IMG/VR virus record: IMGVR_UViG_3300037882_002341
Coordinates: 64,958 to 128,957 of that record
DNA length: 64,000 nt
From: a virus
Lineage: Duplodnaviria; Heunggongvirae; Uroviricota; Caudoviricetes
Reading direction: 5' to 3' (one strand)
Below, piece after piece: positions 1-64,000 of the stretch; the first letter of the stretch is position 1; each line of letters begins with the position of its first letter. Under the pieces are notes generated by a model, which did no database searches, was not told the origin of the DNA, and was given only the letters and a program-made list of their open reading frames with translations. Made by a program: the position numbers and the translations under genes.

Positions 1-1101
1 ACATCAATGCAAGATTTCCTACAAACAGAAGGAGAAGTTCGAAGCATTCTTGATGGACCAGAGTTTACACCCAGAAGATTCTCTGGGGTGCGCTCTGGTA
101 CACCAGAACAGCTAGCTGAAGTTAACAAGTTCAGCATACCAGAACAATATGTCGGAGCTGCCTGGGAACATCTTACACATGACATAGTGCCCAACATAGG
201 AAGAACAGTCCCTGTACTGGGTACTATATTTGATCGTAAGCTTATGGGCCAAAGATCTGCTTATGAAAGTTACCTTGAAGACCAGGTCTATGGTACAGAT
301 TTCCATGATTGGAGAAAGCCATATGAGAGTATGGTGGAACCTAGACTGCAGAATCTTGCTGCATCCAACCCCATCACCGCTACAGCCGGTGGTCTTGGGT
401 TAGGCTTGGCATTTGGTGCCACCCCACTGGGCGCCGCTGTTGGAGCAGTAGGAGGACTAACCCTTGGTATAAGCAGCACCGCTAGAATGATTAGCACTGG
501 TCAAGTAAGGGGTGGTTGGAAACCAGACTCTTTTGATCAGCAGAATGAACTTGAATCTTATTTTGATTCACTAGAATACAAAAGAGCAGAAATTAACATG
601 AGACGTTCTGAGGAAATAGGAAGGGAAGATCTTGCAAATAGATTCAAATTCCAGATGGGTAGAACAAGTGTTGGTACAAACTACCAGGCAGACGATATAG
701 CGTTTATGAATGCTGCTAAGTTTAGACTTGGTTCACCTATGAAGAAGTATGCTTGGCAGTTTCTTCAGGCTCCGGAAAGTAGCAGAGCAGCCTTGATGTC
801 GGTGTCTCCAGATATGGCGCAGCCATTACTAAGTAGTGCGTGGTCAAGACAGGGTGATAAAAGATTCCAAAGATACCCATCCAATAATGTCGAACAAAGA
901 TCAGCAGACATTATTGCCAATTACGGTATGCCGCCTTCCGATTGGGCAGGATGGAGTCCTGATATACCAATGAAGTCCATTAAAATAAAAACACTAGATA
1001 GTTATTTTAATGAGGCCTATGATATGCACCGCTACAATCTATGGGAAGCTGACCGTAGAACATTTGATAGGAATAGTCCAGGACTAGCAAGTGCATTCTA
1101 A
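1..1101 (+). CDS. C-terminal part of a tape-measure/ejection-like virion protein (5' truncated by window)
   Basis: Frame is open from base 1 (ACA TCA ATG). It has a Gly/Ala-rich hydrophobic stretch (TAGGLGLGLAFGATPLGAAVGAVGGLTLG) and lies upstream of the hub/baseplate genes. Confidence 0.5.
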   Translation, partial: TSMQDFLQTEGEVRSILDGPEFTPRRFSGVRSGTPEQLAEVNKFSIPEQYVGAAWEHLTHDIVPNIGRTVPVLGTIFDRKLMGQRSAYESYLEDQVYGTDFHDWRKPYESMVEPRLQNLAASNPITATAGGLGLGLAFGATPLGAAVGAVGGLTLGISSTARMISTGQVRGGWKPDSFDQQNELESYFDSLEYKRAEINMRRSEEIGREDLANRFKFQMGRTSVGTNYQADDIAFMNAAKFRLGSPMKKYAWQFLQAPESSRAALMSVSPDMAQPLLSSAWSRQGDKRFQRYPSNNVEQRSADIIANYGMPPSDWAGWSPDIPMKSIKIKTLDSYFNEAYDMHRYNLWEADRRTFDRNSPGLASAF

Positions 1102-4100
1102 TGATACATAGCGCACAAGAATACCTAAGACAGTTCCAGGCAGGCAACGTCCCCAGGGCAATGTCTGGCTTAGCTAGTTCGTTGGTATCAATGCACATGG
1201 GAGAAATCCAGCTAAGAACCGGTTCATCCTTTGGGATAGGTTTTGGCAGAGGCAATCCCTGGGCAGATCTTCCCACCCCCATGGCTGGGAGAATGGTCAG
1301 ATTTGGTACTCAGCCACAAGTCTTTATGGGTGGCCTTGTCAATCTTGCGACAAAGCCAGAAGAGAATCTTAGGTTCTCACCTATGGATCCCTGGGGTAAT
1401 CTCCAGGATATAGTTACCTCAACTCTCGGTAAAGGAGTTGACTCTAGTAGAGTTGGACTTAGTCTTCGTCCTCAGCTTGGGCTCTGGGCAGCTCGTCACC
1501 TGCAGGATCTTAATGCCTCTGGAGGAGGCATTAATATAGGAATGGTGCCTACGGCATCAAGACGTAGAAAACTCTTCTTCAATGATAGTGGATTCAGAGC
1601 AAGAGCCCTAGCGGACGCCAGTAGGAATTTCATGAATGCCGTTCTTGGCAATCATGAGAATACACACAGAAACTATTTAACAGACTCGCTTAATACATAC
1701 AGAAGATTCTACCTGGATGAGGTCTCTAAAGTACTACGTCAGGTATCTCCCGATTCGGGTGCTCATCTTAATATCCATGGTATTAAGGATGCCTCGTTCC
1801 AGCTCATAAGAAGATTCCAGGGTGGTAACTGGATTCAAGATACTGAGATGTTGGTTAACACGGGTAGCCCACATCAATATCGTCCCTTTGGCAATATAAG
1901 TGATCAGGTATCCGGTGACCAGCATATAAATCAATTTATAGCCATCTCATCTAATAAAGGCATTAAAGGCAGAAGACACTTCAGTGAGGGCAAATTCCAC
2001 CCACTTGTCACTGGCTCATCATATGGTGACGATCTTACCTTAATGGCCAAGGGTCTGGGCAAAAAGATGGGGACCTTTGGTACCCAGGTAAGCGCGGATG
2101 TCGGATATCTATATGGAGGAATGGCGGAACTATTCGCATCCAGAGCTTTCGGAGATTCAGGATCTCTTATAACAAGTACCAGGATGATGCATGCCTCTGG
2201 CTTATCCAGTCTTGATTACAAACTAAAGGTCTCTGGTCCCGTGGGTATGTTTGGTCTACCCTCACCAACTACCACTCTTGATCCTACTGTTATGTCGCTA
2301 CCTGGGGTAAGTGACTTCCTTGCTTCTAATGAGCAAAGGTATCTACAGTTTGATAATCCAATGGATATCAACAGAAGGATATTGGCCACATACAAGAGTG
2401 GTAAAAAGATAACGGCTATCAATAAGGCAGACAAGATCCTTGGTATTCAAAAGACAGCCGAGGGCATTAGACTTCTAATGCAAAGAGATAGGCCTGTTCA
2501 TAAGACTGGAAGACCAGTATTAATAGGGGGTGTTAGAGCGACTCTTGGTGTTGGCCCAGGAATGGGTATTGATATTCTTACGCAAGGAATGAAGTCATCC
2601 GACCCCGCAGTTGTCCGTGAACGATGGGCTGCCCATTACGCATCAAAGGTATTCGGGCTACGTGGGTTGAGTAGAAACCAGAGATCACAGGCTCTCCTGG
2701 AATTTGGTTCCTTCTCCGGTCTTGGTTCTGGAACCTACGGTAAAGGCAGAATATATCTCCATACAAATTCAAATTGGATGCAGGGAAGCTTTGCAAATCC
2801 AACTGAGTTTATGTCCCATGGCTTTAGAGAAAAGCTAGCTACCCATCTAAACACTAAACTTGGTCTAACTGGAGGTACTAGTTTTACAGCAGATCTTCTT
2901 TCACCTGTCAGCAGAAAACTAGGTAGAAGAAAGCTCATTAACATTCTCATGCATGGCGGCAGAATGAGTGAGGCCTCAGCCTCATCCGCTTATTCTTCTA
3001 TCAGAACCCAGGCTAGAAAGAGAGCAATTAAGGAAGCCACTTCACAAGGTCTAACGGGGAAGGATCTGAGGGACTATGTCAATAACTCTGTTTCACTCTC
3101 TTACCAGATCATGGAAGGACAAGGAGTTAAGTTCCGTGCAACCAACGTTGATGCCGAGAAGTTCCGTGTCAGAGTACTCGAGGCCAAGACCCTAAGATCT
3201 AAGCTTATTGATTACTCTGGAGCAGGAGATGACTTTGCCAAGAAAGCTGCCGGCATCATAGGTGGCAACATAGAAGATATACAGAGATACGTTAAGTTCG
3301 CACAGGGGGCCCAGGTTGCTCCTCTTATGGGAACTGAGGCCGTAGAACTTATTGCAAGAGAATCAAAGGGCAAGATCAATATCCTTAAGCTATCTGATAT
3401 AGCTAACCAAGGTTTATTCGATGAGATAAATACCAGTCTGCAGAACACAGGGAGTATGTCTCCAGAACTAGCAGACAGGCTATACAAAAACTTCGGCATG
3501 GAGAAAGGAACCTTCGGATCCTTTATTGATCTCAGGGGTAGTCATCTCCAGGGTATGGAAATATTCTCTGGCGCCAGGGATCTTTCTTCTAAGGATGCTG
3601 CCACAGCTGCCTCAGACTTCCTATTCTTACACAACATAAGGAGAGTCGCACCCGGTATAGATAAGAGCTCAACCACCGGCAACATTGCCGACATGTCAAT
3701 CATACCAAGAAGACCTGTCGTAGCAGGACTGGATCCACACAAGAATAAAGCTCTGGGTTCCATAGCCAATACATTCAATGTTTACTTTGATCTCTTAAAT
3801 CCATACGCCGGTAGAGGCGCCATGGAAGAGCGCATGTGGCTTATGAATGCTTCTGTCAGAGAGATGATGACAGGAAGCAAAGGATTAATATCACACAAGG
3901 CAATGACAGGATTCGTTGGAGGTCGCTATACAGCACAGGCACTTGGAACAGTAACAGATGACCTTGCCGTTGGCCTAACCGAGAAGGGTATTAAGAGAGC
4001 ATTCGGTAGAAAACAAGGCAGCCTTGGTCAACAAATGATTGATCAATTGAGGACCGGTAAGGATGTATTTGCTTTCTACAAGAGAGATCCTGTTCAATCT

Positions 4101-5765
4101 GCGCAGCAGATTGTGCCCGTTCGTCTACATCTTATTGAGAAACAAAAGATGGAAGCAGAAACCATGTGGGTTTCTAGACTCCTAGCTGGTGTTTCCCAGG
4201 CAGACTTTGACTCTGACAAGATGAACCTCTTCCTAATGTCACAGGGGAAGAATGCCGCTGGCCAACACACTATGCCATTCCTAGAGCAACAGACACTTGT
4301 CCGTGGCATGTATGAACAAACTCTGGAACAAGCCAAGCCATTTGCAAGCATGCTTGATCAGCAAATGTTAGCCGGAGATGAGACCGCCCGAAGACTAATG
4401 AGGCTTGCCGGTGGCTCACCTTTAACCGCAATAGGGATAGCTCAAAGCATGGCTGGTGGCAGTGAACCAGGTTCTAAGTGGGATGATGTTGTAAGACCAC
4501 TTGAGGCTACAAGGAAGACTTTGTTGAGTATAGGATATAAAGAGAGTGAAATAGACACTGCTCTAATGTCAGCCTACGGAGGATTCCAGCGCCGGATCCA
4601 AGGAGGGGGCGGGGTAGGTACAATGCACTCCTTTGCGACCAGGCAACAGGCTGTCCTAAATGCGCTAACCGATGACTCCACAAACCCCTTCTCTATGCCA
4701 AGAGACAAGATATTATCCAAAGCAAGGGAACTTGGTATTGATAATTTAACAGCATCCAAGAACGCAGACTATATTCGTTTCATCTATGGGTTCCTAAAGA
4801 AGGGAACCAAAGCCACAGAAGCTACTCTCAGAAGCATCTCTGCTCTTAGCATAGCCCCTCAACTATCTCCGGATAGCCAGGCGTACAGGTTATTAACAAC
4901 AGAACTGGCCAGCAATATTAAAGAGATGAGCTCTGGTGTGTCTGGTTCTAAGCGTGCTTTCTATACATTCGCTGAACAGGGTGCTCTTCAAGCAGCCAAG
5001 AATGCGGCTGGCCTTGGCCTAAGTGAAATTGAGGACGATCGTTTCTACCAGGACATGGCTCATAAGCTTATGAACGTGTCCAGACTAGAGCGCTATGCAA
5101 GTAAGCACGGATTGAATGCGGCCTCCAGGATGGGCACAACAAGAAATCCAAAGGACTTCTTGCATCAACTATTCTCTGAGTTCATGGGTAACGCGGGTGA
5201 GTCTGTGTTGCCAGGTACATCTAGTGCCGGTTCTGTCCTTAATGCTTCTATGATGGAGAAGGGCTACGTTGCTGGTTCTATAAACCCCGGCAATATCAAC
5301 CAAACCATAGCAGATGCCGCACATGGAGTAGGTCAATCAATAGATAAAGCAACGGACCTTGCCGGGGACTTTGGTAAGACCAAGGCGTGGGGCGCGATGA
5401 AGTTGGCTGGTCTAACCATAGGAGCTTTTGCTCTTATTGATGCCATTACATCAAAGAATAAAGCTACACCACCCGCTCCATATATTGAATCAGGAAGCTC
5501 TCAGTCCCCTATGCCACCCTCGCCACAAGTGGCATTTCCTAGTGATGGAGCAAGACCAAGCGCTCTTGCGCCAAGAGTTAATACGGCTAGAATAAATAGA
5601 GTACAGGGTCAGCGTCGTCATTTTGGCGGCGAGGATCAGGTATTTATGCCAGCCCCATATGATGTAATGGATGGATTTAGGAGTCAATCTCTTGGTGGAT
5701 CCAGACTAGGAGACCTCCCTAATCTTATGCCAACACTTGGATCAGCAGAAGACAGTGAGTTTTAA
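1101..5765 (+). CDS. Putative single-subunit two-barrel (DPBB) RNA polymerase, probably virion-associated
   Basis: beta'-like barrel: GGRYTAQ...GLTEKGIKRAF, FYKRDP (R995), MWVSRLLAGVSQADFDSDKMNLFL (D1035/D1037/D1039, nt 4203-4217). beta-like barrel: AFGDSGSLITSTR (D352) and IRLLMQRDRPVHKTGRPVLIGGVRATL...IDIL. Confidence 0.8.
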   Translation: MIHSAQEYLRQFQAGNVPRAMSGLASSLVSMHMGEIQLRTGSSFGIGFGRGNPWADLPTPMAGRMVRFGTQPQVFMGGLVNLATKPEENLRFSPMDPWGNLQDIVTSTLGKGVDSSRVGLSLRPQLGLWAARHLQDLNASGGGINIGMVPTASRRRKLFFNDSGFRARALADASRNFMNAVLGNHENTHRNYLTDSLNTYRRFYLDEVSKVLRQVSPDSGAHLNIHGIKDASFQLIRRFQGGNWIQDTEMLVNTGSPHQYRPFGNISDQVSGDQHINQFIAISSNKGIKGRRHFSEGKFHPLVTGSSYGDDLTLMAKGLGKKMGTFGTQVSADVGYLYGGMAELFASRAFGDSGSLITSTRMMHASGLSSLDYKLKVSGPVGMFGLPSPTTTLDPTVMSLPGVSDFLASNEQRYLQFDNPMDINRRILATYKSGKKITAINKADKILGIQKTAEGIRLLMQRDRPVHKTGRPVLIGGVRATLGVGPGMGIDILTQGMKSSDPAVVRERWAAHYASKVFGLRGLSRNQRSQALLEFGSFSGLGSGTYGKGRIYLHTNSNWMQGSFANPTEFMSHGFREKLATHLNTKLGLTGGTSFTADLLSPVSRKLGRRKLINILMHGGRMSEASASSAYSSIRTQARKRAIKEATSQGLTGKDLRDYVNNSVSLSYQIMEGQGVKFRATNVDAEKFRVRVLEAKTLRSKLIDYSGAGDDFAKKAAGIIGGNIEDIQRYVKFAQGAQVAPLMGTEAVELIARESKGKINILKLSDIANQGLFDEINTSLQNTGSMSPELADRLYKNFGMEKGTFGSFIDLRGSHLQGMEIFSGARDLSSKDAATAASDFLFLHNIRRVAPGIDKSSTTGNIADMSIIPRRPVVAGLDPHKNKALGSIANTFNVYFDLLNPYAGRGAMEERMWLMNASVREMMTGSKGLISHKAMTGFVGGRYTAQALGTVTDDLAVGLTEKGIKRAFGRKQGSLGQQMIDQLRTGKDVFAFYKRDPVQSAQQIVPVRLHLIEKQKMEAETMWVSRLLAGVSQADFDSDKMNLFLMSQGKNAAGQHTMPFLEQQTLVRGMYEQTLEQAKPFASMLDQQMLAGDETARRLMRLAGGSPLTAIGIAQSMAGGSEPGSKWDDVVRPLEATRKTLLSIGYKESEIDTALMSAYGGFQRRIQGGGGVGTMHSFATRQQAVLNALTDDSTNPFSMPRDKILSKARELGIDNLTASKNADYIRFIYGFLKKGTKATEATLRSISALSIAPQLSPDSQAYRLLTTELASNIKEMSSGVSGSKRAFYTFAEQGALQAAKNAAGLGLSEIEDDRFYQDMAHKLMNVSRLERYASKHGLNAASRMGTTRNPKDFLHQLFSEFMGNAGESVLPGTSSAGSVLNASMMEKGYVAGSINPGNINQTIADAAHGVGQSIDKATDLAGDFGKTKAWGAMKLAGLTIGAFALIDAITSKNKATPPAPYIESGSSQSPMPPSPQVAFPSDGARPSALAPRVNTARINRVQGQRRHFGGEDQVFMPAPYDVMDGFRSQSLGGSRLGDLPNLMPTLGSAEDSEF

Positions 5766-8700
5766 TGCCACAAAAAGACGCTCTAACATTACTCAAGAAA
5801 CTTAAGGTACCTACTTTTCTTGATCCTCCCGCTTCTCCAACGAAGTTTGTAGATAGCTTTGCAGACTTCTTTGTGTCTATTGAATATACTGATAGTGAGT
5901 ATTCTTCTTTTGTTACTACTCTTCTGCAATCGGTGAATGATGCAGACGTTTCGGAATACCCGACAGATGAGGAAAAGGAAGACGCCTTAGAGGGGATAAG
6001 CGACTCTCTACACGACATGTTGATCACTCTACAAGAGAAGAGAAGCAGAAAGAATCGCTTCTTCAATCTCCCATCTCGTAGAGATATCATAAAAGAAGCC
6101 AGTGTTAGTCAAAGGTCAACAGACATAGCTGTGGACGAATCGTTAGAGAGACGATTCAAAGATGCCCACACTATGATAGGCCCAATAGCTCTTGACCCAG
6201 AGATACCTGTTGTTGAGGTTGAGATAACAGAAAACTACTCAGCACAGACAACGCGTACTCTGAGAAGTAATACCGATCCGGTATTCAAATCTCACAAGAG
6301 CGATATCATGATGGCTATCACTATTGAGGTGCCATCTAATAGAATTAACGACAGAGGACCTGGCAAACCAGGTTTGTTGACCCTACTCGCCACACTCAAG
6401 GCCTTCCCTGTGTGTGAGATTGTTAGCTCTGCTATTACTCCTGTCTTCCTTAATTCTATTCTTGCGCCAGAACTATTCGAGAATCTACGTCAACAAGTTG
6501 CAGAAGAGATAAAGCTCAAGACAGGAGCAAGTCAGAAAAGACAATCTGAGCAGATCCAAACACTAAAGAGCGATAGCTTCGGAACCAACCTAGATAACTT
6601 TAAAAAGTTTATAGGCAATCTAAATCCCGTTATTGATTACATGATCCGAGACGAGGAAAACTCTAAAGAGAACCTGGAGAAACAGGACCCGGTATTTTCT
6701 TCTGTATCAAAACTTAGGAATGTAAAAGGATCGCTAACCGTACCCTGCGCCTACACAGGATGTATAGTCAAGACATCTCCCGGTAAGACAAACCAGCTTT
6801 CTGTAAAACTATTCTTTAGAAGATTTAACGATAAGATCTGGAACCCCTACGGCAAGATTATCTATCGAGATGTCAATGGTAAACCAACACCCAACGTAAC
6901 AGAGTGTCCGTGGATTGAGCGCATAGCGCTCATGATGTTTACCAATAACGTAGATAATCCAACCAACTTCATGGAGCCATATAGACACAGACTATCGGAA
7001 GAAGAGTCTGGAATGACTTTCGAGTGGGTGCAACCCACACAAGAAAGCAACTCCAAGTTTACCCCGCATGGTAAAGACTGGGTTATACAAGATATAGAAG
7101 CCCGCTCTTTCATGAAGACAGCACAGCTTCCTCTCCTTGGTTCACCTTATCCCACTGTTCAATACATGGGTATTGACAATGTGCACGCTAGAGTTTCTGT
7201 TGTTGTTAAGAGTGGTGTTGAGCTTGCACGCTTTCATGAAATGAAAGCGTCTCTCGATAGACTGAACTATGAAGCAGGACCCAATTCATTAAGACATCAC
7301 TACGTTAGAATAAAAAACAATCTCTTAAACTTCCTGGGCGCCAGAGACTTCGTCATCACCGGTATCACAACACATAGACAATCAGAAGAAGAAGTCTGGA
7401 ACGTTGAGTTTGAATTACTGGAGTCAAGTGTTTCGGCCAATGAGGCGGAAGCTATTGTTATTAAGGATAATGCATTTAAAGAAAAGGCAGATATCAAAAA
7501 GATTTGGGACCATATCTTTAACCTTCTTTCCGAACAGACTACATTCCCATGGGAAGCTGTGTCTAACCAGGAGAAAGAAGATCTCACCTCTCCCACCTCA
7601 GCCTTTGTGTCAAGATTCTTTACAGGTTATAAGGACTTCCCCAAAGACGCCAACAACATCAAGCCATATGAACTAGACTCAGAAGCTCAGATGGCATGGA
7701 GACTTGTATTTGAGAGAGCGGGAGACAGAGGATCAGGATCTATCCTGCAGCCCAATATCATGGCTGCCGCTTGGTATTCGTTGGCAATGAAGTCCAGAGC
7801 AAAGGAAGATAGTAAGAGTGGATTCTTCCCGTGGAACACGGGGTTCAGAAATGAACCTCGCATAGCGGCTGTGATGGAAGGTAGACAGTTCGAGCAATCA
7901 ACCTCAGATAATCTATTGTCTTTATTCAGCTCTGGTAGACAGACAGACATTAATAGAGGCGACAAGGGTTTCTTTACCAGCTGGGCCATGGTTGCCAATG
8001 CTGGTATGGGTCATAGAACCGAACACTTCTTTATCACCGGTAAGTATAATCCCGCAAGTATCTTTGAATTCTCTCCACTTTCAGGAGCTCCAGGAAACAG
8101 GATAAGAGAAACATCAGAAGATCAGATATATGAAACCTGGCCCAATCTTACTAACGCAGAGCGCAGAGCGCAGAAACAGGCTGCTGACTGGTTAAGTAAA
8201 GGTCAATATGACTCAGACTCAGATACCTTTGCAGAAACTCTGGATTGGTTTGGAAACGAATCCCAGTTCAACATATTTGAGCAAGGTAAAGAACTTCTCG
8301 AGTGGATGGCCATGGGAGAAGGAAGACACACAGTATTCTTCAGCAAAGAATTCTGGGACGAATACTTTAATATACTCTTCGAACAAAAAGTAAGACCTGA
8401 CGCAGACCAGAACCCAGCGTGGAATAACACCGACATTGTTGACGCAAGATGGAAGTTAACCTCACTTCTAAGAGAAGGAGGCTATTTAGATTTCCCAAGC
8501 CTTACCAGAACACAGAAATTAGATACACTTCAGGAAGAATCAAGATTCGTAAGAACCAACCTAGACGACAGCGATATAGACAAGAGGGAACAGACTAGGG
8601 GTAAATACGAAGCGTATAGATCTAATTACGCAGACATGAGATTGCCATCCTATGGCAAGGTCTTCAGAAATGACAAGACCAATGAACTTCTTACCAATAG

Positions 8701-11700
8701 TGATGGTAAGTTAACATGGAGAGAGTTTGCCCCAACCTTCTCGGATCTTGGTATCAAGCCCGCTTATCATAGACAGGTAGTCTTTGAAAGCACAGAGCAG
8801 GCTATTAATAAAATTGCGCGCAAAGAGAATGATCCAATTGAGCCTGACGCAGTGTATTTCCACTTTAGGCTTAAGGGTCAGTCACTGGCCAAACACTTGG
8901 CAAGTGAAGAGAATATCAACAATCACCTAACTGAAATCAATAAGCCAAGAAAAATTGTTGTGCCCAATAAAACAGCCAGGGGTGGTTCATTTACTGTTGA
9001 TCAGTATCTAAAGGAGGTGTGGAAGGTCCCCAATGAAAGATACCTGATGGAGGCCTTTGATAAACAAACGGATCATGATTCTCTTAGAGCACTGCAGTCT
9101 GATGGTAAGATTAAATCTATAGTTGTCATTGACGAAGAGGGTAATCCCCTGGGAAATGTTCTGGCAGACTCTCAGTCAAAATCTGGCATTAGATTTAATC
9201 CCATGAAAGGTATTAAGTTCCAGGTCTTCTCTGGAGACGCTTCTACCCCTGTAGACCCATACTCTTCTGAGCAGATAACAGCAGCAGCAAAAGATATCAT
9301 TATCAGATCAGAAGACAGGACCGGGAGTATGTCTAGAATATTCCCGGCGTATAGGCTTTACTTTATTGAGCAAGATCGTGGTTACAGATTCCTTGCCGAT
9401 GATCTATATGGTGTGAACTGTCTCATAAGCGTTTCAATCCGTAAGGATAAGAATGATGCCGATGTGATGGTCGCAACACTCTCAAACACAACAGACAACC
9501 TTTCCAATGAGCTAGTGCTATCTTCACAACAAGCAGACTCTCTTGGCCTAAGTGCAGATGATCAGGGAGAACCATACTTCTCATCTCTTAAGCTTCAGTC
9601 TGGTATTAATGTGCAGCTTAGACTTGGATATGGATCTAATCCAGATGAGTTACCCATTGTCTTCACTGGTATGATTACTGAAATTGAACCCGGTAAGATA
9701 GTCGAGATAACAGCACAAGGACACAAGAGAGAGTTGTTAAACGAAGTTCAATTCGACATGGAGTCTATTAATCACTTTGACATTATAAGGAAGATACTCG
9801 AGAAGACAGAACACCCCAATCTCGGGGAAGCAATGACAGCCAGTCGCTACTCAAGCGGTGCTCTTGCTACAAGATTCGCGGAGGGTCAGAATCCAAATGA
9901 CTTTATTGGCCTAACCGATACATGGTACAACAAGAAGGTTGTTGACATGTCAAACATATATCTAGTTTCCAATGCCCCATTGGAAACTAGCAGGAAGGTA
10001 TATTTCGACAAAGATAAGCCGATAGTGTCTACTGATCCACGCGTTAACTTTAATTCCGTAGGTGTGGTAGCTGAGAGGATTTATGACTTCTTTGATCCCG
10101 CAAGAAAAGCCATCTCAGAGATACGACCAGATCACTACTGGATAGAGACAGCGTATAGCAATGGTAAGTGGGCTAAGTGGGTTATACCTCCTCAGAGCGC
10201 GTGGGATGCTATTCAGGAGATCACGAGACATAGGCCCGGCACAATAGCCCAAGTCGTGCCATACGACTCGAGAGGTACTTTGTTCGTGGGCCAGCCAGAA
10301 CAGGCCTATCAGGCAACAGATCCTAACCACGCAGAGCTTCTAACATACTCTATGTTGCAGGGGTCTATAGGTAAAAAGATAAATATAGATTTTGGTAATG
10401 ATGTCATTAGGCCCTTTATGGACAGTATATGGGGCAAGATGTATCTTACCCACTACAAGGGTAATAGTTTAAACTTTACCGGCCTTGCCCCTCGTATAGG
10501 CACCACGGCACTGGCTCAGCCAATAGACCCCAGGTCTTTGCTTAGACCTTTGAGTGAGCTGTATACAGACAGCACTATTTTCATTAGACCAACAGACATT
10601 ATGGAGTTGGACGAGCTCCCAGATTCAGACGACAAGAGCAGGATAAACGAATATCTATATTCAAATAGCTCACTTCAACTTCATGACAAAGATGATTTTA
10701 CTAAAGAAGCAGAAGAGGCAATTCGTAAAGCCCTTGGAGAAGAACTACCTCCGGGTTTCAACATCCCTGGAATGTGGTGGATATACGCCGACGATCTCAC
10801 CACACAAGTAAGAGAGCTGAACCGCATAGAACCTAGACTGGTCGAATCCCTGTTTATGTGGTATTACGATCTCGACCCCTCTGCTACCGCACTACAGATA
10901 CCAAACATAAATAACTCCATTAAACCATTATTCTTCTCTTCAGATAGTATGGGTAATTTTATAGAAGAGCTCTTAAAGAACACAGGTACGGAACTTTCCG
11001 CTAACTATAAGAGATTAAAGAATGGGTCTGCTTCTCTTAATGCTGTTCAGTTAAGGACAGGGGGAGAGGAAGATCAAATCAACTTCCTTATAACACAAAG
11101 TCTTATCACCGAAGAAGAGGCAAACGCATTAAGGAAAAGACTATTCTCTGGCCAGAATAACCCCATGACCAGACAACAGCTTCACGACCCTGTTCTTGAT
11201 ATCATAGATAGTGCCGATGACGATCTTACACTAGCTCATCTGCTTGCAAAGACAGGTGGTGGATTCAGGCTATTCATTTTCAATGTGTATAGGTTTATGG
11301 TTCAGTCGGCTTTCTCTGGCTCTAACCTTAAGATCAACGAGGCTATAGTAAGAAACTCTGCATCCAAAGTACACTCCGTTGATCTACCACCGGGCAAGAA
11401 AATCTTCCGTGGCTATCACTACATAGGGATGGCAGATATTATTGAGAACAACATAGAAGCATCCATGGAAGAAATGTCGAACTGTTGCCTGGTTCGTGCG
11501 CCAGCCTCAGAGGTTGCCTACGAGGTAATTGAATCTGACGTAGAAGATGACAATGGAGATAACGAAAAGGATATCGTTGTTGAATTCGAAGAGACAGACT
11601 GGAGATCCTACCCAACAACAGACGGTGCTCCCTATACATGGAAGATAGGAAAAGAGAATCGTAAGCTAGGTGTTGTCTATGAGTTAAACGCCATCCACCC

Positions 11701-12634
11701 AAACCAAAAGGCCAAAACACTAATGTCCAACATGGGCCTTATGATTTCCCCCATGTATAGAGGCAGCCTCTTGGTTGTCGGAAGAGATATCAAGCCTCAT
11801 GATGTTGTTTATATCTGTGACACAGAAAACGATCTGAGAGGTCACTTCGAAGTTGAATCTTGCACCCACCACTTTAGTGTTGGTACCGGTTGGATCACAG
11901 ACATCAAGCCATGCGCCCTAGTTCGTGTTAATAACCCGACAGCAGAGATCCAGCTGGCCAGTACCCAGTCGTTCCTAAGTGACACTCAGATACTATTGGA
12001 TGTGTTGGACGTAGGCCTAACCGCCTTTACTATAGCAGGATTCTTTATGACCAGTGGCGCCTCCGGTGTGGTTGCCACATCCATAAGATCTGGAGTTAAG
12101 ATAGGGGCCAGGGTAGGACAAGAAGCTCTTAAGAAGAATATGATAACAAGAGCTCTCAAGTCTTCTATCACTGGGTTTACTAAGCGAGCCTTCTCTGACA
12201 GCGTAGCGGGTATCTCGAGTGGAGTTAAGGCAACTCTTTCCACAGCCAAGCTACAAGGGAATAACAGAGCCCTAGCTTTCGCAAGTTACTTTGGTGGCAT
12301 CCTTGTCCCAACCAGGGGACTTTTAACGCTGGGGGCCCTCCAGATAGGCCTAGGGGCATCAGACGCTGCCACCTCCCTGTATGTTAAACATCTACTATCT
12401 TCCACCGAGCTACCCATTGATGTACATTATCTATTGTATAGAGGACAGGTACTCCAGGCTGGGCTAGAGATAGATGATAGAGATATATATAGTCTCTACG
12501 ATAAAATTACAGCTGTTACAAAAGAAATGAAGAGAGATGTTGGTGAATTCTTTACTGGTCTCGCCGATGACTTTAGTGGGGTTCAAAAGAATACCAGTGT
12601 TCTAGAAAGAGCAAGACAGTCGAGGGATAGATAA
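5765..12634 (+). CDS. Giant baseplate hub / tail-tube-initiator fusion protein (2289 aa)
   Basis: Hub-like segment LYFIE...QLRLGYGSNPDELPIVFTGMITEIEPGKIVEITAQG (about 9350-9740), then YRGSLLVVGRDIKPHDVVYICD...FEVESCTHHFSVGTGWITDIKP (about 11756-11910). Tube-initiator-like N-terminal segments. Lies upstream of the gp25/J genes. Confidence 0.65.
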   Translation: MPQKDALTLLKKLKVPTFLDPPASPTKFVDSFADFFVSIEYTDSEYSSFVTTLLQSVNDADVSEYPTDEEKEDALEGISDSLHDMLITLQEKRSRKNRFFNLPSRRDIIKEASVSQRSTDIAVDESLERRFKDAHTMIGPIALDPEIPVVEVEITENYSAQTTRTLRSNTDPVFKSHKSDIMMAITIEVPSNRINDRGPGKPGLLTLLATLKAFPVCEIVSSAITPVFLNSILAPELFENLRQQVAEEIKLKTGASQKRQSEQIQTLKSDSFGTNLDNFKKFIGNLNPVIDYMIRDEENSKENLEKQDPVFSSVSKLRNVKGSLTVPCAYTGCIVKTSPGKTNQLSVKLFFRRFNDKIWNPYGKIIYRDVNGKPTPNVTECPWIERIALMMFTNNVDNPTNFMEPYRHRLSEEESGMTFEWVQPTQESNSKFTPHGKDWVIQDIEARSFMKTAQLPLLGSPYPTVQYMGIDNVHARVSVVVKSGVELARFHEMKASLDRLNYEAGPNSLRHHYVRIKNNLLNFLGARDFVITGITTHRQSEEEVWNVEFELLESSVSANEAEAIVIKDNAFKEKADIKKIWDHIFNLLSEQTTFPWEAVSNQEKEDLTSPTSAFVSRFFTGYKDFPKDANNIKPYELDSEAQMAWRLVFERAGDRGSGSILQPNIMAAAWYSLAMKSRAKEDSKSGFFPWNTGFRNEPRIAAVMEGRQFEQSTSDNLLSLFSSGRQTDINRGDKGFFTSWAMVANAGMGHRTEHFFITGKYNPASIFEFSPLSGAPGNRIRETSEDQIYETWPNLTNAERRAQKQAADWLSKGQYDSDSDTFAETLDWFGNESQFNIFEQGKELLEWMAMGEGRHTVFFSKEFWDEYFNILFEQKVRPDADQNPAWNNTDIVDARWKLTSLLREGGYLDFPSLTRTQKLDTLQEESRFVRTNLDDSDIDKREQTRGKYEAYRSNYADMRLPSYGKVFRNDKTNELLTNSDGKLTWREFAPTFSDLGIKPAYHRQVVFESTEQAINKIARKENDPIEPDAVYFHFRLKGQSLAKHLASEENINNHLTEINKPRKIVVPNKTARGGSFTVDQYLKEVWKVPNERYLMEAFDKQTDHDSLRALQSDGKIKSIVVIDEEGNPLGNVLADSQSKSGIRFNPMKGIKFQVFSGDASTPVDPYSSEQITAAAKDIIIRSEDRTGSMSRIFPAYRLYFIEQDRGYRFLADDLYGVNCLISVSIRKDKNDADVMVATLSNTTDNLSNELVLSSQQADSLGLSADDQGEPYFSSLKLQSGINVQLRLGYGSNPDELPIVFTGMITEIEPGKIVEITAQGHKRELLNEVQFDMESINHFDIIRKILEKTEHPNLGEAMTASRYSSGALATRFAEGQNPNDFIGLTDTWYNKKVVDMSNIYLVSNAPLETSRKVYFDKDKPIVSTDPRVNFNSVGVVAERIYDFFDPARKAISEIRPDHYWIETAYSNGKWAKWVIPPQSAWDAIQEITRHRPGTIAQVVPYDSRGTLFVGQPEQAYQATDPNHAELLTYSMLQGSIGKKINIDFGNDVIRPFMDSIWGKMYLTHYKGNSLNFTGLAPRIGTTALAQPIDPRSLLRPLSELYTDSTIFIRPTDIMELDELPDSDDKSRINEYLYSNSSLQLHDKDDFTKEAEEAIRKALGEELPPGFNIPGMWWIYADDLTTQVRELNRIEPRLVESLFMWYYDLDPSATALQIPNINNSIKPLFFSSDSMGNFIEELLKNTGTELSANYKRLKNGSASLNAVQLRTGGEEDQINFLITQSLITEEEANALRKRLFSGQNNPMTRQQLHDPVLDIIDSADDDLTLAHLLAKTGGGFRLFIFNVYRFMVQSAFSGSNLKINEAIVRNSASKVHSVDLPPGKKIFRGYHYIGMADIIENNIEASMEEMSNCCLVRAPASEVAYEVIESDVEDDNGDNEKDIVVEFEETDWRSYPTTDGAPYTWKIGKENRKLGVVYELNAIHPNQKAKTLMSNMGLMISPMYRGSLLVVGRDIKPHDVVYICDTENDLRGHFEVESCTHHFSVGTGWITDIKPCALVRVNNPTAEIQLASTQSFLSDTQILLDVLDVGLTAFTIAGFFMTSGASGVVATSIRSGVKIGARVGQEALKKNMITRALKSSITGFTKRAFSDSVAGISSGVKATLSTAKLQGNNRALAFASYFGGILVPTRGLLTLGALQIGLGASDAATSLYVKHLLSSTELPIDVHYLLYRGQVLQAGLEIDDRDIYSLYDKITAVTKEMKRDVGEFFTGLADDFSGVQKNTSVLERARQSRDR

Positions 12635-13245
12635 TGAGAGGCAATAGAAACAATACACAAGCTGAACACAGAGAGCAAAACCAGAACGAAAGACATGGCA
12701 AGTTCATAATGTGTGCCTTTTATGATGACCTCTTGCCAACAGGTGTCAAAAGTCCAGGGTATATTGAGACCATAAGTAAAGACAGGCGGCCCGCCGCCTA
12801 CGTTGTACCGCTCTCGAGTCTTGAAGAACGAAATATCCAAAGGACAGTTGACCCCTTAGAACCCTCTATCTCTGAGGACTTTAAAGTAAAATGGGCAAGA
12901 GAACATGTACGTCTCATAAAGCTTATGAGTAATCTTGGTCTGTCCTCAAAAGAAATTATGGATGATTATCTTGTTAGAGTGCCATACCCAATGTCTTCGG
13001 CTTCAACAGGAGAGCTCATAAGAAAACCAGGTAGAGCAGTCTCCCAGGCATCTGTCCCAGATGGGATAACGGGAGATGATATAGAAACAAATAAGATGCT
13101 TGATAGAAGTGTTAATATATCCGAAAAAAGAAAGATAGCCAAAGCTCGCTATGGCTCTTCCGGAGATAGAACAATAGGAGTGCCATTCGTGGGCACACAA
13201 GAACAGTTCCCCAACACTGGGGACATCTGGTTAGGAAGTGGGTAA
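12634..13245 (+). CDS. Hypothetical protein in baseplate module
   Basis: 203-aa ORF with TAATG overlaps at both ends; no recognised motif. Confidence 0.7.
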   Translation: MRGNRNNTQAEHREQNQNERHGKFIMCAFYDDLLPTGVKSPGYIETISKDRRPAAYVVPLSSLEERNIQRTVDPLEPSISEDFKVKWAREHVRLIKLMSNLGLSSKEIMDDYLVRVPYPMSSASTGELIRKPGRAVSQASVPDGITGDDIETNKMLDRSVNISEKRKIAKARYGSSGDRTIGVPFVGTQEQFPNTGDIWLGSG

Positions 13246-13655
13246 TGGGTCAATTCCAAGTCAAGGTATCTGGTAAAGATGTATCTCTTTTTGACAGACA
13301 GGGTCGAGTCAGAGCCAGCTTTGCTGATACACATACCAAATTTAACTCCTCATCAATAGATCTTGGAGTAACAGATCCTGCTAGAATAACAGCCACAAAC
13401 GAACAAATGAATCCAATGGGGAGACATATAGCCTCAACTATAGTGTCTCCGCAACCCACATGGACACCCGTTATACCAGCTGTCAACATTGCAATGACAA
13501 TGATTCTTGCTATCGTAGCTATAGCAAATCAATTAGAAGATGAAACAAATAGTAAAGCAAGCCGCAACAGTTTGTTGGGTAAGCCAGTATACAGAGAGAA
13601 TTATCAGATAATAAACTTCGAGGACTTTCTCCCAGAGAGTGTGACAAATGGGTAG
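13245..13655 (+). CDS. Hypothetical baseplate protein (spike position)
   Basis: 136-aa ORF with a beta-rich N-terminus, between the hub and gp25-like genes. Confidence 0.6.
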   Translation: MGQFQVKVSGKDVSLFDRQGRVRASFADTHTKFNSSSIDLGVTDPARITATNEQMNPMGRHIASTIVSPQPTWTPVIPAVNIAMTMILAIVAIANQLEDETNSKASRNSLLGKPVYRENYQIINFEDFLPESVTNG

Positions 13656-14085
13656 TTATTTTCAACAGGACATCAAAACATTTGATGATGGAGAGATAGA
13701 TATAAGCAGTGGCGATATACCCGTCGCGACCGTCCAACAGTCTCAAAGACAGTTACTTATAAATATCTTAAACACCACCAGAGGTGGATTTAGATTTAAT
13801 GACTTTATTGGTTGGGGTGCTGAAAGATATATGGGTAAAAAGAATGTGCCCATAGTCCACGAGATCATGAAGGAAGACCTCCGCACAGGCCTTCAGGCGG
13901 CAGACGATCTAATACTAGAAGATATAGACTACACCGTCTCTTTTCTTAGTGAAGAGGTTGCTGCGATAATCGTACGCCATAGTGGTTTATTCTACGAAGA
14001 AGATGGAACACTAAACAATACCCCACTTGTTCTTGGCTGGAGATTAAGCTTTCTAACAGGACAGATTGAGCCGGAGACCGAATAA
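13648..14085 (+). CDS. Baseplate wedge protein, gp25/W-like
   Basis: DIKTFDDGEIDISSGDI...QLLINILNTTRGGFRFNDFIGWGAERYMGK pattern, size 145 aa, directly before baseplate J. Confidence 0.75.
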   Translation: MGSYFQQDIKTFDDGEIDISSGDIPVATVQQSQRQLLINILNTTRGGFRFNDFIGWGAERYMGKKNVPIVHEIMKEDLRTGLQAADDLILEDIDYTVSFLSEEVAAIIVRHSGLFYEEDGTLNNTPLVLGWRLSFLTGQIEPETE

Positions 14086-15224
14086 TGATACGCAAGAAAA
14101 GCAAAGAAGAGCTCCTCAACCAAGTTCTAAAGGGCATTGTCCAAGAGACAAGTATCACTATGGTGGGAACAGGCTCTGTAACCAGGGGTCTAGCATCAGT
14201 CTTCTCGTCAACCATAGAGGAAACTTATCAAATTCTTGATGATGCTGTAACAAATAGTTTTCTTCCAACAGCCAGTGGATTCTATCTAGATCTATTCGGC
14301 GAGACCTTTGGCCTAGCCAGGAAGCCACCAACACAGGCAAGACTGTCTGCCTCGGATAGAACTATTAAATTCTATGTTAATAGTGGTACCTTGGCCACAA
14401 GGCTTCCTCATCCTTCGGACTTAAACAAGGGTAGAGTTCCTGTGGGAACAGAGATCACAACAGATTCTGGCATAGCATTTAGCGTTGATGCCAACTACGA
14501 TTTTCCTGCTGCCTCTAAAGAAGTATTCGTAGGGGCAATCTCTTCGGAATCCGGAACGACACAGAACGTTCCCGCAAGCTCACTAACAAATACCAACCTG
14601 AGCAATGGCGTTTTGGTAACCAACGTTGCGCAGGTTACCACGGGAAGAGATCTGGAATCAGACGAAGAGTATAGATTTAGGATATCCAAGTGGGTAAGGA
14701 CCTCTGCGGGTCGAAATGAGATTGCTGTAAGACTAGCCGTCCTCTCTGCGCCAAATGTGGCAGACATGATAAAGGAGCCATACTTTGCTGGCGCAGGATC
14801 GTTTAGGATCATCGTTATCCCTTCGGGGAACAGGATCTCGTCCGATAGCATTAGAGCGATCAATGTTAACCTATCCTCAATAGTCTCAGATGGTACATTC
14901 TTTATTGTAGAGGGACCAAGATATGTACCGGTTAGTATCTCGATAAGACTGGTTCCCGCTGAGAACAAGTCGATATCAGAGACCGACAGGTCTCTGGTAA
15001 AAGAATCGGTTCTTAAATATCTTGGTGATATTAGACCTGGAGAAAGTTTAATAGTAAATCGACTAAGAGCAAACGCTCTCAATGCATCAAGAAACGTAAG
15101 AGATATTGCTATCCAAGGAATCGCTATTAACAAGAGACCCCAAGCTTTGGTAAACTTCACACTTGAAAAGGACGAACTGTTCGTCCCAGACACAGATATC
15201 GATAACCCTATATTGGTGGCCTAA
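14085..15224 (+). CDS. Baseplate J-like wedge protein
   Basis: ASGFYLDLFGETFGLARKPPTQA, RVPVGTEITT, GRDLESDEEYRFRI, FAGAGSFRIIVIP are typical Baseplate_J motifs. Confidence 0.9.
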   Translation: MIRKKSKEELLNQVLKGIVQETSITMVGTGSVTRGLASVFSSTIEETYQILDDAVTNSFLPTASGFYLDLFGETFGLARKPPTQARLSASDRTIKFYVNSGTLATRLPHPSDLNKGRVPVGTEITTDSGIAFSVDANYDFPAASKEVFVGAISSESGTTQNVPASSLTNTNLSNGVLVTNVAQVTTGRDLESDEEYRFRISKWVRTSAGRNEIAVRLAVLSAPNVADMIKEPYFAGAGSFRIIVIPSGNRISSDSIRAINVNLSSIVSDGTFFIVEGPRYVPVSISIRLVPAENKSISETDRSLVKESVLKYLGDIRPGESLIVNRLRANALNASRNVRDIAIQGIAINKRPQALVNFTLEKDELFVPDTDIDNPILVA

Positions 15225-15724
15225 TGGGACTCAACGTAAAGTTTTATAATCCCGCAAATATCCTTACAGGAGGTGCGAAGGGTGCCTTGATGGGCAGCAT
15301 CTTGGCCACCAGTGATCAGACTGTTTCCGCGGCAAACTTTTTCTCTGCCACAAGTGAGCAGGAACCAGGCACAACAAACTATTATTTTAGGAAGATCTTC
15401 CTTAATAATGCCGAGGCAGTCAGTATCCTGGACCCAGAGATCTACTTTGACGATCTCGAATACCCAAGCAATGTAACATTTGCTCGCGGCAAATCTGCCT
15501 CTGACACTACAGTCCAGCCCTATGCCATGCCAACAGGCTACGAAACATCTGACTTCTTCACTGCAGTGGCAGTGGAAGACAGGATACCTCTCTTTGTAGA
15601 CTCTAGTGATCTTGCGGCGGCAGCGGACGCAGCTATCTGGATGAGAACTAAAGTAACACCTGGACAGCTTGCAGACTCAAACGCTGTTGGAAGATTAAGG
15701 CTTCGTGGTCGTAGAAGTCCATAA
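15224..15724 (+). CDS. Hypothetical virion structural protein
   Basis: 166-aa ORF, TAATG-coupled within the baseplate operon. Confidence 0.7.
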   Translation: MGLNVKFYNPANILTGGAKGALMGSILATSDQTVSAANFFSATSEQEPGTTNYYFRKIFLNNAEAVSILDPEIYFDDLEYPSNVTFARGKSASDTTVQPYAMPTGYETSDFFTAVAVEDRIPLFVDSSDLAAAADAAIWMRTKVTPGQLADSNAVGRLRLRGRRSP

Positions 15725-17412
15725 TGCCAGATCTTCTCCCCTGTGTACCAGACAATGAGGCCGTACTATCTTTTGGCTATATCATTGTTGGCGACGAGAG
15801 CTCAACTCTCAGCTTCGGCTATGAAATAGTAGAAAGCACAGAGGAGTACTCTACCCTATCCTTTGGTTACGAAATAACCATTGCTGGTCTAACCTCTTGG
15901 GAACCAACCTTTACTCCAGTTGGGTACATGACTCAGTACATGGGGAACTTCTATCCTTATTGGCATGCTGCTAATGTCAAGAATGGTGGCAGAACTCAAA
16001 GAGTAATGAACAGTCTAGCTGGCTTTCAGATTACACAATTGTTAACAAAGATAAGAAGACTTAGAGCAAACCTTTTCCTTTCAACCACAGACTTGTCGGA
16101 ACCACATAAGGTGTGGGTTGCTCCCAGGCCTGTGGCCAGTATTGAACAAGATAAGACCATTAATCTTTTAAGTAACCCATCTCTTAGCAGAGTTCAACCA
16201 CAGAGACTTGGTCCATGGTCATGGAGCTCTGGGTTTGTAGGCTCAACAGGAGACTGGGAACTCAAAAGAGGACTTGGCCTATACGGATATCATGCCGTGC
16301 GTCTCACCGCACAAAATGGAGAGTCAATCTCTCTTAAACAATCCAATGATCTTATATTTAGAGAGGGTAATATATACACCGCCACAGTCTGGTACGCTGG
16401 AATGAGACCAGAGCGCGGGACACCAATCTCAAGTAGATCTTCTGGACCGCAGCTTCAGATTAATACTCAATACAGCGATGGATCAACAGAGATTGATTCT
16501 GTCTTTTTAGAAGATGACACCAACGGTGCATGGAAACGAGCCTCGTTAAGTTTCAGCCCAAGTAAAGACACCCACAACATCGAGGTATCTATAGTTGTTA
16601 AGGATTACGAAGGAGAGACTGTTGTCCTGGAAGTCGGGGCTGTCCAACTAGAGGCAGGCAGAGACTCTTCTGTTTTCACAGATAACGTTTTTAGTTCCAA
16701 TACTCTCTACGCTATTTACCCAAGAGAAACAATATCAGAAGATACAGGATGGGGTACCTTTAGCTACGAAAGACAAAAGAGAATACGTATAGACGATTTC
16801 CTTTCATACGAGAACCTGCTAGAACAACTACCAGATAGATGTACTGTCACAACGGCTACCAGTGAGGTTGCTGTTTCCAATAATGTTCTTGATGCCATTA
16901 TCGAATCAACAGGACAACAATTTTCCATTGGCTGGAGGATAGCAAACAACCTAATAGAAAGATACAACGTAGATATTAGGCAAAATGAGATATGGGGTTA
17001 CTACAAGATTGCCGATCTCTATGGGAATGGAGACACTGATCTTCTATTCTTTAGGCCTGCAGATCTTGGTGTGACTTCAACATACGAAGCATTAACCGTA
17101 GCTGGGGAATGGCTCTATGTAATGGTAAAGGAAACTTATCTTGGCAAGACCACAAGAGTCCTTAAGATTTGTAGTCCATACATAAGATGGGATGACACAA
17201 ATCATCTCGAGAGTTTTGCCGATATCTACGTTGACGATGGAACAGGTACCTGCACTTTCCTTGGTGTAATAAACGGCAGATCGGATCAGCTTCTTATGAC
17301 GGTTAGTTCTGTGGACAAGGTTATAGATCTAATCTGGGACTCTGCTGCCAGAAATACCGATGGTACCTTAATATTTAGAAGTGATCTTGGAGAGGCTACG
17401 GTGGTGGGATAA
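15724..17412 (+). CDS. Structural protein with carbohydrate-binding-module-like (CBM4/9-like) domain
   Basis: NLLSNPSL...W...AVRLTAQNGESISLKQ...GNIYTATVWYAG...AWKRASLSF...VQLEAG resembles a CBM beta-sandwich. Confidence 0.55.
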   Translation: MPDLLPCVPDNEAVLSFGYIIVGDESSTLSFGYEIVESTEEYSTLSFGYEITIAGLTSWEPTFTPVGYMTQYMGNFYPYWHAANVKNGGRTQRVMNSLAGFQITQLLTKIRRLRANLFLSTTDLSEPHKVWVAPRPVASIEQDKTINLLSNPSLSRVQPQRLGPWSWSSGFVGSTGDWELKRGLGLYGYHAVRLTAQNGESISLKQSNDLIFREGNIYTATVWYAGMRPERGTPISSRSSGPQLQINTQYSDGSTEIDSVFLEDDTNGAWKRASLSFSPSKDTHNIEVSIVVKDYEGETVVLEVGAVQLEAGRDSSVFTDNVFSSNTLYAIYPRETISEDTGWGTFSYERQKRIRIDDFLSYENLLEQLPDRCTVTTATSEVAVSNNVLDAIIESTGQQFSIGWRIANNLIERYNVDIRQNEIWGYYKIADLYGNGDTDLLFFRPADLGVTSTYEALTVAGEWLYVMVKETYLGKTTRVLKICSPYIRWDDTNHLESFADIYVDDGTGTCTFLGVINGRSDQLLMTVSSVDKVIDLIWDSAARNTDGTLIFRSDLGEATVVG

Positions 17413-18836
17413 TGGGATCGGGAACACACAGGATCAAGGGGCTACGCCCACTGGGTAGCACAATAGAGTTTGAGGAAGGTTTAGTTATTATAAACTACCC
17501 GTCTCCCACCACGTGGGAGGCGGATATTGTTATTGAGCCAGATGTTACGGAATATAACTACAGATTTATTTCCATATCAGATGTTCAGTCTCCTTGGATT
17601 ACCGTTACTGTTACGGTAAAGAGTTCTTCCCCACAGGAAACCCAGGCTTCTAATACGCTTGATTTCTGGGGCATGAGACTAGACACAGAAAGACTTTCGG
17701 GAGAAGGCAATGTTGCATACCGCAATCGTCTGTTGGATGTATTTGTCCACCGCGGTGGGCCGCATCATACAGGTCTTCTGAATGCTATTGGTCGTGATCT
17801 ATCCTTAAGCTACGAAGACCAAGCGCTTATCATTCAGGCCAAGACAAGCCCAATTAGCGGGTTAAGATTCAATAGGATTATTTTTGGTATATCAAGTCAG
17901 AAGATAAGGGTCTTCCATCCTGATCTTGTCATTCATGGCGAACTAGCACTCGTTGATCCTGTAACAAGAGAAGTCTCACCAACAAGGACCGTTGCCACTT
18001 TCTTAAATGTTAGTTTAGAAGACGGCACTGTTTTAGATTATGACTATGACGAAGAATTAAACAAAGTTTACATCCATGGGAATTACGCAAGCCAGGTAGT
18101 TAGACTTAGTTATGTTTACATGCATGTAGTGTCTAGACTTAACAAGACCTTAAGTCAACTATCTACCGAACTCGAGGCTTTGGTTACCCCGGCTGGTGAT
18201 CAAATCATCGACGTAACAGTTCACTCGGATTACGCAACAGCCACAGCGGAGAAACTGCAAAACCTCCCCGAGACCGTTATTGAAGAGTTCCACTTAGATG
18301 CAAGTGGTACAGAGGTGGAGGGTATACCCGTTAGATGGATTGATTGTAAATTAGAAGTTGTTTGGGATCCGGAACTTCAAAACAACCTGCGCGCATGGAC
18401 GGGAAGTCTTGTTAATACCAAAATAGATTCTGCATTTCAGGCACTTGTCGAGACAGCTAAGCAAACCTGGGGGACAGCGGTTGCCGATGACTCGGTCTGG
18501 GGCAGTACAAAATTCCCTCTGCACGGTGGCCAACACTTCGATAGTATCTTCGATGCACCACTTGGATACTGGGAGAATCCCATAACAGGAGAACGCTTTA
18601 ACAAGTGGCAGGCCGATATGGGAGTGGATCCCAAAACCCTCGATACTCTTACCTACAAAGGAATTCTACAGTCTGAATTCCAGTCTGGTGTTGGGGGAAA
18701 GAATGATCTAAGGGTTTCTCTTAAGAGACACAGTTTCCAAAGATCGGGAACTGAGGCTGAACACAACGTTACTGATGGATCAGAGGGTGAAATCCCAGAC
18801 GATGATCCGATGTTGGGCGTTGTGGATCTTGAGTAA
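17412..18836 (+). CDS. Baseplate wedge protein (gpI/gp7-like segment) with N-terminal Ig-like domain
   Basis: TLDFWGMRLDTERLSGEGNVAYRNRLLDVFVHRGGPHHTGLLNAIGRDL resembles wedge subunit motifs. Confidence 0.55.
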   Translation: MGSGTHRIKGLRPLGSTIEFEEGLVIINYPSPTTWEADIVIEPDVTEYNYRFISISDVQSPWITVTVTVKSSSPQETQASNTLDFWGMRLDTERLSGEGNVAYRNRLLDVFVHRGGPHHTGLLNAIGRDLSLSYEDQALIIQAKTSPISGLRFNRIIFGISSQKIRVFHPDLVIHGELALVDPVTREVSPTRTVATFLNVSLEDGTVLDYDYDEELNKVYIHGNYASQVVRLSYVYMHVVSRLNKTLSQLSTELEALVTPAGDQIIDVTVHSDYATATAEKLQNLPETVIEEFHLDASGTEVEGIPVRWIDCKLEVVWDPELQNNLRAWTGSLVNTKIDSAFQALVETAKQTWGTAVADDSVWGSTKFPLHGGQHFDSIFDAPLGYWENPITGERFNKWQADMGVDPKTLDTLTYKGILQSEFQSGVGGKNDLRVSLKRHSFQRSGTEAEHNVTDGSEGEIPDDDPMLGVVDLE

Positions 18837-18879
18837 TTCTTTCTCTAGGTTAACATAGTAACCTTACCAGGAGTAAACC

Positions 18880-21800
18880 TTGGCTGGCGCAGGCACCTAC
18901 ACAGTTGGTCTAACAGGAACATATCCAACGCTTCAAGCAGCGTTGGATCAGTTGTTTATTGACCAAAGCACTACAGCTTTCACAGCAACCCAGACTATCC
19001 TGATCTACCCAAGAGAGACAACTCAAGGCCTTGTATATACTTACAAAGGAGCCAGGGTTCCATCTGGCTTAAATCCAACAGATCAATTCAGACTGGTTAT
19101 CAGATCCGCCATACCTATTTATCAGACAAGCTCTTCTGGAGGAGGGGTCCCTAAACTTTATGGTAAGTCTGGTGTATCCACCTTTGATTGGGCCGGGATC
19201 TATGTTGATCAGGTTGACTATGTTGATATCTTAGATCTTCGAATAGAAGAGTTCTCTTCAGGTATTATCTTTTATAGATCAAACTATGGTCGTGTAATAA
19301 GCTGCGATACAAATAAGAACTCTCTTTTTGGTGTTCAATTCTTCGAATCAGATCGTGGCGCCATAGTAAATACTGTGCTACAGAATAGCTCGATGCTTTG
19401 TAGCATCATGAGATCTAGGGAAATTGTTCTGATTCACAACACCTTTAATACGGGCGATCCGGGTTATAGACACTGTCTGGGTCCACAGTGGGAAGAAGGA
19501 CAGATCGGTTCTTCCACTCCTCTTGACCAGAGCATCCCTATATACTACGCCTACAACAATACATTCCACTGTAGTTCCGGCGGTGGTGTTCCTCTCATAA
19601 TGCCACTCGATATTCAAAAGACCCTTAATCGCATGGATGGTAATACATACTTCTCTGTGGCCGGAGCCATTGCAGATATTTATTACACAGTAGAAGGAAA
19701 CAGAGTAGATACATTTATAACAAGTCTTGTTGAATGGAGACGCATAACAGGAGCAGAAGATAATTCTATTTGGGATCCAGCTGGTTATTTTTCGGGAGAC
19801 AGAGAACAGACACACCTTGCCGGTGTGATCCATGAAGACAGCAGTGGTATATTTAATCGTGGTTTATCCCTGGGTGTTGTAAAGAGTAATCTGCCCAGCT
19901 GGTTTGATGATTCAATCTTAAACGATGACGCCGGAGGCAATCCTCGAGATGATACGGCCACCCCTACTCCAGGTCCTACAGAGATCACAACGGGTGATGA
20001 CTATGATATCTTTGCGGACTTTCTTGGTGCCACATCCGATCCAACAGTAGAAGACGATAGCAAGATTTATGGTGTTGATCGTGCGGTAAGCCAGCTCCAA
20101 CTAGGTTTAGAGTGCTGGAGTCCGCAGGTGGCAGCTGGTTACTTTTATGTAGGAGACGCTGCTTATTATCTATATGCCGACAAATTTGCCACATATCTTC
20201 ACGATGTAACCTGGTCAAAGGTCGAGCTACCTAATCATATGACCGTACGATCTGTGGGTATCTTAAATACATCAGAGTGTGATGATGCCACCCCCGTGGC
20301 ATGGATGCAAAGAGGTAATACTGTTTGGGCAAACCACAGTGGCGCTACGATATCCAAACCCATAGCAGAAAGCGTACGCGTATATGGCGTTGAACAAAGT
20401 TGGGATTCATCTGAGCAAGCCTTTAATGCCACACCTCTAACAAGAGAATTCTCTGTTAAAGACTCTCCATTTGTCTTCCTCCTAACAACAGTTCCCCAGG
20501 GTGGAGCACCCCTAGTCATAACAGACGATACGATCGGCACAGACACATCAAACAGAAACGATCAAGAACTATTGCCACTTGAATATAGATACGAATGGGA
20601 TGCAAGTCTAGAAATACCAAAGCTTAAACTGCAGGGGGCATCAAACCTCTTTGAGAATCCACACTTCCACAACTATGAATCGCACACTCCTTCTGGTGGG
20701 TACGCTCCTATTGGATGGGATTTTGGTTTAGTCAAGCCAACCGTTGCTCATGACCATCAGGTAATTGGTAACACGAGAGTCTCTCTTTTTGCCACCTCCG
20801 AGTACAACACAGAGCTATCTTATGCCTTTAGGCAAACTGTTGTAAGAAGAGATGAAGACGCAGATCTAATCATAAGCTGGTTTATGCGTAGCGATTCTGG
20901 TATAGATATCAAGCCCATTATTACAACCTATTACGAGAACGGCGAGGTATTCCAGCAACAAGTTCTGGACACAATCGATGTCTCAGCAGAGACTTCCGGT
21001 GACTTTACCTGGAATAGATACGCTGTTCACTGCAAAGCTGACAACGATTCAACACTAAAAGAGTTTGGCCTTTCATGCGAACAGATACTTGAGGCAGATC
21101 TAACCACTGTCAACAACGAGACAAGCCCCAAGGTAAGATTTGAACTACGAGCAGTAAGCCCTGGCACCTCGGAGTTCGATGCCTTCATGGCCTTCGAGGG
21201 TGACTATGTCCCCCGTTATGCTGGTTTACCTTATGGAGACGAGGCAACATTAGAGTATGACAGTTCTGATTTTGGTGTGCACGAGATACCAGATCTTTCC
21301 ATAAGCCCCATTCTCAATCCACAACACACAGGTTTTCTTGTCATAGGTCCAGTGCCCATAGAAGATCTCGATACAAGCGTACTCGAGACAGGACACACAA
21401 CCCTAACGGATACCTATACACCACTAAGACTAACCTGTATCCCCTGGGCCAGAATAGATGGTCCAGATAAGCTAAGACACGTATCATCGGACATTTTCGG
21501 TCTAGTAGGCCAAGGCCTACCAAGAGAAGTTGGATTCGAACCATCTGTGCCCGAGATAAATAAGATTGAGGTATTCCCCAACCCAATTGAGATAGGACAG
21601 GGACTTAGAAAGTCTTTCCATGTATTAGCCACAGACAACAATAATAATCCCTACGCACATAAAGATGTCACGGTGTCTATGGCGGAAGATAACGATCGCT
21701 ACACAGGTAGTCTTGGAATGAAGGAGATGGGATCTCTTTCAAGACTAGGCGTGGAGGTTGTTACCAAGTCTGATCCCTCTGGTTCTATAGTGTCCACACT

Positions 21801-22374
21801 AATAGCACCAGAGAAAAGACTTATGGCCACATCTTTTGATACATCCGATCTCTATCCGTCCAGTAAGGTAGTGACATACTATAAGCCCAATCTCGATAAC
21901 CACGCAAACGTTACTCTCTATAGAGCCAACACAGACGAAGAGATAGCTGTCTATGGACAATATACTTCCGAGACTCTAACCCCGGTCCTGGTTGACTCAG
22001 AGTTAAAGATTCAACTTAGTGAGCTCCCTGTGTTTGCGTCAACCAATCTCCAGGTTAATGGCACATCTGAATTCGATATTGACCTATTTGAATCTCTTAA
22101 TACAGATTATGCAGATAATGAGTTCCATGTAGATTATGCAACAGGAGCCATATTCTATAGGAATAATCGTACGGGTAATGCTAAGGTCTCTTACACCCCT
22201 CTCTTTGTTTGGGTTGACACATCCGATCCATATGCTTTACAATTCCACGGGGACCTTGTAGATATTATTACTAGTGAGATGTACTTACAGTATGACGCTA
22301 TGTCAAATATCCAGGTGTCAACAGGGTCCCTCTCTATCGATGTCCCAGTAGTCCTACTTAATCCGGACGCATAA
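18880..22374 (+). CDS. Multidomain virion protein: right-handed beta-helix, CBM-like and Ig-like domains
   Basis: TTG start with AGGAG 7 nt upstream. Beta-helix-like repeats (GIIFYRSNYGRVISC, GVQFFESDRGAIVNT), NLFENPHF CBM-like start, Ig-like FHVLATDNNNNPYAHKDVTVSM. Confidence 0.6.
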   Translation: MAGAGTYTVGLTGTYPTLQAALDQLFIDQSTTAFTATQTILIYPRETTQGLVYTYKGARVPSGLNPTDQFRLVIRSAIPIYQTSSSGGGVPKLYGKSGVSTFDWAGIYVDQVDYVDILDLRIEEFSSGIIFYRSNYGRVISCDTNKNSLFGVQFFESDRGAIVNTVLQNSSMLCSIMRSREIVLIHNTFNTGDPGYRHCLGPQWEEGQIGSSTPLDQSIPIYYAYNNTFHCSSGGGVPLIMPLDIQKTLNRMDGNTYFSVAGAIADIYYTVEGNRVDTFITSLVEWRRITGAEDNSIWDPAGYFSGDREQTHLAGVIHEDSSGIFNRGLSLGVVKSNLPSWFDDSILNDDAGGNPRDDTATPTPGPTEITTGDDYDIFADFLGATSDPTVEDDSKIYGVDRAVSQLQLGLECWSPQVAAGYFYVGDAAYYLYADKFATYLHDVTWSKVELPNHMTVRSVGILNTSECDDATPVAWMQRGNTVWANHSGATISKPIAESVRVYGVEQSWDSSEQAFNATPLTREFSVKDSPFVFLLTTVPQGGAPLVITDDTIGTDTSNRNDQELLPLEYRYEWDASLEIPKLKLQGASNLFENPHFHNYESHTPSGGYAPIGWDFGLVKPTVAHDHQVIGNTRVSLFATSEYNTELSYAFRQTVVRRDEDADLIISWFMRSDSGIDIKPIITTYYENGEVFQQQVLDTIDVSAETSGDFTWNRYAVHCKADNDSTLKEFGLSCEQILEADLTTVNNETSPKVRFELRAVSPGTSEFDAFMAFEGDYVPRYAGLPYGDEATLEYDSSDFGVHEIPDLSISPILNPQHTGFLVIGPVPIEDLDTSVLETGHTTLTDTYTPLRLTCIPWARIDGPDKLRHVSSDIFGLVGQGLPREVGFEPSVPEINKIEVFPNPIEIGQGLRKSFHVLATDNNNNPYAHKDVTVSMAEDNDRYTGSLGMKEMGSLSRLGVEVVTKSDPSGSIVSTLIAPEKRLMATSFDTSDLYPSSKVVTYYKPNLDNHANVTLYRANTDEEIAVYGQYTSETLTPVLVDSELKIQLSELPVFASTNLQVNGTSEFDIDLFESLNTDYADNEFHVDYATGAIFYRNNRTGNAKVSYTPLFVWVDTSDPYALQFHGDLVDIITSEMYLQYDAMSNIQVSTGSLSIDVPVVLLNPDA

Positions 22375-22377
22375 TAA

Positions 22378-24714
22378 ATGTCATTTGAACCACTCAACAA
22401 TTCTATATCCAAAGAGACATTTAAAAGTGCCTCTGGGTTTAGTCTATCTACCCAGCAAGTAATTGAGAACGGTGTTCTTAAGCTTAGGGGTACCCCCGTT
22501 GTAAGTCCTAATCCCGATCTCAATTGGCAAGAGGCCACCTGGTCAGAGACATCTAACTTTAGGCTCCAGCCAAGCAGAGCAGCCCCTGGCAACAACTGGG
22601 ATCATGAGACAACCGTACCATCTCTTACATCAGACCTAGCAGCAGGGCTCTTCCCGTTTACAGATATCCCTCTGCGTCAGGTGTCCAAAGTCTCCAAGGA
22701 AAGAATAGGACCATTCCATGGAGGGCCGGAAGCTAGACGCTCTATGAGAATTAGAGACCCATATATTCTTGACCCGGGTAATACAGAGGACTCAGCTCTG
22801 CGTACGGGACAAGTGGGTAGACAGCTTTTGGGTAGACGTAGGATCGATCGTAATGGAGCCGCAGTACTTAAGCTCACAGCAGAGGTTGGTGAAACAAACT
22901 TCATTAGACAAAACACATCAGAAGATCAGTCGTTCTGGCCAGATAATGTAAACAATTCTGTTGGGTGGACAGCCGAGTTTAGAGCCTTTGTCCCAAGTGG
23001 AACATCAGAATTAATATTTGATGATGGTGATGTAAGGGTTGGTATTTATATAGATAGGAGAGGATTACTATTAGAGACATCCTCTCTTGGTCCCAGTATG
23101 ACTCGAGTTCTCTCTGTTCCCTGGAACGATACATTCCACAAAGTAAGAGTCGGCGCTCAGGGTAATAACGTGTTCTTGCTATCTGACAGAGGTCAGTCCT
23201 TCGTGGGAACCTCAGTCCTCACGGCAACACCAAGTGTTGCGAAAGATCTCCAGATGGGATTCCTTGGTACAACCACGGGTACCATCCTTATTGATTATTT
23301 CCACCAGTCTCATTTTGGAGTCTTCATGGATGTTGAGGATGATATCTACTACACAGTAGATACCTCTGAGTCATTCTCTCTTACCCCATCTCTCAAACAT
23401 GCACAGAGAGTGGGTCAGTTCAGAACGGCCATAATCAAAACAGAAGGTCCTTATACTGGCGGAACAGCAAAGGTACTTCCACAGTTTAAGAATACATCTA
23501 ATCCATCTTGGACTGATTTTGGCGCCGCAGTAACCATGGTTAATCCCATCCAAGAGATATCTCTAACAGCTTTGGGTGTTGACACAGATGGCAGTGATGA
23601 GCTCAGATTCAAGTTGCTACAGCAACCTTTGTTCACATCATCTAGGCCAGCATCGTTTGATGAAATAACTGTTCTTACGGATTTTGATGGCCAGCCAGAA
23701 TTTAGATGCATACCAGATCACGGAGATTCTTCCGGTGGAAATACGGTTAGAATACTAGCCCTAAATGGCTCGGACCTTTCTCTGCCATTAACCATCTATA
23801 TTTCTGGCGTGGCCATATCGGCAGACAAAGTAACTGCCATAAGTTCTTCAGAGCTATCTGTTTCCGACTGGCCAGCAGGCACGCCTGGACCAGTAACGGT
23901 CTCTATTGATACACTAGCTCCAGGTCTTTTCTTTGCAGAAAAGCCCTATAGATATGTAGAGTCTTACACCAAGGTTGTGGACAGGGCCGAGCAACTAGCA
24001 CGGGTCTGTGGTACACGCTCTGCATTTAGAATTAAAAACGAGGTGCCCAATGGCGAAGTCAACCTGGCTTACGTATCTACTCCAGGTATTGAGACCAACT
24101 CGCACGTTGGCCTCATCGACCTCTCGTACCTCGAAAGCGGTAACGTCGTTGGAGGCTCTGCGCAACCGACATTGCTTGACGGATCTGCGCTTGTTGTGCC
24201 TGGAAGTACCTTCACTTACTCTGAACCTCCCAGCACAGATGACCTGGTTATCGCCATCGGTGCAGCCGGATGGCGTGATCTGGGTGCTCCTGCTCCGCTC
24301 TACTACTACCACCTCATTGGCAAAGGCCGCTACTACATCCACAAAGAACAAGACGACCTAAGCCTCAAAGAGCTAAGGGACTCTATCACTGTTCACTATC
24401 AGGATGGTTCACCAGTAGCGATCCAAGACTTCCCTTGGGATATAGTTGTTGTCCAGAAAGATATCCGTGGTAATGATCTGCCAATAAATACTTATCTTGC
24501 CTTGCTATTAACGAATAAAAAGTTCATACCAGGCAAGACTGTCTTCATAACAGCCACCGTAGCGGACCCATCTAACGAGATGAGATTGATCCAGGGTTAT
24601 ACGGAGGTGGTTAATGCCTACCCAATCTTCACCAAAGATACCCAGGGCAATCTAACATACGATGTAGACATTACAACCCACGGTATCTTTACTCTTAACA
24701 TTCGAGCAAAATAA
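22378..24714 (+). CDS. Virion protein with lectin-like and IPT/TIG-like domains
   Basis: PDHGDSSGGNTVRILALNGSDLSLPLTIYISGV...SSSELSV...PAGTPGPVTVSI matches the IPT/TIG pattern. GWTAEFRAF...NDTFHKVRVG is concanavalin/LamG-like. Confidence 0.6.
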   Translation: MSFEPLNNSISKETFKSASGFSLSTQQVIENGVLKLRGTPVVSPNPDLNWQEATWSETSNFRLQPSRAAPGNNWDHETTVPSLTSDLAAGLFPFTDIPLRQVSKVSKERIGPFHGGPEARRSMRIRDPYILDPGNTEDSALRTGQVGRQLLGRRRIDRNGAAVLKLTAEVGETNFIRQNTSEDQSFWPDNVNNSVGWTAEFRAFVPSGTSELIFDDGDVRVGIYIDRRGLLLETSSLGPSMTRVLSVPWNDTFHKVRVGAQGNNVFLLSDRGQSFVGTSVLTATPSVAKDLQMGFLGTTTGTILIDYFHQSHFGVFMDVEDDIYYTVDTSESFSLTPSLKHAQRVGQFRTAIIKTEGPYTGGTAKVLPQFKNTSNPSWTDFGAAVTMVNPIQEISLTALGVDTDGSDELRFKLLQQPLFTSSRPASFDEITVLTDFDGQPEFRCIPDHGDSSGGNTVRILALNGSDLSLPLTIYISGVAISADKVTAISSSELSVSDWPAGTPGPVTVSIDTLAPGLFFAEKPYRYVESYTKVVDRAEQLARVCGTRSAFRIKNEVPNGEVNLAYVSTPGIETNSHVGLIDLSYLESGNVVGGSAQPTLLDGSALVVPGSTFTYSEPPSTDDLVIAIGAAGWRDLGAPAPLYYYHLIGKGRYYIHKEQDDLSLKELRDSITVHYQDGSPVAIQDFPWDIVVVQKDIRGNDLPINTYLALLLTNKKFIPGKTVFITATVADPSNEMRLIQGYTEVVNAYPIFTKDTQGNLTYDVDITTHGIFTLNIRAK

Positions 24715-26036
24715 TGCCCAGAAAACTACTTGATCTGGACTTGCTTCCAAGGACAGGCTCACACGGTACCAATCTAGAATGGGGAGACCCTCTTTCTTTA
24801 TTTACAGCCGTAGGCTTTCCAGAGATTCTAGATGATACATCGCAAAGAACAGGTGTCCCCTTACTGTCTATTTATTACACAGGTGACACATCCGTGATAT
24901 CCATCACGGGATCTAATATCCATCTTACGCATGATTCAGTTACAGTTCATGTCCCACTAAGTGGAAAAACAACCTCACAGGTTGCCTCATTTATAAATAG
25001 ATTGGGTATGCCCTATACCGCAACGGTGCTCTATGAAACAGAAGACGTTCTTGCCATAAGCCCATTCATATCCAGCATCTTAGATAAAACTATTGACGAT
25101 GGTTCCATTATTAGAGGCCGAGGACATGTCGTTAAGGCATTAGAAGAAGCACAGATTAGGATTCTCCCGCCGTATAATAGTTCGAGGTTCGAACCATGGA
25201 ATATAGTTATCAACAGAGGGTGGGTCACTCGCCGATATAAAGGTGGTGACTGGATATTCGCGGTCCCAGAATACGAGAACCAAACCTGGTCGATTAAATA
25301 CGGCCGAGGGTTTATAGATCTTAAAGATGTAATCGGTGAGCGACTTGGTCCCCGAGCGCTCGGTGTGCCAAGAGCCCCGATCCATTGGGACCGCGGAAAT
25401 CTCCAGCTTAGGGTTAGGGACACTATCCAGCCTGCCAATTCAATTCAGGACGTGGATATCCATAACGGTATTGTCTATCTCAATAGAGATTATGACGATA
25501 ACCAAACCATCTTAATAGACTATACCTACAAAGAAGACGGATATGTTTATCCTGTTGCAGATATAAATCCCACAGAGTTCCACAACCCAGGTGTGTTAGA
25601 TAGATATGTTCTCTTCTATCTTCTGCCACACATAGGCCCCAACGGGGCTATAAGGGACTCCTGCGTGCGCTACAGTGAGTCTTCTACTCTCGCGGGTGCC
25701 ATCTATAGTATCCCCAACACAAGCGAGCCTATCATGCTCCTAGGGGCTACGCAGGTACGCCAGGTACATGACTACACTGAAGTGCAAATTACAGACACCA
25801 GGACAAGGGGTGGGGGTGTCAAGTGGGATAAGTTTAGGCAAGCTGTAACAAGAAATAGAGAAATTCTTAATACTGCAGACCGTGGGTTCTATGACGGCAG
25901 ACCATATCCTGGTAACATGGCACTCTTTGTAACGCTACCAGAAGAAGTTAAGGATGCTTTATCTAAGGCGGAGATAGACGGAGTCATTAAGAGATTCATG
26001 GCGTACGGAACTTATTGTTTTATTGAATATGATTAG
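24714..26036 (+). CDS. Putative virion structural protein
   Basis: 440-aa ORF, TAATG-coupled, in the structural operon. Confidence 0.65.
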   Translation: MPRKLLDLDLLPRTGSHGTNLEWGDPLSLFTAVGFPEILDDTSQRTGVPLLSIYYTGDTSVISITGSNIHLTHDSVTVHVPLSGKTTSQVASFINRLGMPYTATVLYETEDVLAISPFISSILDKTIDDGSIIRGRGHVVKALEEAQIRILPPYNSSRFEPWNIVINRGWVTRRYKGGDWIFAVPEYENQTWSIKYGRGFIDLKDVIGERLGPRALGVPRAPIHWDRGNLQLRVRDTIQPANSIQDVDIHNGIVYLNRDYDDNQTILIDYTYKEDGYVYPVADINPTEFHNPGVLDRYVLFYLLPHIGPNGAIRDSCVRYSESSTLAGAIYSIPNTSEPIMLLGATQVRQVHDYTEVQITDTRTRGGGVKWDKFRQAVTRNREILNTADRGFYDGRPYPGNMALFVTLPEEVKDALSKAEIDGVIKRFMAYGTYCFIEYD

Positions 26037-26044
26037 GAGTAATC

Positions 26045-26359
26045 ATGCATAAGATTAGAGCAATACACAAGATTCCTGGCACTGTTGGTGGATTTGAGGG
26101 CTTTGATGCTGGAGATCATCTCACCCTAACGAGCACGATTCACGCAGAGCTTCAGAAACTAGCCCCAGATACATATCACAATCTAACAAAAGAACAGATA
26201 GAAGAGACAGCACTTAGGGTGGCTAAAGAGTTGTGTGAAGATGAGATCAAGATATATTGGAACAAGTGGTCTGAGGATAGAGTTTCCTTTACTCTTTATC
26301 CGGCAGCCACTTCCTATGCACCTATCTTCGCACCAGGTTGTACTATAACTATAGTCTAA
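26045..26359 (+). CDS. Hypothetical protein
   Basis: 104-aa ORF with AGGAG SD (TAGGAGTAATCATG). Confidence 0.7.
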   Translation: MHKIRAIHKIPGTVGGFEGFDAGDHLTLTSTIHAELQKLAPDTYHNLTKEQIEETALRVAKELCEDEIKIYWNKWSEDRVSFTLYPAATSYAPIFAPGCTITIV

Positions 26360-28953
26360 TGCCCGACTTAATCCAAAATATACCTCTGGATTTTGCTCAG
26401 CTACGTAGCAACGCTGCGGAAGCAGCGGTGCTTTCTCGTCAACTAACAGGAGAGATTAGAGATGAGACAGAGGCAAGAGCAATACTGCAGGATCTTTTGG
26501 CACGCACCCAAAGCTTTGCCGGACCCATAGTCCAGCATCCAGACTTCCAGGAGTACACGAGGATATCGTCTGAGGCATGGAACTCATTCCAAGAATCCAT
26601 CCTCATTGACATGAGGACCATCTATGATTCTATAACAACACTAGAGTCCGCTTCCAAGGCTATGGAAGTCATAGCTAGATCTGATCTTACACAAACCAAG
26701 GCCGCAATTCTAAAAGCTATAAGTCAGCTTCAAGTCTATCAGTTCCTTAGACAGCATCCAGAGTTCCAGGATCTAAAGATCATCGACTTTGTCAGATCGA
26801 TAAATGATTCGAAGAGACGTCCTCTCGCTGTGGTTGATCAAGATATCCGCATGCTTGAACTACCAGCGAAAGCAAGACAGGTGGTTTCGAGCTCTAGATT
26901 AAAAGGAAGAAGGACTCGAGTCTACACCAAGATGTATGGAGGAGGAAAGCTAACAGGATTTAACGAGGCGTTCTCCCCTAGCAACATCATTGATTCAAAC
27001 CCCAACAACTTTTGGGTTGAGGTTATGTCAACCAATGCCCCGGTTGAATTCGATCATGAGACAAGCTGGGGAGACTATCACGCAACAGGGGTTGTTGCAG
27101 AAGTCACACTGGAGTTCTCTCATGTTGAGAGAGTTAACAATCTTAAGCTCCTTCCATTCTCCGAGTTCCCCTATAACATCATTGACATATCCTACAAGGA
27201 AGCTTCGTCTGCCACCAGGTGGACCACCATTCCTAACTTTACAATCTCCTATGCGGTAGAAGATTGGGTGGAGTACGACTTTACCTATATCGCCGTTGAT
27301 CAACTGCGCATAACCATTGAACAACCCAACTACACAAGAAACGTAAGTCTAGTTCCAGAATCTGTCGTGCGCAAGAATAACCTTTGGGCCCAGCTTCAAG
27401 CCTCAGAGTACGATCGTTCAGTTCACGAGCTTGATCTCACCACCAGAGAATCTGGTAGGATAGCCGTACAACCAGAGCAACTTCATCATCTCGTTGCTCT
27501 AGAAAGACTTGATAAAGAGCTTGAGGGTCTCCAGCTCGTTGGAGAGCGCTACTCTGAGTACAAAGATCTTACAAGTTATATCGATGCCATAAGTAATATA
27601 GTTGACGAGATCTCCCCGGGATCAGGTAATAGTGTTCGCGAGCCAACCAAAGGTGAGAGACTACTAGAGGAAGATAAGACAAGACAACTAAGATCGTATG
27701 ATTATCTGGTTGGTCTTAGGAATATAACTCTCAGTGCTATTACTTATGAGCCCATCTCGTATTATGAATCTCCAGAATTCATAACCAATGGGACAGTGGT
27801 CCAGGTCCAATTGGATAGCACAGAGATACAACCAGTGTTCAAAGAGGACGACGGAGTCGTCCAGTACAGGAAAACATCTATTGAGTATGAGATAGAAACA
27901 TCTCCGGACACCAGGTTCCCCATTGTTCCCCTTTCCGATATAGACGGTGACAACTATATCGTTAGGGATGAGTGGATTAGACTTGTAAGAAATAGAGGAA
28001 GGTTAAGATTCAATCCTATAAGCACATCCATTAGCGTAAGAAGAAACGGTACACGTATACCGATGAACGATATCACTCTTGACGGTAGGGATATTGTCAT
28101 AGCGGACTCAGACAAGAATGCGGTTTACACGGCCACTTATCACGTAAGCGAAGAAGAGACTAAGGTTGATATAGATACGATCCTTAATCCAACCAAACTT
28201 TTAAAACCAGAAGAGTTTGATGGTACAGATTTCGAAAACAAAATAATCCTAAAGTACTATCCGTATATTGTTTACGAGATTATCCGGGACAAAGAGCTCT
28301 GGACAAAAGATCCCAACAACGCCATCTACTCATGGACACCAGACTTCTACCCTCTAAGTACAGGCTCGGTATCCTTAACTACAGGCAGCACGGCTGTTGT
28401 ATTAACAAAAGACAATGTTGGAGATCCAGACTTCCTAACCATACCCTTTGGCACAAGCAATACAGAGATCAAGATTTGGATACAAGAGACCAATGAGATC
28501 ATTGAAATGGATCCCAATCCCGCTGTCCCAGTCACCGCAACCCAAGCATATCTAAAGGATATCTATACCGGTGACTCTGTTGCCTCAAGTAGGTTCATCA
28601 TAGGACGCACCACGTCTCATGGCAACGTAACGTATGGTCTCAATATCGATAACTATGAACCCATTAAGGTCCTCGTTAACGGTATAAGAGCTCTTAACAA
28701 GACAGACTACTACTCAAGACAACACCCCGCCTTCGTCTCAACAGAGGGTAGTGAGACTCAGTTGGAGTATATCCAGGCTGGCAAAGCTATATTCTTTAAC
28801 GGCCCTGTAGACGGGAAGATCACAGTTGTGTATGATTGGCTCACACAGTACTTAAAGTTAGTGGCCACTCTACGTTGCAATGTTCCCATAGCCACTATAT
28901 TCAGTCCTAAGATTGATCAGATTAAGATAAGAGTAAAGACAACAGAACTGTAG
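26359..28953 (+). CDS. Virion structural protein, paralog family member 1 (discoidin/galactose-binding-like domain)
   Basis: Start moved to ATG 26359 (TAATG overlap). Motifs NIIDSNPNNFW, GLRNITL and C-terminal SPKIDQIKIRV. Confidence 0.7.
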   Translation: MPDLIQNIPLDFAQLRSNAAEAAVLSRQLTGEIRDETEARAILQDLLARTQSFAGPIVQHPDFQEYTRISSEAWNSFQESILIDMRTIYDSITTLESASKAMEVIARSDLTQTKAAILKAISQLQVYQFLRQHPEFQDLKIIDFVRSINDSKRRPLAVVDQDIRMLELPAKARQVVSSSRLKGRRTRVYTKMYGGGKLTGFNEAFSPSNIIDSNPNNFWVEVMSTNAPVEFDHETSWGDYHATGVVAEVTLEFSHVERVNNLKLLPFSEFPYNIIDISYKEASSATRWTTIPNFTISYAVEDWVEYDFTYIAVDQLRITIEQPNYTRNVSLVPESVVRKNNLWAQLQASEYDRSVHELDLTTRESGRIAVQPEQLHHLVALERLDKELEGLQLVGERYSEYKDLTSYIDAISNIVDEISPGSGNSVREPTKGERLLEEDKTRQLRSYDYLVGLRNITLSAITYEPISYYESPEFITNGTVVQVQLDSTEIQPVFKEDDGVVQYRKTSIEYEIETSPDTRFPIVPLSDIDGDNYIVRDEWIRLVRNRGRLRFNPISTSISVRRNGTRIPMNDITLDGRDIVIADSDKNAVYTATYHVSEEETKVDIDTILNPTKLLKPEEFDGTDFENKIILKYYPYIVYEIIRDKELWTKDPNNAIYSWTPDFYPLSTGSVSLTTGSTAVVLTKDNVGDPDFLTIPFGTSNTEIKIWIQETNEIIEMDPNPAVPVTATQAYLKDIYTGDSVASSRFIIGRTTSHGNVTYGLNIDNYEPIKVLVNGIRALNKTDYYSRQHPAFVSTEGSETQLEYIQAGKAIFFNGPVDGKITVVYDWLTQYLKLVATLRCNVPIATIFSPKIDQIKIRVKTTEL

Positions 28954-28960
28954 GTGACAC

Positions 28961-29140
28961 GTGACATATGGTCCAGAGAGAATCCTTTTAATTGAGCGAG
29001 AAGAGGTCGAACTAGACTTTGATGTCTGTGTATCAAAAACAATAAGTCCAGAACTGATGAATTGGATTAAGGAGATAGACAATGGAAATTATTGGCCTAG
29101 ATATCCAGAAGAAAGACAACAGAATCGTAGCGTGCATTAG
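28961..29140 (+). CDS. Possible small hypothetical protein (59 aa, below ORF-track cutoff)
   Basis: GTG start preceded by TAGGTGA; translation MTYGPERILLIEREEVELDFDVCVSKT...; overlaps the next ORF by 59 nt. Confidence 0.3.
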   Translation: MTYGPERILLIEREEVELDFDVCVSKTISPELMNWIKEIDNGNYWPRYPEERQQNRSVH

Positions 29141-29267
29141 GCACAAGGGTGGTGCAACGGTCACACTGAGTGAAGATACCGAACCGTGCTTTCTTACCTG
29201 GTTCTGGAACACCATCCAAACAGAAGGACTCAAAGGTTCCTTCGAAGGTAAAGGGGAATGGAGATAA
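29082..29267 (+). CDS. Small hypothetical protein
   Basis: 61 aa, AAGGAG SD 7 nt upstream of ATG. Confidence 0.6.
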   Translation: MEIIGLDIQKKDNRIVACIRHKGGATVTLSEDTEPCFLTWFWNTIQTEGLKGSFEGKGEWR

Positions 29268-29425
29268 AGAAAACAGAACTGTATCGTTGTCAAAAGTGTA
29301 AGAAAGAATGGGCTGATAAACCAGGACCTGTAACCTGCCCAGCATGCGGCAATGTTTGGATAGACTGGCTTACATATAAAAAGAACTTTGGAGACAGGAT
29401 CATAAAGACAGAACACAATGCGTAG
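29258..29425 (+). CDS. Small zinc-ribbon protein (55 aa, not in ORF track)
   Basis: MEIKKTELYRCQKCKKEWADKPGPVTCPACGNVW... has CxxC-x12-CPxCG; overlaps the next gene by ATGCGTAG. Confidence 0.7.
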   Translation: MEIKKTELYRCQKCKKEWADKPGPVTCPACGNVWIDWLTYKKNFGDRIIKTEHNA

Positions 29426-31103
29426 ATTCCTGCTACCCAATAACAGTGTGATTACAGAGAAAGCCCTGCGTGACTTCTACGCTAGGGTTCGTGGCATTAT
29501 TTCTCGCCGTGATAGCGCCGATGGTCTTTCTGTTATGGAGAAGACACTGAGTGCTCTCGAGAACTTCTTTACCAATCTTGGTAAACCACAGTTCTCTCAC
29601 ACAGAGATACAGCCAGAAGATCCTGTTATAAGCCAAGATGTAAACGAAACCATCTCACTTATTGTTGGAGATGTCGGAACAGGATATCAAGAAGTGGCAA
29701 GCCTCAGAGAAGCAGCCATCTCTACCCATAACTATTCTTCCATGCACATAGGTGAGATACAAAGAAGAGCAGATGAGATCGCCGGTCTAGTCACAGACCT
29801 GAGACTATTATCAGATCAAAACGGAGAAGAGGTAATAGTCTTCTCGGATAACTTCGTAGACGAATCTAAGATTGATATCACCTTCCCTATTGAGCATCCT
29901 CCTGCGCAAACAATGCCGGGGCAGGGATCTCTTACTCTGTTTAGAACAGCCGCAAGATCTCTTGTGGGAGAGAATCTAGAATGCTCAGTTGCAAACATAG
30001 GCTCAGCTTCCAGAGAAGCCACACCAGATAATGTTGGTCGATTCTATGAAGGACACTTCTATTCTTATCTAGGCGAAGCCGAACCAGAAGGTGGAATATT
30101 CCATTTAGAGGAGAAGCTAAATTCAGCATCTCTAGACGGTCTTGATCAGGCCTCATTCTCTTTACCAGAAGAGATAAGGGGCAATAGCCTAAGAAAGCAA
30201 AGAGCTAGAGCCAGAGAGCACCATGCTTTCGTTGTACCTGGAGGGGCAGAAGCTAAGTTCCTAGAAGAAGTTAAGACCGGTCTTTTCAATGATAGGTTCA
30301 CGGGGAAAGATGGTAATAAGAAGTTTAAGAAGTTTATAAGAGTAAACAGAAGGTCTGCTCATAGAAAAGATAAGAAAGCTAGAAAACAATTCCTTCACTT
30401 TGCAAGGAATCCAGACGAGGCAGAGCAGGCTGGGTTTGATATCAATTCAACTGAAATACCATTAACAGCAGAAAACTTCTTTGTCGTTGACAAGGGAGCC
30501 TCAGAAGAGGAACTACAAAAACAACGCATCAAAATGTTAGACGGTAACCCTGGTTCATATTGGCAATGCGAGTTAGTAAGATCAACAAACGTAATTCAAG
30601 ACTACGTTAACTCTCTTGTTGCTGAAACAGAGAACGTAGAAGTATCAGCCTCAGAACTTAGAGATCTGGCTAGTTCAAACGCAGTTGATCGTGAAGACTT
30701 CGAAATAGAGATAGTAATTTCTTATCAGCAACCAGTATCTATGAACTGGATCACAATGGTCCCAATGACATTTGATGACGGTGCCTATCTAGAGGTTTCG
30801 GATGTCTCAACCTCTCCCGACCTTGAAAGCGAATTCGTCCAGATAGAATCCTTTGCCTCAAATCAGTTCGCCAACATCCTTACAGAAGAAGCGAATGAAG
30901 AACTTCCAAAAGACATAGCTACCTATCTTTTGGCTCCATCCAGATTCTCATACAGAGGAACCGGAGTATGGCCTTTTGCGCAGAGAACTGTCCAAAAGGT
31001 TAGATTCAGGCTCAAACAAAGAACACCAACACCTAATCCTTATGAGAAGTTTGTCCTTGAGGCAGAAAGAACACTTACTACTCAGGGCAGGAGGAGAAGG
31101 TAA
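29418..31103 (+). CDS. Virion structural protein, paralog family member 2a (N-terminal half)
   Basis: N-terminal helical region, KMLDGNPGSYW motif, VQKVRFRLKQ; lacks the C-terminal family motifs. Confidence 0.7.
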   Translation: MRRFLLPNNSVITEKALRDFYARVRGIISRRDSADGLSVMEKTLSALENFFTNLGKPQFSHTEIQPEDPVISQDVNETISLIVGDVGTGYQEVASLREAAISTHNYSSMHIGEIQRRADEIAGLVTDLRLLSDQNGEEVIVFSDNFVDESKIDITFPIEHPPAQTMPGQGSLTLFRTAARSLVGENLECSVANIGSASREATPDNVGRFYEGHFYSYLGEAEPEGGIFHLEEKLNSASLDGLDQASFSLPEEIRGNSLRKQRARAREHHAFVVPGGAEAKFLEEVKTGLFNDRFTGKDGNKKFKKFIRVNRRSAHRKDKKARKQFLHFARNPDEAEQAGFDINSTEIPLTAENFFVVDKGASEEELQKQRIKMLDGNPGSYWQCELVRSTNVIQDYVNSLVAETENVEVSASELRDLASSNAVDREDFEIEIVISYQQPVSMNWITMVPMTFDDGAYLEVSDVSTSPDLESEFVQIESFASNQFANILTEEANEELPKDIATYLLAPSRFSYRGTGVWPFAQRTVQKVRFRLKQRTPTPNPYEKFVLEAERTLTTQGRRRR

Positions 31104-31888
31104 TGTCAAAACGTAAAGAGGTTACAAGAGATCTTACAAGAAGAATCGAACTAACCTATCTCCAGTCTGTACAACTACTAGAGGGAGATAGACCACCAGA
31201 AGATTTCTTCGAAATAGGAACAGACTTTTCTCCTATAAGTCGCCTAAAGTTCAGGGGTAATAAACTAATAGGCAGACGTCGAGAGCAAAAGTATGACGAG
31301 ATATTAAGGACCAAGTTTCCTTATAGTCCCGATCCTCAACAGAACAGAAGTCAGGACACAGGGTGGATCTTAACGGATCAATACAAAGAAGTTGATTGGT
31401 CAAAGGTTTGTTATCGCATAGGCATAAGAGAGATAGGACTTAATTCGTTTGAGTTTGCACCAGTATCAACTGCGGTAAGTCTTCCTATTTCATCTCCCAA
31501 GCCTATTTGGAAGATAGTGTTAAGGGCAAAAGAAGAGATACCAAAAGAGTTTAATCCATCCAGAGGATGGATTTGGTATTTCGTAAGTGTTGATGATGGA
31601 GCAAATTGGATAAGAATTAATCCTCTCGACAAGCCTACAAGATTCTCAGACACTGGAACCGTTGTCCCAAGGGTTATAACAATCAATTCAGAGATAGTCT
31701 CCGCAGATCCAGAAGAACACAACGTAGTATCCACCGAGGATATCAAGAGAGTAAGACTCAAGTACACTCTTTTCGCAGATAAAACAACAGACGATCCAAC
31801 AGGAGTTTCGCCTGTTCTAAAATCAGTTCAACTCTTGATGTATCCAAAGGGTGGTCTTTCCGGGGCAGATACGGAACAGGTGATCTAA
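31103..31888 (+). CDS. Virion structural protein, paralog family member 2b (C-terminal half)
   Basis: GIREIGL, YFVSVDDGANWIRINP, SPVLKSVQLL; AGGAGG SD upstream of the start. Confidence 0.7.
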   Translation: MSKRKEVTRDLTRRIELTYLQSVQLLEGDRPPEDFFEIGTDFSPISRLKFRGNKLIGRRREQKYDEILRTKFPYSPDPQQNRSQDTGWILTDQYKEVDWSKVCYRIGIREIGLNSFEFAPVSTAVSLPISSPKPIWKIVLRAKEEIPKEFNPSRGWIWYFVSVDDGANWIRINPLDKPTRFSDTGTVVPRVITINSEIVSADPEEHNVVSTEDIKRVRLKYTLFADKTTDDPTGVSPVLKSVQLLMYPKGGLSGADTEQVI

Positions 31889-32145
31889 TGAGCTTTAGCT
31901 TTGAGTTCATCATGTCTAATCCAACCAAGCCCAGCATTGATGAAATTGTCAAGCAACAAGGCATGGGAGATTATGTATTGCACTTTCACATTGAACCAGA
32001 TCCAAGTGGTAAAGGAACAAGGATAGGCAAGATTATATTAATCAAAAATGGAGAGATAGTTGATAACCTAATCTCCATAAACATCCTGGCCGTATCGGAC
32101 ACAGCTAAACCTATCACAGTAGATACAAGATTTATATTCGGGTAA
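31888..32145 (+). CDS. Hypothetical protein
   Basis: 85-aa ORF, TAATG-coupled. Confidence 0.6.
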   Translation: MSFSFEFIMSNPTKPSIDEIVKQQGMGDYVLHFHIEPDPSGKGTRIGKIILIKNGEIVDNLISINILAVSDTAKPITVDTRFIFG

Positions 32146-32155
32146 TTGGAGAATC

Positions 32156-35100
32156 ATGGGACTAATAGATATTCAGTTTAGAGAAGCTCTTCGTGAGGCT
32201 TCTATAAAGATTCTAAAAGAGGGTAAGGTCCCCTCTTTGTCTAGGACCGTCAAGGAAATCCAAAAGAGATTATCTGGTGAAGTTGCCACGCCTACAGGCA
32301 AATTCAGGAACCAAAATAGAAGAGCTCAATGGGATCTTGCTGGCATGAACTCTTTCATGACAGAATTAGACTTTGATCTAAAGGTAATGTATAAGTCACT
32401 CTTAGAACTTTCCAATAGAGTCCTGAAAAGACTCAATCTTGTTGAGACATCCACCAGGGCACAACATGCCCAGATGGACAACATCGAAGGCACAGCGAGA
32501 AACCTACTCTTTGTTATTCAGAACGGGGATGGTCACTTCAACGCTTTCTATGATGACTTTCATGACTACTCCAAGATTAACCTGGAAAGAACAACCAGAG
32601 ACGCTGTCGATCTTAAATCTCAAACCCTAGAGCTTCCCGATGCATCTCCTAATACCAGGAAGATTAGTCTCGAGCATCTCCACAATACCAATGCGTGGGC
32701 CTATGATGTAAACGCAAACTCTGAAATCATAAGATCAGAAACTCCAGACGATGCGTTGTTCAAAAACATATTCTTAGATACTGTTAGCATGTGGCGCCAC
32801 GACGTAATAACAAGAGAAGCCGGACCAACCTCTCTGTCGTTTGAGATACCGGTGCATCGTATAACGGGAGGGGAGATATCCATAAGCCGTATACAAGTCA
32901 CAGGTGTCTCTGAGCACACACAGCAAATAGAGGTAACCTACTCTATAGATGGTATTAACTTTTTGGTATTCCCAAACACCCCAACAATAGTTGAGCTAGA
33001 CAAGTCTAGTAGAGCAGTAAATATAGACTTCCCCTTGACCAGGGTAGAGTTCTTGAGATTTAAACTCTATCGTAGTAACCACGACAAGATAATTGAGGCA
33101 GGTTATCTAACCAGTTTTGGCTTGCGCAATATTTCACTCTATTCTATTGGCAGGTCTTTCGGAGCAGAGCTCACCTCAAAAGTCTTCACTATCCCAGAAG
33201 GAGAAAGACTGGACAAACTTGCTCTGTCTGTCTTCGAAGAAATCCCACAGGGAACAGATATAAAATACTATCTCGCCACAATAGACAACGAGACCATTGA
33301 CGATGACCAGGCCTTGACAGATGGTCAATGGATACCCATCACCCCCACAAATAGACTTAGAAAGAAAGATGAGCCAACAAGACTAATAAGAATCAGCACA
33401 CTCTCTGAAAAGACTTTAGACTATATCCCTAAGAGTCCAGTGACATATCAGATAGAGCATAAGGGTCAGAAGTTTTATCCGCTCAATATGGCTACCGATA
33501 CTGCTACACCAGAGAAAATCACAGACGATATAGTCTTTAAGACAGCATCTTTACAACGTGGTAAGAATGCCTGGTTAAGAAAAAAGACAGGAGAAGAGCT
33601 CTTGTTTAATGTGGTAGGGAACTTTATTTCATTCTCCACAGGGACCAGGCAGAAACTCTACACTATATCCCAAGAGACTGTTGGGTTTGGTACACCACTA
33701 ACCTTCAATAATATAGAACGTTCAACCCTTGAAGTAACCAGACCGATAGACTACAGGTATGGCGCAGGTATGTCTGTTGTTCCTCCTGTCAACGTAGATC
33801 CTTACAGCGTACCAGATCCACTGCATTCTATTTATGAAGTGTCTCTCACAACTCCATCACAAGAATATGAAGAGATTGTTATTATGCCAACCACCTCTGG
33901 TGGCAGATACAAACTAACTAAGGCACCTATAGAGATTGAAGAGTCTCAGACAGAAATAGAATACCTTTCCGCTTTCAGACCAAACCTGGGCGTTCATGAT
34001 GATGAACTAATTGCCGCCCTGGAAGCAAGAACAGGTCTGTCAGACTTCCATGGCAATACAATTAAGTCCATGGTCTCATTAAGCACTCCCGCAGATGTTG
34101 CCGCAGGCAAACCTCAGCTTACTAGGTTCGTTATTGGCAACGATGACTCTTCGTCTGTTGTGCAAAATCGCACACTAGATGGGGAAGTTATTGAAACCAT
34201 AGCTATGCCAGCTCCATCAAGAAGAGCTTACGGTGAGCTTTCAGATGATCAGATCCTTGCGCTATTTGGTAGAGTAAAGTTCAGAACAAAGTTCATACGT
34301 GGTATACGCGCTGAGGGTGTAGTAGACCCAACCAGGATGTATCTACCGGGAGAACATTTCGAGATCACTCTCATTAAAGATCCCACAACAGGCATAGAAG
34401 ACCTGTACGTATCCATAGCACCAGCTAACCCCGCAAGGGCAATAAGTATTGCCCCAGGAGAATCTGTTAGATTTAAGTTTAAGTATAAGAAGAATCTCAT
34501 ACAGCACGTAATAGCAATAGATGGGAACAGAGTTTATCTAGATAGAAAGTTTGATGACTTTACAAATGCCAATTCTGGTTTTAGAGTTAAGATTGGTTAT
34601 AGATTCACGCCAGTTGGCACAAACGAAGTTCTTGGTAATACGCTGGTAGTCTCATCTGTCATAGGTGGAACACCCTACATCCAAGGCAAGGACTACCACT
34701 TTAATCCCAGAGACGGAACCATTACACAGATACCTTCTGGAAAGATAACAACTTCGAATGGTAAGACGGTAGCTTATGCCTCGTTTACCCACAAGGGAGC
34801 CCTTAATTCTCTTGAAACATTCTCAGCCTGGGTGTTTGTCTCTAGTAGAGACCCCATTAAAATACATTATCCAATCATAGAAATAGATTCCGAGTTTGGG
34901 GAAAAGATCCTAATATCCACGGGGAATGGATCACTAGTAGACATATCTGGTACAACAGAGACGCCTGAGCTCGAGTACGGTTGGCACCAGGTACTGGTAC
35001 ACTCCAGAGATCCAGACGTCTTCTCTGGAACAGCCATACGTAAGGTAGCAGAGCTTCTAGACCTTTCTGGCCAACCAGTCTTTATGGCGGGTGGCAACAA

Positions 35101-35467
35101 TTTCTCTGCGCTTGTAGGCACAAGGGTACCGTTAACACAAGTACCAATAGATTTTATGTTAAACTCTATTGTCCCAACAGATCATAGTAAATTTGCAATA
35201 GACGCCACGGGCCATCTAATAGTCAACTTCCAACCAAATACACAGCAAGACTTTTATACATATGGACTTAGGTTAACGGGATCAGGGTCCCAGTTAGAAA
35301 ACGAAGCACAGTATTATGATGAGGAATTCCGTCTAAAATATTCCTATCATAGAGATGAAGCCAGAACAATTTATGGGGTACTATTTAAAACAGTATTAAG
35401 TAGAGGTAGGGATACGAACGATAGTATTACGCCAAAACTTAATGGATATCAAATCAGATTGGCCTAA
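32156..35467 (+). CDS. Virion structural protein, paralog family member 3 (1103 aa)
   Basis: NIFLDTVSMW, GLRNISL, WIPITP and C-terminal TPKLNGYQIRLA. Confidence 0.7.
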   Translation: MGLIDIQFREALREASIKILKEGKVPSLSRTVKEIQKRLSGEVATPTGKFRNQNRRAQWDLAGMNSFMTELDFDLKVMYKSLLELSNRVLKRLNLVETSTRAQHAQMDNIEGTARNLLFVIQNGDGHFNAFYDDFHDYSKINLERTTRDAVDLKSQTLELPDASPNTRKISLEHLHNTNAWAYDVNANSEIIRSETPDDALFKNIFLDTVSMWRHDVITREAGPTSLSFEIPVHRITGGEISISRIQVTGVSEHTQQIEVTYSIDGINFLVFPNTPTIVELDKSSRAVNIDFPLTRVEFLRFKLYRSNHDKIIEAGYLTSFGLRNISLYSIGRSFGAELTSKVFTIPEGERLDKLALSVFEEIPQGTDIKYYLATIDNETIDDDQALTDGQWIPITPTNRLRKKDEPTRLIRISTLSEKTLDYIPKSPVTYQIEHKGQKFYPLNMATDTATPEKITDDIVFKTASLQRGKNAWLRKKTGEELLFNVVGNFISFSTGTRQKLYTISQETVGFGTPLTFNNIERSTLEVTRPIDYRYGAGMSVVPPVNVDPYSVPDPLHSIYEVSLTTPSQEYEEIVIMPTTSGGRYKLTKAPIEIEESQTEIEYLSAFRPNLGVHDDELIAALEARTGLSDFHGNTIKSMVSLSTPADVAAGKPQLTRFVIGNDDSSSVVQNRTLDGEVIETIAMPAPSRRAYGELSDDQILALFGRVKFRTKFIRGIRAEGVVDPTRMYLPGEHFEITLIKDPTTGIEDLYVSIAPANPARAISIAPGESVRFKFKYKKNLIQHVIAIDGNRVYLDRKFDDFTNANSGFRVKIGYRFTPVGTNEVLGNTLVVSSVIGGTPYIQGKDYHFNPRDGTITQIPSGKITTSNGKTVAYASFTHKGALNSLETFSAWVFVSSRDPIKIHYPIIEIDSEFGEKILISTGNGSLVDISGTTETPELEYGWHQVLVHSRDPDVFSGTAIRKVAELLDLSGQPVFMAGGNNFSALVGTRVPLTQVPIDFMLNSIVPTDHSKFAIDATGHLIVNFQPNTQQDFYTYGLRLTGSGSQLENEAQYYDEEFRLKYSYHRDEARTIYGVLFKTVLSRGRDTNDSITPKLNGYQIRLA

Positions 35468-35469
35468 CC

Positions 35470-35769
35470 ATGAAGATGGATGCTAGCGTATGCTATCTAT
35501 ATATGATAGGTTCTAAGAAGACTAAGAAAAAATACATTGGTATTACCAATAATCCCTGTGCACGATGGGGGTCTCACAAAGAACTAGCAAGGAGTGGAGA
35601 TGATAAACCGCTCTATAAAGCTATGAAGACTTATGGTATAAAGTCTTTTAACTTTGCTATATTGTGCACGGGCCCAAGGTGGGCCCTGTCTAATTTGGAA
35701 AGAGCTCTTATCACCTACTGGAAAACACAACACCCCGATGGGTTTAATCTAGCACCGGGTGGAGAATAA
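35470..35769 (+). CDS. GIY-YIG nuclease (free-standing homing-endonuclease-like, catalytic domain only)
   Basis: YLYMIGSKKTKKKYIGIT...RWGSH...PLYKAMKTYG...LERALI...GFNLAPGG contains the GIY-YIG, R, E and N motifs. Confidence 0.85.
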   Translation: MKMDASVCYLYMIGSKKTKKKYIGITNNPCARWGSHKELARSGDDKPLYKAMKTYGIKSFNFAILCTGPRWALSNLERALITYWKTQHPDGFNLAPGGE

Positions 35770-35772
35770 AGC

Positions 35773-37080
35773 ATGAGTACTTTTAAACCAACAGTCAGAA
35801 GGATTTCTATTCGCCGTGGAGGAAGGATAGATTCCGAGAAGCTATCCACATTTTTCGACCAGGTTGTAGATGACATGCTTGTCACTGCGGAGAACACCAC
35901 GGACCTTTCTCTGCAGATTACAGATCAGGCAAAGGCCTCTCACGATTCTGATAGAGATCTAAGACAAAGGATAGAACAACTCAGACAAGAGATAGAAGCC
36001 ATGCGTACAAGAGACGCTGAAGACAATCTTAATCTTGTGTACCATATCAGTATGCATGACTCTACCAAGTTCCAGTTCCTTTCCAATAGTACCTATGCCA
36101 CAAGGGTGGCAGTTGACACCTTACTAGGAGAAGCAACTGTACCTATCAATGCAGCAGAACCGCGATTCTTTCAGATGTCTATTAATACCGGAGATGTTAT
36201 ACCCATAGAAGATCTATCCATTACTGTTACTGGTACTTTTGACGCAGGTGATGAACAGGGTCTTATTAACCACGAATCCGGAGGCACAGTAAAAGCAGGC
36301 TCACCAGCAAGAGCGTTTAATGGGAACAATATCAGTAGATGGATAAGAGAAGTATCCTATGATCTTTATAGCGATGTTACAGAAGTTATGTGTGAGCTGA
36401 CAGTTGATCTTCCCGCAGGATCTGGTGGTGAGTCCAACGTGGTTTATATCGTACCGGCACCAGCCGGGGACGTAGATATCACTGGTGTATATATCTCACC
36501 AGATCTTGGTAATTCCTTTACGCTAGTCCCCAACTTCACAGCGGTATATGGGTCAGGTCCAAAGAGATGGATCTTCCCTGTTAAACAAGTGCAAAGATTA
36601 AAGATTAGATTAAGACAGAAGAACTGGATTGAGGAAGATGGGAAGAAGGTATTCAGATACGGGGCTCAAGAGATTGGATTACAGCTATTAGAGTGGGACA
36701 AGGTTTACAGTTCTTCCAATCCCATAAACCAGAACCATACGGTTGTATTAAAGCAAGATGCACCAGACGGGTATGGTTTTAACAAGCTCTCGAGCCTAAG
36801 CACATTCCCGATGTATACTCTTGAGGATGTCGGTGCCAGACACATACACATCAAGGCATCGACCGATGAGGACGGCACAGATATAATTTGGGACTCAGAC
36901 CTTGACGCCAGACCTCAAGACACCTCAGGGTTCGATCCAAGCGAACCTATTGAAACAATATATTTCATTGTGACCCTAAACTATGTCCAAACATCAGGTG
37001 GGTCATCAAGCCCATTCTTTGTTGGAACAACCCCCGTGTTTACTGGACTATCTTTCCAGGCTAATGTAGAGGCTCTCTAG
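35773..37080 (+). CDS. Virion structural protein, paralog family member 4
   Basis: N-terminal coiled coil, RAFNGNNISRW, GAQEIGL and C-terminal TPVFTGLSF. Confidence 0.7.
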   Translation: MSTFKPTVRRISIRRGGRIDSEKLSTFFDQVVDDMLVTAENTTDLSLQITDQAKASHDSDRDLRQRIEQLRQEIEAMRTRDAEDNLNLVYHISMHDSTKFQFLSNSTYATRVAVDTLLGEATVPINAAEPRFFQMSINTGDVIPIEDLSITVTGTFDAGDEQGLINHESGGTVKAGSPARAFNGNNISRWIREVSYDLYSDVTEVMCELTVDLPAGSGGESNVVYIVPAPAGDVDITGVYISPDLGNSFTLVPNFTAVYGSGPKRWIFPVKQVQRLKIRLRQKNWIEEDGKKVFRYGAQEIGLQLLEWDKVYSSSNPINQNHTVVLKQDAPDGYGFNKLSSLSTFPMYTLEDVGARHIHIKASTDEDGTDIIWDSDLDARPQDTSGFDPSEPIETIYFIVTLNYVQTSGGSSSPFFVGTTPVFTGLSFQANVEAL

Positions 37081-37081
37081 T

Positions 37082-37306
37082 ATGGCTATTCAAGATGAAG
37101 TTGATACTCTTAAGAAACAAGTTGTACACTTTCTTACCAGTGTGCAAATTCAAGCTCTCATTACCGCGCTGGGTACAACACACACAACACTAACCACAAA
37201 CGTGGCAGCCAACACAGCAGATATTCTTGCCATCCTAACCACACTCCAGAGCATAGCTGACCAGGTGGAAGATCACGAGACTAGGATAACGGCGCTAGAG
37301 GCATAG
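37082..37306 (+). CDS. Small coiled-coil virion protein
   Basis: 74 aa with heptad pattern (LQSIADQVEDHETRITALEA). Confidence 0.65.
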   Translation: MAIQDEVDTLKKQVVHFLTSVQIQALITALGTTHTTLTTNVAANTADILAILTTLQSIADQVEDHETRITALEA

Positions 37307-37307
37307 A

Positions 37308-39167
37308 ATGTCCAATGTTGAAACCTTCTCAACCATCATTAAAGATGGAGAAGAACTTACCAAGATAAACACCTGGCTGAATAAATTCAGAAAGGGTGAG
37401 TTGGTAAGGTTTCAATCACAAAGAGTTACTAGCGATTCCACTAAGCTTGTTCTAGAGGCACAGGACCACAAGAGACTTAGGATTCTCTCGTCTTGGCCAC
37501 CTCACCAAAGTTATCTTGCCACAGGCAAGACCGTACCCTATATAGATATTTACTTCACAGAGCCAGTGGATATCGATAGTCTCTATGGAGAGGTAACTCT
37601 CAATGAGACCGCCATAGCGGATGACAAGCTTGAATTGCTTGACAACGACTACACCCTGAGGATAGATACCTCTGGGTTTACTATGACGACAGCGGGTCAA
37701 TACGAGCTTATCCTAGGGGACGGTGTCCTTCACGCGAATGGACTTTGGAAACTTCATGGTGAGAGAAAGGTTCTTTGGTCCACATCGGAACATGGAGGAT
37801 CACGAGGAGGGGAAGATATAGTTGATATGGAGAAATCTATTCTTCATATCGCCAAGATTATTGTTGAAGGGCAGCACGATGAACAGAAGATGATTAAGGA
37901 GTTTTACAATATCTACTCAGTAGATCCCGACTGTATTGAGTACATGAATCTTACTTCTGGCTATCCAGAATATGACAAGACTATATTGTGGGTAGTATAT
38001 TCTCATGGAAGTATCCCGTATGTAAAGTGTGTTAATCCAGAATATAAGAGTTGTTTCTTTCAGGATGGGGCGCCAGGGGAAGTAATAGTGGAGATAGGTT
38101 TAACAGAATCTATAGATGAAGATTCTCTTGAGGATCAGATAACAGTAGATGGAACAATTGTTTCAGACTGGGATCTCACACAAGACAATAAACTGCTAAC
38201 AGTTAGATTTACACCATCACAATATAAACATCATGTAGTTAAGATTGCACAAATGAAGTCAGGAGACTTCCTTAGAACATGGCCATTTGCATTTTCATTT
38301 GTTATACATAAGATAACCGGCTCAGGCAATGCCGACACTGTAACAACAGAAGCAATAAGTGATGATACTCTTGCGCATGTACTTTTAGCTCATGAGGTTT
38401 CCGGTAACCAAGTACCTTCCACAGATCCCGGTATTACATATAACTCAGTCACCAATACGCTTACAACCACACTTAATGGCAATGCAACTAACGTAACCGG
38501 TGTTGTGGCCGTAGCTAATGGAGGTACCGGATCTGCCACGGTGGCCGGAGCAAAGGACGCTCTCAATATACCTTTTATAAGTACCGTACCATTAACTAAT
38601 TCTGGATCACCGTACACACTTACATCTGCTGATGCATGCAAGTTCTATAAAGTGGACACCTCGTCTGGCAGCGTAACCATCAATCTCCCAGCTGGAAGCA
38701 CAATGGTGGATGGAGATGTGATAGGTTTTATAAAAGTATCAGCCGCAAACTCTCTTATTATTGCCAGGGCGGGCTCGGACACCATCGACGGAGCCACCTC
38801 TCTAACCTACACCAATGAATACTCATCATGTATAATAGAATCTGGTGCAAATACACTGTGGTCTGTTGTATCCGAGTCCGCCGGTGCAGTAAAACCTCCT
38901 CTTAAGTTTGTTGCCGTAAATACAACAGCAGTACCAAACGAAGTTATAGTGGTTAATACTGGTGGCGGAGCCATAACAATAGATCTACCGGCATCGCCGG
39001 CAAACAGTGATACTGTTGAAATAAAAAGAAGTGGAGCTAACACAGTAACAGTGGGTCGTAACGGAAAGAATATTGAAAACGTTGCCGCTGACGATTCAAT
39101 AGGTTCAGATCTTGTCTCGTACCTTTACCGTTATGATTCGGAAAATGGTACATGGTGGAAATTCTAA
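37308..39167 (+). CDS. Tail-fibre-like protein with two SbsA/Big_5-like Ig domains
   Basis: YIDIYFTEPVDIDSL...GQYELILGDGV and VIVEIGLTESIDEDSL...KHHVVKI. Fibre motifs VVAVANGGTGS, YKVDTSSGSVTINLP, VNTGGGAITIDLPASP. Confidence 0.65.
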   Translation: MSNVETFSTIIKDGEELTKINTWLNKFRKGELVRFQSQRVTSDSTKLVLEAQDHKRLRILSSWPPHQSYLATGKTVPYIDIYFTEPVDIDSLYGEVTLNETAIADDKLELLDNDYTLRIDTSGFTMTTAGQYELILGDGVLHANGLWKLHGERKVLWSTSEHGGSRGGEDIVDMEKSILHIAKIIVEGQHDEQKMIKEFYNIYSVDPDCIEYMNLTSGYPEYDKTILWVVYSHGSIPYVKCVNPEYKSCFFQDGAPGEVIVEIGLTESIDEDSLEDQITVDGTIVSDWDLTQDNKLLTVRFTPSQYKHHVVKIAQMKSGDFLRTWPFAFSFVIHKITGSGNADTVTTEAISDDTLAHVLLAHEVSGNQVPSTDPGITYNSVTNTLTTTLNGNATNVTGVVAVANGGTGSATVAGAKDALNIPFISTVPLTNSGSPYTLTSADACKFYKVDTSSGSVTINLPAGSTMVDGDVIGFIKVSAANSLIIARAGSDTIDGATSLTYTNEYSSCIIESGANTLWSVVSESAGAVKPPLKFVAVNTTAVPNEVIVVNTGGGAITIDLPASPANSDTVEIKRSGANTVTVGRNGKNIENVAADDSIGSDLVSYLYRYDSENGTWWKF

Positions 39168-39628
39168 TGAGTCATCATCCTCCTACAGCTATCCCATATC
39201 TCTTAACCATGTGTTCTCAAACCACAACGGGAGATACAACAACGCTCCTTCATGGACTCTGCCCTAAGCTTTCAGGAGAAGTCACCGAGTACCTAGATGG
39301 CACAGGTGACTTCTCGGTCCCTTCTCATCCACCTGTAAGCGGAAGCGAGTTAACGGGATCTATTCTGGCACCGGGCCTAATCGGCATCGCATCTGACCAA
39401 GCCTGTTCGGGAAACGACACAAGACTATCTGATGCCCGTTCCCCTGTCTCACACGCTGCTTCTCATAAAACAGGGGGCTCAGATCCTCTTAAGCTTAATG
39501 AACTTACTACACCTACAGCATCTGTTGATTTTGGCAATCAAGAGGCTTTGGGTTTTAGATTAGAAAATAGAGTCACAGATCCATTAACACCTAGTGTTGG
39601 TCAAATCTGGTTAAGGACCGATCTATAA
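39167..39628 (+). CDS. Tail-fibre-associated protein
   Basis: Start at the TAATG overlap. HGLCPKLSG..YLDGTGDFS and DTRLSDARSP.SHAASHKTGGSDPL motifs are common in fibre proteins. Confidence 0.6.
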   Translation: MSHHPPTAIPYLLTMCSQTTTGDTTTLLHGLCPKLSGEVTEYLDGTGDFSVPSHPPVSGSELTGSILAPGLIGIASDQACSGNDTRLSDARSPVSHAASHKTGGSDPLKLNELTTPTASVDFGNQEALGFRLENRVTDPLTPSVGQIWLRTDL

Positions 39629-40290
39629 TGACCCTCCCAAATGATGGTATTCTTGTAACCCCAGGTTCTGGTGCGACAGTAGCTACACATCTTGTTGGTA
39701 CCAAAGAGTACCAAACAATGATGCAAGCAGATAGCAGTGGTCACATAATGGGATCACTTGAGACATATTTCTACTCAACTCCAGCCGCAGCAGTAGGAGC
39801 AGATAAACTATATCTAGATCTATTCAATGGTGTTGGTTCAGGTAAGGTTATTGGTATTAGAGGTATTTGGGCTATACCAAAGACAGACGTAGCTGTAACA
39901 GGAGCACTAGCTATTCGTGTTGATCTATATAGGACATCGGCTGTAGGTACGGGGGGTACAGCAGCGGCTTATAAGAGTGCGACCCGTGACGTTGCCGGAG
40001 GATGCATTACGCCCTCGGACACAGCCAATTCAACCTTACCATCACAAATAACAGCCAGACATCTCCCATCCGGAGGAGCAACAATATCAGAATGGATCTT
40101 CCCCGCTTTCTTGATAGGGGAAGAAACAGCCACATCAATGGCCTATTTGACACAATATCAAAATCTTATGCCTTGTCTAATGTCTGTACAAAAATGGACC
40201 ATCAGAGAGGGGCAAGGCCTACTCTTAAAACAGGGGTCTGTGGCTTCCGTCGGAAACGTAATGTTCTTAATAGCTTTTACACTAGAGTAA
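39628..40290 (+). CDS. Hypothetical virion protein
   Basis: 220-aa ORF, TAATG-coupled. Confidence 0.65.
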   Translation: MTLPNDGILVTPGSGATVATHLVGTKEYQTMMQADSSGHIMGSLETYFYSTPAAAVGADKLYLDLFNGVGSGKVIGIRGIWAIPKTDVAVTGALAIRVDLYRTSAVGTGGTAAAYKSATRDVAGGCITPSDTANSTLPSQITARHLPSGGATISEWIFPAFLIGEETATSMAYLTQYQNLMPCLMSVQKWTIREGQGLLLKQGSVASVGNVMFLIAFTLE

Positions 40291-40293
40291 AAT

Positions 40294-40557
40294 ATGAGTT
40301 TACTTTTACTTCTTAAAAGTAGCGGCCCTAGTTTTCCCGTACAGTACTCTGGTTTAAGAGCCTATTTTCAAGGTTCAGTTAAAGAACTGTGTTTAGTAAT
40401 TGAGGATGATGCGCCACCAGGAATAGGCGGGGTGCCAATAATAAATAAGAATGGTATACTCTACGCTATCTATCTGGTGGAAGCTGACGATCCCAACGCC
40501 AGCCCCATTAGAATTAGAACAACCTTAGGTACTAAGGCTATACGACTTAAGACATGA
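40294..40557 (+). CDS. Hypothetical protein
   Basis: 87-aa ORF in the fibre cluster. Confidence 0.6.
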   Translation: MSLLLLLKSSGPSFPVQYSGLRAYFQGSVKELCLVIEDDAPPGIGGVPIINKNGILYAIYLVEADDPNASPIRIRTTLGTKAIRLKT

Positions 40558-40563
40558 TATAAT
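40555..40563 (+). promoter_or_regulatory. Extended -10 element (TGnTATAAT)
   Basis: Exact TGATATAAT at the start of a 37-nt intergenic gap, about 30 nt before the 1668-aa gene; no consensus -35. Confidence 0.4.
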
Positions 40564-40594
40564 CTAGCTTACTTTATCTCCGGAGAAAAATAGC

Positions 40595-43500
40595 ATGGCC
40601 AATGGCAATCCTCTGTCTGTAACCATTTTAGCCTCAGGTATTGAGGCTGAAATTGAATTTGAGTCCGATGGAGCCATGGGGCTCAATGGTACCTATCTTT
40701 TTGATACAGCGGGTGGTGTATCAACATTTGATGCTAAGCCCGTTCTCACAAGCTGGGCTTCTGCCAAAATAGTATTTACTGTCACATCTGAATCCTATGA
40801 TGATCTCGGAGCTCTTACCACAGCAGTCAGGACAGTAAGAGGCACCAGGGCCAGGATGAAGGCTTACCCCAATAATGCCACAGCTGAAGAGAGGCTAAAC
40901 GGAACCAATGTTATTGTTACGATAACCCTAGACGAGCCTATTTATAATGATGATAAGAATGGTGGAGCAGGAACATCCGGGGTCAATCCTACGGTAACAC
41001 TTCTTTCTGGTGTTTATACCCAAAACTCTATAGCATCTACATCGGTCTCTGGTTTCGCGGTAACCAATAACTCAACCCTTGATTATCCAAAGACCTTTGG
41101 TCGCTTTGCAAGCATCCCATTCGAGAATATCACGGGTCCATTTAACGTAGAAGCCCTGTGTGTAAACTTCTTTGCACGTGAAGGTAGACCATGTAGGGTT
41201 GTTAAGTTTGTTGCAAGTGACGGAACAAACACCGAGACCGTTCTTGTTACAGCTATGACAAAATCATCCTATGATGATACACCGCTTTACGTAGCAACTT
41301 TTAACACAGGAGACTTCACGGCAGCCAGTGTACTTACCGTTGATATCACTGCCTACCCATGGTTTGGTGATGCCGACTCTGTGTTTGACACCACAGGCAT
41401 CCCAATGCCAAGCCTAAGTCCCACCTCCCTAACACTACTGTGTGAATATCCTATAACCTACGCATCAGTTGACTGGAATAGCGATATTCTAGGTAGCTTG
41501 ACAAGTGGTGTTTTCGTAGACCGCGAGTCTCTTACACAAGCCGGTTCAAGTGCCACGGCCATAGCCGTGGGCTCAGGAGTGATTGGTTCAGGAGGGGTGC
41601 TACAGGTCTGTGAGGTTTCTACCTCACCAGCTCCTACGAGCACAGGTGTTTGGACAGGCGTAACAAGCGGAGCCACATTTACACCTACAAGTGTACCAAC
41701 CGCAAAGGGCAGTGACACAACAGGTGCCGCTGCATCTACAGAGGCAGCTGCACTTCTTACACCATGTCGTTCTACAAGAGCCGCCATTAACAAGATAAAG
41801 ACTTATAACAACACCAACTACGCTAGAAACAACGCAGACGGAGGTCATGTTGTAATCAAAGCGGGAGATGGCCCATGCGGCGCAGATGTTACAACCACCG
41901 CTGGAACCACAACAAGTGGTGCAGTAACCATACTTCCAGCTACGGGAGTTCTGAAATCAGAAGTTAGGTTTAAGAGAGTTGGAACAGCAGATAATAGCAA
42001 TGGTGTAAACCATATTATCTTTAAGAGCGTAATTGCAAAGTCAAGCAGCGCCAACCTAACCGTACTAAGAGGCGCCTTGTATGGTCTCTTTGATGATGTA
42101 GAGATGCAGGGTCACTCGAGAAGTGCCTCTAACCATATGTTAAGAGCCTTCCAGTATTACTGGTTCAAGGGCTGCAGTATAACCACGTCTCCACATGGAT
42201 ATGGCCTTCACGGAGGAGCCTCACCGAACCACGCCATATTGGTTCGTAATTGCACAGGCACAGATCTAGATACAGCTTTCCTAAGAGAGTCTCTCTGGAA
42301 TATCAATGTGACCTTTACCGATACAGCAACAGGTTCACCACCAGACTATGTTGATTTCGTTACAGAGAGAGAAGATACCTGTGTCTATAGAGCATATGGT
42401 TGGAAGTGCCGCGGTACATTCTGGTCTGGTCAAAGCAATCGCCGTCTTATTGCCAATGTCATGTGGGAGTATGTAGGGGATTCCACAACAAAAGCCTTTG
42501 GTCAGTTCAGTGATGCGAATATTACAGATGCTCTCTTCTGGCATAATACAGGCGCTGGACAGCGCTGGAACGTGCTACAAAACACAGCTCCAAACAATAC
42601 TATCACAGGATTCTCTTCGAAGTTCTCTGCGCATTACTACAATGCTCATAAACACGACGTGTTCGCCTCCGACGGTACCTTGATAGGTTGGTGGTGGACA
42701 ATGTATGGAGTTGGTTGCATGGGCGTTGTGTCTATTAAAGACACATTCCCACCAGCCTATGGTGGTATTAACTTCGATGATAATGTGAGTTATGCCAGCA
42801 TCTGGGAGGATGCTCAGTTCAACTCTGGAGACACACCGGATCCCAACGGAGCCGGAGACGGTGATTACACACCTGTGGAGGATGGACCTCTAGCCGATAA
42901 GATCCCAGCGGGCTTTGCGGTGCTACCATATGATATTAATGGAGTGGTAATTCCAAACGATGGTACTGGATATGCCGGAGCTATAGCATTTGGCACAGCA
43001 ATAATACTTCCTCCAGATATATCTTATACATCACCACAAGTTCTTATTCAAAACGTATTTGCATCCATTACACCAACCAATCTTGGTGATGCCATCCCTC
43101 CGGGTGGCTGGGTTGTAACAACAGGCACTTTGCCAACAGGACTTACGATCAACGCAGACACAGGGGTGATATCTGGAACTCCTACCGTTCAGGGTACCTC
43201 TCAGGTAACAATTACTGCAACTAATACAGCGGGATTTGATACGGCTGTTATTGATTTTGATATTGATCCACCCGCGATACCAGCGCCAAATATCAGCTAT
43301 ACAACACCACAGAATCTCACCGAAGACACACCTGTATCTCCAATCAACCCAACCAACACGGGTGGTGCTGTGCCCGTAGGTGGCTATACCATTAACGCAG
43401 GATCTCTTCCAACGGGTCTAGCTCTAGATGCAGACACAGGTTCTATTACAGGAACACCTACACTAAATGGCACATACCAAGCAACCATTAGGGCCACAAA

Positions 43501-45601
43501 CTCTGGTGGTTCAGACGACTTCGTAATAGACTTCAACGTAGCCCTTGCTCTACCAAATATCACATACTCAACACCACAAGTAATAACTGTAAACTCAGCC
43601 TATTCTACGGATCCAACAAATATAGGCGGAGACATTCCCAATGCTGGTTGGTCTGTGTTATCCGGAAGCTTACCTACAGGGTTAATACTCAACGTAGACA
43701 CAGGTACCATTTCGGGTACACCAACAGTACAAGGAGACTTTACTCCAACCATTCGAGCAACCAATGCCACAGGATCAGATGACTTCGCAATAGAATTCAC
43801 AGTCTCTGCCACCTATACACCTCCAGTCCTTGTTGAGGGCACTGGTTGGCTTGGTTCAACTACAAACCCAGGACAAATAGGCTCGGGACCAGGAGCAACA
43901 TCTATAGCAATAGCTAGATGGAACGTTGTTCAATGGCTAACCATAGACTCATCTCTACGTATTGGTTTAATGGCATTCCATAGAAATAAAATTGAGAGAG
44001 TGGAGTTCTCAATAGACGATGGTCCATGGGCCACGGTTTATGAGCCCACCATTAATCCAGTAACTAATGTACCGGAATATGAAGTTGTTATTGATCCAGC
44101 AACTATGTCAGACGCCTTCCGTGAGATCAGAGCTATTGTTTATCCTGTGATAGGCACCACACGTACCCTTCAGGGAGCCGTACCTGTTCAGAACGGAGCC
44201 CATGATGAAACGGGATTGTGGATTACCACAAACAACTCTGGCACGTTTGATAACGTAATAATCTACTGTGATATAGTAAATGGCAATGACACTACAGGCA
44301 CAGGCAGTAGTGGCAATCCTTATAAAACCATTCAAAAGGCGCAGCAATCTGTTCCACAGATTGCTAATGCTTCTACACCAACAGGTGCAGCGGACAATTC
44401 AACAATAAGACTTAGAGCTGGTACTTATGCTGGTGGCTACAGTGGTACGACAAAGCCCAACACTCTTAATGGATGGATGACCATCGAAGCAGATGCAGCA
44501 TCCGGTGCCACAAAGGCCAATGTCATTATTGATACAGTAGTCAACGCAACTAGAACAAGATTGACTAGATGGCGTGATGTCCACTTCAAGCTTGGTCAGC
44601 CAAACAACTGGTCAATAGCATCTATATCTGCTAGTAATCAATCACTATGGTTGGATGATTGCAAGATTGAAGGAGCTTTTGAGCCTTCGGCCCAGGCAGT
44701 CCCAGGAAACTCGGTTATCTCTTCGTCGGGTAACTGGAGACAGGTATATGTAACGGACTCAGAGATATTCAACTGCAGCGAGGGATATAACGGATACCAT
44801 CTCGTAAGAGATTCATCTGCGCACCACCTGGTTTCAGATGCCTTCAGTAATTGCAGAATGGTAGTTAAGAGTGACGCGTTCTCTAATAGAGGATTTGGCT
44901 CAGGGGTCCATCCTGACGTATACCAGATCTCAGGCCCCTCAACTCACATACGCAGAAACTGTATCCTATACGGCGTAAGATCATGGGATATTCCACACCA
45001 GGGTCTCTTCCACGATGACATTCAGAAGGTGGAAGATTTTGCTGCCGTGAATTGTCAATTCGCTAGACCTTGGGGAGACGCACTTCCTTCGGGTGGCGAA
45101 AGGTGTCAGTTCCTAATACCAGCAGAACACTACGTGATATGGTATTGCACCTTTGCGCACTATGAGTTTACCTTTGGACAATTGTTCTGGGGCAACGCAA
45201 CAAATATATCCATGCGTCGTTGCCATGCTGGGTACCCAGTAATAGGTGGCACCTGGGCCACAGCCCTAACTGCCCTTAATGCCCTAGATATAGGAGACCT
45301 AACCTGGGAGATCACCAATCCAAGCGGAGCCAATCCCGGTTCACCAAGTGACACCATAGGTGATCCTCTCTTCCTTGATCCGGTTATGTATAATTTCCAT
45401 CCAGACCCCACCTCTGAATTGGTTGGAAGAGTAATTGGAACAGGAACCCCACTCTGGCCATACGATTACGATAATGTAATTAGAGGAGTTCCTGATACTA
45501 TAGGTGCATATTATGTTGCCAGCGCTACTTCTGGAACACAACTATCTATAGTTCTAGTAGCAGTTAATGGCACAGCTGTGTTTCTAACAACTGGTGGTTA
45601 A
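40595..45601 (+). CDS. Large tailspike/adhesin-like protein: two beta-helix modules flanking three putative Ig (He_PIG-like) repeats
   Basis: Three GxLPTGL...DTGxIxGTPT repeats; beta-helix entry motif DIVNGNDTTGTGSSGNPYKTIQKA; GGAG SD. Confidence 0.75.
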   Translation: MANGNPLSVTILASGIEAEIEFESDGAMGLNGTYLFDTAGGVSTFDAKPVLTSWASAKIVFTVTSESYDDLGALTTAVRTVRGTRARMKAYPNNATAEERLNGTNVIVTITLDEPIYNDDKNGGAGTSGVNPTVTLLSGVYTQNSIASTSVSGFAVTNNSTLDYPKTFGRFASIPFENITGPFNVEALCVNFFAREGRPCRVVKFVASDGTNTETVLVTAMTKSSYDDTPLYVATFNTGDFTAASVLTVDITAYPWFGDADSVFDTTGIPMPSLSPTSLTLLCEYPITYASVDWNSDILGSLTSGVFVDRESLTQAGSSATAIAVGSGVIGSGGVLQVCEVSTSPAPTSTGVWTGVTSGATFTPTSVPTAKGSDTTGAAASTEAAALLTPCRSTRAAINKIKTYNNTNYARNNADGGHVVIKAGDGPCGADVTTTAGTTTSGAVTILPATGVLKSEVRFKRVGTADNSNGVNHIIFKSVIAKSSSANLTVLRGALYGLFDDVEMQGHSRSASNHMLRAFQYYWFKGCSITTSPHGYGLHGGASPNHAILVRNCTGTDLDTAFLRESLWNINVTFTDTATGSPPDYVDFVTEREDTCVYRAYGWKCRGTFWSGQSNRRLIANVMWEYVGDSTTKAFGQFSDANITDALFWHNTGAGQRWNVLQNTAPNNTITGFSSKFSAHYYNAHKHDVFASDGTLIGWWWTMYGVGCMGVVSIKDTFPPAYGGINFDDNVSYASIWEDAQFNSGDTPDPNGAGDGDYTPVEDGPLADKIPAGFAVLPYDINGVVIPNDGTGYAGAIAFGTAIILPPDISYTSPQVLIQNVFASITPTNLGDAIPPGGWVVTTGTLPTGLTINADTGVISGTPTVQGTSQVTITATNTAGFDTAVIDFDIDPPAIPAPNISYTTPQNLTEDTPVSPINPTNTGGAVPVGGYTINAGSLPTGLALDADTGSITGTPTLNGTYQATIRATNSGGSDDFVIDFNVALALPNITYSTPQVITVNSAYSTDPTNIGGDIPNAGWSVLSGSLPTGLILNVDTGTISGTPTVQGDFTPTIRATNATGSDDFAIEFTVSATYTPPVLVEGTGWLGSTTNPGQIGSGPGATSIAIARWNVVQWLTIDSSLRIGLMAFHRNKIERVEFSIDDGPWATVYEPTINPVTNVPEYEVVIDPATMSDAFREIRAIVYPVIGTTRTLQGAVPVQNGAHDETGLWITTNNSGTFDNVIIYCDIVNGNDTTGTGSSGNPYKTIQKAQQSVPQIANASTPTGAADNSTIRLRAGTYAGGYSGTTKPNTLNGWMTIEADAASGATKANVIIDTVVNATRTRLTRWRDVHFKLGQPNNWSIASISASNQSLWLDDCKIEGAFEPSAQAVPGNSVISSSGNWRQVYVTDSEIFNCSEGYNGYHLVRDSSAHHLVSDAFSNCRMVVKSDAFSNRGFGSGVHPDVYQISGPSTHIRRNCILYGVRSWDIPHQGLFHDDIQKVEDFAAVNCQFARPWGDALPSGGERCQFLIPAEHYVIWYCTFAHYEFTFGQLFWGNATNISMRRCHAGYPVIGGTWATALTALNALDIGDLTWEITNPSGANPGSPSDTIGDPLFLDPVMYNFHPDPTSELVGRVIGTGTPLWPYDYDNVIRGVPDTIGAYYVASATSGTQLSIVLVAVNGTAVFLTTGG
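43010..43810 (+). repeat. Three tandem approximately 88-aa He_PIG-like Ig repeats
   Basis: P(D/N)I(S/T)Y(T/S)(S/T)PQ...LPTGL.....TG.I(S/T)GTPT..G......ATN..G.D...I.F, seen three times. Confidence 0.85.
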
Positions 45602-46716
45602 TGGCAATAACTGAAAGATATGTAACAACAGGAGCAGCCGGAGGAGGAGACGGTAGCTCAGGATCACCCTGGACTCTTTCAGAGGCGATATCCAATGCAG
45701 CCGCTGGGGATCGTATTAATATAGGTCCAGGCACCTACACCAGGACAGCTACGGATACTTTAACGGCAGATGGCACTGATACCTCTCCTATAGTTTGGAG
45801 AGGTTACACTACAACCATAGGAGATGGTTACCTAGGAAGATCCTCTGGCGGGGCACTCAATGAAACCAATATGCCCATCCTGTCCTATAACTCCACATTT
45901 CGTCTTAATGCCAGCGGTGCAACGCACAACGTATTCGAAAGTCTTGTTATCTCAACAACTAACTCTGCCTCGGCAGTGTTCGTAACAGATGACTCAGGTC
46001 TAATAAATTGTGTAGTAAGACAATTAAGCACCAACGCCGCAGCAGCCGGGGTAGACGGTTCCACAAACATAGAAACATACTTAATAAACTGTGACGTATC
46101 TACAGCTGCGTCTGGAGGAACTTACGCAGTAAGAATGCAAGGTACAGGCTCAACAATAGTTGGCTCTAGAATTAAATGTCCAGGAGGAGCAGGCGTAATA
46201 GTAAGATCGCAAAGTACGGTTGCGCACTGCACCATTTTTGACTGTGGCACAGACGGTATTCAGGTAGACTCATCTACCGCATTACCTTGCATTATCTACA
46301 ATACCATTTACGATTGCACCGCTGATGGTATCAACGTTATTAGCACCACACCAGACCCACAAAGGATAATAGGCAACCATATTACAGACTGCGGGGGTTA
46401 TGGAATTGATTTCACAACAGCTGTTTGCCCAGCCTTCTTAGCGTTCAATAGATTTAGGGACAACGCAAGCGGTAATACAAATGGCGCTGCTGACTGGGTA
46501 ACAGGTATGAACCAAGCTGTTGTAACCACAGACACAGGAGATGCTACTACAGATTTTACCTCTCCAGGCTCAAACTTTGAGTTGATAGCAGCTGCCCCAG
46601 GTGTAAACGTAGGACCAGGCTATAAAAATAATATAGGTGCCAATGGTGAAGCCGATGCGGCAGGAGCCGCTGGTATAATAACCCATCCCGGTATGGTGGG
46701 CGGGATGAGAGGATAA
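45601..46716 (+). CDS. Right-handed parallel beta-helix (pectin-lyase-like) protein
   Basis: YVTTGAAGGGDGSSGSPWTLSEAISNAAAGDRINI and repeated CTIFDCGTDGI / NTIYDCTADGI / NHITDCGGYGI rungs. Confidence 0.8.
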   Translation: MAITERYVTTGAAGGGDGSSGSPWTLSEAISNAAAGDRINIGPGTYTRTATDTLTADGTDTSPIVWRGYTTTIGDGYLGRSSGGALNETNMPILSYNSTFRLNASGATHNVFESLVISTTNSASAVFVTDDSGLINCVVRQLSTNAAAAGVDGSTNIETYLINCDVSTAASGGTYAVRMQGTGSTIVGSRIKCPGGAGVIVRSQSTVAHCTIFDCGTDGIQVDSSTALPCIIYNTIYDCTADGINVISTTPDPQRIIGNHITDCGGYGIDFTTAVCPAFLAFNRFRDNASGNTNGAADWVTGMNQAVVTTDTGDATTDFTSPGSNFELIAAAPGVNVGPGYKNNIGANGEADAAGAAGIITHPGMVGGMRG

Positions 46717-46717
46717 A

Positions 46718-48769
46718 ATGAAGTTTATTTTTAAGAATGGTTCAACAAGTAATATATTAAGAGTATTAATTCTTGATAGTACTAGTACCACAGGAGCAGG
46801 TAAAACTGGCCTCACAGAGGCCAGTTCAGGGCTCATTATAGCCACCATAGCCAACAATGAGGCTACAGCTACAGTTTACACACAGGCCGCAGGCAACGTA
46901 GAAACTATAACCACCCTAGGTACCTTCTCGGCACCCTCTGCAAACAAAGCTAGATTTAAAGAAGTTGATGCCACAAATCTTCCCGGTGTATACGAAATCC
47001 AAATAGCAGACGCCAGATTCGCTGTAGCCAGTGCCAAAGCTCTAGTTGTTATGGTACTAGGAGTATCGGGCATAGTGCCATGTACTCTTGAGATTGAGCT
47101 TATAACAGCAGATCTCTTCGATTCAGTACGTCTGGGCCTAACAGCACTTCCTAACGCAGCAGCGGAGGCCGCAGGTGGTCTCTACACCCGTGGAACAGGC
47201 GCGGGACAGATTAACCAGCCAGCAAACGGTATGGTTGATGTTAATGCCATCAGACACCTAGGTACAGCCTATGCCACCCCAACTTTTGCCGGTGTACCAG
47301 AGGTAGACGTCACACACTGGAGAAACGAAGCTGTCCCTGCCACATTAGTTACAGGCACACCAAAAGTAGACTCTTCTCATTGGCAAGGCGTAGCCGTCGC
47401 CACCCCTTCTATACCAGGTGTTCCAGAAGTGGACGTAACCTACTCAGCAGGATCTCTTGTTACCGGTGGCACACCAGATGTCAACGTTATAAGTCTAAGT
47501 GCAGGAGCCCTTACTTCAATAGCGGCCGGGGTTTGGAACGCCCTTACCTCTGGTATGTCAACTGTTGGTTCTATAGGTAAGAGAATAGTTGATTACCTAA
47601 CAGGAGATATCTACGCGAGAGTAGGCGCACCTGTGGGAGCCAGCATATCTGCAGATATAGCTACGGTTCTGGCTAAGTTGAATAACGGAACAGATGGCCT
47701 CGGGGCCATTATGACATCCGTTACCAACCTTACCGGTAACGTAACAGCCTCACTTATGACACCTAAGGTTTACGAGAGACCAGACACGGGGTCTAAGACA
47801 TACAGAATACTTCTACATCTATTCGACGATATAGGAAACTACGAAGATCCAGATACCAACCTGGTTACCTTTACCGCTCAAAACGATCAAGGCACCGATC
47901 GTAGCTCTAACCTATCTTCGGTAACCAGAGACGCAGCAGGACAATACCGTGTTGACTACACAGTTGCATCCACCCACGCCATTGAAGGTGTAACATTCCT
48001 GGCTGCTTGGACAGAAGCCGCTGTCGCACAGGGAATAGGTGGCTCTACACACGTTGTTGAGCTTACAGCACAAACCTTTACTTCCGCAGACCGCACCAAG
48101 CTTGATACCTTGCACGACACTCGTATACCGGGAGTCATCCAGCCTCAGACAGGAGACTCATTCGCGCGTCTAGGCACACCGGTTGGGGCAAGTATATCAT
48201 CAGACATTGCGGGAATTCAATCAGACACAGACAACATTCAGACACGTATCCCAGCGGCTCTTGTTTCAGGAAGAATGGCTTCCAATGCAGAAGTGGTGGG
48301 AGATAAGACAGGTTATGCCCTTAGTTCGGCGGGTGTCCAAGCCATCTGGGATGCACTAACAAGTGCCCTAACCACAGTTGGTTCTATTGGCAAGAAACTA
48401 GCTGATTGGGTTGTAGGTACCATAGACACCTATACAGGTAACACCAAGCAGACAGGAGATGCCTTCGCCCGTCTAGGAGCCCCTGCAGGCGCCTCTATCG
48501 CAGCAGACATAGCAGACACAGCCACAGCGGCAGAAGTCGCAGTGGAAGTGGCCGATGCTCTTCGTACAGACTCTGGGGCAGAGGTAGCCACCCCACCAGC
48601 CAAGGATGCACCTATAGCTGCCCAATTACAGTGGCTATTCCAGGCCATGAGAAACGGTGGTATAGAAACTCTTACATCACGCAAGACCCTTAATGATGCA
48701 GGAACCGTCACAGGAACCCAGTCGGTAAGTGATGCCAATGATCAGCTAACCGTTGGTAAGGCAACCTAA
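46718..48769 (+). CDS. Putative tail/virion protein with internal repeats
   Basis: Ala/Gly/Thr-rich 683 aa; repeated PEVDVT(H/Y) and TGD.(F/Y)AR.G.P.GASI..DIA units. Confidence 0.65.
   Translation: MKFIFKNGSTSNILRVLILDSTSTTGAGKTGLTEASSGLIIATIANNEATATVYTQAAGNVETITTLGTFSAPSANKARFKEVDATNLPGVYEIQIADARFAVASAKALVVMVLGVSGIVPCTLEIELITADLFDSVRLGLTALPNAAAEAAGGLYTRGTGAGQINQPANGMVDVNAIRHLGTAYATPTFAGVPEVDVTHWRNEAVPATLVTGTPKVDSSHWQGVAVATPSIPGVPEVDVTYSAGSLVTGGTPDVNVISLSAGALTSIAAGVWNALTSGMSTVGSIGKRIVDYLTGDIYARVGAPVGASISADIATVLAKLNNGTDGLGAIMTSVTNLTGNVTASLMTPKVYERPDTGSKTYRILLHLFDDIGNYEDPDTNLVTFTAQNDQGTDRSSNLSSVTRDAAGQYRVDYTVASTHAIEGVTFLAAWTEAAVAQGIGGSTHVVELTAQTFTSADRTKLDTLHDTRIPGVIQPQTGDSFARLGTPVGASISSDIAGIQSDTDNIQTRIPAALVSGRMASNAEVVGDKTGYALSSAGVQAIWDALTSALTTVGSIGKKLADWVVGTIDTYTGNTKQTGDAFARLGAPAGASIAADIADTATAAEVAVEVADALRTDSGAEVATPPAKDAPIAAQLQWLFQAMRNGGIETLTSRKTLNDAGTVTGTQSVSDANDQLTVGKAT
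47220..48520 (+). repeat. Diverged intragenic repeats
   Basis: VDV/PxVD units recur about 5 times (47230-47490). TGD.(F/Y)AR.G.P.GASI..DIA recurs 3 times (about 47600, 48148, 48452). WxALTS...TVGSIGK recurs twice. Confidence 0.7.
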
Positions 48770-49035
48770 TGGCCCTGTCTACTGCCAATAAGAGACGCTC
48801 CGCTTATGGGCTAGGGCTACCTTGGATGAGACTAGGACCCGTTCCAGACGGGTCCATAGCCAATTATCAGGATAGAAGGCATATATTTGGTTGGTTTGCC
48901 TGGGGAACCCTGGTAACAAAGGTCTTCAAGATTCCCCGTAGATCAGAGAACTTACTGGTAGCAGAGAAGAAATCTACAGCACCAGCACCAACAAGGCTAA
49001 GAGACAGGATAACTATAGATTACATTGATCTATAG
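48769..49035 (+). CDS. Hypothetical protein
   Basis: 88 aa, last gene of the + strand operon, TAATG-coupled. Confidence 0.65.
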   Translation: MALSTANKRRSAYGLGLPWMRLGPVPDGSIANYQDRRHIFGWFAWGTLVTKVFKIPRRSENLLVAEKKSTAPAPTRLRDRITIDYIDL

Positions 49036-49038
49036 TCT

Positions 49039-49425
49039 TTAGACTCCAGAACCCTTCTCAAACTCCTCCTGTGCCTTCTTTTTCTCGGCCTCAGTTTGGG
49101 CTGCTCTCCTAGCATGATGCAAACAACTTTCACCATCTTCGATGGCGGCTAAGAAGTTCTCAAGATAGTTAATCATTTTGCGAACTTTAGATTCAATCTC
49201 TCGAATCTCCACTTCGTCACCATAATTCGCAACGACAATCTTTTGATTGCCATCACTTAGGACAAGCGTAAGATCAAGATCAAACTGTATACCATTATGA
49301 CCACTATCCCATCTGCTTAATACAATCGAAGAGGAAATAAAGCTGTCATCTTCCTTCTTCTTATCGCTCAGCCAAGCTCTCTCCTTAATGATAATCTTAG
49401 GATACCCGCTCTTCTTTTTAGCCAC
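49039..49425 (-). CDS. Hypothetical protein
   Basis: 128 aa, GTG start with AGGAG SD. Confidence 0.7.
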   Translation of the reverse strand: MAKKKSGYPKIIIKERAWLSDKKKEDDSFISSSIVLSRWDSGHNGIQFDLDLTLVLSDGNQKIVVANYGDEVEIREIESKVRKMINYLENFLAAIEDGESCLHHARRAAQTEAEKKKAQEEFEKGSGV

Positions 49426-49433
49426 ATTATCTC

Positions 49434-50519
49434 CTATTCATCTAACCTTGGACGATGATACACAGCAAACTTAGGGATACCATCTTTGGTACGATCCCAA
49501 TATTTAAACGTGATCTTCTGACCAACTTCAAAGATCACAGGCGTAATCCATTCAGGTAGAGCCTCACCAGGATGATCCCAGGCATATTGCACAGCCTTGT
49601 TCTTCTGGTCGCCACCCTTCTTCTCTGCTTCTAGTCCACGCTCAGAATCATTAAGACCAGCTACCTCAAATCTGTGGCCGGTTCCAACCTCTTCTACAAT
49701 AAGAGCCCCAAGCTTCCCACGAAGCCTAGAATTCTTCTTAGTAATCTTTCCAGAAGTAAAACCAACTATCACAGCTTCTGCGTCATAGAACTTCTTAACC
49801 TTAAGGAGGTCTTCTCTGGCTCTTCTAGGATTCCAGACGCTCTCTGCCCTGCGCAACATAACACCCTCACCATCACCCATGATTACATTATCTAAGAATT
49901 TGTATACATCCTGGGTATCTTTAGCAAGGGTCTGTCTATGAACACTCCAGTAATTTCCGTACCACTCTTTTTCCACAAAGTTCTTAACAAACACACTAAA
50001 TGGTCTTTCTATAAAGACCAGATCTTTGCACCTGTTCTGCGCCCACTCAGCCATATTTGGAAGCTGAGCTTCCCAGTCTAAGATATGAACTCTACCTGCA
50101 CGTAAGAACTGATTTGGGCTAGGATTATCGAACACCTTATAATAAAGCTTAGCCCACTCCTCGTCCTTACTATGAGCTCTGGTAATAGAAACTATATCTT
50201 GCAGGCTAGTACCCTGATTCCAGAGCTCACCATCAAGGAATAGATTTCTGGGCAGATCTTCTGTAAACCACGCAGGGGCGTGGATAACCTTACCACCCCT
50301 GCTCCACAATCCCGTGCTGATATGCTCACCACCGCTGACGGCAGTATTAGCATAAGGCACCACACCAGCGGGTAACCCTATACTAATACCACCATCCCAG
50401 AAACAACGCATACCATCGAGTTTCTCAGACATGTACCAGCCAGTGGGATCATTAACTTCGGGATCAAAAGTCCCCGCTAGCATGAGAAACTCTCTCTTAT
50501 TTAGATCTCTGGCTGCCAT
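49434..50519 (-). CDS. lig: ATP-dependent DNA ligase (minimal type)
   Basis: Motif I WYMSEKLDGMR, III FLDGELW, IIIa YKVFD, IV GEGVMLR, V LLKVK, and OB-fold RFEVAGL...TFKY. Confidence 0.93.
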   Translation of the reverse strand: MAARDLNKREFLMLAGTFDPEVNDPTGWYMSEKLDGMRCFWDGGISIGLPAGVVPYANTAVSGGEHISTGLWSRGGKVIHAPAWFTEDLPRNLFLDGELWNQGTSLQDIVSITRAHSKDEEWAKLYYKVFDNPSPNQFLRAGRVHILDWEAQLPNMAEWAQNRCKDLVFIERPFSVFVKNFVEKEWYGNYWSVHRQTLAKDTQDVYKFLDNVIMGDGEGVMLRRAESVWNPRRAREDLLKVKKFYDAEAVIVGFTSGKITKKNSRLRGKLGALIVEEVGTGHRFEVAGLNDSERGLEAEKKGGDQKNKAVQYAWDHPGEALPEWITPVIFEVGQKITFKYWDRTKDGIPKFAVYHRPRLDE

Positions 50520-50531
50520 TTTATCTACACC

Positions 50532-50816
50532 TCAAAAAGATCTGATCACAAAAGCTGTAAGTCTATTTTTGTGGGTTCTAAGCTTTCTAATTCTGGCGGC
50601 AACAGCAAAAGCCTTCTTGCGCGTAGAGAACCCGAAAACGAGATCTCTCTCACCGCTTGTTAGACTAGTTCCCGTACCCAGAAGATTGCTCTCGCCACCC
50701 ACTTTCTCAATACGATCATCAAGAGAGCCAGACCATCCATCGTAGCCCACAAGAATCTCATAGTTAATAGTCACTATCTTCTTACTCTTACTCTTGCTCT
50801 TAGTCTTCTTACTCAT
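50532..50816 (-). CDS. Hypothetical basic protein
   Basis: 94 aa, AGGAG SD, Lys-rich N-terminus. Confidence 0.7.
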   Translation of the reverse strand: MSKKTKSKSKSKKIVTINYEILVGYDGWSGSLDDRIEKVGGESNLLGTGTSLTSGERDLVFGFSTRKKAFAVAARIRKLRTHKNRLTAFVIRSF

Positions 50817-50924
50817 AACAACTCCTAGAATAGAGCAATGATAACCATAGCGAAATCATCAACCAGCTCCATGGCTAGATTGATATCAATTCTCTGTGTT
50901 ACCATAAACGCTCTCTGACCAACA

Positions 50925-50957
50925 CAAAAAAGCACGCCGTGCACCATGCACGGCGTG
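50925..50957 (-). terminator. Rho-independent terminator
   Basis: Perfect 11-bp stem CACGCCGTGCA/TGCACGGCGTG with a 3-nt loop, followed by CTTTTTTG on the minus strand. Confidence 0.8.
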
Positions 50958-51025
50958 TGTCTAATCAAAAGTTCCAATTTGCTCATACACCATTCTCTCA
51001 CACGGGAGGGACATAGATTAAGAGT

Positions 51026-51370
51026 TTATGGTGCAGAACCTCCTTCTGCCTCGGCAGAGGACTTAGCAATAACTACACCATCGGGTACCTTAATAAAAGG
51101 AGAACTGGCCTCTAGTACGGTACTTGCTCTGGGGATATTCTCGCCATCAATGTGCTCTATCCCCTCAAGAGTCCAGCCGGGGATGGTTAGATCCATACCC
51201 CATCTTTTAGTACCGCATTTTGCCGTTATCTGTATACCAACTTCAGACTCTTTACCATCCTTAGAGACACAACAAGCTAAATAGCTAGCTATATTGGGTA
51301 TGATATTAAAGAACTCTTGAACATCTACCTCTGTTGTATCTGATGTAAGCTTCCTCTCAGGAAGTTTCAT
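51026..51370 (-). CDS. Hypothetical protein
   Basis: 114 aa, AGGAGG SD. Confidence 0.7.
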   Translation of the reverse strand: MKLPERKLTSDTTEVDVQEFFNIIPNIASYLACCVSKDGKESEVGIQITAKCGTKRWGMDLTIPGWTLEGIEHIDGENIPRASTVLEASSPFIKVPDGVVIAKSSAEAEGGSAP

Positions 51371-51373
51371 AAT

Positions 51374-51721
51374 CTAGACCTCCTTTTCAGGGATTACGGC
51401 AAGAAGACTACCAGTCGCAATAAACAGCCAGTTCTCCCTAGTCTTCTCATCTGCGAAAACATTGGCAGAAGTCCGAGGGAAAAGGACCCTATCACCTACG
51501 GAAACATTAGGCCTAATAAGGGTACCATTATCATAGTAACCCTCACCAACAGCCATGATCCTACCCGTACTCAGGAACTGAGTCTCCTTAGAAATATTGG
51601 GAAGATACAGACCACCGGCAGTCTTCTCTGCAGCACTGTCCTCCTTAATAAGGACAAGAGTGCCAAGAGGCTTTGGTAACTGACTTCTGCTTTCCATTTT
51701 TGCAAAACTCTTATCGTTCAT
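51374..51721 (-). CDS. groES: Co-chaperonin GroES
   Basis: KPLGTLVLIK, mobile loop EKTAGGLYLP, GRIMAVGEG, VSVGDRVLF; start set at ATG 51721 (AGGAG SD). Confidence 0.92.
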   Translation of the reverse strand: MNDKSFAKMESRSQLPKPLGTLVLIKEDSAAEKTAGGLYLPNISKETQFLSTGRIMAVGEGYYDNGTLIRPNVSVGDRVLFPRTSANVFADEKTRENWLFIATGSLLAVIPEKEV

Positions 51722-51736
51722 AACAACTCCTAAAAT

Positions 51737-51755
51737 GCACAATTTATAATTGTGC
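51737..51755 (-). other. Intergenic hairpin with TATAAAT core
   Basis: GCACAATT-ATA-AATTGTGC 8-bp stem on the minus strand, followed by ATTTTAGGAG. Confidence 0.45.
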
Positions 51756-51976
51756 TAACCTATTTCGCACACTTCTTTATCCCGCCCAAGATAATACTCT
51801 TTACAAGCCCTGCAACTAGTTCTACTGTAATAATATTCATACCACGGATCACGCCAACAATATTTTCCGATAGTTACTGTTTGACACACAACTGGCCATA
51901 TGTGTTTGCTCTTGCGATTGGCAAGCTTATAAGGAACAAAAGATACACTAATACCATTACCTTGTGAATCGCTCAC
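51755..51976 (-). CDS. Small Cys/aromatic-rich hypothetical protein
   Basis: GTG start overlapping the nrdJ stop (TAGTG); 73 aa. Confidence 0.55.
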   Translation of the reverse strand: MSDSQGNGISVSFVPYKLANRKSKHIWPVVCQTVTIGKYCWRDPWYEYYYSRTSCRACKEYYLGRDKEVCEIG

Positions 51977-54186
51977 TAACCTATTCCCCACACAACTTCA
52001 CAAGCAGGACCCTCGCATGCAGATACCGACTGGGGACTTGTCGTATCAGAGTTCTCTTTCATCTCACGATAATCTACGGGAGTGTAATTCTCCAGTATCT
52101 CATTCCACCTTGCTTCATCTGCCTTGGTGGTGACTTCCTCTCTGGGAGCCTGGGGATAAATCTTATCTCCTGACCACGGCAGGAAACTCATAGACACCAT
52201 ACGGTGTCTGTTTTCCCATACATAGTTCTCTACCAGATCCCACTCTTCTGGACGTACACTTAAAGTGCAAGACACATTGTGTGTTAAACCATAGCTAGAT
52301 GTCCAATTGGCCGTACCAGGGAGAATCCAATTCTCATAAGTACTAAACACCTTATCCAGCATCTGGATAGCCGTAAGATCATTTCTAATAACAGCTACAT
52401 CAGGAGCCTGAATAGGAAACTCTATAACCCAATCCACATCGTTATAGACAGACTTAACACACATATGTGGATTGATAGACTTAAAGTACTGGAACACAGG
52501 TTCTGTGTGATTAGCTGTCACTCTTCTTAGATATCTACGAGCATGATGAGGATGAATACCACTGCCAACACAACCAAGAACAAGACTTGCTGTCCCAGAA
52601 GGCTTAACCGTAGTGACCCTATAGGCGGGATTAATCCCAAGTAATGCAGCCACTCTAATATTCTCAGCAACAGCTGCCTTAGCCGCTCTTGTCTGGAACA
52701 CAGGATCCTGGGTAATAGGACTATCCATTATTCCAGTGATGGACACACCCAACAGAGCTTCTCTTCTTGCTATAGCCTCAGTAATAGCGCCAAGATATGC
52801 AAAGTCGGTGTACGCAGCCTGGTATGTGCCTATTCTAGCTGCCATAATAGCGGCCTTAATAAACTCACTCTCAGAGTGAATCTCAGATCCATTGATCTCT
52901 GTCAAATTACAGAATGCCCAGCCAGTTTTACCTGTCTTGGGCTCAACAGGATTGAGTCCAATCTCTGAACACGGATTGTATCCGTGATCGGGATGTACCA
53001 AAAAGATAAATCCAGGCTCGCCAAATTCCTTAACACATCGGAAGATATTGGTAAATATTCTCTTGTTTTGCTCGTGGTTCCCACGGATAAGAACAGCGCT
53101 ATTGTTAGCCAATCTGCGCTGACCATTGCTGGTAATCCAGTCTCCCGTCTTACACTGCATCATCTCAGCATCTTCTGGGCTAAACAGAGCAATCAAACTA
53201 CTACGTCTGATACCACCAGCTAGAACGCCACTGGCCACATGGCAATTAATATCATGACACTCAATGGGCTTAAGTTTTCTACCCAAGGCACCATTGAGAA
53301 TCTTTCTAACATTCTCAAGCAGCTCCTTTAGTGGCACATGGCCTGGGGCTAGACCTCCAGAGGTCTTTAAAGGCACACCTTGTAATCTTATTTTAGAATA
53401 GTCATAGTCAACATAAATGCCGGCCCCATTGCTACCTTCAAAATAAGAACCGACAAGGACACCAAGGGCATTCGCCCAACCCTCAATACTGTCTTCGACA
53501 GTATGCCAAGACACAAAAGTACGATCTATTGAATCAACTAGCGGTGGCAACTTATCAACATGGCAATACTGCACACTGTAGCCAGTGCCACAGCCAGCCA
53601 GAAGCAAGTAGAACATCTCCTGGAAGAATCTCGGGCGATCTACCAAGCTAAAGGAACAGTTATACCCTCTGGCGTTTAAGCTCTCAATAGCTTTCCCGCC
53701 AAACTGTAAGCTACGCATAGAAGGAAGAATCTTCTTATCATATACCAGTTGGAATGCTTCTACTATCTCGCTCTCTAAGTGTGGCCATCTCTTGGTATGC
53801 ATCAACATATTTCTAGCAGAACTCTCTTTCCATGTTTCTCTTCTACCAGAAACAGGATTAAAGCGAGAGTATTTTGCAGCATGAATATAATCAGACATCA
53901 TGCTTTTACTAGGCTTCCTACGAGCTTCTCTAAGCTTCCTTCTCTCCTCACGATAAAGGATGTATTTCTTAGCTATCTCTGGATAGCCCTGAGACATAAG
54001 AGACTTCTCTACGACATCCTGGATCTCTTCTACAGAAGCAACATTTCTGTCGAGTTCTCTAACAGCAGCCTCGGCAACAACATCTATCGCAGTTGAGCTA
54101 AGACCAGCCTTGGCAACAGCACTCTTAATCTTATCTATTGTAAAATCTTCCAGTGACTCATCTCTCTTAACAACATGCTTAAGCAT
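51976..54186 (-). CDS. nrdJ: Class II (adenosylcobalamin-dependent) ribonucleotide reductase with N-terminal ATP cone
   Basis: ATP cone VVKRDESLEDFTIDKI...VEEIQDVVEKSL; LPSMRSLQFGG, YNCSF, YNPCSEI, FCNLTEIN, TTVKPSGTAS; C-terminal CEGPAC cysteine pair. Confidence 0.9.
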   Translation of the reverse strand: MLKHVVKRDESLEDFTIDKIKSAVAKAGLSSTAIDVVAEAAVRELDRNVASVEEIQDVVEKSLMSQGYPEIAKKYILYREERRKLREARRKPSKSMMSDYIHAAKYSRFNPVSGRRETWKESSARNMLMHTKRWPHLESEIVEAFQLVYDKKILPSMRSLQFGGKAIESLNARGYNCSFSLVDRPRFFQEMFYLLLAGCGTGYSVQYCHVDKLPPLVDSIDRTFVSWHTVEDSIEGWANALGVLVGSYFEGSNGAGIYVDYDYSKIRLQGVPLKTSGGLAPGHVPLKELLENVRKILNGALGRKLKPIECHDINCHVASGVLAGGIRRSSLIALFSPEDAEMMQCKTGDWITSNGQRRLANNSAVLIRGNHEQNKRIFTNIFRCVKEFGEPGFIFLVHPDHGYNPCSEIGLNPVEPKTGKTGWAFCNLTEINGSEIHSESEFIKAAIMAARIGTYQAAYTDFAYLGAITEAIARREALLGVSITGIMDSPITQDPVFQTRAAKAAVAENIRVAALLGINPAYRVTTVKPSGTASLVLGCVGSGIHPHHARRYLRRVTANHTEPVFQYFKSINPHMCVKSVYNDVDWVIEFPIQAPDVAVIRNDLTAIQMLDKVFSTYENWILPGTANWTSSYGLTHNVSCTLSVRPEEWDLVENYVWENRHRMVSMSFLPWSGDKIYPQAPREEVTTKADEARWNEILENYTPVDYREMKENSDTTSPQSVSACEGPACEVVWGIG

Positions 54187-54409
54187 CAATTACCTCAATT
54201 GTAATCTTACACAGATACCAATTCTGTTGTCTTTCAATCTCCTCTTCCTCTAAATAGTTTATAGCTTCTTTAGGAGACTCAAACAACTGATCCAATGGAT
54301 ACTCATATTCAAAACCAGACCATGGAAGCACTAGACGAATCATACCCTGATCATCAACAACAAGAGCCTCCATCCACCTATACCAAACCTCGTTATCTGG
54401 CTTAACCAT
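54179..54409 (-). CDS. Hypothetical protein
   Basis: 76 aa, TAATG-coupled to thyA. Confidence 0.65.
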   Translation of the reverse strand: MVKPDNEVWYRWMEALVVDDQGMIRLVLPWSGFEYEYPLDQLFESPKEAINYLEEEEIERQQNWYLCKITIEVIDA

Positions 54410-55410
54410 TACACAGCAACCTTAAAAGAAATTGCGGGATGAGGATGATAATCCTCTAGCTTAAATAGGTCAAGTATTTCCTCTGTAGAAGCATTGCTTT
54501 TCACAAGATCATCTATGTCTTGTAAAGACTGGATCTTGTCACTTATCTTAAGTGACGGTAATGGACGTGGATTTCTACTCAATTGCTCAGCAAGACCAGG
54601 GAAGTGATCATACTCCTTTTTACTACCATCTTCACAAGCAGTATAGACATGCATATCCACAATGGAGTGGGCAAAGACACCTGGCTCATAGCCCACAAAT
54701 CTAGCGTAAAGTGGCAATAGAAATCCACCATAACCAGCCATGTTAAAAGGTAAACCAAGAGCAACATCGCAGGATCTTTGTGTAAGATGCAAATTTAGAC
54801 GAGGAAGATCACCCCTCTTGGCGTGAATATTCAATACATGAAACACATGACACGGAGGTATCGAAGAGCCAACAACATTTCTAGGATCCCAACTCGTAAT
54901 ACAAGCCTGTCTCGTAGCGGGATTAGATTTAAGTAAATCTATAGCCCACTTAACCTGATCAATATAAAAGGGAAGACCCTCTTGGTGTTCAAAATACGTA
55001 ACGGGTCTACTAAACCTACGCCAGAAGTTTCCATATGCACTCGGTACAACCTTACGAGTTGTGATCCTGGGCTCGGAGATAGGTAAATCAAGAGCATCAG
55101 CCTCTCCATTAAAAACAGGAGGACTCTCGCTTAACATAACTGGTTCATTTATGATCCAAGGATCCCAGAAATGAACATCATGCTTATGCAAGAAATCTAC
55201 AGTTGGCTCACCGCTTAAGAACCAAAGATTCTCTATTACTATATTCTTCCAGGAAATCTTTTTCGTAGTAAGAAGAGGAATACCATTCTTTCCTACGTCA
55301 TGAGTATAGTTATAGTTAAACACGCCCAGGGTGTCAACACCTCCTCTTGTGCTTATCTTTCTTTCCCCATGCTCCATGATATGCTCTAATATATCAAGAT
55401 ACTGAAACAT
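54409..55410 (-). CDS. thyA: Thymidylate synthase ThyA
   Basis: PLLTTKK, ENLWFLSG, AYGNFWR, PPCH catalytic Cys, QRSCDVALGLPFN, DMHVY. Confidence 0.95.
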   Translation of the reverse strand: MFQYLDILEHIMEHGERKISTRGGVDTLGVFNYNYTHDVGKNGIPLLTTKKISWKNIVIENLWFLSGEPTVDFLHKHDVHFWDPWIINEPVMLSESPPVFNGEADALDLPISEPRITTRKVVPSAYGNFWRRFSRPVTYFEHQEGLPFYIDQVKWAIDLLKSNPATRQACITSWDPRNVVGSSIPPCHVFHVLNIHAKRGDLPRLNLHLTQRSCDVALGLPFNMAGYGGFLLPLYARFVGYEPGVFAHSIVDMHVYTACEDGSKKEYDHFPGLAEQLSRNPRPLPSLKISDKIQSLQDIDDLVKSNASTEEILDLFKLEDYHPHPAISFKVAV

Positions 55411-55795
55411 CGATACCTATCTCCTTTAGATCTTCTACTAGATCATCTTTCTTTTCAGTAATAACTCTCTTACGTCTCTTCTTCTTGATCGGCTTGAGTT
55501 CTAATGGCTCGTCTACTCGAGACCGTATAACGTGCTCCTTAAGGACAACCCTTATAATAAGATCATCAGGAGACACATAGACAACAAAGATCTCCTGATC
55601 CTGTAGAAGCATTTTCATAATCCACAGGGACTCTCCAGAGTCATTTCCCTCATCTCTGTGAACAATTTGTTCCACCCTAAAATGACGAGCGTCACTACAA
55701 AGTGTGTCGTAATCTTTTCTAGAGAAGGTCTTAATCTTATAAATACTCTTAAGACCACTCTTTATCTGCGGATAATAATCTTCTCTTCTTTTCAT
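55394..55795 (-). CDS. Hypothetical protein
   Basis: 133 aa, ATGA overlap with def. Confidence 0.65.
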   Translation of the reverse strand: MKRREDYYPQIKSGLKSIYKIKTFSRKDYDTLCSDARHFRVEQIVHRDEGNDSGESLWIMKMLLQDQEIFVVYVSPDDLIIRVVLKEHVIRSRVDEPLELKPIKKKRRKRVITEKKDDLVEDLKEIGIDVSVS

Positions 55796-56478
55796 GCCAC
55801 CAAAGCTCCACGTCTTACGAATCTCTTTCTCTTCATCCCTTCTCTACAAGAAAGATCATTAATGACTAGTTTATTGAAAGCTTTATCCGCCAAACTAAAC
55901 TTATCTATAATGGTAAGACCATTCAAATGATCTATCTCATGTTGCACGATACGCGCATTCCAATCATAGAACTCGGTACGGTTCTCAAATCCATCTCTAT
56001 CAAACCACGTAACACTTACCCAGTCTCTTCTTCTTATCGTACCAACGCAATCATCGCAACTCAGGCAAGCTTCTTTCATAGAAACCCACTCTCTACCATG
56101 GGTTTCAATAGAGGGATTTATCATGGGCACAAGATCTTTATCTTCTCGCGCACCAAACCAACACACACAGACTCTGTTATTAAAGCCTAGCTGATTAGAA
56201 GCTATACCAACCCCATTCAAAAGCTTGACAACCTTACACATCTTCTCAATTTGATCTTGTATTACCCCAAGATCACAAGTGGTAAGATCAACCTTCTTGG
56301 TCCAGGTCTTGAGAATCTTAGACGGCCATTTAACAACAGACTGATAAGCCTCTCTCTGCTCAGCTACCAAGACAAGATCCTCTTTTATCTTTTCTTCACT
56401 CTGGGTCTCCGAGATTTCTTTAAGGAGCCCGCTAAGGTCTTCTTTGAAATCAATTTTCTCTCCGGCCTTGTCTTCCAT
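55792..56478 (-). CDS. def: Peptide deformylase
   Basis: GVGIASNQ, EACLS and QHEIDHLNG motifs. Start is uncertain; TTG at 56370 after GAGGA gives a 192-aa product without overlap. Confidence 0.9.
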   Translation of the reverse strand: MEDKAGEKIDFKEDLSGLLKEISETQSEEKIKEDLVLVAEQREAYQSVVKWPSKILKTWTKKVDLTTCDLGVIQDQIEKMCKVVKLLNGVGIASNQLGFNNRVCVCWFGAREDKDLVPMINPSIETHGREWVSMKEACLSCDDCVGTIRRRDWVSVTWFDRDGFENRTEFYDWNARIVQHEIDHLNGLTIIDKFSLADKAFNKLVINDLSCREGMKRKRFVRRGALVA

Positions 56479-57095
56479 GGGCAATGTCCCTCTTCACGAA
56501 ACTTGTTTAAAATAATCCTAGACCAATTCTCAAGATTTAAAGTAAGCAACACATCCTCGGTAAGATGCCAACGCAATGACATATGCTCTTCATTAGGTCT
56601 AATGTCTAACCCCTTAGCATCAAACAAATACACTAAGCCAAAATGAACAGCACCAACAGGATCACTCCAGTCTTTCAATATCCCAAGAGGTTCTAATCTT
56701 GTGTCTAACATCTCACCAGAGACATCCTCACCATTAAACAAAAGCTCCTCAGAGAGTTCTCTCCTAATAGCGCCATCTATATTATCGTGTTCATCCCATG
56801 TCATATGCCCACCAAAGCCAATAGAGAATCTATTCTGAAGCCGCTCTTCACCAGGTCTTAATCTCTCATAAGACAATAATTTATTATCCTGATGGATAAT
56901 TACATATGGAATGGGTTGCTGATAAGAGGCATTGTATTCCAATATGCCTCTGGGCAAAACGACCATTGCTTCGCTTTCCCACAATCTATTTTTACAATGG
57001 GTTACATCACTAGGAGAAACATTAAATCCCTGAAGTAGAAAATTTCGAGGATGTAATAAGCTCTCGGTTCTATAAGCAACAATATACTCTTCCAT
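56385..57095 (-). CDS. NUDIX-fold hydrolase (COG4112/YmaB-like)
   Basis: QPIPYVII...YERL..GEERL...SIGFGGH...RRELSEEL...VGAVHFGLVY...ENWSRI. Confidence 0.8.
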   Translation of the reverse strand: MEEYIVAYRTESLLHPRNFLLQGFNVSPSDVTHCKNRLWESEAMVVLPRGILEYNASYQQPIPYVIIHQDNKLLSYERLRPGEERLQNRFSIGFGGHMTWDEHDNIDGAIRRELSEELLFNGEDVSGEMLDTRLEPLGILKDWSDPVGAVHFGLVYLFDAKGLDIRPNEEHMSLRWHLTEDVLLTLNLENWSRIILNKFREEGHCPWKTRPERKLISKKTLAGSLKKSRRPRVKKR

Positions 57096-57103
57096 ATTAA
57101 TAT

Positions 57104-57544
57104 CTAAGCCTTTCGCATATTCTCACGACAGTCTGAGCCACAGAACTTACGACGCTTATCAACAGAAGAAACCTCCACTCCACAGAACATACAGTGTATT
57201 ACACCTAGTCTTCTGTGCTTATCCCTATCCCTAGACTGCCCATTCTTACATTTCTTTCCACAATAACGTGAGTTGACAAAGGTGGTCTCAAAGAATGTAT
57301 GGCAAAAAAGACACTCTTTAGTCTCTACCTTGTGATACCTTCCTCTTAATAACTTTGTTTTAACAGGCTTAAATCTATCGAGAGCTATGGCTTCTCTAGC
57401 TTCCTCTGGAGTTGTGCAAACCTTTACCAGACTATTACACAACCTACATCTACCTTTTGAATCAACTCCATCAATCTCAAGCTCATGCTTTTGCTCGCAA
57501 ACCCAGGGAGTATAAATACTATACCACCTTTCTAATAGCATCAT
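57104..57544 (-). CDS. Cys-rich zinc-finger protein
   Basis: Two CxxC-x9/11-(Y/F)CxxxC units plus an N-terminal C..H/CxxC cluster. Confidence 0.65.
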   Translation of the reverse strand: MMLLERWYSIYTPWVCEQKHELEIDGVDSKGRCRLCNSLVKVCTTPEEAREAIALDRFKPVKTKLLRGRYHKVETKECLFCHTFFETTFVNSRYCGKKCKNGQSRDRDKHRRLGVIHCMFCGVEVSSVDKRRKFCGSDCRENMRKA

Positions 57545-57935
57545 GTTCCGACTTAGACCTAATGTAAATATCTCTACAGGTCTTATCTACATGATCAACA
57601 AGCTCATCTGTCAGACTGCCATTCTCATTGAGTAAAGTTCCCTGATGAGTCATCATTATGGCATTAAAAACATTAGGCATAAAAGCCATGATCAAGACAG
57701 ACTCAGAGGGAGAAGGTACCCATGGTCTGATTTTATGAACTTCTAGTACCAAATCTGGCCCTTGATCCACTAACAGGGCAAGAGCGTAGGTAATACTAAG
57801 ACTCTTACTAGCCTCAACAAGACAAGCCCATACCTCTTCATACTCGTCAACATTACGACTAAGGTCTGGAAGAGCTCTATCTATTATTTGCTTGGCTTCT
57901 GTATCTGTAATACCCGTACGATAGGAGTTAATCAT
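57519..57935 (-). CDS. Hypothetical protein
   Basis: 138-aa ORF in an operon-like run. Confidence 0.65.
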   Translation of the reverse strand: MINSYRTGITDTEAKQIIDRALPDLSRNVDEYEEVWACLVEASKSLSITYALALLVDQGPDLVLEVHKIRPWVPSPSESVLIMAFMPNVFNAIMMTHQGTLLNENGSLTDELVDHVDKTCRDIYIRSKSEHDAIRKVV

Positions 57936-57942
57936 TATGCAC

Positions 57943-58359
57943 CTAAGAAACCTTTTCTACAGGAGCAATATAGCCCCAGCCCCACTTCTCTTTCTGCTTC
58001 TTATTAATTCTAGCTATCTCTTCCTCATCCATAAGACCATTGGGGAAGGGTAAAAACTCTATAACATTATCAGGATCACTACCAGCGAGAGACAAAGCCA
58101 TAGCATTACCCTCATCTATATCAAAGTGCTTCCGCACTATCATATTTAAACCCTTAAGCCACTTAGGCCAAGAGTTCTTAGAGAATGGTTTCAGAAAACC
58201 AGAATCCGCTTCTGAAACATACAGTAAGACTATAGCGTCCTCACCATCCTTAACATGTTGCTTATTAGCTTGATCAAGAAGGTCCAGCATGAACCCAGAT
58301 TCCTCATAGGTATCCACACCTAAACCCCTGTTATTAAACGGAACATACAAAATCTTCAC
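57943..58359 (-). CDS. Hypothetical protein
   Basis: 138 aa, GTG start adjacent to the upstream stop, preceded by AGGAG. Confidence 0.65.
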   Translation of the reverse strand: MKILYVPFNNRGLGVDTYEESGFMLDLLDQANKQHVKDGEDAIVLLYVSEADSGFLKPFSKNSWPKWLKGLNMIVRKHFDIDEGNAMALSLAGSDPDNVIEFLPFPNGLMDEEEIARINKKQKEKWGWGYIAPVEKVS

Positions 58360-59022
58360 CTAACACTCCTCCTTTTCAAGCGTATATCTAAAGTTATCTC
58401 GAAGTACAGCATTTAACAATTTGATAAGTGGACCATTTGTAATCAAGTGTAAACCAGTTCTCAAATAAAAAGAATTTATATAGATAGCCTGCGGCAAATA
58501 AACAATAAGATAAGATCCCTTGGATCGACCACTTGGTTGTCTCTCTGTAACCATATTTCCAAACGCAGCAGGCCTACTCACGTACTCCCTGCATGACATT
58601 AAATGATTCTTTAACCCAAGCTCCACAGTGCCTATTTCTCCACTACAGAAAGGACACTTAACCTTACCTGCACTCTTCCTTTTCTTGCGCTGGACACTAG
58701 AAGATGTCATCAGTGGTAAGGCCGACTTTGATTCCCTGTATCCCATTACCTTAAGGACACTTAAAAGTTCGTCCAGATCCCTAAAGTATCTAATATTCGT
58801 TCCACATATACCAACTGAACCTATAATAAAAATCTTATTAAAGGGGTGGCTCTCTACTATATCGTCAAGAGAATCACTAGAGAAAGAAAGGAGAAGAAGA
58901 GGCGTATCAGAACGACATACCTCTCCCCTATCCATCTCCGAGAGAGCTATACCAGAATCGCATATAGCTTTTCTATACACACGAGACATCTGCTCGTCAT
59001 CACAGTAGAACTTAAACAACAA
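58360..59022 (-). CDS. Hypothetical protein with CxxC...HxxxC zinc-finger motif
   Basis: VKCPFCSGEIGTVELGLKNHLMSC; start uncertain (TTG 59022). Confidence 0.6.
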   Translation of the reverse strand: MLFKFYCDDEQMSRVYRKAICDSGIALSEMDRGEVCRSDTPLLLLSFSSDSLDDIVESHPFNKIFIIGSVGICGTNIRYFRDLDELLSVLKVMGYRESKSALPLMTSSSVQRKKRKSAGKVKCPFCSGEIGTVELGLKNHLMSCREYVSRPAAFGNMVTERQPSGRSKGSYLIVYLPQAIYINSFYLRTGLHLITNGPLIKLLNAVLRDNFRYTLEKEEC

Positions 59023-59040
59023 ATTTATAGTACCTTAAAT

Positions 59041-59062
59041 CCTCTGCATATTTACGCAGAGG
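59041..59062 (-). other. Hairpin at the end of the HD gene (weak terminator or regulatory site)
   Basis: Minus strand CCTCTGCGT-AAAT-ATGCAGAGG (9 bp including one G-U), followed by ATTTAAGG. Confidence 0.4.
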
Positions 59063-59702
59063 TCACCTCAATATCTCTTTGTAGAGTATGAAATCTATAC
59101 AAGAACTGGACACATGCCGTATCAGGCCCCACAGATACAATGTGTAAGTCATCATACGCTTTTTCTTGCATCTGCCAGACCTTCTTATGCTTAATAAGAT
59201 CTCTTACTTCAGATGACATTACCGCTTTATCTACCTTGTGCATCAAATTACTTATGGACTCGTTATCCCACAAATCGAGGATACCGAATTTAGCCATAAT
59301 AATCCTCTGCACCTTGTCTTCCATCTTCTTATAGTCAGGCAAGTAAGCCTTAACGGGACTGGGCATATCCTTTAGATATGCCTCTGAAGCATCATGAAGA
59401 AGACCCATCAAAGCTATTCTAGAAAGTTCGTATTGACTATACTCTTTTGTGCACCTAGCCAATAACTCCATTCTTTCGCTTACATACACAGAATGCTGAG
59501 CTACAGGATAAAAGTTCCAGCAGTGGCCAGCAAATCTTCCTTCTCGAGAAGTAGCAACAGCAATATCCATTATGTCAATCTCGTCAAGAGATGGATCGAC
59601 AAAGTGGAAATGATGACCAGTAAAGGTCATAATCCATGGGCCTCTGTTATCACCAAGGACCAGGTCCTTGTCACCATTATTCCATTCAGGAGCCGTGCTC
59701 AT
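59052..59702 (-). CDS. HD-domain phosphohydrolase (YfbR/YfdR-like 5'-deoxynucleotidase)
   Basis: IMTFTG, DIAVA...RFAGH...VAQHSV, GLLHDASEAYLKDMPSPVK, VDK; start set at ATG 59702 (GGAG SD). Confidence 0.88.
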   Translation of the reverse strand: MSTAPEWNNGDKDLVLGDNRGPWIMTFTGHHFHFVDPSLDEIDIMDIAVATSREGRFAGHCWNFYPVAQHSVYVSERMELLARCTKEYSQYELSRIALMGLLHDASEAYLKDMPSPVKAYLPDYKKMEDKVQRIIMAKFGILDLWDNESISNLMHKVDKAVMSSEVRDLIKHKKVWQMQEKAYDDLHIVSVGPDTACVQFLYRFHTLQRDIEVTSA

Positions 59703-59703
59703 T

Positions 59704-59874
59704 CTATTCTCCTCTCTCCTCGAAGAGGAGAATCTCAATCTGGCGTATTGCATCATCAAGTATCCCCTCAATCTCCGCGTAGCTTATAGAGGGATTGATG
59801 CAACCAACATTTGCTCTTACTGTTTCCACTATATTAAGTATCTCTTCCAATGATTTAATACTAGAGTCATTCAT
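59704..59874 (-). CDS. Small hypothetical protein
   Basis: 56 aa from ATG 59874 with GAGG SD. Confidence 0.55.
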   Translation of the reverse strand: MNDSSIKSLEEILNIVETVRANVGCINPSISYAEIEGILDDAIRQIEILLFEERGE

Positions 59875-59881
59875 ATAAACC

Positions 59882-60475
59882 TCACTTATCAAACACACCT
59901 TCAAACGGATCATCTAACTTTGGGGGATTGGCAAGCCCTATAATGGTCCTCTGTTTTCTCTCAACAGTGGGCGAAGAAGGATTCTTAGCCTCAGAGTTTC
60001 TGAGCATCAGAATATCACCATACTCTGGGTACTCTTTAACGATAGACCAACCACTCAAAGCTTCCTTACCCTTGTTGCCTTTCTCTTTATGTTTAGCATC
60101 AACAAGAAAATCAGAAGCAACCTGAGCCCCTCCAAGAGAGTGACCCGCACTAGTAATATGGGTCTGCTCTTTAACCTTTGTGGTACCCGCACGTCTAAAT
60201 TCATCTGTCTTAGCGCCTATCCCATCAGTGCCCAAAGATGAAATAAGATCACCCTTTTCATCAGTTGTGCCAAGAAGTCTTGTGTACCAAGCATACCCCT
60301 TACTCTCGCATGTCGTGCAGATATGCCCCAGGGCCTCAATGGTATTAATTTCCTCTCTATTCATAACGGGTTCGAGGTGTCTATTGGGACACCTCTCACC
60401 CTCTTCGACAACAGCACAACGGAATTCCAAATAACGTATGCCATTCACAATACTAAGTCTTCTGGGATCAATCAT
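59882..60475 (-). CDS. Hypothetical protein with N-terminal zinc-ribbon-like motif
   Basis: C-x7-CPNRH...CTTC; TAATG-coupled. Confidence 0.65.
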   Translation of the reverse strand: MIDPRRLSIVNGIRYLEFRCAVVEEGERCPNRHLEPVMNREEINTIEALGHICTTCESKGYAWYTRLLGTTDEKGDLISSLGTDGIGAKTDEFRRAGTTKVKEQTHITSAGHSLGGAQVASDFLVDAKHKEKGNKGKEALSGWSIVKEYPEYGDILMLRNSEAKNPSSPTVERKQRTIIGLANPPKLDDPFEGVFDK

Positions 60476-61614
60476 TATTTCCTCGGTATGACTATGGCTT
60501 CACTTCTAGATAGTTCTGCTACGGGTGCTTTAGTTCTCTTCTGACTATCCCACTCCTCCGCAGTAAGTTCAGGTGTGGAAGGTGTGCCTAAAGAACTCCA
60601 ACACGTCTTCTTAAAGTCACAGTACGTACAGGCAAAAGAACCCTTTTCAACATACGGCTCATGTTGAGCGGGATCTTTATTCTTTGTTTTAGTAAGCTGA
60701 GATCTAAATCTAGTTTGAACAAGCTTAGAATCAGTTGCATTCATATCCACAAACTGGCTACCCTTACCTGTATTTGTAGCCAGAGTTAGCAATTCTTTAT
60801 TAGAGTACTGAATTTCAAAGTCCCTTGGAGGAATGGTCCCTGCCTTAAGATGTTTCTTTAACTCAGTATACCTTTCACGTATCTGTCCCCAGGTAAGCCA
60901 ATCTAAGTCCCAAGTTCTCTCAGAGCTATAGCAGCGTAGATAGGCACTATCCGGTGGTCTACTAGCTCCAACGGGCAAGTTGGCCCACTCAAACATAAAC
61001 ATATTGGTATTCATCTCTCTACTACAATAGAAGAGAGCACCATACTTAACACCAAACTGAAGCCACCACTGCATGTAGGACATTAGCTGGGGTAGATCTT
61101 TAAACCGAGGCTCAAGAAGCTCAAAGCCTCTTTGACCAGACTTGACCCATGGTATATCCGTATAACTACCAACAGACTTAACCTCAACAATGACCTTTTC
61201 TAAACTACCTGGTAGATAGGCCATTAGGTCCAGTCTTCCAGACAACATGTTCTCTGGGTCAAAGAAAGACATCTCTTCCCCTGCCCAAAGACCCGCCTTT
61301 TTTGCAGGCTCATACACGAAGTTCTTAGATATCAGATCCCCTGTCTCACAAATTCTAATAAATCTTGCATCAACATACCCAGGATCAGGTGCTTGTCCCA
61401 TTACCTTATACCAGGATTGCCTTAGGCAACTACCAAGTATAAAGTTATCTCCCGTTACAGGGTCCTTTACAAGGGCACTGGCGCTTGAAGGACTGAGACC
61501 TGCACTTCTCCTACTAGAGACCAGTGCTGGGTCATCTGAGGGCTTCGTAGCCTGTTCTAGGGCCTCGTACAGGGCTAGCTTACCATTTATATCTCTAAGA
61601 CTAATGTCGGCCAT
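60475..61614 (-). CDS. Cas4-like PD-(D/E)xK exonuclease (RecB family, four-Cys Fe-S motif)
   Basis: SCLRQSWY, LSGRLD...VEVKS, QLMSY, CTYCDFKKTC; start set at ATG 61614 (AGGAG SD). Confidence 0.85.
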   Translation of the reverse strand: MADISLRDINGKLALYEALEQATKPSDDPALVSSRRSAGLSPSSASALVKDPVTGDNFILGSCLRQSWYKVMGQAPDPGYVDARFIRICETGDLISKNFVYEPAKKAGLWAGEEMSFFDPENMLSGRLDLMAYLPGSLEKVIVEVKSVGSYTDIPWVKSGQRGFELLEPRFKDLPQLMSYMQWWLQFGVKYGALFYCSREMNTNMFMFEWANLPVGASRPPDSAYLRCYSSERTWDLDWLTWGQIRERYTELKKHLKAGTIPPRDFEIQYSNKELLTLATNTGKGSQFVDMNATDSKLVQTRFRSQLTKTKNKDPAQHEPYVEKGSFACTYCDFKKTCWSSLGTPSTPELTAEEWDSQKRTKAPVAELSRSEAIVIPRK

Positions 61615-61621
61615 TTTACTC

Positions 61622-64000
61622 CTACAGAATGTCAGAGAAATCCATCCCAAAAACACTCTTTGGCAGTTCTCTCTTACCACCTTCTTGTAATACGTTATCC
61701 TTACCATGCTCTCGCCACAAGGCTCTCTGAACATCCATGTACGCTCTAATGTTATCGATCTGTTCAAATGAACCAATATGATCATTGAACTGAAAGATAC
61801 CCTGTTCCTTAAAGTCTGTGATCTTATTCTTATTAAAATCCAACTCTAAAACAGCAGACTTTTTCCAGCCCTTCTCTTCATCTTTTCTAACATGAAAATA
61901 ATTAGCCCTCTCACGTTCTTCATGCAAAGGGTTGTAAACAATGGAACAGACATTGGCATTGTGAGATATCTTCTTGGTATCTGCCATGTCTGTCATCTTT
62001 GGTTTTCTACCTTGTGCAGACTTAACAATTTCCGAAGTACAAATAATAGTCTTACCATCATGCATTAGTTGATGGAGCTCATCTGCATTACGAGAATACT
62101 TTTCATGACCCTCAATACCATCAACACCATGTAGTTTATTAAAGGAGTCAACAACTATTATGCAATGACGCCCACCAAGAGATTCATTTACATCACGTAT
62201 GGCTTTCTTAACCTGTTCTATATTCATGCCAATGTCACCACCAAAGATTCTGATGGTTTCACCAACTCTTTTTCTAAAGAACTCCTGTGTCTCACGATAC
62301 TTAACGGTTAACTCTCTATCGTGATAGATATATTTCTGTGGTCTGGCAACCCACTTAATAGGAAGACCACTATGGATAGCTAGCTGCTTTGCCCAAGCCC
62401 ATTGTGTGGTATCATCAAAAGAGAAGAATAGGATAACCATATCCTTATTCTCCTTATAATGTTTAACCATACCACTCACGACTTGATGCACCCATGCCGA
62501 CTTACCAGCATTGGGACCACCTGCCAGGACCCAAAACATTCCCTTCTGGATACCGCCCATTTCATTATCTAATACAGGAATGCCAGTCCTATAACCAGCA
62601 ATTACACCTCTATCGTTATCAAAGAAATCCATAGCCTCAAAGTAAGTCTTCTCAGCTGCCTTACCTGTGATATTTTGCGCACTACCACCAAAGAGAGGAG
62701 ATAACTTAGACTCTGCTCTTTTAATAATAGTACTTAACTCTTGAGGGGTATTACTTCCTTCTAGCTTTTGTATATCGCGTAGTAAATCTCTTGCAATATT
62801 TCTGGCCTTACCAGAAAGAATCTGATCCACAGATGATCGTATATCTATCTCGGATACATTTGTCTTCTCGGATAGCTCCTTGATCATCCTTCCTCTTAAC
62901 AGAGGATCTGGTTCACCAGCAATATGCGGTATCTGACTCCTTGCTAAATCAACTCCCTGAGTACCCTTGTCTATCTCGAGTTGCAAAGCAACCCTAAAGG
63001 AAGAGAAGACAGGGGTCTCATCATAAGCCTTGAGATCCTTACCGCAATAAAGTCTAAAGAACGTATCGGGATCTCTATCCTTTTCTGCTATGTTGGTATC
63101 TGGCCAGTTAAGAAACTTAAACTTAAGTCTAAATTCTCTCTTGCCACCAAATTCTTTTAGATACCTTTCCATGGCCTTCTGACCCGCAGGATCAGAATCA
63201 AAAACAATACAGATATCCTCGAACCCAAGCTGGACGAGAAGATCCATCTGCTCACTGTTCAAACCATTTGTCCCACAACACGCCACAATGGTCTCATGCC
63301 CAGCCTGCATGCCTGCCAGAGCATCAAAGTATCCTTCCACTATATCCAATTGCCTATAAGACTTCTGCTTGGCAAGATGAAGACCATAGAGGAAAGTCCG
63401 TGGCTCAAAGATATCACTCTTACGAGGTAAGAACCACTTCTTTGGATACTCAGTAGACTTACCAAGCCTACGCATATTGGCTTCATCCTCTTTATTATAA
63501 AGAGCGAAGCGTCTATCAAAACCAACACACACCCCTCTATGATCACGCAGTGTGATAGTAATAAACTCTCTACCAAATGTCATACGGGTAATACCGTGGG
63601 CCTCCATAAACTCAAGATCCCAGCCGCCATACTGGCGCATGGTTTTAACAAACTCATCCCAGTCAACGGTACCCACTCCCATCTTCTTACAGATCTCTTC
63701 CCCTATACCGCGATTCTTTGTGTGCTGAAACCCATTACAGATTTTAGATGTAATGATAAGACCAGTAAGACAGTCCGAGGCATCAGCCAGCATCTCTAAT
63801 ATCCTGGCACGAGCTAGCTCTTCTGTCGAAGGCTCATACTCCTTAAAGTCTAACTCAAAGTCTCGAGCTAAACCATAGACAGTCTCCGTGACCCACTCCT
63901 TACCGGAGTCTGGTAATCCCTCAATCCACGTCGCTGCTCTAAAGATATCTACCTTAGCCTGGCAACTCCAGCACCTAGCTATCTTAAAATCAGTCCTTGG
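61622..64000 (-). CDS. DNA primase-helicase fusion (DnaG-like + DnaB-like; 5' truncated by window)
   Basis: Frame is open to 64000, adding RCWSCQAKVDIF (CHC2 Zn-finger end). TOPRIM VEGYFD and FDSDPAG; Walker A GGPNAGKS; Walker B IIVVDS. Confidence 0.92.
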   Translation of the reverse strand, partial: PRTDFKIARCWSCQAKVDIFRAATWIEGLPDSGKEWVTETVYGLARDFELDFKEYEPSTEELARARILEMLADASDCLTGLIITSKICNGFQHTKNRGIGEEICKKMGVGTVDWDEFVKTMRQYGGWDLEFMEAHGITRMTFGREFITITLRDHRGVCVGFDRRFALYNKEDEANMRRLGKSTEYPKKWFLPRKSDIFEPRTFLYGLHLAKQKSYRQLDIVEGYFDALAGMQAGHETIVACCGTNGLNSEQMDLLVQLGFEDICIVFDSDPAGQKAMERYLKEFGGKREFRLKFKFLNWPDTNIAEKDRDPDTFFRLYCGKDLKAYDETPVFSSFRVALQLEIDKGTQGVDLARSQIPHIAGEPDPLLRGRMIKELSEKTNVSEIDIRSSVDQILSGKARNIARDLLRDIQKLEGSNTPQELSTIIKRAESKLSPLFGGSAQNITGKAAEKTYFEAMDFFDNDRGVIAGYRTGIPVLDNEMGGIQKGMFWVLAGGPNAGKSAWVHQVVSGMVKHYKENKDMVILFFSFDDTTQWAWAKQLAIHSGLPIKWVARPQKYIYHDRELTVKYRETQEFFRKRVGETIRIFGGDIGMNIEQVKKAIRDVNESLGGRHCIIVVDSFNKLHGVDGIEGHEKYSRNADELHQLMHDGKTIICTSEIVKSAQGRKPKMTDMADTKKISHNANVCSIVYNPLHEERERANYFHVRKDEEKGWKKSAVLELDFNKNKITDFKEQGIFQFNDHIGSFEQIDNIRAYMDVQRALWREHGKDNVLQEGGKRELPKSVFGMDFSDIL

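Follow-up and report, generated by a model that had tools for sequence, protein, structure and literature searches.

Could a phage with a contractile tail carry its own RNA polymerase inside that tail? The question is raised by P0001, a 1554-aa ORF in the tail module of the stretch of 64,000 nucleotides analyzed here (the window), which the first-pass annotation had described as a candidate single-chain two-barrel RNA polymerase. To our knowledge, few systems for a host-independent start of transcription in large phages are known (N4, phiKZ-like, crAss-like, and P23-45), and an RNA polymerase injected through the tail as a tape-measure fusion has been proven in only one long-tailed Thermus phage so far. 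Checking the translation, we confirmed the ORF and found all the named strings at their places: GTQVSADVGY from residue 327, FGDSGSLITSTR at 350-361, and IRLLMQRDRPVHKTGRPVLIGGVRATL at 456-482 for the beta-like barrel, and GGRYTAQ at 940-946, KRDP at 994-997, and QADFDSDKMNLF at 1033-1044 for the beta-prime-like barrel. P0001 is best explained as carrying, in its centre, a catalytic core that belongs to the two-barrel RNA polymerase superfamily. Table 1 lists the features of the locus.

Table 1. Features of P0001 and its neighbors in the window (residues are those of P0001).
Feature	Position	Strand	Basis
gp145-type gene, last 366 codons of 1416 aa	1..1101	+	homologous to 0305phi8-36 gp145, a structural protein of the virion
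P0001, 1554-aa ORF; tape-measure slot, RNA polymerase-like core	1101..5765	+	ORF listing and translation
Candidate beta-like barrel, residues 327-520	2079..2660	+	named by the first-pass annotation; conserved residues
Lead-in to barrel, GSKGLISHKAMTGFVGGR, residues 925-942	3873..3926	+	aligned to beta-prime; G925 and G940 invariant
Beta-prime-type double-psi beta-barrel and following helix, residues 937-1082	3909..4346	+	predicted fold
R995-D-P997 (compare NRAP in beta-prime)	4083..4091	+	R995 and P997 invariant
D1035-F-D1037-S-D1039, putative metal-binding triad	4203..4217	+	invariant; PF00623 match spans residues 1017-1048
YGFLKK, residues 1229-1234	4785..4802	+	invariant alignment columns; low-confidence model
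Gly/Ala-rich hydrophobic helix, residues 1428-1452	5382..5456	+	about 120 residues before the C-terminus
C-terminal motif DGARPSALAP...ARINRVxGQRRHF, residues 1482-1508	5544..5624	+	conserved in the family
Baseplate hub and lysin-type giant protein, 2289 aa	5765..12634	+	PHROG 20474, E 1e-27
Baseplate J-like wedge protein	14085..15224	+	Pfam PF04865, E 3.9e-24; PHROG 6

Searching 1.8 billion cluster representatives and 5.8 billion proteins, we found only five homologues of P0001, and a scan of metagenome contigs added no further relatives. The family comprises six sequences in total (23-47% identity), which makes for shallow alignments and models of middling confidence. Standard searches of P0001 and the family profile against Pfam, PHROG, and PDB sequences (including hmmscan), a tblastn search of P0001 against 50,697 phage records, and an ESM Atlas feature search all gave no match. 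The protein has no cysteine. Judged from sequence, the six proteins are best read as an RNA polymerase family that is new.

We then compared gene order. The genes for sheath, tube, a tube paralogue, three small proteins, the gp145-like protein, P0001, hub, and baseplate J follow one another as in phage 0305phi8-36, and four related contigs keep this order. In tblastn searches, the upstream 1416-aa gene matched ORF145, gp096 of Bacillus phage vB_BceM_WH1 (WH1), and gp035 of Acinetobacter phage vB_AbaM_ME3 (ME3), with E values of 8e-15 to 2e-23; it has no DxDxD. The hub gene matched 0305phi8-36 ORF147, WH1 gp094, and the MTATph1 'endolysin', and ME3 gp037 occupies the same slot according to its record note. 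P0001 had been placed between a tape-measure-like gene and the hub. The synteny with 0305phi8-36, WH1, and ME3 corrects this, making the upstream gene a gp145-type virion protein and putting P0001 in the tape-measure slot itself. P0001 overlaps both neighbors via TAATG, as at all three junctions, and is shown, at the level of the gene junctions, to be translationally coupled to the adjacent tail genes; BLAST gave no sign of paralogy among the three giant proteins. This arrangement is best read as that of a 193-kb contractile-tailed phage of the 0305phi8-36 type, with P0001 as its tail protein in the tape-measure slot.

The C-terminus points the same way. The assigned tape measure of 0305phi8-36 is ORF146 (gp146), a virion protein by mass spectrometry whose role was assigned from position and length (PMC2147016). 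Like P0001, it follows the gp145-type protein and precedes the gp27-like hub. Scoring an HMM of the P0001 C-terminal module (1380 to the end), we obtained 10.7 bits for gp146 and 7.0 bits for WH1 gp095, and none of 1000 shuffles reached either value. Within the conserved C-terminal motif, D1482, G1483, R1500, V1501, G1503, Q1504, R1505, H1507, and F1508 are invariant. In each of the six family members, no 19-mer is more hydrophobic than the helix preceding this motif, which lies 112-131 residues before the end. The most hydrophobic 19-mer of gp146 and of WH1 gp095 lies 128 and 122 residues from the end, respectively, and ME3 gp036 has the helix 123 residues from its end, although as the second most hydrophobic one there. 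By these comparisons, the P0001 C-terminal module, with its helix, is homologous to that of gp146. P0001 thus has both the slot of a 0305phi8-36-type tape measure (after the tail chaperonins and the gp145-type gene, before the gp27-like hub) and its C-terminus. Unlike P0001, gp146 is 2537 residues long and has neither a DxDxD nor a PF00623 match, which indicates that a protein in the tape-measure slot need not be a polymerase. Beyond the C-terminus, we found no similarity between gp146 and P0001. Among the same-slot proteins, only the record of gp146 cites mass-spectrometry evidence of presence in the virion.

The polymerase-like signals lie in the centre of P0001. Its best structural matches are the multisubunit beta-prime chains (E. 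coli RpoC, eukaryotic Rpb1) and the phage's own mini beta-prime, and the motifs are colinear with beta-prime in the order GxKG...GGR, R-x-P, DxDxD, and a helix with E-x-Q. In P0001, this is a 32-residue helix after the barrel (1060-1091) with invariant E1062 and Q1064; the part beyond it, including the invariant YGFLKK, was modeled at pLDDT < 50. In two-barrel polymerases, a bridge helix and a trigger loop come after DPBB-A, and the helix at 1060-1091 is at most a candidate for the former. R995, P997, D1035, D1037, and D1039 are unchanged in every homologue. The triad reads DFDSD, DLDSD, DHDFD, DYDGD, DHDGD, and DFDGD in the six members; the aspartates are kept while the intervening residues vary (F/L/H/Y and S/F/G), as expected of a catalytic site that is under selection. 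Of the 52 aspartates in the P0001 core, only four are invariant, and three of these form the triad. The chance expectation for DFD[GS]D is 0.002 occurrences in P0001 and 0.08 across the 59,254 aa of the genome. The family HMM of residues 915-1085 matched E. coli beta-prime 450-472 with a score that none of 1000 shuffles reached. Using hhalign, we aligned the lead-in in register with residues 126-148 of the phage's own mini beta-prime (E 0.21), which also has an RDPV at the place matching the R-x-P motif. The PF00623 (RNA_pol_Rpb1_2) match of P0001 stands at 13.1 bits (E 0.0104 for this genome), below the curated cut-off of 25.3 bits, and mini beta-prime is the only other protein of the genome that this profile matches. 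The beta-prime-like motifs of the first-pass annotation thus exceed chance in motif expectation, invariance, HMM shuffles, and the PF00623 match. Taking predicted fold, sub-threshold Pfam match, and conservation together, we find support for a predicted beta-prime-type double-psi barrel (DPBB-A) with an intact, strictly conserved DxDxD in a tail-module protein. In comparison with multisubunit beta-prime, P0001 is a single chain in which about 900 residues precede the barrel, and we saw no zinc-binding clamp motifs in it.

Proteins of the same slot in cultured phages carry a similar signature. WH1 gp095, whose record calls it a virion structural protein, reads NRYPT...ADHDGD and is the single PF00623 match in the WH1 genome (E 5.4e-4). 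The P0001-family HMM aligned with it in register at 9.6 bits, which none of 500 shuffles reached; gp095 is about 960 residues longer and similar in sequence over only about 130 residues. ME3 gp036 has REP...GDHDQD; its sequence similarity to P0001 is not significant, and a piece of an ME3 protein is the third BFVD fold match (E 6.7e-5). Both proteins look polymerase-like, and neither was described as a polymerase in the literature searched.

The other half of the proposed enzyme fared differently. The named strings of the beta-like set (327-363 and 455-494) exist, but their likeness to beta did not rise above chance in any test. Within 327-520, G351, D/E352, D444, G477, R/K479, K498, R506, H512, and Y513 are conserved. 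Two lysines are universal in the beta-type barrel; they have no clear counterparts in P0001, R/K479 and K498 being the best candidates. The conserved basic residues R/K479, K498, and R506 are candidates for a beta-type barrel only. PF00562 matched the mini-beta gene alone and nothing in P0001; an HMM gave no match to E. coli rpoB or mini-beta, and hhalign of the two family profiles gave E 0.45-0.5. When we modeled residues 290-640, the candidate motifs lay at pLDDT < 50 and no fold was matched. A complex prediction of 300-560 with 900-1310 and Mg scored 0.03, which weighs neither way. Of the single-chain two-barrel polymerase that had been proposed, the beta-prime-type barrel with its DxDxD is supported, and the beta-like barrel at that site is a candidate only. 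We also compared residues 800-875 (GSFID ... FSGAR ... TGNIADMSIIPRR) with the beta motifs FED ... SGxKG ... GxxVDIxxxPxSR. Here hhalign paired P0001 859-871 with mini-beta 461-473 without significance and a shuffle test was negative, which leaves this alternative site as no more than a lead. Presumably, the second, beta-like barrel is supplied by the roughly 900 residues upstream of the P0001 barrel.

The closest known parallel is gp96 of Thermus phage P23-45, a tape-measure-fused virion RNA polymerase (PDB 8h2m, 8h2n) that transcribes the gene of a second, non-virion enzyme (Chaban et al. 2024, PMC10770324). Like gp96, P0001 would have a two-barrel-type polymerase core on a tape-measure (tail-lumen) protein, as indicated here by slot synteny and C-terminal homology. 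The two also resemble each other in a membrane segment in the C-terminal part and a DxDxD about 100 residues into the barrel. As in P23-45, the proposed role is transcription coupled to DNA entry, and the phage encodes a second polymerase. The genes for this enzyme, mini beta and mini beta-prime, occupy genome positions 179305-182912 (PF00562, PF00623). We found no sequence or close structural kinship of P0001 with gp96 or gp64, and an hhalign pairing of the P0001 family with gp96 was mis-registered (E 0.57) and was discarded. Nor did P0001 show sequence similarity to the single-chain two-barrel polymerases phi14:2 gp66, QDE-1, and YonO, and gp66 is absent from its match lists. The crAss-like phages have short tails, whereas the tail of this phage is contractile.

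A catalytic barrel with metal-binding aspartates in a gene at the tape-measure position suggests that the phage probably brings its own transcription enzyme into the cell through the tail. We infer the packaging and injection of P0001 from gene position. P0001 would be a late product incorporated into the tail lumen, and at infection it would be expelled before the DNA. The hydrophobic helix could anchor it at a membrane channel, where the polymerase core would transcribe the genes that enter the cell first; these may include the miniature beta/beta-prime genes, as in P23-45. Overall, P0001 is probably an RNA polymerase that travels in the tail and is injected, a variation on the P23-45 principle. 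Against this reading weigh the beta searches, none of which tied any region of P0001 to beta, the missing counterparts of the two universal lysines, the polymerase-free gp146, and the negative search for a repeated promoter-like motif.

Alternatively, P0001 could be a structural protein of the tail lumen, a tape measure whose barrel is no longer a polymerase and serves as a DNA- or metal-binding module for assembly or delivery. Its slot and the C-terminal module common with gp146, the absence of DxDxD from gp146, and the failure to find either a second barrel or the pair of conserved lysines in P0001 would all suit such a role. However, the homologues retain the three aspartates, R995, and P997 at 23-47% identity, and the triad is also kept in the much more distant WH1 gp095, so we consider this alternative unlikely. 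A chance motif within an ordinary hypothetical protein is hardly credible. Although DhDxD (h being F, Y, H, L, W, I, V, or M) is common, with about 4.7 expected in a genome of this size and seven found, chance is contradicted by the fold matches, the Pfam match, the invariance, and the in-register alignments with beta-prime and WH1 gp095, which converge on the same 150 residues.

It is also quite improbable that P0001 is the beta-prime-like half of an enzyme whose second barrel acts in trans, for example in the upstream gp145-like protein or in mini-beta. No beta-like barrel is detectable within P0001, mini-beta is a free-standing 632-aa beta homologue, and translation of the three giant genes is coupled, all of which would fit. 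Yet mini-beta has its mini beta-prime partner right beside it, on the opposite strand and about 110 kb away from P0001. PF00562 has no match in the upstream gene at E <= 10. The approximately 900 conserved residues before the P0001 barrel exceed the entire mini-beta, and the beta-type barrels of known single-chain enzymes are likewise undetectable from sequence (PMC10770324).

If the injected polymerase is active, the tape-measure-plus-polymerase principle would no longer be confined to one long-tailed phage of a thermophile but would also hold for contractile-tailed phages of the jumbo type, and one more polymerase family would have been missed by every profile library. This would raise the question of how a polymerase of more than 1500 residues passes through a contractile tail tube. 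Tentatively, a tape-measure-borne RNA polymerase may be old and widespread in 0305phi8-36-like contractile-tailed phages, including WH1 and ME3, starting transcription on DNA entry and here handing over to the mini beta/beta-prime enzyme. Since their same-slot proteins bear the same signature, the cultured phages WH1 and ME3 would offer experimentally tractable entry points.

Among the relatives with P0001 homologues, the one record searched (29% complete) gave no match to the mini polymerase. A k-mer search of 63 upstream regions found no repeated promoter motif. The repeats recovered in that search proved to be a family of small genes.

Sequence searches of Pfam, PHROG and PDB gave no match for P0001, the candidate RNA polymerase-like tail protein, nor did tblastn against 50,697 phage records. 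Four relatives came from searching 1.8 billion cluster representatives exhaustively with phmmer and a fifth from a word-indexed search; all five are 23-47% identical to P0001 across the core. Aligning these six sequences, we find that R995, P997, D1035, D1037 and D1039 are invariant. Four of the 52 Asp residues between 270 and 1310 are invariant, and three of these four form the D1035/D1037/D1039 triad. The residues between the triad positions vary (DFDSD, DLDSD, DHDFD, DYDGD, DHDGD, DFDGD).

The six-sequence alignment was used for an AlphaFold model of residues 270-1310, which was of middling quality (mean pLDDT 56.5). Across residues 938-1046, its six strands and three helices follow one another as in a double-psi barrel. 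Foldseek against the PDB gave nothing but beta-prime chains of RNA polymerase among its 50 best matches (E 5e-5 to 5e-4). A search of 48,161 chains independent of Foldseek placed RNA polymerase largest subunits in rows 1-9; lower in the list came a designed double-psi barrel (85 residues superposed at rmsd 1.9 A), the AR9 and phiKZ phage polymerases, QDE-1, P74 gp62 and P23-45 gp96. Run on this genome alone, PF00623 picked out only the phage's separate mini beta-prime gene and P0001 1017-1048, the latter under the curated cut-off (E 0.0104, 13.1 bits). The family HMM of 915-1085 matched E. coli beta-prime 450-472 with a score reached by 0 of 1000 shuffles. An hhalign alignment of P0001 with mini beta-prime keeps GxKG...GGR, RDP and DxDxD in register, but its E value is 0.21. 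P0001 thus very probably has the predicted beta-prime-type barrel, its catalytic loop intact, and this is established as far as prediction allows.

The first-pass annotation had proposed a single-chain enzyme with two barrels. Its beta-prime half is borne out by the fold matches, PF00623, the HMM and the invariant triad, while nothing ties its other half to beta. The proposed beta-like stretch (327-363, 455-494) lies within a conserved region (G351, D/E352, D444, G477, R/K479, K498, R506, H512, Y513), and its motifs have pLDDT below 50 in both models. PF00562 found the mini-beta gene only and not this stretch; profile-profile comparison of P0001 with a mini-beta family of ten members was negative, as were the HMM tests against rpoB. 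As no model, Pfam, profile or HMM links the stretch to beta, we treat the second barrel as a candidate. Among known single-chain enzymes, too, sequence similarity can be detected nowhere but in the DxDxD region (PMC10770324). Residues 800-875, another possible site, line up by eye with the beta motifs but gained no more support from profile and HMM tests.

The window is taken from 64958-128957 of a 192,957-bp IMG/VR virus record, judged complete, with direct terminal repeats; window GC is 43%. P0001 is preceded by genes for the major head protein, the sheath, the tube protein and its paralogue, then by three small genes and a 1416-aa gene; after it come the gene for a 2289-aa protein, three more small genes and the baseplate J gene. 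This tail gene order is kept in four related contigs. P0001 shares a single base with each neighbour, within TAATG, and the next junction downstream is of the same kind, so P0001 and its neighbours are probably translationally coupled in a tail operon.

The 1416-aa and 2289-aa proteins are homologous to ORF145 and ORF147 of Bacillus phage 0305phi8-36. ORF147 is a T4 gp27-like hub, and ORF146, lying between the two, was called the tape measure on length and position (PMC2147016); its record reports mass-spectrometric identification in virions. Since ORF145 and ORF147 flank ORF146, P0001 sits in the tape-measure slot itself, and not between a tape-measure-like gene and the hub as first annotated. 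An HMM of the family's C-terminal module (1380 to end) scored 10.7 bits on the gp146 tail (0 of 1000 shuffles reached this). In all six family members the helix of highest hydrophobicity is 112-131 residues from the C-terminus, and the corresponding helix lies at 128 in gp146, 122 in WH1 gp095 and 123 in ME3 gp036, where it ranks second in hydrophobicity. On sequence grounds, this score and helix position directly link P0001 to gp146, which has no DxDxD and no PF00623 match. We consider P0001 a probable tail or virion protein.

The three giant proteins in window 1-12634 all carry a hydrophobic segment some 120-235 residues ahead of the C-terminus, and by BLAST they are not paralogues; cysteine is absent from both the upstream 1416-aa protein and P0001. 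Two adjacent genes (genome 57987-59678) match PHROG 9206, whose label is 'major head protein'. In the 0305phi8-36 record the counterparts of these two genes, gp140 and gp141, are given as tail tube and tube paralogue, so the label looks wrong for the family.

Locations of P0001, same-slot proteins and the separate polymerase genes
Feature	Location	Strand	Description
P0001	window 1101-5765	+	ORF, 1554 aa
WH1 gp095 (Bacillus phage vB_BceM_WH1)	WH1 sequence 10593-18140	minus	2515 aa, deposited as virion structural protein, tape-measure slot
ME3 gp036 (Acinetobacter phage vB_AbaM_ME3)	ME3 sequence 9173-13984		1603-aa hypothetical protein, same slot
Mini beta (632 aa) and mini beta-prime (569 aa)	genome 179305-182912	-	PF00562, PF00623

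In WH1 gp095, NRYPT is followed after 38 residues by KADHDGD (motif at residue 1996). This region is the single PF00623 match in the WH1 genome (E 5.4e-4, 17.4 bits), and the P0001-family HMM aligned it with the triad in register (9.6 bits, 0 of 500 shuffles). Judged from these motifs, the cultured phage WH1 seems to have in gp095 a polymerase-like tape measure that has not been described before. ME3 gp036 has REP, 44 residues and then GDHDQD (motif at 1217), with no sequence-level significance found. In BFVD the P0001 model matched an unnamed protein best (E 2e-11) and next a 'minor tail protein' (E 7.5e-6). Third was the second piece, 802 residues long, of an uncharacterised protein from ME3 (E 6.7e-5), followed by giant-virus, pox, ASFV and baculovirus polymerase subunits. 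The ME3 piece is most likely gp036, whose size is about twice 802. Our literature search found no paper describing gp095, gp036 or the top BFVD-match proteins as polymerases. In Moorella phage MTATph1 (sequence 6513-13869), a transposase insertion appears to interrupt the tape-measure-slot gene (CDS0027, 1309 aa; transposase; CDS0029-30; CDS0031, 313 aa), and CDS0031 bears a hydrophobic helix 126 residues before its end.

We infer that P0001 would be made late and built into the tail lumen. Expelled at infection, it may anchor at the membrane by its C-terminal hydrophobic helix and transcribe whatever DNA enters the cell first, the mini-polymerase genes perhaps among it, as has been proposed for first-entering DNA with P23-45 gp96 (PMC10770324). 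Of this scheme, our data show the predicted barrel with its triad, the position in the tape-measure slot, a C-terminal module in common with gp146, helix included, and the probable coupling to neighbouring tail genes. We lean towards P0001 being a putative active, injected RNA polymerase.

The separate genes were confirmed by PF00562 for mini beta (E 2.9e-10) and by PF00623 for mini beta-prime (E 1.5e-6), which has an NADCDGD motif and PDB matches to beta-prime; the mini-beta family counts nine metagenomic relatives. A second polymerase within one phage has parallels in P23-45 and the phiKZ-like phages. Looking for promoters as a repeated motif in upstream regions of this genome, we found none; the upstream repeats belong to an unannotated small-ORF family ending ...RLIEWIxxGKPxLLDG... 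(genome ~3.3-10.8 kb, 139.6 kb and 168.1 kb). These small ORFs lie upstream of ORFs 6, 8, 14, 21, 153 and 195, with their TGA stop inside TGACCxATG, just 5' of the next gene's start.
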